64,000 nt of DNA from Ylistrum balloti (lineage: Eukaryota): positions 310,001 through 374,000 of the forward strand of contig NW_026782484.1 in NCBI RefSeq assembly GCF_031769215.1, given 5' to 3'. Under the pieces are notes generated by a model. It was not told the origin of the DNA. It made no database searches and was given only the letters and a program-made list of their open reading frames with translations. Made by a program: the position numbers and the translations under genes. Shown here piece by piece: positions 1 to 64,000 of the stretch; the first letter of the stretch is position 1; every line of letters starts with the position of its first letter.

Positions 1-322
1 GCTGCTAAAACATTTAAAAAGATTAACCGACTTCAGAAGTGTCCATTACTTAAAAGAAAATGTAATCAGCAACTTGGATTGACATGGCATTTACATGGCT
101 TGTGTCATCGATGGAGCAAAAACAGCTAACCCTCCAGAACACCTGGTCCTATTCTTCTATCACTTTTTTTCATGGGTCTAAGTATAATTCTTTCTTTTGT
201 TGATATTGTCTCCTAGTCTTATTGAATTTGTACTTGAATTATGATTAAGATGTCAGTTTTTGTTGTTGTTGTGCTTGTCTTAGTTATAACAACGGGAAGG
301 AAGCGGTGTTTAGGATACTTAC

Positions 323-3300
323 ATAGCTAACAAAAAGCCGAGAAATAAATATGCGGCCAGAACAAGAAAAGCTGTTCCCCGGAATGTATCCACGGTCTCC
401 CCATATATAGCGTTGGACGCCACACCGCCAAACAGTGAACAAAACGTTTCCACGATAGCCATCCCGCCAAACATACTACCTTTAATGATAACAGTCCCAG
501 TGAGAAATATACATCTACCATATCTAAAGACTACAATGCATGGCGACAGTGCCCAGAGACAGGTAATTTGTTAGATAAAGAACTACTCAGTGTAATCCTC
601 GCTAATTCTTTTGTCTGCATTTCTGTGCTCAAAGTTGACAATCTACATTGATATTGTATCAGAGAAAGTGTCTTAAGAACTGAAGTAACGTCACGTTCTA
701 AATCGTTCAATCTTGACAAACTACACTAAGAAATTATATTATTGTCTAGTTTTTTTATGATTTGAAATGTAGTTACAAGTTCACCAATGTTCGCCTCTTT
801 TTATGAAGAGACTTTTGTATTTTGTATATTTACACTTGTTTTCTATTCGATAGCCGTATCCAATATCTACTGACTTTCACGTGTTAAATCCATTTTTTTC
901 TCATTTAGCTAAAATAAGTTAAATCCTTTTGTAAAGAATGCACTAACTTAGTTTAATATCACCATTGGAATATAAGAATGTATCAGTTTGACCAACCAGA
1001 GCGGTGACTTCAAGTCACGGCATTGGAATTCACACATTTTCCTGTTCAGACGCAAATTAAGCTTATGTTGAATAAGTTGGTTTACGATATAATAATTTTC
1101 TTGTGTACATTTAAGATTTTCTCTAATTTGGTATATAAAAACTGGTTTGTAAGCAACTCTTTCCAGATAACAGTATTATAGAGATAGAACAGAAATCGAA
1201 ATAGGGTGATTAGGAAGTGACAGACCTGCCCTGGAAGCAAAATATCCAGCAGGTGATGAGTAACAATAGTTTCTGGACTGGAAACCAGCTTAGTAACAAT
1301 AGGTATAGGTAAGTAGCGTGGTAAAATACAATGCAAAGCAGACTATTCAATATGGCGCCGTCTTAATATCAAGATAACTTGAAACTATCTGAAGTAAAAG
1401 AGCGCGTAAATATTTCCTATATATACCTACATTTTTCAAACATGCGTCGCACTTGTAAAATATATATTCGTGAAAGATATGTAGTATTAAACTGGAAACC
1501 ATTAAATATCATCTATATATCAATTGCATGTTAGAATTAGGACATATATAAGGCTTTGTTTTTAGTATATCTAATTAAGTCAATAGAAACGAGGAAATAA
1601 GTTCCATTGGTATACTTCACTATAACACATAAATATCGACCTCGTTATAGCATGTTAATACCTAACTCGTGTGTATATACCAGTACCGACTTCGTAATAT
1701 ACGAATGCTGACTTCATTATAACGACAGTACTGACCTGATTATAACATACCAGACTAGTACTGACCTGATTATAACTTACCAGACCAGTACTGACCTGAT
1801 TGTAACATACCAGACCAGTACTGACCTCTTTATAAAATACCAGTACTGACCTCATCATAGCATAGAAGTACGAGTATCGACCTCGTTATAACATACTTCT
1901 TCTCATATGATATATCAGATATGATCAAACTCCTGTAACAGCATACAACCTTGTTTATCCTGTGGTGTTAGACGTGACATGACTCCTCGAAGTACCGGTA
2001 CTGCCATAGTCCTAGCAAAGCTCAATACTGGGACTGAAATTAAACCAAATCACTTGATACATAACCATAGAGAAAGCTGTAGAAATATATATCCATCAGT
2101 AATGATTCAGCCAGATAACCTCGAAGGTTTGAAACACATTTAAACATTTCGTCTGATATATCTTACTTGGTATCACGTTAGAATAGCATCCTCTGATAAA
2201 TCTTACTTGGCATCACGTTAGAACACCCTCTTATGATATATCTTATTGGTATTATGTTAGAATACCATCCTCTGATATATCTTTCTTGGTATATCGTTAG
2301 AATACCCTCTTTTGATATATCTTTCTTGGTATATCGTTAGAATACCCTCTTCTGATATATCTTACTTGGTATCACATAAGAACACCCTCCTCTGATATAT
2401 CTCATTGGTATCACGTTAGAATACCCTCTTCTGATATATCTTACTTGGTATCATGTTAGAATACCCTCTTCTGATATATCTTACTTGGTATCACGTTAGA
2501 ATACCCTCCTCTGATATATCTTACTTGGTATCACGTTAGAATACCTTTCACTAATATATCTTTCTTGGTATCACGTTAGAATACCCTCTTCTGATATATC
2601 TTACATGGTATCACGTTAGAACACCCTTCTCTGATATATCTTACTTGGTATCACGTTAGAACACCCTCCTCTGATATATCTTTCTTGGTATATCGTTAGA
2701 ATACCCTCTTCTGATATATCTTACTTTGTATCACATTAGAATACCATCCTCTGATATATCTTTCTTGGTATCACGTTAGAATACCCTCTTCTGATATATC
2801 TTACTTGGTATCATGGTTAGAATACCCTCCTCTGATATATCTTTCTTGGTATCACGTTTGAATACCCTCTTTTGATATATCTTACTTGGGATCACGTTTG
2901 AATATCCTCTTTTGATATATCTTACTTGGTATCACGTTAGAATACCTTTCACTAATATATCTTTCTTGGTATCACATTAGAATACCCTCTTTTGATATAT
3001 CCTATTGGTATCACGATAGAACACCCTCCTCTGATATATCTTACTTGGTATCACGTTAGAATACACTCTTTTGGTATATCTTATTGGTATCATGTTAGAA
3101 TATCCTCTTCTGATATATCTTATTGGTATCATGTTAGAATACCCTCCTCTGATATATCTTATTTGATATCACGTTAGAATACCCTCTTTTGATATATCTT
3201 ACTTGGTATCACGTTAGAATACCCTCTTCTGATATATCTTACTTGGTATATCGTTAGAATACCCTCCTCTGATATATCTTACTTGGTATCACGTTAGAAT

Positions 3301-6192
3301 ACCCTCTTCTGATATATCTTACTTGGTATCACGTTAGAATACCCTCTTCTGATATATCTTACTTGGTATCACGTTAGAATACCCTCCTCTGATATATCTT
3401 ATTTGATATCACGTTAGAATACCCTCTTTTGATATATCTTACTTGGTATCACGTTAGAATACCCTCTTCTGATATATCTTACTTGGTATCACGTTAGAAT
3501 ACCCTCTTTTGATATATACTTGGTATCACGTTAGGATATATCACTTTGATATATATTGGTATCACGTTAGAATACCCTCTTCTGATATATCTTTTGATTA
3601 CTTGGTATCACGTTAGAATACCCTCTTCTGATATATCTTACTTGGTATCACGTTAGAATACCCTCTTGGTATACGTTAGAATACCCTCTTCTGATATATA
3701 TGGTATCACGTTAGAATATCTGATATATCTTACTTGGTATCACGATATAATACCCTCTTGGATATATCTGATATCTTTTGATATATCTTATGGTATCACG
3801 TTAGAATACCCTTCTGATATATCTTACATGGTATCACGTTAGAACACCCTCCTCTGATATATCTTACTTGGTATCACGTTAGAATACCCTCTTCTGATAT
3901 ATCTTACTTGGTATCACGTTAGAATACCCTCTTCTGATATATCTTACTTGGTATCACGTTAGAATACCCTCTTCTGATATATCTTACATGGTATCACGTT
4001 AGAACACCCTCCTCTGATATATCTTACTTGGTATCACGTTAGAATACCCTCTTCTGATATATCTTACTTGGTATCACGTTAGAATACCCTCTTTTGATAT
4101 ATCTTACTCGGTATCACGTTAGAATACCCTCCTCTGATATATCTTACATGGTATCACGTTAGAACACCCTCCTCTGATATATCTTACTTGGTATCACGTT
4201 AGAATACCCTCCTCTGATATATCTTACATGGTATCACGTTAGAACACCCTCCTCTGATATATCTTACTTGGTATCACGTTAGAATACCCTCCTCTGATAT
4301 ATCTTACTTGGTATCACGTTAGAATACCCTCTTCTGATATATCTTACATGGTATCACGTTAGAACACCCTCCTCTGATATATCTTACTTGGTATCACGTT
4401 AGAATACCCTCTTCTGATATATCTTACTTGGTATCACGTTAGAATACCCTCCTCTGATATATCTTACTTGGTATCACGTTAGAATACCCTCTTCTGATAT
4501 ATCTTACATGGTATCACGTTAGAACACCCTCTTTTGATACATCTTACTTGGTATCACGTTAGAATACCCTCTTCTGATATATCTTACTTGGTATCCCGTT
4601 AGAATACCCTGTTCTGATATATAATTATACTTTGCGCTAATCAAATATCTGCAAGAAATATACAGTGCAATGAAATCTGTTAGAATTCTACAATAAATCA
4701 ATATCTAAATATAGATCTGCAGTATTCCTATATCACGATATCCTAATAAAATTCTAAAATTCGGTAATATAACGAATAATAATGTAATCAACATTTCACG
4801 AATCCCATTGGAGCATAGTGTTTTGTTATACATTATAAATATGTTCTATTCTTAGAATAAAGATGGAAAGTTGCTTTAATTACCTGGGAGAGAAGTCCCA
4901 GACAAACACAAAGTAATCTGGGGAAAAGTGTCACCGAATATTAAATGAAATAGTTATCGGACATTAAAAAAACTACACCCACCGAAGAATAGCATCAATG
5001 TAGTATAGGACAACGCCTCTAGTACCATCCCAGTAAAATTAGACAGAACAGCTAGAACGGCTATGAGTGTCTCTTCTAGACACCACTGTAATGGACGAAA
5101 TAGTAGCATTCCTGTCACGAACGGTAATCCATGGTTTATAGCAGCATAGTTTCCAACCTCCACTGAACTCCAACAAAATGGCGAGTTCAAGCCATACAAA
5201 GTTTCTATTCCATGAGAACCGATTGCTGCCTGAATGTTCAGGAAATAGATCACCATGCACACTAGAAATATTTTTCTTTTCCCATTGATGGAAATGTCTC
5301 TGAAGTAAAACACGTAAATGTCGACTGCAAGTTTAGCAACAGATTTCCTCTGATCGTCCTTTGGTTTGCGTAACGTTTCTTGTACAAAAATCAACAACAA
5401 TATTGGTACAAGCGAACAACAAGAACTTATTACTAACACATACGTGAAACCTTTTGCTCGAATTATAAAACCGGAAGTAAAACCTCCGATTATTAGCCCA
5501 AATCCTAAAGACAGTTCGGTCATCGCTATAGCAAACGTCCGCGTCTTTCCCGGCTCTGTGATGTCAGCAACCATGGACATGACAATAGACATAGCAAGAA
5601 CCCAGCCTCCTCCAACTCCGTCAATAAAGCTAAAAATAATGAACACGTAAATGTTCCAGTTGAGATATGTCCCTAAAGTAATAAGAATACATTTAAGCAT
5701 GTTTGCTATAAAAGGGATGAGGAGAATGATCTTTCTGCCATATCTATCACTAAAAGAACCGTACAAGAAAATGCTCAGTGTTCCAGGAATTCCTTTCGCC
5801 AAATCCAAGTAGATATTGAGTTGAGCTGCTAGTTTTTGTACAGTCTGTTGATCGTGAAATAGCTGTGATGTTATGTTTATCTCACATTTCGATTCGTTAC
5901 TACTGAAACTTACATTTGGGAACCTATCCCTGCGGATGTAGGCGTACATGTACTGTGTTGTGACGAGCTGGGCAAGTATGAAGCTGTAAATAAGAGACAC
6001 CATTATGAATAAGAGTAACATAAATCTTCCCATTGTACGTTTGCCGGTTTTGATTTCTGCTACATTCTGATTATCTGCATTGTTAGACCACTTATTATCT
6101 GTAGAATCCGAGACCGCATAGACTGCCTGTAGAGGTAAAGGTTCCTTACTCTCCGATGGCTGCAGAGAATAATTCTGACGCCGATCCATCAT
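323..6192 (-). CDS. SLC46/PCFT-like MFS transporter, paralog A (3' end incomplete in window)
   Basis: Coding exons 6192-4983 (ATG just after acceptor at 6205/6206, donor G|gtggg), 2033-1950 (84 bp, VPVLSFARTMAVPVLRGVMSRLTPQDKQG) and 479-323 (157 bp, GSMFGGMAIVETFCSLFGG...). Frames join correctly. SDRYGRK and ETLYGLNSPFCWS motifs are typical of SLC46. The terminal exon was not securely found; a possible acceptor lies at 5/6, with the exon running off the window start. Confidence 0.9.
1630..1900. repeat. Degenerate 30-bp tandem repeat in paralog A intron
   Basis: Unit TTATAACATACCAGACCAGTACTGACCTGA; several well-preserved copies at 1740-1830, decaying on both flanks. Confidence 0.85.
2140..4620. 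repeat. 40-bp minisatellite (~60 copies) in paralog A intron
   Basis: Unit CTGATATATCTTACTTGGTATCACGTTAGAATACCCTCTT repeated head-to-tail, no spacers. Confidence 0.97.
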
Positions 6193-6429
6193 CACAGAGT
6201 TCACCTACAATATGAATGTCTTTATTATACAAATGTAAGTACAATAATGTATAATGATCTTTTACATCTGATCTTCATACTCGTGACACTGACGTGATGT
6301 ACTGATTATGGCTACGTCTTCGACAGAATGTCACCGACAAATTGTGATGGTTCTGGCTTTGTCTTAAGCTAACTGAATACGGTTGCAATTGGCTGATAGT
6401 GACGTTAAAATATATTGACGGATTGTGAC

Positions 6430-6790
6430 GTTGTGATTCACATGGTGTGACGTTGAGATTAACCTAGTGAATTTGACGTTTTGTTTGCAGAAGGGGGCGT
6501 TGTAATTGACTGACTGATGTAGAATTTGTGTTTGACTTCGTGTGATGTTAGGATTGAGTCACTGACTTTTACGTTAGTTTGATAAAGTAGGACGATGCGA
6601 CTGACTGAATTTGACGTTTTCTTTGGAAGAGTGGAGGGTTGCAATTGACTGATTATGGTGTTGGGATTGACTGAGTTTGTTGTTGTCTTTGAAAGAGTAG
6701 GACGTTGTAATTGACTGACTGATTGTGACGTTCTGATTGACAGAGTGGGACGTTGTAATTGACTGATTATGATGTTTAGGTTTATTAATT
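6430..6790. repeat. Degenerate ~44-bp tandem repeat in 5'UTR intron of paralog A
   Basis: Best unit 6717-6760 GACTGATTGTGACGTTCTGATTGACAGAGTGGGACGTTGTAATT, with decayed neighbours. Confidence 0.7.
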
Positions 6791-7636
6791 GTGATAGGAA
6801 ATGGGACAAACTTTTAATGACATTAAATCTTTCAAGGAATCTAACGACACAATGGTCACAGTTGCCTAATCCTTGTAGACAGCGTTTGCTGCTAATTCTA
6901 CACTTGTTCTTGCATAGAAACCTTCTTACAGTTCGATGATGAGAAATTCCGGACCAAAACAAATACATATGCGCAGATGTCTTATGATATGTAATAGTTT
7001 AAAACCTACATCATCCTGTTTTTGAAACAAGAAAACACATCACATTCACATATCATATTTTGATTTAATCTTCTGACAAAACTCTGACTTAATAACACTT
7101 AGATAAGTATAGATGTAGGGCCTATAATGACGGTAACGCAATAATATTTAAACGTTTTTGATAAGAAATGGTTATGCAGTGTCTAAAACTTTTGTTTTCA
7201 TGATAAATCTTTTGTCTTACCACATATTTGTAATAATGACCAATCTTATCAATAGGTTAACGCAAACTGTTCTGTTACATAATGTTACAAAGTGTCTACC
7301 TTTGGAAAGGAAACTATCAGTTCACAGGAACATTATGGTAATAGGTCTACCATGTTGCCTTCGAATCTCACCAGATACTAGACAAATCCAATACTAATAA
7401 AAATATGCAACACCAAAAATAATAATTATATCATTGGTAGAAAACTTTCATCGTTAAACTTTGAGTATATAAGTATCAGGACTTTTATTCTATGTATTAT
7501 ATGAAAGAAAGAACTTTGAACTCGGGTATTCGTAATCGGTCGACTATTTAATTGAACAAGAGTTAACAGCTCGATAACATTAGAATCCATTCCTGACATT
7601 TGTCACTAATGTGCTTAATAAAGAGGATATACGTAC

Positions 7637-7700
7637 CTTGGCGTGAGCCGTGTTATTGACCCTTGGCTTATATATGTACCTCTGACGATAAATAAAGATA
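7637..7700 (-). other. Probable non-coding first exon of SLC46 paralog A (upstream boundary approximate)
   Basis: Donor CCAAG|gtacgt at 7637/7636. The exon end CACGCCAAG|gta is shared with the equivalent site of paralog B at 13418, while the flanks differ. Confidence 0.6.
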
Positions 7701-7899
7701 GTAAAATGAAGTCGGTGCACATCATCGCGCTATCGTTATCATTGCTAATTGTTTAACTATGGTAGCTCTAAACCGGAAAAGAAAGTTCCACACATAAAGC
7801 TTTGTTTACATATACTGGCACAAGGTTTGTTGACGCTATCGTAAATTTTGTCTTGTACATGAATGTTGATACCATGATAAATTTTGTCCTGAAAATGCA

Positions 7900-8340
7900 A
7901 TTCATGTTAATTTTTGTCCTGTAAATGCGTGTTATGTTTTGTCCTGTAAATGCCGTGTTATGTTTTGTCCTGTAAATGCCGTGTTATGTTTTGTCCTGTA
8001 AATGCCGTGTTATGTTTTGTCCTGTAAATGCCGTGTTATGTTTTGTCCTGTAAATTGATGCCGTTCTGCGTTCTTCCTGTAGGTTGCTGATTTGTTTTGC
8101 GCTGTAAATTGGCGGTTTGGTTTGCTTTGTGCTGTAATTTGATGCCGTGTTATGTTTTGTCCTGTAAATTGATGCCATGTTGTGTGTTGTCATGTAAATT
8201 AATGCCATGTGTGTTGTCATGTAAATTGATGCCAGGTTGTGTGTTGTCATGTAAATTGATGCCGTGTTGTGATTGGTCGTGTAAATTGATATCATGCCAA
8301 ATTTTGTCCTTTATATAAGCGTCATGGTTTGTTTGCTTTT
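7900..8340. repeat. 26/30-bp tandem repeat
   Basis: Unit GTGTTATGTTTTGTCCTGTAAATGCC, with 30-bp variants carrying an extra TTGA. Confidence 0.9.
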
Positions 8341-8888
8341 CTGTCTCAATGTTCTGGCTTTCTGCCATAATTAAATTTAGATATTGACTTTTTATTATAC
8401 ATTAAGATCATTACCCTTCCAAATTTCTTTAATCTGTCTATTTTGAAAGTGAGTAAACATCTCACCGCCGACCAGCTGGGGATGACGAGATTGGCCACAG
8501 TCAATTATTTTCTGAACAGCTGATGCTTTCACAGCTTGACAACATTTTGCAGTTAACAGTCTTCTCTAGATAACGCTTATCACGAGTACCCGATATTTAA
8601 TTGAAGTCATTATCCAGAACGTTCTCGACGGGACAAAGTACATCTGTCCCTAAAGAATGATATTTTGATAGTCTCAGCTATTCATATATCTAAAACAACA
8701 AGTGTGACGTGACCGGTCCGATACATAAATGTCGTATTTTTTCAATCATCTCTATGTAAAAAGTCCTTCCACTGAGAAATATACTTAAAATAAAAACGTA
8801 AATATGATGGAATTTTTTATAAACAATTCTTTGTTGATGGTGAAAAGATAACCCAGCCGAAAACTAAAAACCCATAGAACAACTGTTA

Positions 8889-8932
8889 GTATCTCTGACG
8901 AGTCCTAGGGGACCAAAACAGCTATATGATGC
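8889..8932 (+). ncRNA. Decayed minimal type I hammerhead ribozyme motif (copy 1 of a tandem pair)
   Basis: CTGACGA-GTCC-TAGG-GGAC-CAAAA-CAGCTA-TA-TGATGC. Core strand 1 and stem II are intact; the GAAA strand is mutated. Confidence 0.55.
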
Positions 8933-9098
8933 AGTTTACTTCATTAATTAGTTCAACTGTTTCTTAATCCAATTTGTATTAAAAGGTGATATTCACTTAT
9001 GTGTCGCATGCTAGTTCCCGAGGTTTGCCGTTTGACATTTCTTTCGATCACTATGTATTGTCTTCAGTCGTCTACTAAGTTTAAAATTTAGGTCCTTA

Positions 9099-9142
9099 GC
9101 ATCACCGACGAGTACTAGAAAGACGAAACAGCAGTATGTTGC
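9099..9142 (+). ncRNA. Decayed minimal type I hammerhead ribozyme motif (copy 2, 210 bp after copy 1)
   Basis: GCATCA-CCGACGA-GTACTAGAAAGAC-GAAA-CAGCAG-TA-TGTTGC. U4 is changed to C and stem II is weakened; downstream flank is homologous to copy 1 and to the 61.7 kb copy. Confidence 0.55.
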
Positions 9143-9600
9143 AGTTTAATTCATTGTTTAGAAATACAGTATCTTATCTAAATTTGTATTAAAAGATGGA
9201 ATTCCCTTGTGTGTCTTTTGAACACTCTTTTCATACGAAGCTGAATTTAAACAGAGGACAAAAGACCTTGCCATATCCATTAATTTCACTCTTTTTTTTT
9301 TACTAATGATGAATTGTGATTAACAAGAAATGTACTGAATTTGCTGTTTACAAGAATTGTAAATGGACGCAACAGACTCTTCTACATCAGCCGCTTACCT
9401 CAATCTTTCTCTACAAATAGCATTGTATTTATACAAAATTATATTGTAATTATATGGTTAATAAGTGTTAAACCAGGAACAGTTAATATCCAGCATAATA
9501 TTATACATAATGAGTTGGACATCTTTTTTGTGTGTGTGTTGCCAGTCGTTTCAGACATCTTAACACTCGGTGTTAATGGAGGTAATCACTGACAAAATAA

Positions 9601-12600
9601 TCACGCTTCATCCGCCTTGCTCTTTCTATTTAACACGTACAGCACGCTGGAATACAGAAAAACAAATCAATAAAGATAATTGGTTAATAATAAGTACGAT
9701 GTAGCCATAGGATTATTTTTATTTTGAAAATGAGAACATATACATAAAAATAACATCCCTTTCACCAGGAGCCGCCTGATTTGACCTAAATGTGACCATT
9801 ATTTTTCCATTTCGATGAATTCGGATAGGAAATCGCAAGAAGTATATCCAAATATCAATTTTCAGAAAAATATATCATGAATTTGTGTCATGTATTTAAA
9901 TGTTTTATATTATAATCGTACAGATCTTCATAGTTTCCAGTTGCTAACGGAAGCAATTTGCGTTAAAACAGCTTCAAATGCATTTTGGCAAACCTATAAA
10001 TTTTTTAGGCAACTGAACCTAATCCAGTGTTATCAGAGGCATCTTAAATTTTATGCTCAAAAATTGGTACAAGCATGCGCAGATACCGAAACTTTCAAAC
10101 TTTCAAAATTGATTTTGCGATTAGAATGTCGATGATATTTTACATCAGTGTCTATAGAACAGACAGTAAGACGTTTCTCTCAAGTTAGTGTACTGTTCAT
10201 GGGGTCGGACGTTCCATCTCCACTACCGAAATCATGATATTACACGTATTATTTTTTGCTTGTTTTCAACGCACATTTTTCACAAACTAATTCAATTGGC
10301 AAGTTTTTTTAATCTAAAAATTCATTTTTTACATTCATTGCGACAAGTACTGGCAAAAACTCGACATTATTTTTGGAAAAATAAACTCAGCCGATGAGGT
10401 ATATGATAGTGCTAGTGACATTGAGTCCTAGTGCCGGAGACAAGGTAGAATGTTTTCTCAATGCTCAATAAATCTTATAAACGTTCAAATATCAGGGAGC
10501 AATTCGGCCTTTGAATTGGCATTTTGTGTTGCCTTTTCTTTCAAATTCTACAACTGTGTTCGCCAGCGACGTACATATTCTTTAATTAGATACGATGAAT
10601 CCGAATGCACGTTTACCGGTCGTCATTAGTCATGTTTTTAGGTAGACCAAAGTCGGTGAACTGAAATAAGTGTTCAATCACAGAAAAGTGTCATACCTTT
10701 TTGAATTTAAAGGTGTCACTTGTCTTTTTTTATATAAAAGTTTCTGTATTGATAAACATGCAATACAATATAAGATATCTAATAGTAATTTTGATTGTTA
10801 AAAAATGTATAGTTATTACAGATACTTACAAGGATAACACTAATGCGATAAATAGAAATCCGGCCAGAAAAAGGAATGCTGCTCCTCGGAATATCTCCAC
10901 GGTCTCCCCGTATATAGCGTTAGAAACCACACTACCATAAAGTGAACAAAACGTCTCCACGATAGCCATCCCGGCAAACATACTCCCTGAATTAAAATGT
11001 TTCATTGATCTATGTGTAACGATAAACCGGAGGCAAAATATGAACAAAGTAAAGAAATACATGGAGACACATCACACAGCATTATCTATATCTTTCGATT
11101 TCGAATGTTTTTGGTCCCGACAACCACTAACAAGTACCAGAAGAACGAAACTGCTGTATGATAGAGCATACAATTATGGACCTCATTAAAACAGACGAGT
11201 ATTTACCTTGTTTGTTGTGAGGTGTTAGACGCGACATAATTCCCCGAAGTACTGGCACTGCCATGGTCCTAGCAAAGCTTAACGCAGGAACTGAAACAGA
11301 CAATACATGACTGTATCTGTGACGATGTTATTCATTATAAAATAATGGAGACATGTTGCCTTTAAAAACGAAGTATCACCGAGATGACATACAGGAGGTT
11401 TGTTCTTTGATGTGTTATACATACACATAGCCTACTCACCGAGGAAAAGCATCACAGTGTTGTAGGAAAATGCCTCCAGAACAAACCCAGCGAAATTGGA
11501 GAGAACTGCCAGGATAGCTATGAAACCCTCGTCTAAACACAGTTGTAAAGGACGAAACAAAAGCAGTCCTGTGGCAAAGGGTAGACCCCCACGCAACGTT
11601 ATGTAGGTACCTACTTGCACAGAACTCCAGCAAAATGGCGAGTTCAAGCCATACAAAGTTTCTATTCCATTTCCACCGAACGCTGCCTGAAGGATGCAGA
11701 AATATATTAGCAGACACACTACAAATATCTTTCTCTTTCCCTTTATGGAGCTGTCTCTAACGTAAAACACATAAATGTCTACAGCAAACTGTGTGATAGT
11801 TTTCCTTTGATTGTCCTTCGACTTTTTGAAAGTCTCTGGTACGAAAATCAACAATATTACGGGAATAAGAGAGCAACAGGAACATACTAGCATTGAGTAT
11901 GTGAAACCTACCGCTTTTATTAAGAAGCCGGAAGTAAAACCACCGATTATCAACCCAAATCCTAAAGATATTTCGGTCATGGCTATTATAAATGACCGAG
12001 TCTTTCCTGGCTCTGTGACGTCAGCAACTATGGACATAACAACAGACATGGCTAAAACCCAGGTTCCGCCAATTCCGTCAAAGAAGTTGAAAAACATGAA
12101 TGTATAAATGTTCCAGTTAAAGAACATCCCTAAAGTTATCAGAATACATTTAATCATGTTTCCTGCGAAGGGGATGAGGAGGAAGGGTTTCCTGCCATAT
12201 TTATCACTCAGAGAACCGTAAAACCAAATGCTTAGTATCCCCGGTATCCCTTTTGCCAACTCAAGGTAGATGTTGAGCTGTGCTGCGTGCTTTTGGACGA
12301 TCTGTTGGTCGCTGTACACCTGTGATGTTTTGTTGATTTGACACTCCGACTCGTTAGTACTAAAACTTACATTAGGAAACATAGTCTTGCGAATGTAGGC
12401 GTAGATATATTGTGATGTGATGAGCTGGGTGAGTACGAAACTGTAAATAAGCAACAGCATGATAAATACGAGTATTAAAAACCTAACAAGCGGTTGTCTG
12501 CTTTTTATTTCTGCTACAGTAAGATCATCTGAATGGTCGGATGATTTGACGTCTACACTCGCCGAGACCACTGTGTCTGAATGTTGTTCTTCCGAAAAGC

Positions 12601-12697
12601 TATTCCTAATCGAGACACACGTGCCTTTTGATGTGAATGTCGGTAGGGATTCTTTATTCTCCAAAGTCTGCAGTGAATAATTCTGACGTTGAGCCAT
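9601..12697 (-). CDS. SLC46/PCFT-like MFS transporter, paralog B (~514 aa)
   Basis: Exons 12697-11440, 11290-11207 (84 bp), 10986-10830 (157 bp) and 9646-9601 (FVLYVLNRKSKADEA*). All introns GT-AG, phases 1/1/2, 1545 bp in total. SDKYGRK motif. Confidence 0.92.
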
Positions 12698-12804
12698 AAT
12701 TAACTGAAATATAAATATTCTCAATTCATTCAAACAGTAAACAATATCACAGACATACGTACCTTATTGGAAGGTTGTAAGATCAGAATGGAATTAAATA
12801 AATG

Positions 12805-13175
12805 GTCATGACTTTGTGACAGACTGATTGTGAGGGTATGATTGAATAAGTGTGACTTTGTGACAGACCGATTGTGAGGGTATGATTGAATAAGTGTGAC
12901 TTTGTGACAGACCGATTGTGAGGGTATGATTGAATGAGTGTGACTTTGTGACAGACCGATTGTGAGGGTATGGTTGAATGAGTGTGTCTTTGTGACAGAC
13001 TGATTGTGAGGGTATGATTGAATAAGTGTGACTTTGTGACAGACCGATTGTGAGGGTATGATTGAATAAGTGTGACTTTGTGACAGACCGATTGTGAGGG
13101 TATGATTGAATAAGTGTGACTTTGTGACAGACCGATTGTGAGGGTATGATTGAATGAGTGTCTTTGTGACAGACT
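12805..13175. repeat. 44-bp minisatellite (~8 copies) in 5'UTR intron of paralog B
   Basis: Unit GACCGATTGTGAGGGTATGATTGAATAAGTGTGACTTTGTGACA. Confidence 0.95.
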
Positions 13176-13417
13176 GTTTGTTATGTAATGTAATTTCGAA
13201 AGAGCTAATAAATAAAAGATGGATGATAAACGTTAAAAAACAACAGAAATATAAAACATTAACATTTGCATTTCATGAGGGCAAATTTGGTTTATCTAAT
13301 GATGATTTTACCAAAATTACTCGTTATTCTCTACTTTCAAACATCAAGTCAAAGTTATTCGTGCCATCTGTAGACTAATGTAGATGAACACAAGCATAAT
13401 GAAAAAGATATACCTAC

Positions 13418-13490
13418 CTTGGCGTGGACTGTGTTGTTCTCAGTGTACTTACGTATGTATACATATCAACCACTGACCACAGATATCAAC
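13418..13490 (-). other. Probable non-coding first exon of SLC46 paralog B (upstream boundary approximate)
   Basis: Donor CCAAG|gtaggt at 13418/13417, homologous to paralog A site 7637; TATA-like run near 13525-13532. Confidence 0.55.
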
Positions 13491-13594
13491 TTACTATCGT
13501 TATCATTTTTAATTATCAGCTAGCAAAGAAAGGAAGGACACTTATATATACATTTAAATGCATTTTACGTGCCACTAGTTAATGCCGTCACTTA

Positions 13595-14930
13595 GTACTT
13601 TACAAAATACAATCATTACTAGGATATTTAAGTGTCACATAGTACTTCAGACAATAGAGCTGTTTACTAGGATATTAAACCATCACTTAGTACTTCAGAA
13701 AATAGGGGTTTTTACTAGGACATTAAACCATCACTTAGTACTTCAGAAAATAGGGTTTTTTACTAGGACATTAAACCGTCACATAGTACTTCAGAAAATA
13801 GGGTTGTTTACTAGGACATTAAACCATCACTTAGTACTTCAGAAAATAGGGGTTTCTACTAGGATATTTAAGTGTCACATAGTACTTCAGACAATAGAGC
13901 TGTTTACTAGGATATCTAAACGTCACATAGTACTTCAGAAAATGGAGTTGTTTATTAGGACATTAAACCATCACTTAGTACTTCAGAAATTAGGGGTTTT
14001 TACTAGGACATTAAACCGTCACATAGTACTTCAGAAAATAGGGTTGTTTACTAGGACATTAAACCATCACTTAGTACTTCAGAAAATAGGGGTTTCTACT
14101 AGGATATCTAAACGTCACATAGTACTTCAGAAAATAGAATTGTTTACTAGGATATTAAACCATCACTTAGTACTTCAGAAAATAGAATTGTTTACTAGGA
14201 TATTAAACCGTCACATAGTACTTCAGAAAATAGAATTGTTTACTAGGATATTAAACCGTCACAAAGTACTTAAAAAATAGAGCTGTTGACTAGGACATTA
14301 AACCATCACTTAGTACTTCAGAAAATGGAGTTGTTTATTAGGACATTAAACCATCACTAAGTACTTCTGAAAAAGAGTTGTTTACTAGGACATTTAACCG
14401 TCACATAGTACTTCAAAAAATAGAGTTGTTTACTAGGATGGTACTTCAGATAATAGAGTTGTTTACTAGAACATTAAACCTCACATAGTACTTCAGAAAA
14501 TAGAGTTGTTTACTAGGATGGTACTTCAGAAAATAGAGTTGTTTACTAGAACATTTAACCGACACTTAGTACTTCAGATTATAGAGTTGTTTACTAGGAT
14601 GGTACTTCAGAAAATAGAGTTGTTTACTAGAACATTTAACCGTCACTTAGTATTTCAGAAAATAGCGGTTTTTACTAGGATATTTAACCCTCACATAGTA
14701 CTTCAGAAAATAGGGGTTTTTACTAGGATATTTAACCCTCACATAGTACTTCAGAAAACAGAGCTGTTTACTAGGGCATTAAACCGTCAGTTAGTACTTC
14801 AGAAAATAGAGTTGTTTACTAGGATATTTAACCGTCACATAGTACTTCAGAAAGTAGAGTTGTTTACTAGGATATTTAACCGTCACATAGTACTTCAGAA
14901 AATAGAGTTGTTTACTAGGAAACAAGTATG
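13595..14930. repeat. 48-bp minisatellite (~28 copies, with 33-bp deletion variants)
   Basis: Unit CACTTAGTACTTCAGAAAATAGGGTTGTTTACTAGGACATTAAACCAT; gives the 16-aa periodicity of the ORFs at 13582 and 14506. Confidence 0.95.
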
Positions 14931-16369
14931 TCGTTTACACTTAGTGCATTAATTCAGCATTATCTAATTAACACACTAGCATACTGAACGCGAATGCTAT
15001 TTTATTTCCAACATTATTTCAAATACGTAAATTAGAATGTCTTGAATTTGTTACAAATCCAAAACTACCTTAGTATGTACATATATCTTAATGTCGTACA
15101 CTTTATTGATAAAATCGTAACTTCAACCTCATTAACGATACATTTGGGTAAAGCGGTTTAACTTATGTCACCACCAGTACAACACTGGTGGATCTATACT
15201 CTGTTTTCCGAGAAACACAAACCGCTTGAATAGAGATCATCTAACCATCTAACCATGGGTCAAGACACTGCATTCCAAGATCTCTGAACTGTATGTGTGA
15301 TTTACACTAGGTATATGTCATCAGACACTCTTGATCACTCGTGAAATGATAGGGATCAGTTGATGTTGTTATAATGGGCGTCTCTGCTTACATATATACC
15401 AAACAGAAAGACAAACTGCTTATGATGCACCTTCAAATGTGAAGGTGCGTTGTATTCTTATATCTTTTAAATCGGTCTGAAGGTTGTGTTGGTTTAACAG
15501 AAACAGATATTCAAGGACAGATTGACTCCGTCAACCTTGACGACAAAACAAAGACATTCGTTATTTTGAAAAAACTTTATTTTGAAATTGACAATTTCAC
15601 TTAATGTTATAAGTCGTATGTAAATACCATAAAGACATTTATATCAAAGTTTTCTATTTAATTCTAAAACCTTGAGCTACCTGCCGCTCATTCCTTGTAA
15701 CGCAGAAGTAGCATAGATTTAGCCACAACATATATATGAACGTCATTTCTAAACAGAGTTAATTGATATGAGGTGAATACACGACAAACTTACTTAGTTC
15801 ACACCATCTGTAAATATTACTTTTATATTCGTGGAATCAAATAAAATAATATCTCTAATAGAAAAAATATATATTTTTGCATCCTTATGAAATCAAGAAT
15901 GACTTCAGATATTAAATCAAAATACATGGGATGGCAATTTAAAATCGATTAGTCCAGCACCAAAACTTTAAAGAAATGGGGACATGATTATACGTAAAGG
16001 CGTGATGAAATGTACGTACTTGAGATAGTAAATTCCTGATAAAAACCCAGGAAAATCAAAATGATGTTATCACATCAGTATTTCATGATATCCAAGTCTA
16101 TGAATAAAAGCTAAATTTATGCAATCACATTTGATGGGGATTTCAACAAGAAATCAAACTTAATCAAAAGGGTGTGGTGATAATACCACGTGTTTACATA
16201 CACAGTGAAACAAGCAGAAAGACGGACGTATGAATAAAAACATTAATAACGGAATTAATAACAATGTTGTAAAAAAGATAGAAAAGTTAAAAAAAATACG
16301 TATACATTAAATACAGCACGTAACCTATATAAATTATGAATAAATTAAACAATAAAATGTCTTAAAAAA

Positions 16370-17100
16370 CCGGAATACAATTAATTACACAGATGTTGAA
16401 AACAGGACGATGATTAATTACACAGGCATAAAAACAGGACGATGATGAATTATGCAGACGTGAAAACAGAATCATGATTAATTATACAAGCATGAAAACA
16501 GGACAATGATTATTTACACAGGTATGAAAACAGTACAATAAAATGTTTTAAAAACCGGAATACAATTAATTACACAGATGTCGAAAACAGGATCATGATT
16601 AATTACACAGGCATGAAAACAGGACGATGATTAATGACACAGGCATGAAAACAGGACGATGATTAATGACACAGGCATGAAAACAGGACAATGATTAATG
16701 ACACAGGCATGAAAACAGGACAATGAATAATGACACAGGCATGAAAACAGGATCATGATTAATGACACAGGCATAAAAACAGGACCATGATTAATGACAC
16801 AGGCATAAAAACAGGACAATGATTAATGACACAGGCATGAAAACAGGACAATGATTAATGACACAGGCATGAAAACAGGATCATGATTAATGACACAGGC
16901 ATGAAAACAGGACCATGATTAATGACACAGGCATGAAAACAGGACCATGATTAATGACACAGGCATGAAAACAGGACCATGATTATTGGCACAGATGTTG
17001 AAAACAGGACAATAATTCATTATATATATGTGAAAACAGGACCATAATTAATTATATAGACGTGAAGAGCAGGACTATAATTAATGACACAGACGTCAAA
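16370..17100. repeat. 32-bp minisatellite
   Basis: Unit AAAACAGGACCATGATTAATGACACAGGCATG; homogeneous core at 16610-16990 with decayed edges. Confidence 0.95.
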
Positions 17101-17688
17101 TGCATATCTTAATTAATGACAGGGGTAATCCATTTCAAAGATTTTTCTTTTTTTTTTTTCATTCCCGATTCAGTGGGTAAAAATAATTCGTTATGGACTC
17201 GGCCACTATCTTCATTTAACGGAAGACATTAAATAAAGTCGTGTTTACAAAGGTAAAAACATATGATGTTGTTATCAGTGTTCTTCAGATAACCTAGATA
17301 AAGGGATAGACATGTCAACAATTAGAAGCTGTTGTCAGAGTCATGCTGATTGCACCTTTAAATTCTGTTTATTGACGTCATCGCTTGCCTAATACTACCG
17401 TAGGTTTTTCTATTTCTTATGATAGTCTATTCTATAGAGTATCCAAAATGTTGACATGATCACCCGACGTTACTTTATAAAGGGCACGGCTAGTATTACC
17501 AAGGACATGTACGAAAATGACATGCAGATTCAGCAACGCTCTGCCTTTGTTATAGGTTCTTGGGTCGATGGAGCCTTTTCTTTGTTTTGTTGTGACGTCA
17601 TTGCAATTGTATGACTTGCACTTCCGTTATCAATTATCACAAATAAGATGACAATGGACCACAACGTTCGAGACACTTTTACGTAAAA

Positions 17689-20600
17689 TTAAGTATATAT
17701 TTCTGTCTTCTTCGTTCTTGAATCAACAAATAATATCCTTAAAGAGAAATAAAATAAAAGTTGAAATTAGTAAAAGGTACACGTTAGAATCAACAATTAA
17801 TCATATATCTAATCAGTATCTAAAACGAATTAATTACTACGAATCGTTATAGAGATATCATAAGGAACATTTTTAATGACACATTGGAACAAGATGAGTT
17901 GCATCATCATAGCATTTAAATTATGACGTCATAATTCTACGTCCAACATCGTTACGTCATAACAAAAACATTTGAGTTAAACACGATCATTTGAATGAAA
18001 ATTTATGCTGATGAAATGTTAGGTTCATCAATAGTATCAGCAAGATAGTTGTATGTTATAACTTACAATACTTCTTACATATAAACTACACAGACTACAA
18101 GACAACTATTAGTGTATAAACTACCCAGACTACAAGACAACTATTAGTGTATAAACTACCCAGACTCCAAGACAACTATTAGTGTATAAACTATACTGAC
18201 TACAAGACAACTATAAGTTTATAAACTACACAGACTACAAGACAACTACATGTGTATAAACTATACTGACTACAAGACAACTACATGTGTATAAACTATA
18301 CTGACTACAAGACAACTATAAGTATATAAACTAGACAGACTACAAGACAACTATAAGTTTATAAACTACACAGACTACAAGACAACTATAAGTTTATAAA
18401 CTACACAGACTACAAGACAACTATAAGTGTATAAACTACACAGACTACAAGACAACTACATGTGTATATACTACACAGACTACAAGACAACTATAAGTTT
18501 ATAAACTACACAGACTACAAGACAACTACATGTGTATAAACAATACTGACTACAAGACAACTATAAGTATATAAACTACACAGACTACAAGACAACTATT
18601 AGTATATAAACTACCCAGACTACAAGACAACTATTAGTGTATAAACTAGACAGACTACAAGACAACTATACGGTTATACACAGACTACAAGACAACTACA
18701 TGTGTATAAACTACACTGACTACAAGACAACTATAAGTTTATAAACTATACTGACTACAAGACAACTATAAGTATATAAACTAGACAGACTACAAGACAA
18801 CTATAAGTATATAAACTACACAGACTACAAGACAACTATTAGTGTATAAACTACACAGACTACAAGACAACTATACGTTTATACACAGACTACAAGACAA
18901 CTACGTGTGTATAAACTACACAGACTACAAGACAACTACATGTGTATAAACTACACAGACTACAAGACAACTATTAGTGTATAAACTACACAGACTACAA
19001 GACAACTATAAGTTTATAAACTACACAGACTACAAGACAACTATTAGTGTATAAACTACCCAGACTACAAGACAACTATAAGTGTATAAACTACACAGAC
19101 TACAAGACAACTATAAGTATATAAACTACACAGACTACAAGACAACTATAAGTTTATAAACTACACAGACTACAAGACAACTACATGTGTATAAACTATA
19201 CTGACTACAAGACAACTATAAGTATATAAACTACACTGACTACAAGATAACTATAAGTTTATACACAGACTACAAGACAACTATAAGTTTATAAACTACC
19301 CAGACTACAAGACAACTATAAGTTTATAAACTACCCAGACTACAAGACAACTACATGTGTATATACCAGACAGACTACAAGACAACTATAAGTTTATAAA
19401 CTACACAGACTACAAGACAACTATTAGTGTATAAACTACACAGACTACAAGACAACTACATGTGTATAAACTACACAGACTACAAGACAACTATTAGTGT
19501 ATAAACTACACAGACTACAAGACAACTATAAGTTTATAAACTACACAGACTACAAGACAACTATAAGTTGATACACAGACTACAAGACAACTATTAGTGT
19601 ATAAATTACACAGATTACAAAAGAACTATACGTTTATAATCTACACAGACTGCAAGACAACTATAAGTTGATACACAGACTACAAGACAACTATAAGTTT
19701 ATACACAGACTACAAGACAACTATACGTTTATACACAGACTACAAGACAACTATAAGTATATAAACGACACAGACTACAAGATAACTATAAGTTTATACA
19801 CAGACTACAAGACAACTATAAGTATATAAACTACACTGACTACAAGACAACTATAAGTATATAAACTACACTGACTACAAGACAACTATAAGTATATACA
19901 CTAGACAGACTACAAGACAAACACACGTGTATAAACTACACCGACTACAAGACAATTGATTGATGTTGACATTGATGTACAAACAAGATAGGCTACAAGA
20001 CATTCTATATGTTGTTTGTTAATGAATTGTAACATATTCCATCAGTTGATACCTCAGATTAACATTATCGAAAGTCTTATTCGTTACGTCGTCTAAGTGT
20101 ATCTACACTGATTAACATCGGATGCTTTAGACAGGCACTCTATACCTACATGATGAGAACAGAGGCTATCCCATTATAACCTGCGAATAGAAGGAATGTG
20201 AAGCCTCGGAACCAATCAACCGTTGCTGCGTAGACAGCGTTGCCTGTCACGCTTCCGACAACACCACAGACTGTTTCAACCGCTGCCACTCCCGCAAACA
20301 AGGACCCTATGTATAACAGAGAAAAGATGTTTGGGTCACGTGACTTAAGAGTCCCGTCTTGTTAACAAGGTGTCATGTAACTAATCATATATCCCGTTTA
20401 CTTTGTCTCGTGTCACCGACTGTTCATGACATGTTTGGTTGGTAACGTGTCACTGACGGTACGTGTCATGTTTGGTTGATCTCGTTTCACTGACCGTTCA
20501 TGACATGTTAAGTTGGTCTCGCGTCACTGACGGTACGTGTCATGTTAAGTTGGTCTCGTGTCACTGACGGTACGTGTCATGTTAAGTTGGTCTCGTGTCA

Positions 20601-22442
20601 CTGACGGTACATGTCATGTTAAGTTGGTCTCGTGTCACTGACGGTACATGTCATGTTGTTATGGAGGTGCCATGTGACTTTTCAATTTGGGTATATGTGG
20701 TATCACATTACTTATAGTACGTGCCTCACTGTTCAAGTACTTTCATGCAACCTATATAGATTAATATTAAGGTGGTGTAATGTGACTGACGGTACTTGTC
20801 TTGTTGTTCTTATGGTGTCACGTGACCTACAGTACATGTGTCATGTGACTTTGGGTAGTGTCATGTGACTGACGGTACTTGCCTTGTTGTTCAGGAGGTG
20901 TCATATGTGACATGATTGCTCTGATGATTGGCACGGGTAAAGAACCCATAAAACTGATGAAAGCAACTGCAACGTAAGGATTAAACAAAATATAAAAAAA
21001 ATTGAAATGGATGTATAAATAGCTTTTCATAACAATGAATACTTCCCTTTTTTATCTAACACGTTTTAACACTTGCTATGATTTATCTGGATTAAATTTT
21101 TAACCATAAATATCTTCTATATTTACTAAAAAAACTTCCGTCTGTTGGAATATGAATTATACACGAACAATACAACAGAACGTTTCCAATTTTACAGCAG
21201 GAGAAGACTACCTATTAACATCATGAGCTCGGTTGTCGCCAGCGCCTCTAGAACATATCCAGATATATAGGACATTGTTCCCAGGATACCGATCACGTGT
21301 TCATCCATACATGCCTGGAACGTTTTGATGAGTGCCATGCCAACGACAAGAGGCAGTCCCAACCGGAGAGTTGTGTACCAGCCCACTTTTACATGCGACC
21401 AACAGAATGGAGAGTTCAGTTGATACAAGGTTTCAATACCAATCTTTCCGAAATTAGCGAGAAAAATAAAGAACAACCCCACTAAACACGTCCAGAATTT
21501 CCACCGTTTACCAACAGAAGATGTATCTTTAGTGTAAAACAGAAAAATATTTTTTAATGTCTGTATCACACTGTGGCGTCGTGATCTGTCTTTTCTAAAA
21601 GTTTCAGGAAATATGAGAGCAAATATAACAGCAATACTCGCAACAGAAGCGCTGATCGCCATGGCGGTGTAATAACCGACGCCGTCGATGAGGTAGCCAG
21701 ATACAGCAGATCCAACTAGGGCGCCCATACCAACTGCTATCTCTATCAGCACTATACCAAAGGCTCTCGGCTTTCCTGCCAGAGTGATGTCTGCCACGGA
21801 CGCGAATCCGATTGAAAGAGCGGCAATCCAGCCACCAGTGGACCCACCAACAAACTGGAAGGCAAGCAAGGCATATATGTTCCATTTAAGGTATACACCA
21901 ACCGCAAGCATTCCTGTTGCGATAAAATTCCCAGCGACATTTATAAATAAAAACAATTTCCGTCCATATCTATCACTCATCGCTGCAAAGATGAGGTTAG
22001 AAAATATTGCTGGAATTCCAGAGCTAAGCGAGACGTAAATAATATAGGATGAAGTACTGCGTTGGACCACCTGTTGATCTTGATACTCCTGGGAACTTTT
22101 GTTTTCATAACAAATGTTTTCATCATCACTTTTGTTGAATAGTTTACCTGGAAATTTTTCTTCTTCAATGACGTCGTAAACATATTGTGTGATGATCAAA
22201 GAGTTCGTAGCAAAGCAAAAGACCATGATAAACACTATTGGTCCTAGAAGGTAGAATCTCAGCGGGACCTTGACCGAGACACCTGTCCTGTCTGCTGTTT
22301 TAGACTGAGGCAGAAGTGCAGATGTCTCGTCGGTAATTTCACAAGACTCAAATCGGTTAGCTTTCACTTCAGCTTTTACGACAGGATAGGGCGATCCTTT
22401 GGTCGGCTGTTGATGTTTGTTGGGAAGGTCTGGTGTCTCCAT
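17689..22442 (-). CDS. SLC46/PCFT-like MFS transporter, paralog C (~506 aa)
   Basis: Exons 22442-21212, 20966-20883 (84 bp, donor AAG|gcaagt, a GC-AG intron), 20306-20150 (157 bp, GSLFAGVAAVETVCGVVGS...) and probable terminal exon 17737-17689 (MILFVDSRTKKTEIYT*, strong polypyrimidine acceptor). SDRYGRK motif. Confidence 0.88.
18070..19955. repeat. 35-bp minisatellite with 30-bp variants in last intron of paralog C
   Basis: Unit ATAAACTACACAGACTACAAGACAACTATAAGTTT, about 55 copies. Confidence 0.97.
20420..20900. repeat. 37-bp tandem repeat grading into the exon/donor of paralog C
   Basis: Unit GTGTCACTGACGGTACGTGTCATGTTAAGTTGGTCTC; rightmost units converge on the exon-intron junction at 20883. 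Confidence 0.8.
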
Positions 22443-23167
22443 TTTGTTTTAAAGGTTGTCCGTCATCCTTATTTATCAAGCATTTCGTTCGGTCATTATC
22501 TTCTCTCACAGAATTCCTCCCTTTCTTTTTATTTTGCTTGCTATTTCATTCAGAAAACTCACAAACATGCTGAAAACAACAAAGGAATGCGTCACTAATT
22601 CGTTCGGTAAAGTTGAAATAACTCGATTTTGTTGCATTTAATGACACTGGTGAATTATCATATTTTACATTGTATAACGTTAACATTACTATGAATCAGA
22701 ATCATACTCTGTGTTTGGTAATATTAGGACAGGAACCCATCACAATTAGAATTAGAATTACTTACAGGGAATTCGGTTCAAGACTTATTGATGCAAGATA
22801 TTATTACCGATGTGTAAATCTTAATTCATCGACAAAATAAATCACTTTTCCAATATGAACAATACATAAACTTAATATGTTGAAATGTACTATAATTATT
22901 TGCACTTTCCAAACAGAGAAATAGATTTGTTAAAATCAACATGTAAGGTAGACACTGACATCCCCGGTTATACAGCTCAACAACATTTCGTAACCTGTCA
23001 ACGTTAACATCATGAATAATTTGAGATTGCATGAGTGCACTTGCGTGTGTAGCAAAGATTTATTCAATACTGTATCCGTTGTATAGAGTAATATCTACAT
23101 CAGGTAATGTGATATATAAATAGATAAATAAATAATAAATAAATAAAATAAAAAATAGGGGTAAATA

Positions 23168-23220
23168 TGATGATGATGAGGAGGAGGAGGAGGAGGAGGA
23201 GGAGGGAGGGAGGAGGATGA
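23168..23220. repeat. (GAT)n(GAG)n microsatellite
   Basis: gatgatgatgaggaggaggagg... run. Confidence 0.95.
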
Positions 23221-24809
23221 TTTTGACAAAACATAAACATCTATGAAAACACAACCTTACATTAAACCAGATGTCAGTTTTACAACAGGAAAGATCATGA
23301 ATTGTAGTGAAGACATTTACTGAATGCAGAACATACCGTCTTTAAAACTGTTCTTTAATCATTGAAAGAGTGAAGGGTTCTACTGACAAAGATTGTCAAA
23401 CTTTGGAAAAGGCGCAATATTCTTCACAGCCTGTTGTTTTATGTACCTTTATTTAAAAGGGCTAATCAGGAAGGGGTAATTTAATTAATGAATAAAATTC
23501 CATAACAAGGGCATACAGTCCAAGATGGACCAGTGATTCCTAGGGGTCCAATAACGAATGATAGGTATACTCTACTGAAAAAATCCTAAGGTTTGACAAA
23601 GATAAAGGAGAATGTGAAGTTGGTCTTAGGGTCATATAGCCAAACGTTTGTTAGATATTCGCTATAGGTAAGGTACAATACATACAAAGACTATTGTAAC
23701 ACATTGATAGGTAGAGATATTTCAGTGTAAATCCCTCTTGAGCTAGGAAACTATGATGTGCAGAGAAGCGTAATGACTGGGACATCACCACTGGATTTTC
23801 CTACTTGTACTGTTCTACGGGCCTTTTATATAAAACCCCAGTCCTTTTACGGTGAACACAGAAAAGTACAGACCTCTCGAGTTTCAGACGGAATAAGAAC
23901 GAAATCGATGACTGCCTGTTTTTGGCACCGATATAAACTTCATCACGAACAAAAAAAGTCAAGAAATCTTACGATAATCCTTCTACCAACCGATCAGAAA
24001 TAAGTGTAAACATGGTGTTAGCACACGAGATAAGAAAGAAAAGCTATATTTTCATTAGATCAAGGAAATAGCATTTCAAACTTCAAGGAAGTGTGCAAGT
24101 ACAGTACAAAGCTGGTCGTGTGAATTACAAAGTGGCATATGGACAGCCGAGCTGACCGTGTTTAACTTTAAGCACTTACCCGGCATAGATCTACATCCAT
24201 TCGTCACCCAGTCTCGCCTGATAAACTTGCACACTTACCCATGCATACCCAAACAAACATGTCCCAGATTATGCCCTACGTCACACACACATGTAGTTTG
24301 TTCCTCTATCAGTCTATCAGGGCGTTTTAAGAGAAAAGTATGTTTGTGTTCACTGGGTGATACAGAAATACAATTATTTCTGACGCCATGGCATAAAATG
24401 AAATTTTTGGTTCTCGTGATGGATTCAAATTTAAAGTATTATCAGAAAGCACGTTTGAAAACATTTTATGTAAATCTCTAATTTCATTCAAAATTCATCA
24501 TGGACATATTTTCCCGTTCTTTTCCAAAACGTCGATTGCATATGTATTATCATAGGCTATATATAGAGACATGTGTTAGGAAACGACACAACTATGGCTA
24601 AGACCAAGTATGCTAAAATGAAATAATCAGATTGCTGATTGGCAATATTTTAAGATTTAAACGGAAATAACTGCAACCTTCATTATAGACTTTTGGCTAA
24701 AACCAAGGTGAAAAAGTGGTACTCTCTTGATGGGCTTGTTTTTTTCTTCCTCATGAAGCTGAATTTATCGAATAGATAAACAAAACAAAAAAAACCAAAA
24801 AAAAAAAAA

Positions 24810-25735
24810 AAACAAACAAACAAACAAACAAAAAACCCGAGAGATCAAACGGACATTAATCCCTCACCTGATGTGTATCTTTCGTGGATTGTTAAGTAGA
24901 TTTCTGCAAACTTGAAAACCCATTTCCCAAGCATGCTACTTATTCAAGGAAATGGGTTTAATTCCTGTTGCGTTGAAAGTCAGACAAGATCGATCATTGG
25001 AACACATTTGTTTGTTCTTCATTCAGGCTTACCTTCAATACCTTGATATTCTACATTTTGACATTTGACCCCATGACCTTAAAAGGTCAATTTCATTCCA
25101 TTGAACAATTTTGGTAGCCCTTCATCCCAGCATGTTTAATTTCTATTAGTTATCTTTAATTGTTCCATACACAAAGTATTGAAATATATAACTTCTACTC
25201 TAGCACTAGCTCGATGCCTGTACAAAGTTTTCAGTACTGCGTAATTACCTTGAACGGTTTAAGAGAACTGGTCTGAAAACAAATGAACTTTGTGATTTGG
25301 TCTATCTGTTTACATGGTAACAGAAAAAGTACTTGAACAAAGAGCTTCCCAATAGTAAAGGATACTACTAGCTTAATAATTGTAAAAATTTTGAGTAATT
25401 ATCTTGAATTGTTTCAGAGCACTGGTCCAGAAAAACTGAAATTTGTGATAAGGGTTATTTGTTTTCATGGTTACTGAAACTATTCTTAACTAAGACACTA
25501 ACCTAATATATACAGAAAGTTTTGTGGAGTTGACTGGAATGGTTTAGAAGCAGTAGCTCTGAAAGGTAGACTTAGTCTGTGGAGTTGAGTGTAATGGTTT
25601 TGAAGTTGTAACCTGGAAAGGAAAGTAAATACTAATGTTGCATTTTGTAGCAAAAGGCACAATTAAGGCACTTACGGACAGAGGCCAAATTATCATCCCC
25701 CACAAATGCGTTTAAGGGCGGGGGGTTCATAATAA
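24810..25735. mobile_element. Probable decayed non-autonomous Helentron/DINE-like (HINE) element
   Basis: Starts after an (AAAC)n tract, has internal TGACCCCATGACCTT-type blocks and ends in a GC-rich imperfect hairpin (TCCCCC...GCGGGGG) before an A-run. Recognised by architecture only. Confidence 0.4.
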
Positions 25736-27685
25736 AAAAAGATGCGACTCAATTAAATGGCACTATCAGTCTAACAGCACATGGTTTCAAATAATTTTTG
25801 CCATTTCCAGTTTTTGACAGCATCATTTTGTCCCTAAAGAAAGTGAGCATGTTTTCTTTGTGAAAACAAAATGCTGTTTTTGCAATAAAAGAAAATTGTA
25901 TAAAATTACATCATTACTAAGCAGGGGACCAAAATCATTCATTTGTGAAGTTCTGTGTTAAAAGAAGAGCTCCACAAGATTTTCTGCTACTAATTTATAT
26001 CTTTGCTTGCTTTTCATTAAAAAATCAAACTGGCACCAGCACCTTAGATTCTCAATGCTTAGAATTCACCCGATTTATCATCGTTACCGGTATATTATAG
26101 CTGTCACAAGTATAGATGGAAATAGCTGTAAGAATAAAGTCATGGGTTATATATATATTTGGGGTCTATTGTTTTTTTTATCTAAAGTTGAACAGAGCTA
26201 TGAAATGTACAAATAGATATATATATATAGACTAATATATTCTATGTTCCATAAGGACATCTATTCTTTTCAGTCATACCACGGACATTTTACAATATTG
26301 CAGGTAATTCTATCTATTGAATTACATAAATATTTCTTGCAAGGAAAACTGCCTCTTGGACTATCTATGATCCATTGATCATAGACATATGTATAAGTCC
26401 TTTTTCATCAATACATAAATCTACTTCTCCAGCACATAGATGGAAAGCTGTCCCTAAAACATCGTATTGATTTATCAACTTACAAATACATCGGCTGAAT
26501 TCAGATTTGTATCTTTAATTCCTAGTGTTTTTTTGAGACTGAAAGAAGCTTAATGTATTAGCTAGGGTGTTATGTTTACCAGTGTCTGTAGTAATATCTG
26601 CAAAATAACTCGGGCGAATAAATGAGTAATAATTTCAATCATCATGCCATATGATTTAAGTCAAAAAGCCACATGTCACCAGCGCTTGCTTTATCTATTT
26701 TAAGAAGTAGACCATCACTGTCACCGTACACAGGCTTGCTTTAATGCCAGCTTCCTGAAAAACATATACCCCTGAAAATGGATCATCAAACTACATGCCT
26801 CGGATCTTCACCTAAGGTCTGAATACAACATACATCTTTTTGTACACCAACAGACCTTCAGTATTAAGACATGTTTCTTAATCATTTATATGACATAAAA
26901 CAGGAACTGAAAACTCAACAGACAATGGAATTACAATAACAATTTAATGACTCATGATTTCAAAGAAAACATTTTCAAGCTAAAGATACCACATACCAAA
27001 TTGTTGAAATAAAGATTGACATGTATTTGTTTTTACAATCCATTGTTCTTGTATTCAATTTATTTTAACTAAACATTTCAGAAATAGCATGACCTATTTA
27101 AATAAACACAAAAAGTTATCTGTAAAATGTGTATTATATCACTAAACATACTGTCTTGCAATAAAGAGATTAAACCTGGCATGCTCGATTTCAATGTAAT
27201 CCTGTTACTTTAAGCTCTTAATTAATCAGGTTTAATCAGAAGATTTCCCTTAGTTCAAGGCAAATACAACATAATAGTGACAATGAACCGATGGGTTTAT
27301 TTACATGTTATGGTAAATGTGTGCTGTTTCAAGTAAATCAAAACATTAATCAGAGATCAGTTAAACAAATCTCTGCTACTAATATGATGTCTAAATGGAA
27401 CTTAAAACATAAAAAAACACAGTAACCTGAGGAGTTAGTTCACATATGTTTTGTTGATTTGTGGAATAATTCCATTTGTTACTATAGCAGAAAGTGAATT
27501 CCATCCCTGATGGAGAACACACTTGTACATCCTCAAAATTTACCCACTTTACTCCTCTGGACACATCAACTGAACAGAAAACTACTAAGAACCCTCCAAC
27601 AATCATTCCCTCCACAATAACTCCCTTGCAGGTGTCTTTCTCACAATGATGGCTGTTAATGAAAATGATAGGAGTCTGTGTTTGT

Positions 27686-29260
27686 TCATGATGATGATGC
27701 TTGCTTTCTAAGCATCACATAAATCTTCTCCTTCACCCAGTCTTTGTTGTGAGGTACATAAGTCCCAATTTCTTTGTTGTACCTGAAACAGACAAAACAT
27801 CACCATTATCACTGTATATTTCATTTCAGACATAGGATTCAGTAACATAAACATTGTTGTTTTGATAACAAACTTATGGCAAAATATTTCAAACAGAATA
27901 TTTTAATGACGTAATAAGTCACGTTAGAAAAGTATCCACATCCCATAGTTATAACGCATCATGAGTGGACAAGTTGGTCACATTGTGGAAAGAAAACAGA
28001 AAATAAAATAAGTGTTCGAGCACTATTACTGTTCGAGGACTGGGCAGGTTAGTCTACTTCAGTAACACAGGTCAATGTGTCCATAAACAATAAGAGAGAT
28101 GATAAGTATAAATGGAAAGGTCCAGTGAAAACTTATTGTGTTTTATTATAGGCTTGATGTAAAGTTTAACATCCAAAAATGGGACTGTTTAATACTGTAA
28201 GTAAGAAGATATTCTCGCACATATCGTCAAGAAGCAGACGAATATTAAAATTATTACATTACATAGGCAGAAGAAGATGTGTGTTGTTGGGTTTTTTTGA
28301 AGTGAAAAGTCAGGTTGACTTGTCAAAGTATTCCCTATAGATACTGAATATCAGCATCCAATTACAATATCAGTTCTATGGGGAAATTTATTCCAAGAAG
28401 ATTCTAAGGAAAGTCTGTAATTGTGCCTAAGCAAGCAGGACAGAATAAAAGTACAACTTAACACAAGGTGTAAACCCTGGTGGGAATGTTTGAGGATCTG
28501 TACTTACACAAGGCAGCTAAGGTCTGCCAGCTGGTCTAAGAAGTCAAACAACTGTGTGATGTCGTAGGTGATGGAGGGACAGTCAGAGTTGACCTTCTTC
28601 AAGTGCTCCTCAAATATTTTACAGATACCTGAAATGTCAATACAGGTTCATTACATGGGTGTCCAAATATAACAAAACTAAATAATTCTTGCCTACAGCA
28701 TAGTGTCATATGAGTAAATTCAAACTTCCTGTATCATCAAAGTTCCAGACCGATATTATTTTGTTACTAGAATGATCATTGACTTTCATAAGAAACAAAT
28801 TGACCAAAGTTGACACTTTTTTTTTTTATTGTATTCAGTAAATGTTTCATTAGGTGTGTTTTCTCTCATAACCAAAGCAGGGATATGTTTTCAGCAACTA
28901 CCCAATTTCATTAGTTCAGGAATTATAAATTATTCAATAAAAATATGTGTTTGCTCATGGTGTCTGAAAGTTCATTACTAAGTACACGGATTCCATGGTC
29001 ACATGCACTCAATTGGTGATAATCTACCTCAAGAAACTCAGGAGAGGAAGTTTGGTGAAAACCATTTTTGTAATTCCCTGGACAATCTCTGGTATCATAT
29101 ATGTACAACAGGACATGTAACACAGCATTTTGTAGGGGTATATCTGCCAAGACACAAAAAACTGTCACTTACCTTCCATGCATTCATTGATAGATTCGAA
29201 ATCCGAATAGGTACGTGTCTCTGGTTTGTGTGTAGCCTGTACTAGAAGGATCGAGTGAGC
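27686..29260 (-). CDS. ERH: Enhancer of rudimentary homolog, downstream copy (ERH-b), exons 2-4; location of start exon uncertain
   Basis: Exons 29260-29173 (88 bp, [30 protein letters not shown]), 28628-28508 (121 bp) and 27782-27686 ([31 protein letters not shown]). Canonical splice sites, clear ERH sequence. Confidence 0.93.
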
Positions 29261-32065
29261 CTGTATAACAAAAATTTGTAGTTTGTAAGTATACCAACTT
29301 CAGATACACAAAAATCCATGTTTTTATTCATACCCATTAATAACCTGTTTTGTTTTCAATTACCTAAAAAATTCTCATTTGTTTGGGATGTTTAACATTA
29401 CAATTTCAAATTACAAGAATTTCGATTACAAAAAAACAATATTGTAGTAAATAAACTTGTTATTATAACTTCTACTAAACCTTAAACTTAACCAAACTTT
29501 GATTGTAGTATGTACTTGTTTTCTGATGAACAAAAGTATCTTTTTAATGTGAAAGAAATAACAATGAAGATCAACAATTTTTTATTAAGGGACTAACCAG
29601 GTCATACTACATATCTTATGTGTTCTGATAATTGGAAACCAGTTAAAACGTGCCTAAAAATGTCAACTTCTGTTAACGATTATCAGCTGCCAATAGTCGC
29701 CAGTCACATAGGGTGCAGCATTTGTGAAAATTTTCAGTGTCTATTTGTGTCTCGCTCAGATCTTTTGAATCTGTCTGTGAGTAGTACTCTTAAAAAACTG
29801 TACACTCCATACATACACTTTGCACAACTGTATCTGTAATGATATGTATAAAAACAACAACAAAAAGTTCCTCTTTCTTGTTAACAAGCATTTATTTCGT
29901 TTGACATATGAACAGCACAAATTTCAAATATAAAGCATTAATCGTCATAGTATACATCACATTTGATATTTCCATCTTTAGATAAAGAATAACTTCTGAT
30001 GTAAAGAAAAAGAATAAACAGCAAATAATGCACAAATGGATTTTATAAGGAAAAGATTCATGCGAGACTTAATTCAATCAATAAGTATGAGTATAAATTA
30101 ACATATACAAAAGCACTACACATTAATACTCTTCATAAGGCAAACAAAAAGATGATATCTGGCAATATCCAGATTACAACTTTTTAAAGAAACAGATAAA
30201 AGACATGGAATCAAGACATACATTTCATTTAGACCTTATCTCCTAGTAATACCCTCTCTTTGTCTTCTCCTGTAACCCAACCCCCCTACAACCTAATCCC
30301 TATAAATATCCTACCCTCTTTTTAATTTACCGTCCTGCTTCACTATTAATTCATCATTATGTCACCTGAAAGCTTTGTATCTTATGAAAATGATGAATAT
30401 GGTCCTTATGTAGTTTTTCATAGCAGTAGTGCAATTTAAGTACATAGTTATCTATAATTATTTTTTCCGGTTGGTAACAGACCTGGAAGGAGAACATTGA
30501 AATAATGTCTTAATGTAATAAAACTTAAAAATTCAAAACACATGCTGATGGATAAAAAATGTGGTGCAGTTATCTATTTACAGGTATACTTTTCTTGTAG
30601 CTCTGCAGATAAGCTACACCAATTTAACTGTGAGACAAAAGCAAAAGTGTGCAGTCAGCCAACTTATCTGTCAAAACAATATTGAGACATTCTACACTTG
30701 TGATGGTTATCGAGACAGGCATATATACAAGTATAGACTAAGTGCACACTAGTCAAACATCAATAACAAATGCCATATGATTATACAAAATGTACTATTT
30801 AGATGCTTACAGCATAATAAGGAGTTATACTTAAACCAAACTCCCTGTATTTCAAAAATGGTAAAAAGATATTTACATAAATCTTAATTACTAAACTAAA
30901 ACTTAAGGAAAACAAGAGTAATAATAATGGGTCTATATATCATCAATGTCTCGTTAAGTTGACATATCACCGTCATCATACTGTCTTCATGACTTCTACA
31001 CTTTCAACAGTGTTATTAAGGCTGATATAATATATAGACATTTGTGATAAATACAGTTGGCCACATTTTTAGCTAGTTCATCAAACCCATTTAGGCATTA
31101 TAAAATGTTTAATGCATGTACTTCTATACAGTTAGATGTAAGGAACACTGAAGGTATCCAAAATCCAATATTGTATTAAATTACATGTACCATTTTAACT
31201 TGTCACAACCTTAGATATCAATACCTACTCGTGATACCGACATTCAATAATTAGACATATAGAGATACATGAAAAGAAAAAAACAATGTGATCTATAGGT
31301 TTTTCATACCACAAAAAAACTTTTACCATTTTACCCTTGTATCAAGCAACCCTTACTTTTTCTTTCTACAGAGACCTGTGAGTTTCTAAATCGACCTGTA
31401 ACATCTATTTTTAAACTGAGGGTTCTTCCTGCTGAAAAAAATTCTGATTTCTTTTAAATTATGTGAAATTGGCAAAAGAAAGTTATCCAAATTTCTGAAG
31501 TGCACAGTCACGTAAACTAAGATTTAAATTCACATTTCAACAATAAATGGGTAATAAATTTGACTCAAGTTTTAAAAATATCTTTAATTTTAACATTTAA
31601 GGAGCACCAATTTGATAAATAATGATCATTTCTTATACATAATATTCTATTGTTTAATATTCACCTTTTTCACCAGTCTAATGATCAGCAGTACCTTGGA
31701 GATTTTTCTTACAGAAAAGGATACAAAATAATTTTCCTTTCAAAACTTTCCATAGAATAGAAAGCTACAAGATTTTGGAGACTAGAATTCAGATCATGCA
31801 GTAAAAGAATACTGATCATGCTGTAAAGCTTCACCACACTTTTCCAATCTAGTTACCATAGAACATTTATATTTATACTCCATTTCCTACAGGATATTTC
31901 AAATCTTACAAGATCTCATTTAAGATGTGGAGTCTTCAGCGAAAAGAAGACATGCTAGATACTCTTCCAGAATAAGACATCTTGAAGTATGTTATTTTAT
32001 AAGGTCTCTATTCCATCCTTATTTTGATGCAGATTCTAAAATATAACTACATGTCCAGTCCATCC

Positions 32066-35000
32066 TTATTTTGATGCTTGTCTCCTTAGCATGATATAGA
32101 TCTTTTCCTTAACCCAATCTTTGTTGTGTGGAATATAGGACTTTGAGTGTTTCTGGAATCTGCAACATCAAATAATACTTCGACCATTAATGCATAGGAA
32201 ATTCAAGGATTCAAAGATACAGGAATATTGAATGGTGTATTATAAAAGTTGAGATGAACAGTAACCTTAGTACATGTACACTATAACTATATATAAAATG
32301 TACATGGACAAGCTTTAGAATAGTGACAATCATATCACAGAGTGGTGCACACTGTTTTTTTTTAGTATATTACAATCTAAGGCAATAGCTAGTACATTTT
32401 GTTCTGTTATTGTCTGTTACATGTATTCTTAATAAAATTGTACTTTCCTCACATATATCACTCAATACTAGTTATAAAACCAAGGGATACATAATATACA
32501 GAAGTGTTAATGGTGAAGGAAGTACACAGACAGGTTTTCCTAATTACTCTTTAACATTACAATCTCAGTCATCAGATAGTAGTGATAATCATGTGTTCAT
32601 ACACTTGTGCTTTCATAGTAACTAATTAATCATAGCATTTCTGCTAGTGAAAGCATTTTTGCGAGTGATAGCATTTATATATCACTAAATAATAACTACA
32701 TAAATCAGGTATAAATCAGAAAGTAATGACAATCAATCAATGATGATGTAAGAGTTGAAGCACAAGTGAAAACTTGCTAGAGATAACTAGTTATCAAAAA
32801 AATTCACAAAATCAAGATACGTTGTCTTCAAAAGCTGTAGATCTGATAACTCACACAACACAGCTGAGGTCATGTAACTGGTCCATGAAGTCAAATAATT
32901 GGCTGATGTCATATGTTATGGAGGGGCAGTCCGAATTGATCTTCTTCAAATGTTCTTCAAATATTTTACAAATACCTGTGAAGAAAATTCAACACATCAC
33001 AAAATTGACATGTTTATAAAAACTATTATCAACAAAAATACATATTTTTTATGCAAGAACATCCTCATTAAGGCAATTTTACATAAATTTATTCTTCATA
33101 CAATTTGGCAAATTATAGTTCCTCATTGGATGTGAAATTACATGCAAAATTTACTTTTTCTTAGACATAGGTCAAAGTTCCCAGTGAGGGACCAATACAT
33201 ATTACATCATCTAAAGTTTTAGATACAATGAAATATAGCCTCCCATTTTCAATCCATGCACAAGATATTGACAAGCCACATAACCAGTTTCCATCTGACA
33301 ATTTCCCATAAAGAATATGGATATTTCAACAAATTGCAGTCTAGAAATCTAGACATTTTAATATCAAGTTTGCAATTTTACACATTTAGGTTTACGGTAG
33401 GATTTATTTCCTAATGATTCTTGTTCCACAATAATACAAGTATGTACCTTCCATACAGTCATTCACTGACTCATAATCAGAATATGTCCTTGTTTCTGGC
33501 TTGTGAGTTGCCTGCACAAGCAGAATGGTGTGCGCCTGAAATAAAAGCAACAAATCATATATCAAAATGAGTTCAAACAGAGAAACATAATGCATAAAAT
33601 GTTACACTGCAATACCATTTATTTCATAAAAATAAAATTGAAATTATAATTGTTTCATACAAATGAATATGAGTTGAAATATATATTATGACAATGCCAT
33701 CATAACCAGTACATTATATGCAGATATTTTCTTTAAGTAAGTTTGAAAATTGCATGGCATAATCATCATGACTAAGTACTTCGTATAAGAACATAAACTT
33801 AATATTCAAATGTCATCAAATTAAATTGTAATATGTAAATTTAATGTGTTTTAGTTTTATTACCATATCATGATCACCTTCATCTGCTTCAATAAATGCT
33901 TCTGATGCCTCACACAGCAATACAACTGTGAAATAATGCCACAGATCTGCACAATGCCACGAAACACTAAGAATACCGAAATTAAAGTTTTCGAGTGATA
34001 CTGATAAATAGTACAATCCATTTAAACGCCACATTTTTTTAATGTTTCTCTGTTGACACTGTGTATACATGTATGATTTTTTCGGTGTTAAATTTTATTT
34101 ATTATATATTGCATGGGTGCTATAATTACAAATAATGCAAAAAAATGATTTCTTTTTTGTTTTACTAATGAGGATTCATAACAGATAGAGAGCTGTAGCA
34201 ACTCTGTATACGCACGCGTAACATTGATCATCTCACACGCTGGTGAAGCATCATCCAGCAATCTGCTCACTTCTCATGCAAATATATTCATGATCAGAGG
34301 CTGCAAAATGTGTATGAAAAATGCAACAGGAGATAGCTAGTAACTCGAACCATTCCAATCTGGTACTCATCTTAATGGTGTACATGTTCAAAAAAATGAA
34401 TATTTAACCAATCAAGACAAAAGTAAGCTTATTTTCTGTTAACAATATATATTATTTCTGGTTTAAAGACATCAAAACACTCTCATTGGTTACAAATGGT
34501 TGAAAAGATGTCTTCTGAAAAAGTGGTAAATGTCTTTCATATATATAGGAGTTATGTTATGACTTCAATATGTTTCATTTTCATTTCATGAAATTGATGT
34601 TACTGAATGGGCTTCACACTCACTGGTCATGTACTCACCAGCTATAATGCCTCTGTATTGTCACCATTATGTTTGCCATAGACTATCATTTACATACAGG
34701 TTCTGGTCACAATTTAGTTAATATTCACCAATTACAATATATTTTGTTACTGCTAACATTACATCTTCTTGCATTCTCTTTCAAGCAGTCCACCAATCAG
34801 TTGTAAATAATGATGCAGTGCTTCATAATGAGATGGAGATGTTTTTTGTATTATTTTTTAACAAGTCTTTCCTATGACATCAAAGCAAACGCTCCCATTA
34901 AGCCTAAATGGTGGCGAGTCAGACGTTCTATAACATGCTGGTCATGAAATTGTGCAAAATATTGCTCGAGTTCTCTCCCTTATCGTTCAACACTGTTTAG

Positions 35001-35328
35001 GCCTCTAAAAGAAAAGTAAAATATCAACACGTACATTCATTGCAGGGACAAGTGGACAGATATGGGTAAAACATTTGGTCATTTTCAGGTACGGTCTTGC
35101 TTATATCATTGGTTAGTCCTTTGCGCGAGCTCGATATCGCCATCATTTGCGCACGAGTTCGCCATTTTGAGTGCGAGATGGAATGGTACAGGTAAAGGGT
35201 TGCTCTTTGCATGCAAACAAAGCCATAGCTACTCTTTCCGTTCAACAGCTAGCAGTCTTGAGAAAAGACGAAACATGTCTATTCACAAAATGGACATAAA
35301 ATAAACGTTATTACGCTAATTTTACCAT
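32066..35328 (-). CDS. ERH: Enhancer of rudimentary homolog, upstream copy (ERH-a, 101 aa)
   Basis: Probable ATG-only exon 1 at 35328-35326 (aaaATG|gtaaaa); exons 33535-33448 (88 bp, [30 protein letters not shown]), 32975-32855 (121 bp) and 32159-32066 ([30 protein letters not shown]). Confidence 0.92.
33864..35146 (-). other. Candidate alternative 5' exons of ERH-a (35146-35035, 34300-34271, 33925-33864)
   Basis: Each piece has good splice signals (gtacgt; ttttgcag/gtgagc; atttcacag/gtaata). The chain is stop-free and in frame with exon 2a. Could equally be 5'UTR exons. Confidence 0.45.
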
Positions 35329-35756
35329 TTTCACTAAGGACGTCACTTCAGTTGTAAAAATTCTTGGTTGTAACTGCGGGATTACCTTCACAAAATTTTT
35401 TCGGATATCCTTAGTATTTACCATCGAATTCATAGATATTTATGAGATATTCCGAATGAATTTTTATTTTCCCTTATATTTTCTGATGTTGAAATTAATC
35501 ATTTCCTAGGTGATAATTCGTGATTTTTAAGACCAATACACATTCTTTAAAAAAGATATTTTATTAGAGAAAAATGACCAAATAAATTAACGAAAATATT
35601 CGCTACATGGATAATCTGTATCAACGACAAGCTTGAAAATACTACTTACTCAAACATTTTACTAACCTTAACATTTGGGAGCCATGTAGGCAAAAAAACC
35701 TTGGAAAGCAGGCAACAAACACTCTTCGACGTTAGGACACTTGCTTAAATCCGACA
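35329..35756. promoter_or_regulatory. Bidirectional promoter region between ERH (-) and SLC39A9 (+)
   Basis: Divergent start codons 428 bp apart; the surrounding 35100-35800 interval is locally richer in CpG and has a YY1-like CGCCATTTT at 35160-35168. Confidence 0.7.
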
Positions 35757-38700
35757 ATGGACGACGTATTTACTCTCATTTTGCTATCATTTGCCATGCT
35801 TGTAGGATGTTATCTTTCTGGTTTGATTCCAATTGTTATAACATTTTCAGAGGTAAGCCAGCTGTGTGGTCGGTGATTGAATGTACAAGTTTTACGTCTT
35901 CTATTATGGTCTTTCAACAGGCGAAACTGACTTTGGAAGTGTATGTGATAAATAACTAACATATGGTCAAAAGGTCTGAGATTTTAGGCTGGCTGGAATA
36001 CATTTAGGCTCTCCCCTCCCTAGTTTGATATAACTTGTACCATTGACAGTGAGTTCCGTGGTATGTGTTCAAATCACTTGCTTAAATATTTATTTTGTTG
36101 TAAAATCTGTTAACGGGCTCGGGAAGAAAGTGTGATTGTGGGTTGAGAATACACATAAATATACCCCTTCTCAAGTATAGTGTGAAGAATTATAACTGTC
36201 TATCCATCCATGATTTCGTTTGCATGACCAATTTCACCGCATCCATGGTGGGTGCGCTTCTGTCACTTTCATGTCCATACAATCTCTAAAACGAGACTAT
36301 TTGATAAAAAATGTTGCTATCAAAATCAACAAAATAAATGTGAAGAATGACATTAAATTATGATTTTAGAGACAGAAATTTTCTGTCTCAAATCTGATAG
36401 CCTATCCTGTATAGTAACATTATTTTGTTAAAGAGTAAATTGAAAAAAGATATCCCTAGTCTGGTACCAAGAATCTATGATTTTACATGACTGATTGGAA
36501 AAAATAGATTTGTAGATGATGTTCTTGTCTTCTTTGACCTTTTGAACTTTACAGACTGATTGGATGAAATTGAACAAGTTAAGTATCAGCATACTATATA
36601 TATATATGTCTCGGAACAAAAAGTCTTGGTACCAGTTAAGTTAACTAGATCTGATTTGATTTGTAGCTCCATTGATTGTCATCAAAAAAGGACAGATATA
36701 TCATAGCCTACTGATCCCATGTCTGTAAACTGCAATAAATGTAATCTAAAATTAAACCAATAATTATTATATAGCTTTCTTCTGTATGTCTTCTCTTCTG
36801 CCATTAAGCATCCTAAAGGTACACACAGGATAAAAACAACATTTTACATATATACAAATTACTGTGTAGCAGAAAACTTCGATAAGAAGTGATAATGTCC
36901 AGAAGATTGTACATTTTCCCTATCACATCAAAATTATTAAACGTTGATAAATAAATATCTATAGATTTATTTGGAGTCATTAAACCAATTAAACAGTTAC
37001 AGAAACAAAAAGGAGAAATTGTTGTTAGTCAAAGAAAGTTGTCGTTTCACAAGTGTCAAATGTGTGGACTTTTTATATTGGCATTCACTGTTTTCGAACA
37101 AAACAGTTCATTGTTGAAATGCTATCTGTCTGTCAGCTGTGTCCCACCTACACCTTCATCTTCATGACACTTTCCTACATAGAGGACAAACCCACTTAAA
37201 TTTACAAATTAGTGTCAGGAAGAAAGATGTTCATGGATATACAAACACCTATTATTAAATTTGTTAATAATATTTTGTTAGGTCTAGTAAAAATGGCATG
37301 ATTGCACTAGATTTCAAAATTGTTATCCATTTTTTATCCTGTTCTCTATTTAACTGAATCTTTTATTATCAAATTCTTCATGAGGTGGTCATTTTTACCT
37401 ATATTTCATACAAATAGGACAAATGGGTACACACAGTGATATTTGAATTCTGTGGATTGTGAAAAAATCTTTGGTAACCACACGTGTAAGTTTTGCCTTA
37501 ATTCAGTTAGTGGGAAAATTTGACTTCTTATCTAAGGTTTGATAACAAAATAAGCAAGTGAGCAATATATGCTTGATATACGCATACCTCTTGTTTTATG
37601 GTGTAACAATGACATAATAGATTTGTGTCAAGGTTTTTCTAGCAATAGATAGGGTAACTACTTGAACTTTATGAAGCTGATGAAAAATTATCAGTAAGTG
37701 TCTACAGCAAAGAAACTGCTGAACTCTACATTATAGTTGCAGAATTGAAATATAGCTTGATGTGTTACAAATTATAAGCTTATTTTCCCATCCTAAATGG
37801 AATGTATGTAGTATTGTTATTTATTGAAAAATATTGTTTGAACTATGTTAGTTACAAATCACTGAAGCGTGTGAGTGATATAATTATATAATGCCATAAT
37901 TGTTGTTCAGTGACTAAGGCTGATGAATAATGACTATGCCACTAACTCATAATGACTGTTCCATGTCAATGCTGCTTTGCATATTAATTGGAAATGTACA
38001 AATGATATTGGTTATCTGCTGAAACATATTCATGTCTTGATTTTCCTTTTAGAACTGAAGCATTTCATCAGAAATTATATCAGCCCACCACAAAGTTGTA
38101 AGTCAAGGAATGAAATATAATCACTAGGACTATAGAGAGAAAAAGCATCCTACATCCTAATCATTGGTATTTTGTAGGAGAAGTTGAAGTTAATCACAGT
38201 ATTTGGAGCAGGTCTCTTGGTGGGGACCGCGCTTGCTGTCATCATTCCTGAAGGAATCCATGCCATGAGTGAATCAAGCACTGGTAATATATTTTACAAA
38301 GAGCCATAGAGTGAAGTATTTTTTCCAATCTAGTGCTGATAATATACACAACACACCAAAAACATTGTGCATACATCATGCTGATATTATGAGTACATCG
38401 TCTTCACTCATGTATGATACAGTACCTAGTCCACAACTGTGAGATAGGATTGCGCATTTGGTGAGGTTTGGTTAAAATGGATGATTCATATTATGGATTG
38501 AAAATTAAATGGAAAACTTGTATAATCATGGCTAAACAATGACCATAGTTGTATTCATTATTGATAGATGATTATAAAGGTCATAATGAAAATTTTCATG
38601 GGGAGTCTATAGTTGCCATTTTGTCCCTCCATCTTTCCATCCCTCCTTTCATGTCCTTAGCATGACTTTCTCAATGGTTAAGCAGGGATGATGAATCTTG

Positions 38701-41700
38701 GTGAATACATTTGTCATACTATGGCAATGTGCAGTATGCCAAATTCAGAACCTTTAAAACCTCAAACACGGAGATATTCGCCTCTTAAAATTTTGTGTCC
38801 AGAGCATAGCTTTGCTTACATTTAAACTAGGATAATGTAACTTGATGTAAACATTGATTAACAAAGACAATGTGCATTGTACAATATTAGGGCAGACAAC
38901 TCCTTAATGACAGAACTAATACCCTTTGTAAAAATTAAGTGTCTTTAGCATAACTCATCATTAAAATAGGATGATGTAATTTGGAGTATAAAACACTTAA
39001 TTTGCAGCCTACAGCCCCTTAATTACTGAGTTATTGCCCTTTGTTAAACTTTTTGTGTCCATACTGTAGCTTTGTTTTCATTAATACTGGGAACATGAAA
39101 CCTTTGTATACATTGGTCATACTAAGAGGATGTCAAGTATACCAAATGCAGTGTCTGAAACCCCTTAATTACATAATTATTACCCTTTCATAAATTTGTT
39201 GTGTCCAATAACATTATTTTCGGGGAGCATTTATCATTTTCACTGATTCTCGTGTTAATTTGGCAGTTATCAAAATACAAGGAGACTCTGCATTTATAAG
39301 TCTCAACAATTTGATTTCAGAATTCTTCTTCTCAACATCCAGATATGGTAGAATCAAATACTTTTCATGGATGGAAGCATCTTAACGTGCTTTACCAAAA
39401 TTGTGAATTTCATGGCCCCAGGGTCTCACATTTCTCTGTGGGGAGGAAGTAAATAGATTTTTGAGCATAATTTGTATAATTTCCACCTGAAATATTTCTA
39501 ACTTGTTTAGAATTATGAGCAAAGGATGGCAGCTAGATGGTATGTATCTGACTGACCCCTAGGGGCTGAAGGCTGGGGCCAAAGGGGGTAAAATTAACTG
39601 TAGATTTTAAAAAAATCTTCTTCGCAAGACACAGGTATGGTAGAAGCAAATGTTCTTCATGTATTGAAGCATCTTAAGATTCTTTTAATTACTAAAATGG
39701 GTCTCATATTTTTTTCTTGGAGTGGAGGTTGACTTCACGATGATTTTTATAGAGAAATTGCATTTTTTAGCATCATTTTGTTTATTTCCCACTGGAAATG
39801 ACTTAGCAAGAATTATTATATAGGATGACAGTTTTGATGGTATGCAGGAATTGACACTGGTTAACTATCATCAGTGTCACAATTGTCACAAATGTCATGA
39901 CACTTGAAAGCTACTTTACCTTTAACCTTTATAATCAATATTGCTTATCTCAGGAGACCATCAAGGCTGCTAAGCCTCTTGTTGTGATATTACACTGATT
40001 CTGTACCCTGGGATATATTTCGTCCCAGATTATTTTCGCCATTTTACGATTATACATGAATTCCCCTCATGTTCCCTTAACCCTCTGAGGATGATATATT
40101 AGGGTTACAGTATATAAGTGCAACAAATTTTTGTACTCATCTTAAATTCACCCTCCCTGTTATTGGATGAAAAGGGCGGAAAATAAATGGGGCAGAAATT
40201 GCTGGGTATACAGTATATGATATGTCCTGATCATGAAATGTATATTGTCAATCCATTTTTTATAAATGATCATTAGTCAATCATCAATTGCTTCGCTAGA
40301 ATTTGTGATTTAGTGCCATAAATGTCCTGTATAGCTTCCCTATAAAACTTCCTCTCACTCATCAAAGTAATTGTTGTGTTGTGTTATTTGTCTTTACAGA
40401 TACCCAGAGTCATGACACAGTACACAGCGACTTACCAAACAAAGACCAAGGTTTGAACACCGTGGATGGCCACACCCACACCCACACCCATAGTGTCTCT
40501 GACAACCACACCATCATTGGGGTGACACTAGTGGCAGGATTCATCTTCATGCTTCTTGTTGACCAGATTGGAGGTGGACATGCACATGGGTCTACAGGTG
40601 CGTACATGGTTATGGATTTGAGAAATTAGGTAGACATAAAGAAAAAGATATATATGAAAGTTGACAACAAGAAGCAGGAGTAAGAAAAAACGAAAGTGAT
40701 CAGCTGTTTAATTTACCTTTGCTTTAAAATTTGCCTGGGCACAGAAGTGAGTGAACTGGTGGCCCTCTTTGTACTAAGAGACAAAACCAGTTGCAGAAAT
40801 ATCCATTAGTATTAATGACAATATCTTCCAATGTTACTATATGTACCTACCTGAGTGATGAACTATGAGGATTCTCGATTTTCTGTGTGTATACACCAGG
40901 TTTTACATTTTGCATCAGTTCTCCTTTTTCTGTGTATATATACCAGGTATTAAAACTCGTTTTGGTTTTCCATTTGGACAGTCTCTGTTATGATTTTGTA
41001 CTTGAAGTTTAGTTTGTTTAGTTTGTAAATTGCCTGTTAATTACTATTTTCAGATGCTGAATCAAATGGAGCTGGATCAACCATCCAACAAAATCGACAC
41101 AAAATCACAGCCACACTGGGTTTGGTAGTACATGCTGCTGGTAAGCCCCTTGTTAATTCAGCTGTAAACATAGTGACAGTAAGCACATTCTTTTTCTGAC
41201 ATTTATCTACAATGATGTGACAGAGAATCTCACCGTCTCTCCTTACTGGATAGGACAAAGATAAACCTGTACATTACCTGCGATGCTAGAAGTAACTTGA
41301 ATACCAGAAGGTTAAGAGGTGTGCAGATTTAGTGGTAAATGTTGGTAAACTAAGTAAATGTTAATTTTAGGTCTCCAGAGAAACTCTTATTTACCATTGT
41401 TATTTTAGGTTACATGAATGACTGTAGGTTACCATACTTACTATATGTAGATCTATATAGTTATCACAGGTTACCATAGATATTACAGTTTACATAATTA
41501 CTGTAGATAATCAGAAGGTTATCATAGTTGTCATAGATTACTATAATATTATGATAGGCTACCATAGTGGCTGTAGGTTACCTGAATTACTGTAGGTTAC
41601 CATAGTTACTGTAGATTACTGTAGCTGGTATAATCATCTTAATTATTTCAAATTGCCAACGTTTATTATGAGTCACATGAATTACTGTTCAGTAGGTTAC

Positions 41701-43232
41701 CAAATCTAGTTTAGGTTACTTGATGAAGTCAAGTCTACTGAATTGATTTCATTCACATGAATATCTTTTGTTACTGTAGGTCATCAGAGTTAAGTTAGCT
41801 CTCCTGATTTAGTTTATGTCGTGTGGGTTGATAAGGTCTCCTGAGCTATTGTAGACCAACCAAATTAATTAAGGCCATGTCCTATATGAACCTCAACCAT
41901 TGACATAATATAATTTCAGCATTTTGAATTGTGCTTCAATTTGGATTTGAAGTCATGTGTTTCTTACTGATAAGTACATACATCATTGTTGTAATTGTAG
42001 CTGATGGTGTTGCTATGGGAGCAGCAATTATGATGCAGCGATCACACTTAACTCTAATCGTGTTTATAGCTATCATGTTACATAAGGTAAGTGTGTATAG
42101 CTTCCTGTTGTAGACTCTATATATATGTGTATAGGTATGGTGCTGATGTTGATCTGTTTTAAATGACAGTAACCATGTAACTGATACCTATAATTAGTAA
42201 TTGGTCGTATATATCATCAAACATAAGTACCTGTGTTTTCTTATAATTGTTAATTAGTAACTGTGTAATTATAGCGGTTTCTTATGAACCTGTTATTTTT
42301 CAATTGTGGTGTTACATAATGGTTTTTCAGGCATCCATTAATTAGAACTCTATTATAACATGTTTTTCAGGCACCTGTTAATTAGGAATTCTATCATAAC
42401 ATGTTTTATAGACACCTGTTAATTAGGAACTCTGTGGTGACATATTTTCAGAAACCCTAAAGAAAAATAAACATATTTTGCAGATACCATTCAATTAGGA
42501 ACCCTATGATAACTTGTTTTGCAGGCACCTGCTGCTTTTGGTTTGGTTACCTTCTTATTACACGATGGTTTTGATCGACCCAGGATACGAAGACATTTGT
42601 TAATATTTTCAGCGTCTGCTCCAATAGCCTGTATTTTTACTTATATAGGATTATCTCTTAGCCAGGTAAGATAGAATTATCTGACTATTCAACCATTAAA
42701 AGTTAAGCTGTCTGTCACTCAAGATTCTACAATTATCTAAACAATCACTCTCCATACAATAGACCTTGATTGGAGGAAATGTTACCTAGAATTATCTAAA
42801 CATGTAACCCTCATATAGTCCTAGCTGTTCACTATAAAAGATGCATTGATATCAACCAAATTAATTTGTATTTAAATTGCAGGTTGATTTTTTATATTTT
42901 TTTACAAAGTATTTGTACAATCTGATGACTTTAGGTGTTAGAGTCCTTTCGTCACTGTTAATGTTTCATTTTGTTTCTGTTTGTAGGGAAGTTTAGGAAA
43001 ACTTCATGACTTTCAAACCACAGGCATTGCCATGTTATTTAGTGCTGGGACATTTTTGTATGTGGCAACAGTACATGTTCTTCCAGAAGTGACCACTCGT
43101 CATACAAAACAGACCAATTCTGACAACACAGTGATCATTCATGAACAGAAGGGATTCCGGCCGATTGACCTAGTGGCCATAGTGACTGGTTCTGTAATAC
43201 CGGTATTGTTATCATTTGGCCATAAACATTAA
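35757..43232 (+). CDS. SLC39A9: Zinc transporter ZIP9 (319 aa)
   Basis: Exons 35757-35852, 38178-38283, 40400-40597, 41054-41140, 42001-42086, 42525-42665 and 42987-43232; all GT-AG, 960 bp in frame. Motifs [40 protein letters not shown] and [14 protein letters not shown]. Confidence 0.97.
38590..39260. mobile_element. Probable decayed Helentron/DINE-like element in ZIP9 intron 2
   Basis: 5' TCCC/TCCA-type microsatellite remnant, several degenerate internal repeats (CCCTTTGT..AA..TTGTGTCC near 38780, 38920, 39035, 39180), and a GGGGAGCATT...CTCGTGTT end. Confidence 0.45.
39310..39760. repeat. Degenerate ~290-bp direct duplication, likely transposon-internal
   Basis: CTTCTTC..AA...CAG.TATGGTAGAA.CAAAT..T..TCAT..AT.GAAGCATCTTAA occurs near 39325 and again near 39618. 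Confidence 0.55.
39995..40215. mobile_element. Degenerate MITE with imperfect terminal inverted repeats
   Basis: Left CTGTACCCTGGGATATATTTCGTCCCAGATTATTTTCGCC resembles the reverse complement of the right end GGGCGGAAAATAAATGGGGCAGAAATTGCTGGGTATACAG. Confidence 0.45.
41400..41620. repeat. Degenerate ~20-bp tandem repeat in ZIP9 intron 4
   Basis: Recurrent GGTTACCATAG.TTACTGTA-like units. Confidence 0.65.
42315..42530 (+). repeat. ~41-bp tandem repeat made of copies of the ZIP9 exon 6 acceptor
   Basis: TTTT(C/G)AG|GCACC-like junctions at 42330, 42370, 42411, 42451, 42483 and the true acceptor at 42524. Confidence 0.8.
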
Positions 43233-44612
43233 AGCATCACTACCAGCACCCTCAAATTATTTTTGTGGTCCTGTTTTAACATGCTAAATGCTCCATTTGA
43301 AAGCCTGGTGATATTGTTACTAAGCTCTTCACTTCACATTTGAAGTGGTGAGTTTAAGAGAAGCACTAAGGGAATGAAGTTCAATATATATATTGGTTGA
43401 TGTGTAGAATGTGGTCTGGAATGTCTAGAAAAAAGGAAAGTTTAGTCTACTAACAGGTGACATCAGGTAGTTTCTGAAAATATTTTGCACCTAAGGAAAC
43501 TTAAAACAGTCAATGATGCAATAGCTTTTCAACGACATCAGCTGTGGTCATTTTTATTGTTGATACTTTAAAGGTGTGTCAGAAATATTTACATATGGAT
43601 CTAAAATAATAACAGCTTGGATAGAATGTTGATATGTACACTCCTTTAAAATTGCAATATCACTATTTTTAGTTGCCAAATGATATACTTTTTTGTGACA
43701 ACAATTTGGATTATTTTAGGAAGTTGTTAGTTATTTAGAATGAGGTGGAGTAAAATAGAGGACCAATGTGTGAATGTCTGTCTTATAATTAGGAGGTAAT
43801 GGTGCAGAATTACTATTTGTAAAGAATTTTAAATGTCTAGTCTTACATTTCTCTTGATTCATTAGATTTCAATGCTGAGAAAACCTTTTGTTTCAACAGG
43901 AATGGTTTATAATGAATTTTGAATTACATTAAAAGCTTGTCACTGCTCATTTAATGAAACAGACAAACTTTCAATTTTCCCTCATATAGAGGCATTGCTC
44001 TCAGACGTCCTGTTTTTTAACTGTATTGACCAATGGAGTGGCCAGCTTGAATAGGATAATACTTTCCTGGAACCAGTGATTTATTTAAACAGTATAGACG
44101 TGTATCAAAAACAAAGGTTACATTCACAAAACAAGGAGTGTGCCAAAATGTGGGAGAGTAGTGACAAATCATTATGGGATTCAAATGCTAAATAATGTGT
44201 CTAATTTTGCACATTATTTTGTGGGTTTGTCAAGGTCGAGTATATAAGGATTTCCTTCATAAGTTTTATAATTAGGCATTTTTTGTAACTCAGTGGAATA
44301 TAGTTTTCATTTAGGGAAAAATTTTCATTGGTATTTTGTTTTGTTCTATCTGAAAATCAATGTTTTCTTCAGTGACAATCATATTTAAGAAGGAATGTGA
44401 GAAGTTAATCTTTTTAAATTTACCCTTTATCTAGACAGGTTACAAATTTAATAAAATGAGGTGAAATAAGACAACCGTATGTATATCAAGAGGACTTTGA
44501 ACAGATTTGGACTTATTCACAAAGGTTATGTTGCAAAAACTTGACCAAATCAAAGACAAGGAATGTAAAAACCATCATGCTTAAACAATGACTACCCTTG
44601 GTTGAGATTGCA

Positions 44613-45268
44613 TAGAGGTGATAGATTCTGTCTACATTACACAGTGGTGACAGATTCTGTCTATATTACACCAGAGGTGACAGATTCTGTCTACATTACA
44701 CAGAGGTGACAGATTCTGTCTACATTATACAGAGGTGACAGACTGTCTACATTATACAGAGGTGATAGATTCTGTCTACATTACACAGAGGTGACAGATT
44801 CTGTCTACATTATACAGAGGTGACAGATTCTGTCTACATTAAACTGAGAGTGATAGATTCTGTCTACATTACATACAGACGATATATTCTGTCTACATTA
44901 CACAGAGAGTGATAGATTCTGTCTACATTACACAGAGGTGACAGATTCTGTCTACATTACACAGAGATGACACTGTCTACATTACACAGAGAGTGATAGA
45001 TTCTGTCTACATTACATACAGACGATATATTCTGTCTACATTACACAGAGAGTGATAGATTCTGTCTACATTACATACAGACGATATATTCTGTCTACAT
45101 TACACAGAGAGTGATAGATTCTGTCTACATTACACAGAGAGTGATAGATTCTGTCTACATTACATACAGACGATATATTCTGTCTACATTACACAGAAAG
45201 TGATAGATTCTGTCTACATTACACAGAGGTGACAGATTCTGTCTACATTTTGCAGAGGTGGTAGATTA
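44613..45268. repeat. 29/30-bp minisatellite downstream of the ZIP9 stop
   Basis: Unit ACAGAGGTGACAGATTCTGTCTACATTAC, about 22 copies. Confidence 0.96.
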
Positions 45269-48209
45269 TGGTGTTTTACCCATGCCAGGTTTAAGCTAGT
45301 ATTCCTGTTGTGATTAAGGTTGAGATGAGTTCCTAGTCATAAAAGTTTTATGAAGTCATGTCTACAGTATATTTATAATTTATCAATGATTCAATACATT
45401 TATCATAGAGCCAGTAGGGTACAAGGCTCTGATTCTCCCACCTGTGAACATAGATGAGGGATATCTTACTTTAAATGCTTATGGGGGCATACTTAGCAAA
45501 GCTGACATTTAAAGATTCTGTCATTTAGGTAGAAATCCCCTTCCATTTTATTATTATGGTGGTTTGGGTCACAATGAAAATACACAAATAAAGGTTTTAA
45601 AGGGGTTATAAAATCATAATTGATTTTACCAGTATGCTTGAATTTATTTGATGTAAATTTGAAAACCACCATCCAGAGTATCCTTTGTTATATACATGTA
45701 AATATCTTCATTTCTTTTTTGCATTAAACTTCTAATTACTTCTTTATTTCTTCTAATTAATTCTTATATTCTATACTTCGTGGTTTTATTAAGCTATCTC
45801 CTGGACTAGAGCACCTTTGTCTTATTTATAAAAAACTTTTAAGACATCAAAAGGCATTTTACTAGTGCTCTTGCAGACAATGACTGATTACATTCATGTA
45901 GTTCGGCATTTATTGTTGATGTGACTGCTGTACATGTTATCCAGTGAATCCCTTTTAACTGAATATTGGTGTTACTTAAACATGAAGCCCAGACAAAAAT
46001 ACTCATTGGATATCAAACACAAGCCAGATATTTTAGTGGTAGTCTGACACTGACAGTTAAGGTCAGTGATGTCAGAAGTTTGATGGGCATTCATAATATA
46101 AGATATTTATTGGTGATACACCAAACCATATGTTTATGTGTGGTGTGGTTTGGTGACTTTTTTTTGGTTTGGGATTGGTATTATGTTCTTGTATTTAGTT
46201 TTATTTAACATATTTTAGAAATGTAGATATAAAGTCTTTATTTTACAATGATTGTCCTCTCACGGGAAAGAAATATATCAAAAATATATATAATGATATG
46301 TAAATTACATCTTATTCTTCAAAATACATTACAAGTAGTGTACTACTGCAATCTCATTAAGAGTGTCATCACTGTTTTTCAATTTTACCACATAACTATT
46401 ATTTGGATGTTTTCTCTCTGTTTCCTACAATCATAAACAAATTCTTTCTGAAGCTTTGCTAGTGTTATGGGATGAAGAAAGGAACAGGGAGTTCCGATTT
46501 TTCTCTACTGTATTGAGTATAGGGCAAAAAAAGCCACGTTGATCATTCTATTGAGTTTGTAAGACTTCTTTAAGTATTTTAGTGATTTGGAAGAAAATTA
46601 TTTAACTTTCAAATAAAAATTTGTATCTATAGTCCATATATCATAATACTAAAACAGATTTCTCTCCCTTAATTGGTGATAATAGTAGAATAGGCTTATT
46701 TCTCTTTCCATGTGATTGATACTATTTACCATTTCCTTTTAGTTTTTTAATTTAATTTTTTGTCCAGAAATCTTTGAGATGTCTGTTACAGACTTTTGTT
46801 TGCATCAATGGTAGATTTATCTCCCCTTACTTCTAAGTATGGATGTCAGGTTAAAGATATCTGTGTGAACATCCTTTCTCCAACTTGTTATATTCCTCTG
46901 TGGTTACCAACATTCCTAATTCAGGAAAAAGTTGAAAACAAACATCCCTTATGAAAGTACCCCTGGAAAAAGAACTACATTTGATTATCAACACCATCAT
47001 ACTTGGACACATTGTCTGTATATACATTTTGGTTGGACTTTGAATTTGGATTCATTTTACTGCTACACAGTCCCACAGTCATTAATGTTCACTAACAGGC
47101 ATGCCAATTGTAACCCATATTATTTCACCTTACTGGCTGCATCAAGAGTTCAGTTATACATCACAGATAACTACAAGTCCCATTGTCATCAAACCTAATA
47201 TACATCTTCTTCATACCGTCACGTCACAGATCCCTGTGACCTTGTTATCCACCTTGCTGATTTGGTTAGACATTGTGTTTAGCTAGTTCACAGTAGGATC
47301 AGGATGTTTGGGAGTTTTAAAAACATTTTCTTTGATATCAAATGCATTCCAAAAGTTCTCTGATTTGCCAGTGTAATGATGTGGCTGTGAAGTTGATATT
47401 AGTTTTGATATGTTCTCCTTTCGTGCTGTCTCAATCTATATTATTTTATTTCTCTTTCTATCAAAAGTGGTAATGGTATTATAATATAAATCATTTTTTT
47501 TGGTGCTCATTGTTTTTCTGGCAATATAACTGGTGAGGTTGTATACAGGTTAGGCCAGGAGTGATGTCCCAAGTATTCCATAGTCTGTGTTAGTCTGGCA
47601 TACACATAAGTGCTTTGAGCTAGGCAATTACAATGATACGATAAAAATGTTTTTGCTGACATTATTTATAGATTTTAAGTTCATTTATTATGGGCGTGAG
47701 AATATCATATTAGGAAATATTTTAAAGCATAACAAAGCTAATATCTTGTAGGAGTATGTGACCTGCCAAAAAAAAACTTTAAACTTAAAAGTTACTAGAG
47801 AGTTTTACATTTTTACAACTGTAGTTTAAAAAACACTATTGTGAAAAAATTATGCATATTTATTACTCTCTGTTTCAAATTATTTCTCAAAAAGTACTAT
47901 ATTTGTTGAAGTATAATGCTCTTTGTTTGTAAATTTGATTTTTGATGATTGCTGTTTTTTCTTTCTGATGCTCTTGTTAATGCTGATAAGCTGTTGTCAG
48001 TCTATCATGATAAATCATGTCTATTTAGCTATAACCATCCCTGAAGGGTGGCTTACATTTACTGTTTAATGTTAATTTGACTATTTATGTATTTATTACA
48101 ATGTAGTAGGAGCTTAGAGATTAACCTCTCAAACATTTGTTATTATAAAACAAGTTGGATTAGTTGATATGTAGGATTTCTCTTTATTGTATAAAACCTC
48201 TATCTAACA

Positions 48210-50000
48210 CCTGTTAGAGAGAACACCTATATATAGTCAGGAAAGCAGTCCATGTTCCATGTTAGAGAGACATCTATGTTTTGTATAACAGGACAGTAGG
48301 CCACGCTCCCTGTTAGAGAGACCATCTATGTTTTATATAGCCAGGACAGTAGGCCATGCTCCCTGTGAGAGAGACATCTATGTTTGATATAGCCAGGACA
48401 GTAGGCCATGCTCCCTGTTAGAGAGACCATCAATGTTTGATATAGCCAGGACAGTGGGCCATGCTCCCTGTCAGAGAGACCATCAATGTTTGATATAGAC
48501 AGGACAGTAGGCCATGCTCCCTGTCAGAGAGACCATCAATGTTTGATATAGCCAGGACAGTAGGCCATGCTCCCTGTTAGAGTGACATCTATGTTTGATA
48601 TAGCCAGGACAGTAGGCCGTGCTCCCTGTGAGAGAGACATCTATGTTTGATATAGCCAGGACAGTAGGCCACGCTCCCTGTTAGAGAGACCATCTATGTT
48701 TTATATAGCCAGGACAGAAGGCCGTGCTTCCTGTTAGAGACCATCTATGTTTGATATAGCCAGGACAGAAGGCCATGCTCCCTGTTAGAGAGACCATCTA
48801 TATTTAATATAGCCAGGACAGAAGGCCACGTTCCCTGTTAGAGAGACATCTATGTTTGATATAGCCAGGACAGTAGGCTATGCTCCCTGTTAGAGTGACA
48901 TCTATGTTTGATATAGCCAGGACAGTAGGCCGTGCTCCCTGTGAGAGAGACATCTATGTTTGATATAGCCAGGACAGTAGGCCATGCTCCCTGTTAGAGA
49001 GACATCTGTGTTTTGTATAACAGGACAGTAGGCCATGCTCCCTGTTAGAGAGACATCTATGTTTGATATAGCCAGGACAGTAGGCCATGCTCCTTGTTAG
49101 AGAGACCGTCAATGTTTGATATAGCCAGGACAGAAGGCCACGCTCCCTGTTAGAGAGACCATCTATATTTAATATAGCCAGGACAGTAGGCCATGCTCCT
49201 TGTTAGAGAGACCATCTGTTTGCTATAGCCAGGACAGAAGGCCGTGCTCCCTGTTAGAGACATCTATGTTTGATATAGCCAGGACAGTAGGCCATGCTCC
49301 CTGTTAGAGAGACATCTATGTTTGATATAGCCAGGACAGTAGGCCATGCTTCCTGTTAGAGAGACCATTTATGTTTGATATAGCCAGGACAGTAGGCCAT
49401 GCTCCCTGTTAGAGAGACATCTATGTTTGATATAACCAGGACAGTAGGCCATGCTCCCTGTTAGAGAGACATCTATGTTTGATATAGCCAGGACAGTAAG
49501 TAGGCCATGCTCCCTGTTAGAGAGACATCTGTGTTTTGTATAACAGGACAGTAGGCCAGGCTCCCTGTTAGAGAGACCATCTATATTTAATATAGCCAGG
49601 ACAGTAGGCCATGCTCCTTGTTAGAGAGACCATCTATGTTTGCTATAGCCAGGACAGAAGGCCGTGCTCCCTGTTAGAGACATCTATGTTTGATATAGCC
49701 AGGACAGTAGGCCATGCTCCCTGTTAGAGAGACATCTATGTTTGATATAGCCAGGACAGAAGGCCATGCTTCCTGTTAGAGAGACATCTGTGTTTTGTAT
49801 AACAGGACAGTAGGCCATGCTCCCTGTGAGAGAGACATCTATGTTTGATATAACCAGGACAGTAGGCCATGCTTCCTGTTAGAGAGACCATTTATGTTTG
49901 ATATAGCCAGGACAGTAGGCCATGCTCCCTGTTAGAGAGACATCTGTTTGATATAGCCAGGACAGAAGGCCATGCTCCTTGTTAGAGAGACGTCTATGTT
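48210..50000. repeat. 52/53-bp minisatellite (~34 copies)
   Basis: Unit ATAGCCAGGACAGTAGGCCATGCTCCCTGTTAGAGAGACATCTATGTTTGAT. Confidence 0.97.
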
Positions 50001-51317
50001 GACAGTTGGCTGTGCTAATGAACACCTGAGCTGGTCTCCAAATACATGATTGACAGTTGTATATATATTAAATGATGACCCATGATTAAATAGATAAATT
50101 AATGGAGTGTGGAGGCGATGAAAACTTTTGATTTGTGATGTATAATATGTACCTATTTGTTACTTCCCTTTATAAGGAAGTAGAGTTCCACATTGTAATC
50201 AGGACCTTGCACTAATGTAAGATAATGTGCACAGTAGTTGACTGAAAAGAATCTTTTCGTATCTAACAAAGGATACATTCAAAAGTTGTGCTGCAGCTAA
50301 TACTAACTTTGACAAGGGTAGACTTTAAATAGGGATTCCTGTTTTAGGTATTAAGTTAAATGAGTATGTTTGTGTGCGAGTAGTGTCTATATGATTAAGT
50401 AGAGAATGAAGATATGGATGTTTGAGAGCTGGAAACATTGCATTATAATTACAAGGGGTGAGGTAAACATATTCAGAGTGCACAGTTTATCAGGTAAATC
50501 AGAGAATTTAATTATGTGTGTTGCTGAAGGTGAGGAAGTGATATCATCTGGACCTTGGGTCTCAGTGTAGTAAGATGTGATAATGATGTAAGATTGATAT
50601 GTATTTAAAGTGATGTTCGTTATTGTAATTCAGACTGATTCATTTTCACTTGTGCTAAGAAATGATAACATTAATGTTACTTGTTCATTTCCATGTTGTA
50701 TTGAATGTGTGCCAATGACATTTTATGTTTTGACTGCGGTGATTTGGTCATGGTTGAATGACCTGACTGTTTGGGATATGTGGTAACTTGTAGGCATACA
50801 GTTTACAGAGATTATATGGACAGACAATAGTGTTATATTTTCCAGTTTCAGAAACGTTCCTAAATCATGGAAACTCTAAGTAAGTTTTCTCAAAGTTGAG
50901 CATCAATTAAAAAAAATCTCATTCAAGAAAGTGTTATTATGATCTGTTTTAAGTTTTTCTATGAAAAATCTGCAACAAGGTAAAATGAATAAAGAAATGG
51001 AATGTTGATGAAATTGGGACTGGTTTAACTTGAGAGTTTGACCAAGAGATAATACTAGATTATTTAGTATGTAAAACGTTATTGTCAAAAGAGGGATATC
51101 ATTTCCAGGAAGGCTTTATCATCAGCAGTCCTGGTCCTGACGGCTATTTTTGATACTACTGTTGTGTAGTTAACTATTTCATTTACAGATTGTGATAATG
51201 ATAAAATAATATTAAAAAGGAGAATATCAAATTTTGTAGTTGTTTGTTCTATTTCATTCCCTCACTATTTGTGATACCAAAGTACCCACCTTTGTTGGTT
51301 GATGCTCCCTACCCATG

Positions 51318-51480
51318 GCGGTTGGTGTTTCAAGTGCTGCGAAAGGGCCGAATTTTGCAGTCATGGTTGAATCCCCTGACAAGACACTTTACCCTCATTC
51401 CTCTGGATGACAAGCGACATGCCTCCATTTTTACTGTTCCTTGAGGTAGTCACTACCTACTACTAAGCGACCCTTTACAT
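51318..51480 (+). mobile_element. Probable tRNA-derived SINE remnant
   Basis: GC-richer island with a B-box-like GGTTGAATCCCC followed by GACAAGACACTTTACCCTCATT, resembling the post-tRNA core of invertebrate SINEs. Confidence 0.45.
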
Positions 51481-51981
51481 AAAGACCTGACTGTCCATGG
51501 GGATACAAACCTATCGAGCAATGCTATAGACTAATAAGGTTTGTTCCATTTAACATTAAAACGTTAATTTTTAAAACGATGTAACATATAAAAAATACGG
51601 ATAGGAAAGCGAGATTGTTACTATCAAGAAATGTTAAGTTTTACATGCGAAAACTATATTTTGTCAGCCGTGCTTCAAAACCGCTCCTAATGCTGATTTT
51701 AGAGAAATGTAAACAGCTGATGTAGACTTAATTTCCAGTTCAAGAGAGAATATTTGTGCTAACATTTGAAAATACACATCTGTAATTTAGAGTTGACATG
51801 GAAAGGATTTTATTACTTGTTACAAAGAGTATAAGTTTAGTCCTCTTGGACGATAAAGACAATTAAATTAAATAGGACTTTAGTCCTTATGATGGGGATA
51901 CCAATAGTCCATTGGAAGGTATTGTCACTAATCACAACAAGAAACATATCGTCAACCAGAAATTTTATCGTTATCAAGATC

Positions 51982-52201
51982 TACTGTAAAATCTTTAATT
52001 TTCGTGGGGTTTTTAATATTCGTTCATTTCATCGCTGGTACTCTTAATTTACGAATTCATATATGCAGAATCTGTCAGAATTGGTACAGAATATGTACAC
52101 TTATTGAGGTATAATTATCCACGAAGTTAAGTGTCCACAAAAAAGTAATATTTTGAAAAACGACGCGAATTGAGCACACGAAAATATATTACCTTATAGT
52201 A
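51982..52201. mobile_element. ~220-bp MITE with imperfect TIRs and TA ends
   Basis: Left TACTGTAAAATCTTTAATTTTCGTGGG versus right-end reverse complement TACTATAAGGTAATATATTTTCGTGTG. Confidence 0.6.
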
Positions 52202-54228
52202 TTTGTCTGCAATGTAGTTCACGGCTATATATCATGAAAACGTGGCTCTCATAGGGAGAGTATACCATTGATAAAATGTGATCCTGAGAATGAATGAAAG
52301 TTTTTTTTAAGGTGAGATGCCTTAATCTTACATATTCCCACAGAGTTCTTCGAAATCTGAATTCAACTTCGGAGCATATACTAAGAGGTACCGACACAAT
52401 TTTGTAACACTGGTTTAACTTGTCGAGTTTCTGATGGATATTACAGAGATTCTTGTTTAAAAGGGTAGGGTGTCGATAGAAACTAGATGAACAAAGAGTT
52501 GACAGATTAACAGACTACATCAAACATGGCGAAAAAGAAGCGATTTCCTTGACAAGCAAAGCTAGTTCTATCGTGGACGACCATCAAAACGTTGTCCGTC
52601 TAACATTACAGGAAAAAACGTTTTCACACCGGATTGTAAACTATAATTCAGAAAGTATCGTTACATATATTATTGATATAGATAGAAATCACAGAGGAGA
52701 AACATCTAATGATTATAATCTCGGGATGAATTGTATATATCTTTATAACGAGCTTACTACAAAAATGTTAATGATGTAAATTGACACTTCAAGAATCGAT
52801 ATAGAAAAACACCACTAAGCAGCTAGATCGATACTGTCAACTTTATGGATTTTCAGTTATCAATTTATTAATATGTCTTTAGTACAATTTGATCGGACCC
52901 AGGAGAAAAAAGACCAATCACAGGTTGATACGCTGGTATTGAAGAATACAAAATTACAATATACCGTTACGTGTCCTTGAGATTCGTTTGATGTACATCA
53001 ATGGATCAAACTAGTATTTTCGTTTTGTTCCTAAGGTGTCGCACGTGGAACATTCAATTTTGCCATGACATGTTCCAGGATTGTACATAGCAAGCCTTAA
53101 TAACTCCATTCAATACAAATGAAAAGATACAATACCGATGCGTCATTCTACAATTGTTTTGACCTTCAAGGACTCGGTGATGAAGCTCAGGGTTTAACTT
53201 AAACCAGTGGTCAATGGAAAATATGATTGTTGCCATTAGCAAACAGGTACATTCAAAGAGAAATAGACACTCAAAAATATCAAACTCCAGCCTGTCTTGA
53301 GAACTCTTCAGCTGTCAAACGATTGAAAATGTTTCGAAGTTTGTTTCGTGTCATACATGAAAGTAACTCTAAATTAAGATGTGTTTTCACAAGTCACCTC
53401 TTACGAAGACTTCAGAAACAAACATTCCGGTAGGCCCAATTTCCTTAATCTTGAAATTGTAGCCTTGTCTTTTCAATTTAGATTGCTTTCTTTCTGGAAA
53501 TGAAAAATGAAATAATAATCTGCTTGTAGCCACTAATGTAGTGATATTTAGAAATGTGCACGATTTCATTAACTCTAGCAATAGATGTATTTTAAATCAC
53601 AATAAGTCTTATTTGTTTTCTTAGTTCGGAGATCAAATCAACTTTCCTGTATGTATTGTAAGCTTAGATTCGTCATCACCTCTTTGTTTGTTAAATGCTG
53701 TAAATTTAATTTGTTTTTGGAGAGGTCTTAAATAATGGTGTAATAATTTGTGCCCAATCCTGTTGCTGATGATGGCAATAAAATATCTTGGACTCAACAA
53801 ATATATCAGGTCTGCGAACTTTGGCCATTCTCTAGTTTATTTTGTAGAAAGATTCAAATAACTAAATTTTGTGTGGGAATATGGAAAAAAAGATATGTTT
53901 AAAAAAGCCTCTATACTAGGGAGTGGAAGTTGTAGTTTCTTAAAAGTTCCCCTCCCTATATAACTTGATTGAGGTGTAATACTACACTGTAACACGTTGT
54001 ATGGAATTCTGTAATCCTCCTATCACCTATTTCTTTGATGCTATGTGATCTTATGTAGGTAAGTAAACACGACAGTATATTAAGTATGTAACCTATGAGA
54101 CCCGTCAAGCCAGCAACATTCATACGCGTTATTGGAGATATAATATTACGGTAGTCCTACTTACTGAGTTGTAAAGATGTATAAGGTTGTGCTGCTCCGA
54201 CACTCTACCCGGGTACTATGACACGCCC

Positions 54229-54362
54229 CCGGCCCTCCGTCACGTTACGTTATGTACGGCACGTGGAAGGGACCGATATACATGTAACAGGAAGTCACGC
54301 TACCAGACCTATATAAGGGCCAGCACCACACTTCACCGTCACATCAAGCTGACGTCCAACAG
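54229..54362 (+). promoter_or_regulatory. Core promoter and short non-coding exon 1 of Gly/Tyr-rich gene 1
   Basis: CGTCA 54238, CACGTG 54260, CAGGAAGT 54288, TATATAA 54310, Inr-like TCAC near 54340, donor AG|gtaagg at 54362. Confidence 0.75.
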
Positions 54363-55011
54363 GTAAGGTCATACATTATAATTACTTAGGACAGTAATAA
54401 TCACTGCAAAATTTCACAACTTTGCTTACTTCAGGTAATATATATCATGAAATTGGTATTGGTTTTCAATCATAGATGATATTCATTTTGATCTAGATAT
54501 GGAACTCCAGATTCACATGGTAATACATGCAGGTGTACTTGTACTTTGTATCTCTCATACAAAAACTTATTGACTTTTTTTTTATTTATCTAACAAACAA
54601 AATGTACATCATTTACAAACTTGTGTAGTGTGGTAGTGAGTAACGTAGAACAAGAAAAATCCTGAAAAGAGTTATTAAGACGGTATCCAGTGTTAAGTTA
54701 TGTCCTCATCAGAACCTTTCTGTGTATAAGTTGGTATATATTGATATATGTCTGTGATATCTGACATTCCATGTTGTAGACAACACATGTGTCGTTCTAT
54801 AGTGGTCTGTGAGGTATATTGATAATGGTTATGGTCCATGATGTCAAGTCTTCATTTCTTATCAGAATGTATATTTTGGGGATTTATTTGCTTTTTCTAT
54901 CTCTATTTCAATCAATCTGATACTATTTCTTAACACAACAACCTCTAAACCTCCTTTATTCAAATTTGTAAAAAAAAAAACATTACATTTATTTTTGTAT
55001 TTACAGTCATT

Positions 55012-55505
55012 ATGAAGTCATCATCTGCCGCACTAATTGCGATATGCTTCTGTCTCGGTGTGTCATGCGCACTGGGAGCCGGATACGGAACCGGATATAA
55101 TAGCTATGATAATTATGGAGGCGGATACAGCATGAATTATGGAAGTGGCTACGGAAGTGGTTACGGAAGTGGCTACGGACACTCCAAGGGATACGGAAAG
55201 GGATACGTCTCCTCTGAGACTATCATCAGTCAACCTTACGCCCAGCCCTTGGCCCTTCCCCCAGTACCACCAATCACAGATAACGATGGTCTTTTTGGAC
55301 TCGGCGGAGGAAGTGGACTGCTGTGTAGGTTTCCTAGATATACGCTTTATTTCATTGAAATACATTTGATATAATATTTCTTTAAACTGAAATTCATTTC
55401 GTGTTTTATGTTGCTGCTACGATCTGATGTTCTATAATGTATCTTTCATTTACAGTGCTCGGTCTGCCCCTCCTTCTCCTCTTGAGGAACTCCAACTCCG
55501 GTTAA
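55012..55505 (+). CDS. Secreted Gly/Tyr-rich structural protein 1 (120 aa; shell-matrix/adhesive-like composition)
   Basis: Exons 55012-55324 and 55456-55505. Signal peptide MKSSSAALIAICFCLGVSCA, (GYGS)n repeats, Pro-rich linker, C-terminus [28 protein letters not shown]. Confidence 0.88.
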
Positions 55506-56006
55506 ACTCATGACTCTCCTTACTATAGAAGCAACTCTGTGATGTAAGTAGGAAGTTTTTTTGACAACTTTTGATAATCGGCAGTGCTCTACTTCAATAT
55601 AATTATGTATTATATGTTTGCAATCATTGATAATCAATCTTTAATGGTCGTTGACCTTTTCTCGCCGAGTACCAATTCTCGTCAATGCTTACGGAAATTT
55701 TATTTATTTGGTTTTATCTATGTTTATTTTTACTGTAAACTATTGATGACGATCACTTTCAGTATAAAATTTCAATTAATGACTCTTGTTACTATCGCCA
55801 ATGAGTATTCATCTGTTACAGTCTATCACATAATAACAACGACTTCAGAAATGTGACGGTGTTAATTATAATGAACACAATTGACTAGTTTGTGTTTTGA
55901 CACATATTGAAATATTCTACTTTATATCATATGTCAATTTTATGAAGACGAAAATGTGTTAAGCACGAAATTGTTTACTTAAATGTGTTTTTTCTTTTTC
56001 TTTCAG

Positions 56007-56100
56007 ACATCGCGCAATATTTACAGTTACCAATACGTCTGTGGAATTAGTTTGTTTGCTTGTGTTTTTCGTTAAGTTGATTAAAAAAAGAATACATAAA
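56007..56100 (+). other. Non-coding terminal exon of Gly/Tyr-rich gene 1 (3' boundary approximate)
   Basis: Donor GAT|gtaagt at 55543, acceptor tttcag|ACATCGCGCAATATT at 56007; homologous to 63782 onward; ATTAAA near 56079. Confidence 0.7.
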
Positions 56101-56202
56101 TTTTGTTTTCGTGTGTTTTTTTATCTGTTTTGTTTCATTCATGCTAAGTATAGATTAAAAAATACCGATAATTATTAGCTTCCTGTTTTAAGTAGCATTT
56201 TC

Positions 56203-56375
56203 AACCCTATTTCCCTAGCCGAACCCTATACCGGACGGTACCATAGGGCTTTCCCTAACCTAATACTGTATTGGACGGTACCATAAGGATTTCCCTAACC
56301 TAACCCTATATCGGCCGTACCATAAGGATTTCCCTAAACTAACCCTATATCGGACGGTACCATAGGGGGTTTCCT
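56203..56375. repeat. ~40-bp tandem repeat (4 copies) containing CCCTAA motifs
   Basis: Unit TTCCCTAACCTAACCCTATATCGGACGGTACCATAAGGAT. Confidence 0.85.
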
Positions 56376-58423
56376 TATCTAGTTAGAACTCATTTTGTTT
56401 TCTATTCCACATATTTGTTCTACATTTTAATCTTTTACAAAAATACAAGATTTTCCAGCTGTTGGATCTTTTACTTTCCAACTGGACTACAACTAAGGGC
56501 TAAAAATAAGGTCAAAATCCAAGATATCTGCCTATCTTGTTTCCATTTTCAAAATGAAAGGGTGCAACTTGGGATTGAGGGAAACTTTCATAAGGATATT
56601 CTCCCTTAAGTAACCTAAACTTACATTAATTTTGTTTAGACGGGCACCCTACCATAAGATGATGATGAATGTAAAAAAAAATATCTTTCCAATCTTCGGA
56701 TTTACTGCACTCTACCTTTGTACTGTTCCTAACGGACTATACAATTCAAACAATGTACGTAACAAGAAACAATATTTTCATCAATTGTTCATATTGGAAA
56801 TGTTGATATTCTCTTGCCTAAATTTTAATCTTAACCGTATCCAGCCTCCCTTATATAACGCGAAATCGGTTTTTGTACGTAATTCAACTTTTGTTGTATA
56901 TAACACTATTTGCTCTCGATGTCGTGCGATCTGCTTAATAACAGGACCCACTTAAGTGACGGTGCCTGTAATGGAACACTATCGGAAATGGAACACTTTA
57001 CATATATTTGACGTAGAATATCTATATTACAATACTAAGCATAAAACACATGTAAGTATCCTAAACAAAAAATTATGTATTCAATGTATCTGTAAGTTAA
57101 TATGCCAATTTTCATCAGTCTAAGTTTTCTATGTTGCTTGCCATCTCTATCAAAAATGTTCTCTCGTGATTGTCTTGCCTGGAAAGAAAACATTTTGATA
57201 AACCAAAAACTAAAATCAACTAGAAAGATTGCGAACTGTCGTTTTTGACTATCAGTTATACTATTCATAAACTACATGCATCTCAATTCCCCTACCTGTT
57301 AAAACGCATTGCTGATCTTGGTATGCCTTGCATCGTTCTAGGTATTGACACACATGTGCTGCAAGCATGTAACCATAATAATAAATAAAAGCTAAAGTGT
57401 ATATTTGTGCAAAAATGCCTAGCAACCCTAATCATGACTATGAACAGCTCTTACGGATATTGTCTAAAAGTGAATATTATGTTTCAATACAACTAGATAG
57501 AGTGTATGTCAGATAGCGAATTAACATTGTATCACGCTCTTGTTTCGTTTACCCCGAAGTCATCATTGTTGCAAGGAACTTATAGAATTCTAGAAGTCGT
57601 TCATATACACATTCTGTATTGCACCATAATTCAAACGAATTGACTGCGGCATGAATATACCCCGTGTTGTCTCAGAGTAATGAACGGACAGCGCAAAAGG
57701 ACTCAACTTTGGATTCAATGCTTTGATTTTGTATTAAACAATCTGTTGTGTGTCATTTGTACATTGAAAGTAACGGACACTTTTATTTCATTGAAATATT
57801 GTCATTGTACAGAATATACACATTAGCATAATTCAATATTGACAAAATATACCTCAAACGGTTTTAATTTTAGTGTTAGTGCAACTCTACCCCTAATCCC
57901 AAACTTATTTTTTTTTAATATTTTTATACCCATTTGGATTGCCTTTAATCGCCTTCCAAGTTCCAGCAACTTAAGCTCTCATCATCAGCGACGATTTCTA
58001 GGAAGAGAAACCTGTATGTCAGTTTAATTAATCGTTATCAACCGTCTTTGGTTCTAAGTCTATATTGAGAGGCGTTATTCATCTGTGTATCTTGTGTACC
58101 AGCGGGATCATTGCACATTGACATAATTATGTATAGCAAGTGTTTATGAAGATTTCACCAGTTGATGTCTATTGGTTGTAGACCCTAGAGCAAGAGGACT
58201 CCTGTTACATCTAGGCTGCCGAGACGACTGTCCTTTAATTCATCTGCTCTGACAACCCAGTTGAATCAATTATAAAGAGCTGATTATTATATCTCTAGGG
58301 AACATTAAATAAGAGATAACCATTGACTATCATTTTTTACAGTTGACCTATATGGAGATGAAACCTGTGTCACAGTTAACATTATCACTATCTGGGTTTT
58401 TAATTCAGAATGTCAGTAAAGGA

Positions 58424-58697
58424 CATCTACAGAGTAAAGCAAACATGTTAGATATGTCAAAGAATCCGTAATACTTAAAAATAAAGTCATCTACACAGTA
58501 AAGAAAACATGTTAGATATATTAAAGAAAAAGTGATACTGAAAAAATAGGGTTATCTACAGAGTAAAGAAAACATGTTAGATATGACAAAGAATCCGTAA
58601 TACTGAAAAATAAGGTCATTTACAGAGTAAAGAAAACATGTTAGATATGTCAAAGAAAAAGGTGGTACTGAAAAAATAAGATAATCTCCAGAGTAAA
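58424..58697. repeat. ~64-bp tandem repeat (4+ copies)
   Basis: Unit CATCTACAGAGTAAAGAAAACATGTTAGATATGTCAAAGAATCCGTAATACTGAAAAATAAGGT. Confidence 0.9.
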
Positions 58698-60984
58698 GTA
58701 ACTTTATTGTGTTTTAAATCATCACTACATTTCAAAAGGGGATTATCGCAGTGTTATGCAGAACAATAATATTATCATTATCTAGATAGCCTACACTCAA
58801 CGTATCAATGGTCAAAAAGAATTCGTTCCTAAATCCTGGGAATATGAAAATGTTTTAGCTGTTCGTGGGTATAGAACAAATACAGTCATTCGTAAAAAGA
58901 TGCAAAATAACATTATTTGACATGACATTATTTTCATTAAATTCTGAAGAAAAGAAGAGTAAATTTATTGGAAAATTACATAAGATTTAGTGAAAACAAA
59001 TTAAGACGGTTTTGCTTTAAAATACTTTGGCCAAACATTCAAGCAGTCGGAATAATTATTTTCATCACAAAATGTAAGCATCCGATGTCTTTCTGGCATG
59101 GTAAAATTTGATATTCATGATAGGGCAATGAAAATACCACCGAGTGAATCTTGAAAACTCCTTTTTGATATAATACGCATTTGATTTGTCGGTGAAAATA
59201 CTAATATTTAAAAAAAAATAAATAAAACAGGGCTCATTGTAATACATGACTCCATAAAAGACATCGATACTCTTACTTTCTACGCTTATGAAGAGTTTAT
59301 TCTAATGTGTCATCACAAACTTTTTGAAATACTTCAGTCTTTTATCTGTCATAAAATATCTGGATGAGGAAGATAAAAATAAAGTTCCATTAGAATTCGC
59401 TAAAACCTAATAACGTTGGGTTTTCATAAAAAGAGTAAAAGGCTCTAAAGAATTGTATAATCCTATGATAAAATAATGAAAGCACTCCTTCTGGTAGGTA
59501 AGACAATGAAATTAGTAGCTATTAATACGATCCTTTTTATAATAACTATAAATACAAAGCCTTATCTAGGGTTGTATCAGTATAACATATCAACCATATT
59601 TTGACCACTTCTCCTATTTATCGACTAGGAATATCGACCACCCTGCTCTGTCCTTTTTTACTTTAGAACAAGAAACTTCAGTACATATTAAGTGGAAAGC
59701 CAGATCAGAAAGTTGAGAAATATAGGATGTTTAAAAAAAAACAAAAACAAAAACAAATACAAAAATATCAATTAAATGAAATAAACTATAGGTACAACTT
59801 TCAACTCAAACGTTACACTATATCTTCAAAACAACCAAAAGGCGCCATATGCTATGAAATGATTTGTTTTGATTCAGCACTTGCTTACTAATTTTGTTAT
59901 TATCAAGTGCTTGTTATCCTTAGGTAACATGACATGTTTTAATATCACTTAATATAGATATAATCTGACTATACATCAATAGTTATCGTTGTATGTGTCT
60001 AACTCATTTTCACTGTAGTAAACACAATCGACTTTGTATATGTCAAGACATCCTATCATTTTATGTGATTCTATAACTAATTATTTTTCATTGTAGGAAA
60101 CATAATCTATTTTTTATGTGTCAAGATTTCCTATCATTTCAAAATACTTAAAGTAATTATCTTCTTATCAAAAGTTATTAGCAATTTGTATATAAATACT
60201 TAGTTATTTGCTTACCATCATAGAAAAAGCGAGACAACGCATATAATACTGGTAATATGGTCTTATTGGTTATGTCGTTATTAAAGGCTGATAAAAACGT
60301 GTCGGAATCATGAAATAGTTTACCATTTACATATAGGATATCAACGACAATGTCGAACAACTAGCTTAACGAAGCGCCGATCATTGTTAACATCTTCTAC
60401 ACCCTGAAATATTCTGCCTGTCCCACCCCTGCCGCAGTACATTGAATATGTATTTAACAGCAACATACTACAAAACTTATTGTTAATCTTTCTCTTGTTC
60501 ATTTCTCTGTCCTCGTTTCTTTGATGTTCTCATTCCGATTGCCAAGATATAATGTTGAATTAAGTATCTCCGTAATTCCTACCTTGATATAATGAATATA
60601 AGAGTTTACGGGTCTCTCTAGGTGACACATGTTACTTTCGCGAAAAGTAAAAAAAAAATTATTAGAACATAGATCCTCGCCGTTTCTGTACATTGTATAC
60701 GATGTCCTGGGTTGTAAAGCAGGAAGTCCCCAGTCCACCACAGATTTTTCCAGACTTCGTAACCACATATCTATCTTTGGGGCACTGCCCATAACGTTTC
60801 GATATGTAATACAGTATAATCTTATAAGACAACCGAGAAACGTAGTCTAACCGTACTTTTTACATCATTATTAAATTATTTTGGAATCCGGAAGACTTTA
60901 AGCGAACTTCATTCACATGTGTGAATTCCGAATAAGATGAACACGTGTTTTAATATCAATTAAAGTTAAGATGTGACGTTGAGA

Positions 60985-61505
60985 CAAATTTCGGTGAAAA
61001 GCAAATTAAAACCAGCTAGTAATTCCAAACTATCAAACAAAAGCCTAACACAGGTGAAGGAACCTTATTACATAGTAGAGCTAGTAATCACAAACCATTC
61101 AACAAATATTAAATACAGGTGAGGGAATCTTATTACACAATACAGTTAGTGAAAATCTCGGTGAATAAAAACTTAAAACCAGCTAGTAATCCAAAACCAT
61201 TCAACAAAAGTCTAACACAGGTGAGGGAGTCTCATTACACAGTACAACATGGAAACACAAACCATTAAACAAATATGAAACACAGGTGAGAGAATCTTAT
61301 TACACAATACAGCTAGTAATATCGAAACAGTAAAAAAACTCTAACACACCTGAGGGAACTTTATTACATAGTGCATTTAGTAATCCCAAAACATTAAACA
61401 AAAGTCAAATACAGATGAGGGAGCCTTATAACATGGCACAGTTATAAATCCCACAACGATAAACACAAGTCAGACACAGGTGGGAGTAAATTATTACATA
61501 GTAAT
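60985..61505. repeat. Degenerate ~65-bp tandem repeat (~7 copies)
   Basis: ACACAGGTGAGGGAA.CTTATTACACA.TACAGCTAGTAA recurs near 61047, 61113, 61215, 61280, 61344, 61409 and 61474. Confidence 0.8.
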
Positions 61506-61691
61506 AGGTATAAAGAAAGGTACATATCGTGATGTGTGGAGGGGTTCACAGGTTAATACTCTATATATTGGTCTGAGGTGTAAAACATGGGTTCTTATGT
61601 GAAAAGATAGCACAAAAGACACGCAAAAAAGATGTACCTATCAGGACAATTTAGACTTAGATAAGGTAGAGCCAAATAATGAATTAAACTT

Positions 61692-61733
61692 CATCATACA
61701 GCTGTTTCGTCCTTCTATAACTCGTCAGTGATG
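61692..61733 (-). ncRNA. Minimal type I hammerhead ribozyme motif with intact catalytic core
   Basis: Minus strand reads CATCA-CTGACGA-GTT(ATAGAAG)GAC-GAAA-C(AGCT)G-TA-TGATG: stem I of 5 bp, core, short stem II, GAAA, 2-bp stem III with palindromic loop, GUA cleavage triplet. Confidence 0.75.
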
Positions 61734-62349
61734 CGAAAGTAATAGATACACTAAACAAAACAATTATATTGTAGTTTGGTAAAACAACATGTAAAGAGTG
61801 GACATTTACTTTTGGTGGCTCTTTCACTGTAAAATATTTTTACTGGTGGTTGAATTTGATATAAGACAATATATGACAGATGTGTTAAATATTGATTTAA
61901 AAGTTTATTTTAATTCTGGATGATGGGATATGCCCATCTTGATAAAACACGAATATTGAATTCTAATGCTGAATAATGTGAATACAATTTTACCACTAAA
62001 TTAAGTAACCTGGCAGCGCTTATCCTCTAACGGTATTTTTATATACCTCTCTATAACATTTATAAATTTTCCATCACGGTGTTTGACTACAAGAACATTT
62101 ATAATGCGAATATAATGATGTATTTATGCATTTCACAATCGTGAATGTGGGTCAAATATGAAGATTATATATAAAACATGTCTTAATGTTGCTATATGTC
62201 GAAGGTTATTGCTATAATAAACATGCGTATATATAAATGTATCGTTACTCAGAACTTAAATAGTAAAATTAATTGGAATTTGATTTATCATATCCCTGTT
62301 CCTACAGATATAAGTATTACAGTGTAAATGTCGGTAACTGAAGACCCCT

Positions 62350-62473
62350 CCGGCCATACGTCACATTAAATCAGTACGACACGTGGAAGGGGCCAAGGTA
62401 ACAGGAAGTCACGGTACTGGCAGACAGGGGCTATAAAAGGGTCAGAGATGAAGAGAAACCTCACACTCAGCTG
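62350..62473 (+). promoter_or_regulatory. Core promoter and very short non-coding exon 1 of Gly/Tyr-rich gene 2
   Basis: CGTCA 62359, CACGTG 62380, CAGGAAGT 62402, TATAAAA 62432, Inr-like TCAC 62461, donor TG|gtaagt at 62473. Confidence 0.75.
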
Positions 62474-62610
62474 GTAAGTTTACAAGGCTATGCCTCGATA
62501 AAGTCATGTGTTTGTGAACTATTAGTGTTTTCTTTAAGACAAACCACTTAGGTTTTTATATGTATGCTATTGATATTAACTAGTGATAATTTTTATGTAT
62601 TCCAGTCACC

Positions 62611-63292
62611 ATGAAGTCGTCATCTGTCGCCCTTATTGCGATTTGCCTCTGTCTCGGCGTGTCATGCGCCTTTGGAGCCGGATATGGTTCCGATTATCAT
62701 GATTCCTACGGAAGCAATGGAGGTGGATACAACATAGGATATGGTTATGGAAGCGAATACGGAAGTGGTTACGGAAGCGGATACGGAAGTGGTTACGGAA
62801 GCGGATACGGACACTCCAAGGGATACGGAAAGGGATACGGAAAGGGATACGTCTCCACCGAGACCATCATTAGACAACCTTACCTCCAGCCAGTCGCTCC
62901 CCCACCACTACCACCACCCGACAATGACGAAGGTCTTTTTGGACTCGGCGGATCTGGACTTCTGTGTAAGTAATTTAGCTGTTAAAATATCTATATTTGT
63001 CTTTTTTGTATCATATTGATTACATTTCTCAATTTCCTTATATCTCTTGTTAGACCATTTACCCCTTTTCCGAGATCTACAACGGATGTATTCATCGGTA
63101 GACGTTTGTCCCAACTCTGACGTCCGCTGTGCATTGTTATACTACCTACCTGCTATATTTATAGATGCAAATGTCTATAACCATGTATTATTTTCATATT
63201 TATGTTTTGTACTTATCTTATAATGTGACCTTTCATTTACAGTGCTCGGTCTGCCCCTCCTTCTTCTCTTGAGGAACTCCAACTCCGGTTAA
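62611..63292 (+). CDS. Secreted Gly/Tyr-rich structural protein 2 (134 aa), paralog of protein 1
   Basis: Exons 62611-62965 and 63243-63292; same architecture with more GYGS/GYGK units and an identical C-terminal [16 protein letters not shown]. Confidence 0.88.
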
Positions 63293-63781
63293 ACTCCTGA
63301 CTCTTCTTACTATAGAAGCAACTCTGTGATGTAAGTATATATATCTCCGTAAGAGTCAACGATCAAATTATGCTTTGAATATAAGTTTTCCACTTCAAAA
63401 GATCTACCATATATTTTTAGTAATTAAAGAACGGCGAAATTTTGTTTAGAATAACAATCAAAAGATAGAATATTGAAAAAGAAGACTGCTTATTTAGGCC
63501 GTTCAAAGGGGTATGCATTTATGAGTCTTCTTTCAGTTCTAGAATGAATCAATGTATACAATTACACGGGATGAAAGCTTATCTAGCAGAAAAAAACTAG
63601 AAATGAAAATAAAAACTACTTCCTGCCTTGTACAGTACAATACAGTGCTTATATCGAAAAAAATAAACGTCTTCTTTTTCTCTTTTGTGATTATTTTCCA
63701 AGAGTGTGGCACAAATGTTCTGATCATCATCTTAGTTTTTAAATTTCGATTGTCTAAACTGTGTTTTTCTTTCCTTTCCAG

Positions 63782-63870
63782 ACATCGCGCAATATTGACA
63801 GTTGTTACCAGTTCGTCTGTGTGGATCTTATTTGTATGCTTGTACTATTGTTACGTTGATTAAAAAACAA
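63782..63870 (+). other. Non-coding terminal exon of Gly/Tyr-rich gene 2 (3' boundary approximate)
   Basis: Donor GAT|gtaagt at 63330, acceptor tttccag|ACATCGCGCAATATT at 63782. Confidence 0.7.
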
Positions 63871-64000
63871 TTAAGAAAAACAACAGTGTTTTATTTCTCA
63901 TTTCATATGGTATTGGCGATTCAACAATTACGTCAGTTTGAATGACAAAAAGTATAGTCGGTGGTTAACTGAAAAAGGCACATTGACTGATGAGTCAGTA

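Follow-up and report, generated by a model that had tools for sequence, protein, structure and literature searches.

A probable single ERH gene with two tandem whole-protein cassettes in scallops

Results

Two ERH cassettes behind an ATG-only exon

The minus strand of the window (the whole 64-kb stretch of Ylistrum balloti DNA analyzed here) carries a first coding exon that consists of ATG alone, followed in tandem by two cassettes of ERH exons 2-4, which we call a and b:

35326..35328, minus strand: exon 1, coding part; ATG alone, with the donor gtaaaa directly after it
33448..33535, minus strand: exon 2a, 88 nt
32855..32975, minus strand: exon 3a, 121 nt
32066..32159, minus strand: exon 4a, 94 nt, TAA stop included
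29173..29260, minus strand: exon 2b, 88 nt, the first codon being Ala2
28508..28628, minus strand: exon 3b, 121 nt
27686..27782, minus strand: exon 4b, 97 nt, TGA stop included

All internal exon boundaries in both cassettes are of the ag...gt type, and the spliced products comprise 101 aa (cassette a) and 102 aa (cassette b). An earlier note on this DNA had described two complete ERH bodies with exons of 88/121/94 and 88/121/97 nt, both intact with many silent changes and differing by about 19 substitutions in 101 aa, concentrated after the DLSC motif. This description is borne out in its coordinates, lengths and splice sites: both frames are open, the proteins are identical at 82 of 101 positions (82% identity), 19 codons differ with a change of the amino acid and 38 silently, and the changes cluster in the 11-residue segment after DLSC that differs between the copies. 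Synonymous sites are saturated between the two cassettes, and 13 differences are fixed in a paralogue-specific manner. In the Pfam search, run exon by exon, the ER family (PF01133) was matched by all six cassette exons with E from 1e-14 to 5e-7, each above the curated cut-off, and the exons cover positions 2-29, 31-69 and 71-98 of the profile, as expected. Full-length searches used the database proteins; the b-type protein matches the human ERH chains 1w9g/2nml over residues 1-100 with E of 2e-48. No further ERH-like sequence was found in the 64-kb window beyond the two cassettes.

Introns interrupt both cassettes at the same places, i.e. in phase 0 after Met1, in phase 1 in Gly31 and in phase 2 in Val71, and human ERH has the same 0/1/2 pattern (PMC10605862). 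Going upstream from exon 2b, the frame meets a stop before any ATG, while the first internal Met of cassette b is residue 29; therefore, cassette b needs an upstream ATG exon. The tandem layout itself is not an assembly artefact, because the locus is spanned by separate unitigs from a DNA run (depth of ~9x) and the same layout exists in the genomes of three other scallops. The unitigs carry SNPs with respect to the window (15 differences over 4447 bases in one of them) and tile positions 29173-35172, with two gaps of ~20 bases between the listed pieces.

Conservation, selection and origin of the duplication

The earlier note had proposed dN/dS and presence across molluscs as checks. The tandem layout was found in four scallop genera (genomes of Y. 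balloti, Pecten maximus, Mizuhopecten yessoensis and Argopecten irradians), and the ATG-only exon 1 occurs also in oysters and Haliotis. For cassette b, dN/dS amounts to 0.019 between Y. balloti and P. maximus and to 0.14 between either of them and M. yessoensis, at nearly saturated dS of 0.9-1.3. With values of 0.02-0.14, both cassettes are under strong purifying selection, and judged from these ratios cassette b is clearly functional. One could consider the Y. balloti cassette b to be a silent or decaying pseudogene, since in A. irradians an insertion of 2 nt disrupts exon 2b and a satellite of 5.9 kb comes after the broken copy, which indicates that the loss has been tolerated in one lineage. 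However, the exons, splice sites and frame of cassette b are intact in Y. balloti, P. maximus and M. yessoensis, and low dN/dS at such high dS makes decay in Y. balloti scarcely credible.

In the phylogenetic tree, the scallop a and b proteins form one clade apart from all other sampled animal ERHs (support 94/93). On sequence evidence, the duplication is scallop-specific and older than the split of the four genera. We considered and rejected cassette b as an orthologue of C. elegans ERH-2, which is matched with E of 2e-25 compared to 2e-48 for human ERH; cassette b groups with scallop a at the support given above. The heterodimers and the germline small-RNA specialization in the manner of ERH-2, which the earlier note had suggested, would be speculative additions. 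A second ERH cassette exists also in the ark shell Tegillarca, where it is annotated as a separate gene, with an AT-rich first exon that we judge to be an ab initio prediction. This cassette and scallop b are not grouped in the tree, and their common origin is not rejected by the AU test (p 0.14). The ATG-only exon 1 and the intron positions in phases 0, 1 and 2 are ancestral (see also PMC10605862).

The start exons and the promoter region

Upstream of cassette a, the following features accompany exon 1:

35757..43232, plus strand: ZIP (PF02535) transporter gene, a called gene placed head-to-head with ERH
35373..35380, minus strand: CCCGCAGT motif ~45 nt before the ATG; candidate element of the core promoter or TSS
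34210..34312, minus strand: conserved non-coding block in intron 1 with the core TTGCTGGATGATGCTTCACCAGCG, from blastn against three other loci and the alignment
33864..33963, minus strand: alternative upstream exon 1', ~100 nt, highly conserved, ending in ...ATG|gtaat

When exon 1 is taken with 80 nt on either side, its counterparts in P. maximus, M. yessoensis and A. irradians align to it with E from 3e-4 to 3e-9 and with ATGGT in register, so that 35328-35326, which the earlier note had singled out as the convincing ATG|gt exon, is alignable in all four scallops. The coding start of the ZIP gene lies ~430 bp from the ERH ATG, and the ZIP neighbor is likewise found beside ERH in the four scallops, oysters, Tegillarca and Haliotis; the two genes probably share a bidirectional promoter region. 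The CCGCAGT part of the CCCGCAGT motif is invariant in the alignment of the four scallops, and the motif occurs once within the ~9-kb stretch of the ERH locus that was searched, in which the core of exon 1' does not recur either. The intron 1 block has no match in Rfam.

Exon 1' is absent from the earlier note, though it is conserved. The 105-aa a-type isoforms of P. maximus, A. irradians and M. yessoensis take their N-terminus M-K/T-x-K-M from it, whereas in Y. balloti a 5-nt difference in length places its first two ATGs out of frame. It could be speculated that transcripts of cassette b begin mainly with exon 1' (33963-33864), or with either of the two upstream exons, the choice of the first exon being coupled to the choice of the cassette: no other non-coding block of the locus is as conserved as exon 1', which ends with ATG|gt in phase 0, and offers an in-frame start (MK.KM or MTIKM) in the three other scallops. 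Nonetheless, the annotated b-type products have 102 aa and start with MAHS from exon 1 rather than with MK.KMAHS, and the displaced ATGs of Y. balloti are at odds with such a role, which we regard as very unlikely.

Existing gene models

The one-gene, two-isoform structure is already on record in the form of RefSeq models, i.e. as unpublished automatic annotation. The coding ranges of both Y. balloti products begin at 35328, that of the 101-aa product ending at 32066 and that of the 102-aa product at 27686. XP_060079537.1 (isoform X1) is identical to our spliced model of cassette b and XP_060079538.1 (isoform X2) to that of cassette a. The same shared start is annotated in P. maximus, where the isoforms bear the three consecutive accessions XP_033735181-3, and in M. 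yessoensis the b-type protein XP_021360404.1 is named "isoform X2". Among the scallop ERH proteins we found none that is transcript-derived: the clusters with the scallop a and b proteins hold only NCBI genome-derived members. The suggestion of the earlier note that one ATG exon may serve both cassettes is thus supported by the annotated common start at 35328 and by the conservation of exon 1; the junction between exon 1 and exon 2b is itself annotated, and we infer it from the same considerations.

The spacer and the 3' ends

The notable features of the spacer and of the 3' flanks are as follows:

31859-31857, 31329-31327 and 31193-31191, minus strand: spacer ATG candidates followed by gt, none of the three conserved
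30013..30173, minus strand: conserved spacer block of ~160 nt, 750-900 nt upstream of exon 2b; candidate regulatory element
31583..31658, minus strand: poly(A)-signal-like hexamers of cassette a; ATTAAA at +408 and +478 after the stop, the first ones found
27296..27301, minus strand: AATAAA 385 nt past the stop of cassette b, a probable poly(A) signal

According to the earlier note, the 2.8 kb between the copies are AT-rich and lack an evident promoter. The composition is confirmed (GC ~0.30), and in the self-comparison of 32066-37000 with 26000-32065 only the three exon pairs match, with no relic of the promoter, intron 1 or exon 1. Block 30013..30173 is the sole spacer block conserved across Y. 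balloti, P. maximus and M. yessoensis, and it may represent a promoter element specific to b. We rejected a coding role for this block, in which the frame is broken by indels and the ATG is unconserved. We also rejected long-range RNA pairing of the docking/selector type between the intron 1 block or exon 1' and the spacer block: duplex energies compared with those of shuffled sequences in three species gave z from +0.2 to -2.9, with one value below -2, i.e. no consistent gain over the shuffles. Likewise, no credible Rfam match to a snoRNA or another known RNA was found in the introns and spacer (26500-36500).

These data bear on the view that cassette b is an ordinary tandem gene duplicate with its own, fast-evolving promoter and an ATG-only exon in the spacer, the shared-exon RefSeq isoform being a rare read-through or a modelling artefact. 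One candidate for such an exon in Y. balloti is 31329-31327, which has the 12-mer aaaATGgtaaaa in common with exon 1 and is separated from exon 2b by 2.07 kb, a distance close to the length of intron 1a (1.79 kb); the presence of the conserved spacer block and the annotation of the second Tegillarca cassette as a separate gene point in the same direction. However, of the sites near 31190, 31325 and 31855, where the earlier note had placed the separate b exon that would turn the pair into an ordinary duplication, none aligns to the other scallops; the site at 31329, as a species-specific one, and the block 30013..30173 could still be start elements of b. More generally, the ATGGT sites of the spacer have no common position or context across Y. 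balloti, P. maximus, M. yessoensis and A. irradians, while exons 1 and 1', which served as controls, are conserved. The spacer block contains no conserved ATG or frame, both Y. balloti and P. maximus have the coding start of b annotated at the shared ATG, the b-type product of M. yessoensis is called an isoform, and the AT-rich first exon in Tegillarca is probably an ab initio prediction. We consider an independent promoter and start exon for b unlikely.

Each cassette has its own stop (32066 for a, 27686 for b) and its own poly(A)-signal-like hexamers, AATAAA itself being absent within 1.5 kb after the stop of cassette a. Because each block is thus equipped with its own stop and 3' end, a choice between the cassettes is also a choice between poly(A) sites, as in alternative groups of last exons.

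Discussion

The anatomy of the locus, its conservation in four genera, the signs of selection, the lack of a conserved ATG exon for b and the annotated start together make it likely that in scallops one ERH gene has a choice of two 3' cassettes behind a common first exon; it is from this body of data that we infer the exon 1-2b junction and the mechanism of choice. According to this model, the promoter region common to ERH and the head-to-head ZIP gene would drive exon 1, which comprises only the 5'UTR and the ATG. Exon 1 would be spliced either to exons 2a-4a, which end in their own stop and are followed by weak poly(A) signals of the ATTAAA type, to yield the 101-aa protein, or, over the entire cassette a, to exons 2b-4b, with their own stop and AATAAA, to yield the 102-aa protein. 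The resulting pair of ERH proteins, for all their similarity, would have only the codon of the initiator Met in common. Likely, the 2a and 2b acceptors compete for exon 1, and the cassette a poly(A) site is bypassed. Kinetics disfavor splicing past a whole cassette with a poly(A) site of its own, hence the b isoform could be minor.

As to the origin of this arrangement, we propose that the block of exons 2-4 was duplicated in tandem in the stem lineage of scallops. Since the ancestral exon 1 encodes only Met and ends at a phase-0 junction, the new block could have been expressed immediately, with no need for a separate promoter. In terms of the model, the second scallop ERH can be regarded as a cassette for a whole protein that uses the promoter and the start codon of the first one. 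The locus would then be a clean case from nature in which a phase-0 intron right behind the ATG allowed a promoter-less partial duplicate to function from the outset. A bolder reading, which we put forward only tentatively, is that scallops and ark shells have each, in separate events, recruited duplicated blocks of exons 2-4 as alternative cassettes of one transcription unit, because exon 1 of ERH encodes the initiator Met alone. It would imply a regulated switch between two ERHs, possibly with heterodimers, run from a housekeeping bidirectional promoter, in which the partner-binding and dimer scaffold is kept and only the surface loop of residues 73-80 and a few helix positions are changed.

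The RefSeq models are silent on the origin, selection and conservation of the cassettes, on the loss in Argopecten and on the parallel in Tegillarca. What our analysis adds to the annotation is the layout in four genera, the lack of a conserved ATG|gt in the spacer, the evidence for selection, the scallop-specific origin, the break in Argopecten, the ark-shell cassette, exon 1' and the ancestral character of exon 1. The 13 paralogue-specific fixed differences are a possible handle for mapping the partner specificity of ERH, while the effect on general ERH biology will be modest until expression and partners are in hand. In our literature search we found no work that links ERH with scallops or describes such an arrangement.

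Comparison with known systems

Clusters of mutually exclusive exons consist of tandem homologous exons, one set of which is included per mRNA, with identical phases that keep the frame. The scallop ERH locus resembles them in the tandem homologous exons and in the frame kept by identical phases, but its unit of three exons takes in the entire coding sequence apart from the start codon, a stop and a 3' end are present in each block, and whole paralogous proteins are encoded. Alternative downstream coding units behind one promoter and a common 5' exon are known from the cholinergic locus (unc-17/cha-1, VAChT/ChAT) and from lola and mod(mdg4) of Drosophila. There, however, the proteins encoded by the units are unrelated, or else a constant N-terminal part is combined with variable C-terminal domains, whereas in scallops the units encode two paralogues of one small protein that would have one codon in common.

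Among the ERHs themselves, a 2023 review describes an almost always single-copy, extremely conserved adaptor for which C. elegans and Physcomitrella are the only species cited as having two genes (PMC10605862). In C. elegans the second ERH protein, ERH-2, is a subunit of PETISCO/PICS (PMC10605862); like the scallop b protein, it represents a lineage-specific second animal ERH, but ERH-1 and ERH-2 are strongly diverged and, judged by the gene names, are encoded by distinct genes (PMC10605862). In Drosophila, e(r) undergoes an SXL-mediated polyadenylation switch that gives an ovary-enriched long form (PMC10605862). Its output is regulated via the choice of the 3' end, as we predict for scallops; however, the Drosophila switch alters only the 3'UTR, while the scallop choice would alter the protein. 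With respect to all these systems, the scallop ERH locus is a rare variant of a known gene structure.

Organization of the ERH locus

The ERH coding sequence of Y. balloti can be followed through two complete sets of exons, delimited by a reading of splice sites and translation:

35328-35326, minus strand: exon 1, coding part, ending in ATG and followed by gtaaaa
33535-33448, 32975-32855 and 32159-32066, minus strand: cassette a, three exons (2a, 3a and 4a)
29260-29173, 28628-28508 and 27782-27686, minus strand: cassette b, three exons (2b, 3b and 4b)

Every internal boundary carries ag...gt, the phases are identical in the two cassettes, and with ATG added they translate to 101 (a) and 102 (b) residues. 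The proteins are identical at 82 of the 101 aligned positions; 19 codons differ with an amino-acid change and 38 are silently changed, so that the proportion of synonymous differences is 0.81, which is past saturation, while dN is 0.13. Each single exon matches the Enhancer of rudimentary family (Pfam PF01133) at the expected profile positions. Coordinates, splice sites, translations and Pfam matches thus confirm in full the observation of the earlier note that ERH exons 2-4 occur here as two intact tandem sets. The window contains no additional ERH-like sequence, and no similarity between the two copies was found outside the exons. DNA unitigs of about 9x depth, with scattered SNPs, tile cassette a, the spacer and exon 2b within 29173-35172, leaving two gaps of about 20 bases between the listed pieces, which supports the assembly at the level of DNA and says nothing on splicing. 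The window is free of N; the M. yessoensis locus used for comparison has 392.

In all a-b pairs the synonymous difference is 0.81-0.93, above the 0.75 expected at saturation, and GC3 is higher in cassette b (0.51-0.54) than in cassette a (0.42-0.49); pressures on codons or on composition may differ between the two.

Comparison with other bivalves and Haliotis

The loci of three other scallops (Pecten maximus, Argopecten irradians and Mizuhopecten yessoensis), two oysters, the ark shell Tegillarca granosa and Haliotis were compared, and each of them, like that of Y. balloti, has a ZIP transporter gene arranged head-to-head with ERH; in Y. balloti that gene starts coding at 35757, about 430 bp from the ERH ATG. 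Exon 1 reads aaaATG|gtaaa in all four scallops, and the alignment retains a CCGCAGT motif about 45 nt upstream of the ATG in each of them. A block in intron 1 (34312-34210) is also conserved across the four scallops; it lies 110-240 bp past exon 1 in the other species, with about 900 bp of extra sequence between in Y. balloti. The core of this block on the minus strand is TTGCTGGATGATGCTTCACCAGCG, its GCTGG...CCAGC could form a short hairpin, and it has no match in Rfam.

A second upstream exon, exon 1' (33963-33864, minus strand), is very conserved in the four scallops and ends in ATG|gt. No other non-coding block of the locus is as conserved: about 60 nt of it are more than 90% identical across the four genera. 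In P. maximus, M. yessoensis and A. irradians it encodes MKGKM, MKVKM or MTIKM, and this N-terminal extension accounts for the a-type isoforms of 105 aa. The exon differs in length by 5 nt in Y. balloti, so that its first two ATGs fall out of frame there and it may act as a translational brake.

The oysters and Haliotis have one cassette only, followed by a Sororin-like gene. On that side of ERH, Y. balloti instead has three paralogous long ORFs in tandem (4954-6204, 11432-12733 and 21192-22442, minus strand; 416-433 aa), one of which overlaps a gene called MFS_1 (PF07690). Elsewhere in the window are two paralogous, secreted-looking ORFs rich in Gly, Tyr and Ser (55012-55374 and 62611-62973, plus strand; 120 aa each).

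A probable shared first exon

The open frame around exon 2a, used as a query, retrieves scallop proteins named "enhancer of rudimentary homolog isoform X1/X2". The annotation of the Y. balloti locus, which lies reversed on contig JAUZWB010000348.1 of GCA_031769215.1 at the window positions plus 300000, has two products whose common first coordinate is the ATG at 35328: XP_060079538.1 (isoform X2, cassette a, 101 aa), from 35328 to 32066, and XP_060079537.1 (isoform X1, cassette b, 102 aa), from 35328 to 27686, the latter identical to our spliced cassette b product. In P. maximus three consecutive isoform accessions are present (X1, a-type, 105 aa; X2, b-type; X3, a-type, 101 aa), and the annotated a and b coding ranges begin at one common base; the annotation of M. 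yessoensis includes a b-type isoform X2. Spliced models that we built locally agree exactly with the RefSeq proteins in all species, and the scallop ERH protein clusters comprise genome-derived members only. An older GenBank model from M. yessoensis (OWF47009.1, 217 aa; L004:10001-22300, the locus in that species) joins exon 1', exons 2a-3a, a stretch of intron and exons 2b-4b, a fusion of cassettes that is almost certainly a prediction artefact.

It is unlikely that ab initio extension would pick, in both Y. balloti and P. maximus, a 6-kb intron that spans another complete cassette. By this reasoning, the recurrence of the intron in two species, together with the b-type isoform of M. yessoensis, suggests RNA-seq intron support. 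The earlier note had also proposed the shared ATG-only exon; this turns out to be in the automatic annotation already and fits the comparative evidence, the junction of exon 1 with exon 2b being one of annotation and deduction. Taken together, the annotated model and the interspecies comparison make it rather probable that cassettes a and b share exon 1. The interpretation in the earlier note is supported in part; the heterodimers and the germline role that it also suggests would be hypothetical additions.

The alternative is that cassette b has a start exon of its own within the spacer. Exon 2b opens with the codon for Ala2, the in-frame sequence upstream of it runs to a stop without an ATG, and the first internal Met of the cassette is residue 29; hence cassette b needs an exon further upstream that ends, in phase 0, with ATG. 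The spacer of Y. balloti does contain the three ATG|gt sites previously suggested for this role (31859, 31329 and 31193). The site at 31329-31327 may still be a start for cassette b: the 12-mer aaaATGgtaaaa also occurs at exon 1, and the distance to exon 2b is 2.07 kb, compared to 1.79 kb for intron 1a. Each site with 80 nt on either side was compared with the spacers of the three other scallops, the positive controls being exons 1 and 1'. Exon 1 finds its counterpart in each of these species, with E-values of 3e-4 to 3e-9 and the ATGGT in register, and the E-values for exon 1' run from 7e-19 to 8e-28, whereas none of the candidates gave a significant alignment retaining ATGGT in any of the three spacers, and the ATGGT lists of the different species have no common context. 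The candidate sites thus exist but are not conserved, while exons 1 and 1' are, which favours the shared exon. In P. maximus about 12 units of a 40-bp minisatellite (15100-15560 of L002, the locus in that species) occupy part of the spacer, with ATG|gt in each unit, indicating that chance ATGGT arises easily in such spacers.

The sole conserved block of the spacer (30173-30013; Y. balloti, P. maximus and M. yessoensis) is non-coding and holds no conserved ATG or frame. It could be a regulatory or start element for cassette b. Its minus strand contains a forkhead-like TGTTTAT core within TATTTGCTGTTTATT.

Age, selection and loss of cassette b

Between genera, orthologues of cassette a have dN/dS of 0.02-0.05. 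For cassette b the ratio is 0.019 between Y. balloti and P. maximus and 0.14 between either of these and M. yessoensis, with dS of 0.9-1.3 across the b comparisons. Both cassettes have thus been held by purifying selection since before the genera split. In the protein tree, which also included oysters, Solemya, gastropods, a chiton, an octopus and other animals, all of them outside, scallop a and b form one clade (94/93 support), divided into an a group (88/86) and a b group (99/95). This makes the duplication scallop-specific and older than the split of the four genera. Thirteen positions (4, 27, 55, 61, 65, 73, 75-77, 80, 93, 97 and 101) consistently separate all a from all b proteins, with derived states in both paralogues relative to oyster. 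For cassette b the match to human ERH has E 2e-48 and that to C. elegans ERH-2 has E 2e-25; judged by sequence similarity, it is a canonical ERH and not an orthologue of ERH-2.

In A. irradians exon 2b is the only visible part of cassette b, and a 2-nt insertion shifts its frame. Beyond the exon, 133 copies of a 45-bp satellite span 5.9 kb and stop about 130 bp short of where the fetched locus ends; exon and satellite lie at 15975-22407 of L003, the locus in that species, and neither exon 3b nor exon 4b was found up to its end. RefSeq has only a-type ERH isoforms for this species. The broken exon and the a-type-only set indicate that cassette b appears to have been lost in this lineage.

Tegillarca has an intact second cassette (88/121/97 nt; L007:18055-21042, its own locus) 4.7 kb downstream of the first, annotated as a separate 132-aa gene with an AT-rich first exon that looks dubious. 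The tree places it apart from scallop b, but the AU test did not reject a grouping of the two (p 0.14). It represents either a parallel duplication or an old duplication blurred by the short alignment. In a cockroach, Diploptera punctata, the ERH model (P0111, 146 aa) has an extra exon-3-like segment before a complete ERH, a hint that some ERH exons may have been duplicated in tandem in an insect too.

Proposed mechanism and comparison with known systems

The first intron of ERH follows the Met codon immediately, in phase 0, both in humans and broadly among eukaryotes (PMC10605862), and we found exon 1 to be ATG-only in the oysters and in Haliotis as well. If exons 2-4 are duplicated in tandem, the downstream set could be spliced directly to such an exon and so be expressed from the outset, which would make a promoter of its own unnecessary. 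The choice of cassette would then depend on competition between the 2a and 2b acceptors and on whether the 3' end of cassette a is used or bypassed. In Y. balloti no AATAAA occurs within 1.5 kb after the a stop, where only ATTAAA is found (+408 and +478), and AATAAA is present at +385 after the b stop; this contrast in poly(A) signals is suggestive for 3'-end choice, in a pattern that is inconsistent across species. No sign was seen of conserved long-range RNA pairing able to loop out cassette a.

The 2023 review of ERH names only C. elegans and Physcomitrella as two-gene examples and mentions neither molluscs nor isoforms (PMC10605862). We found no literature on scallop ERH, and hence no published description of the arrangement that the automatic annotation already contains. 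In kind it is the same as known tandem duplications of exon blocks that give rise to alternative, mutually exclusive 3' cassettes. Its peculiarity is that the common part is a single codon, so that the "isoforms" are whole paralogous proteins.
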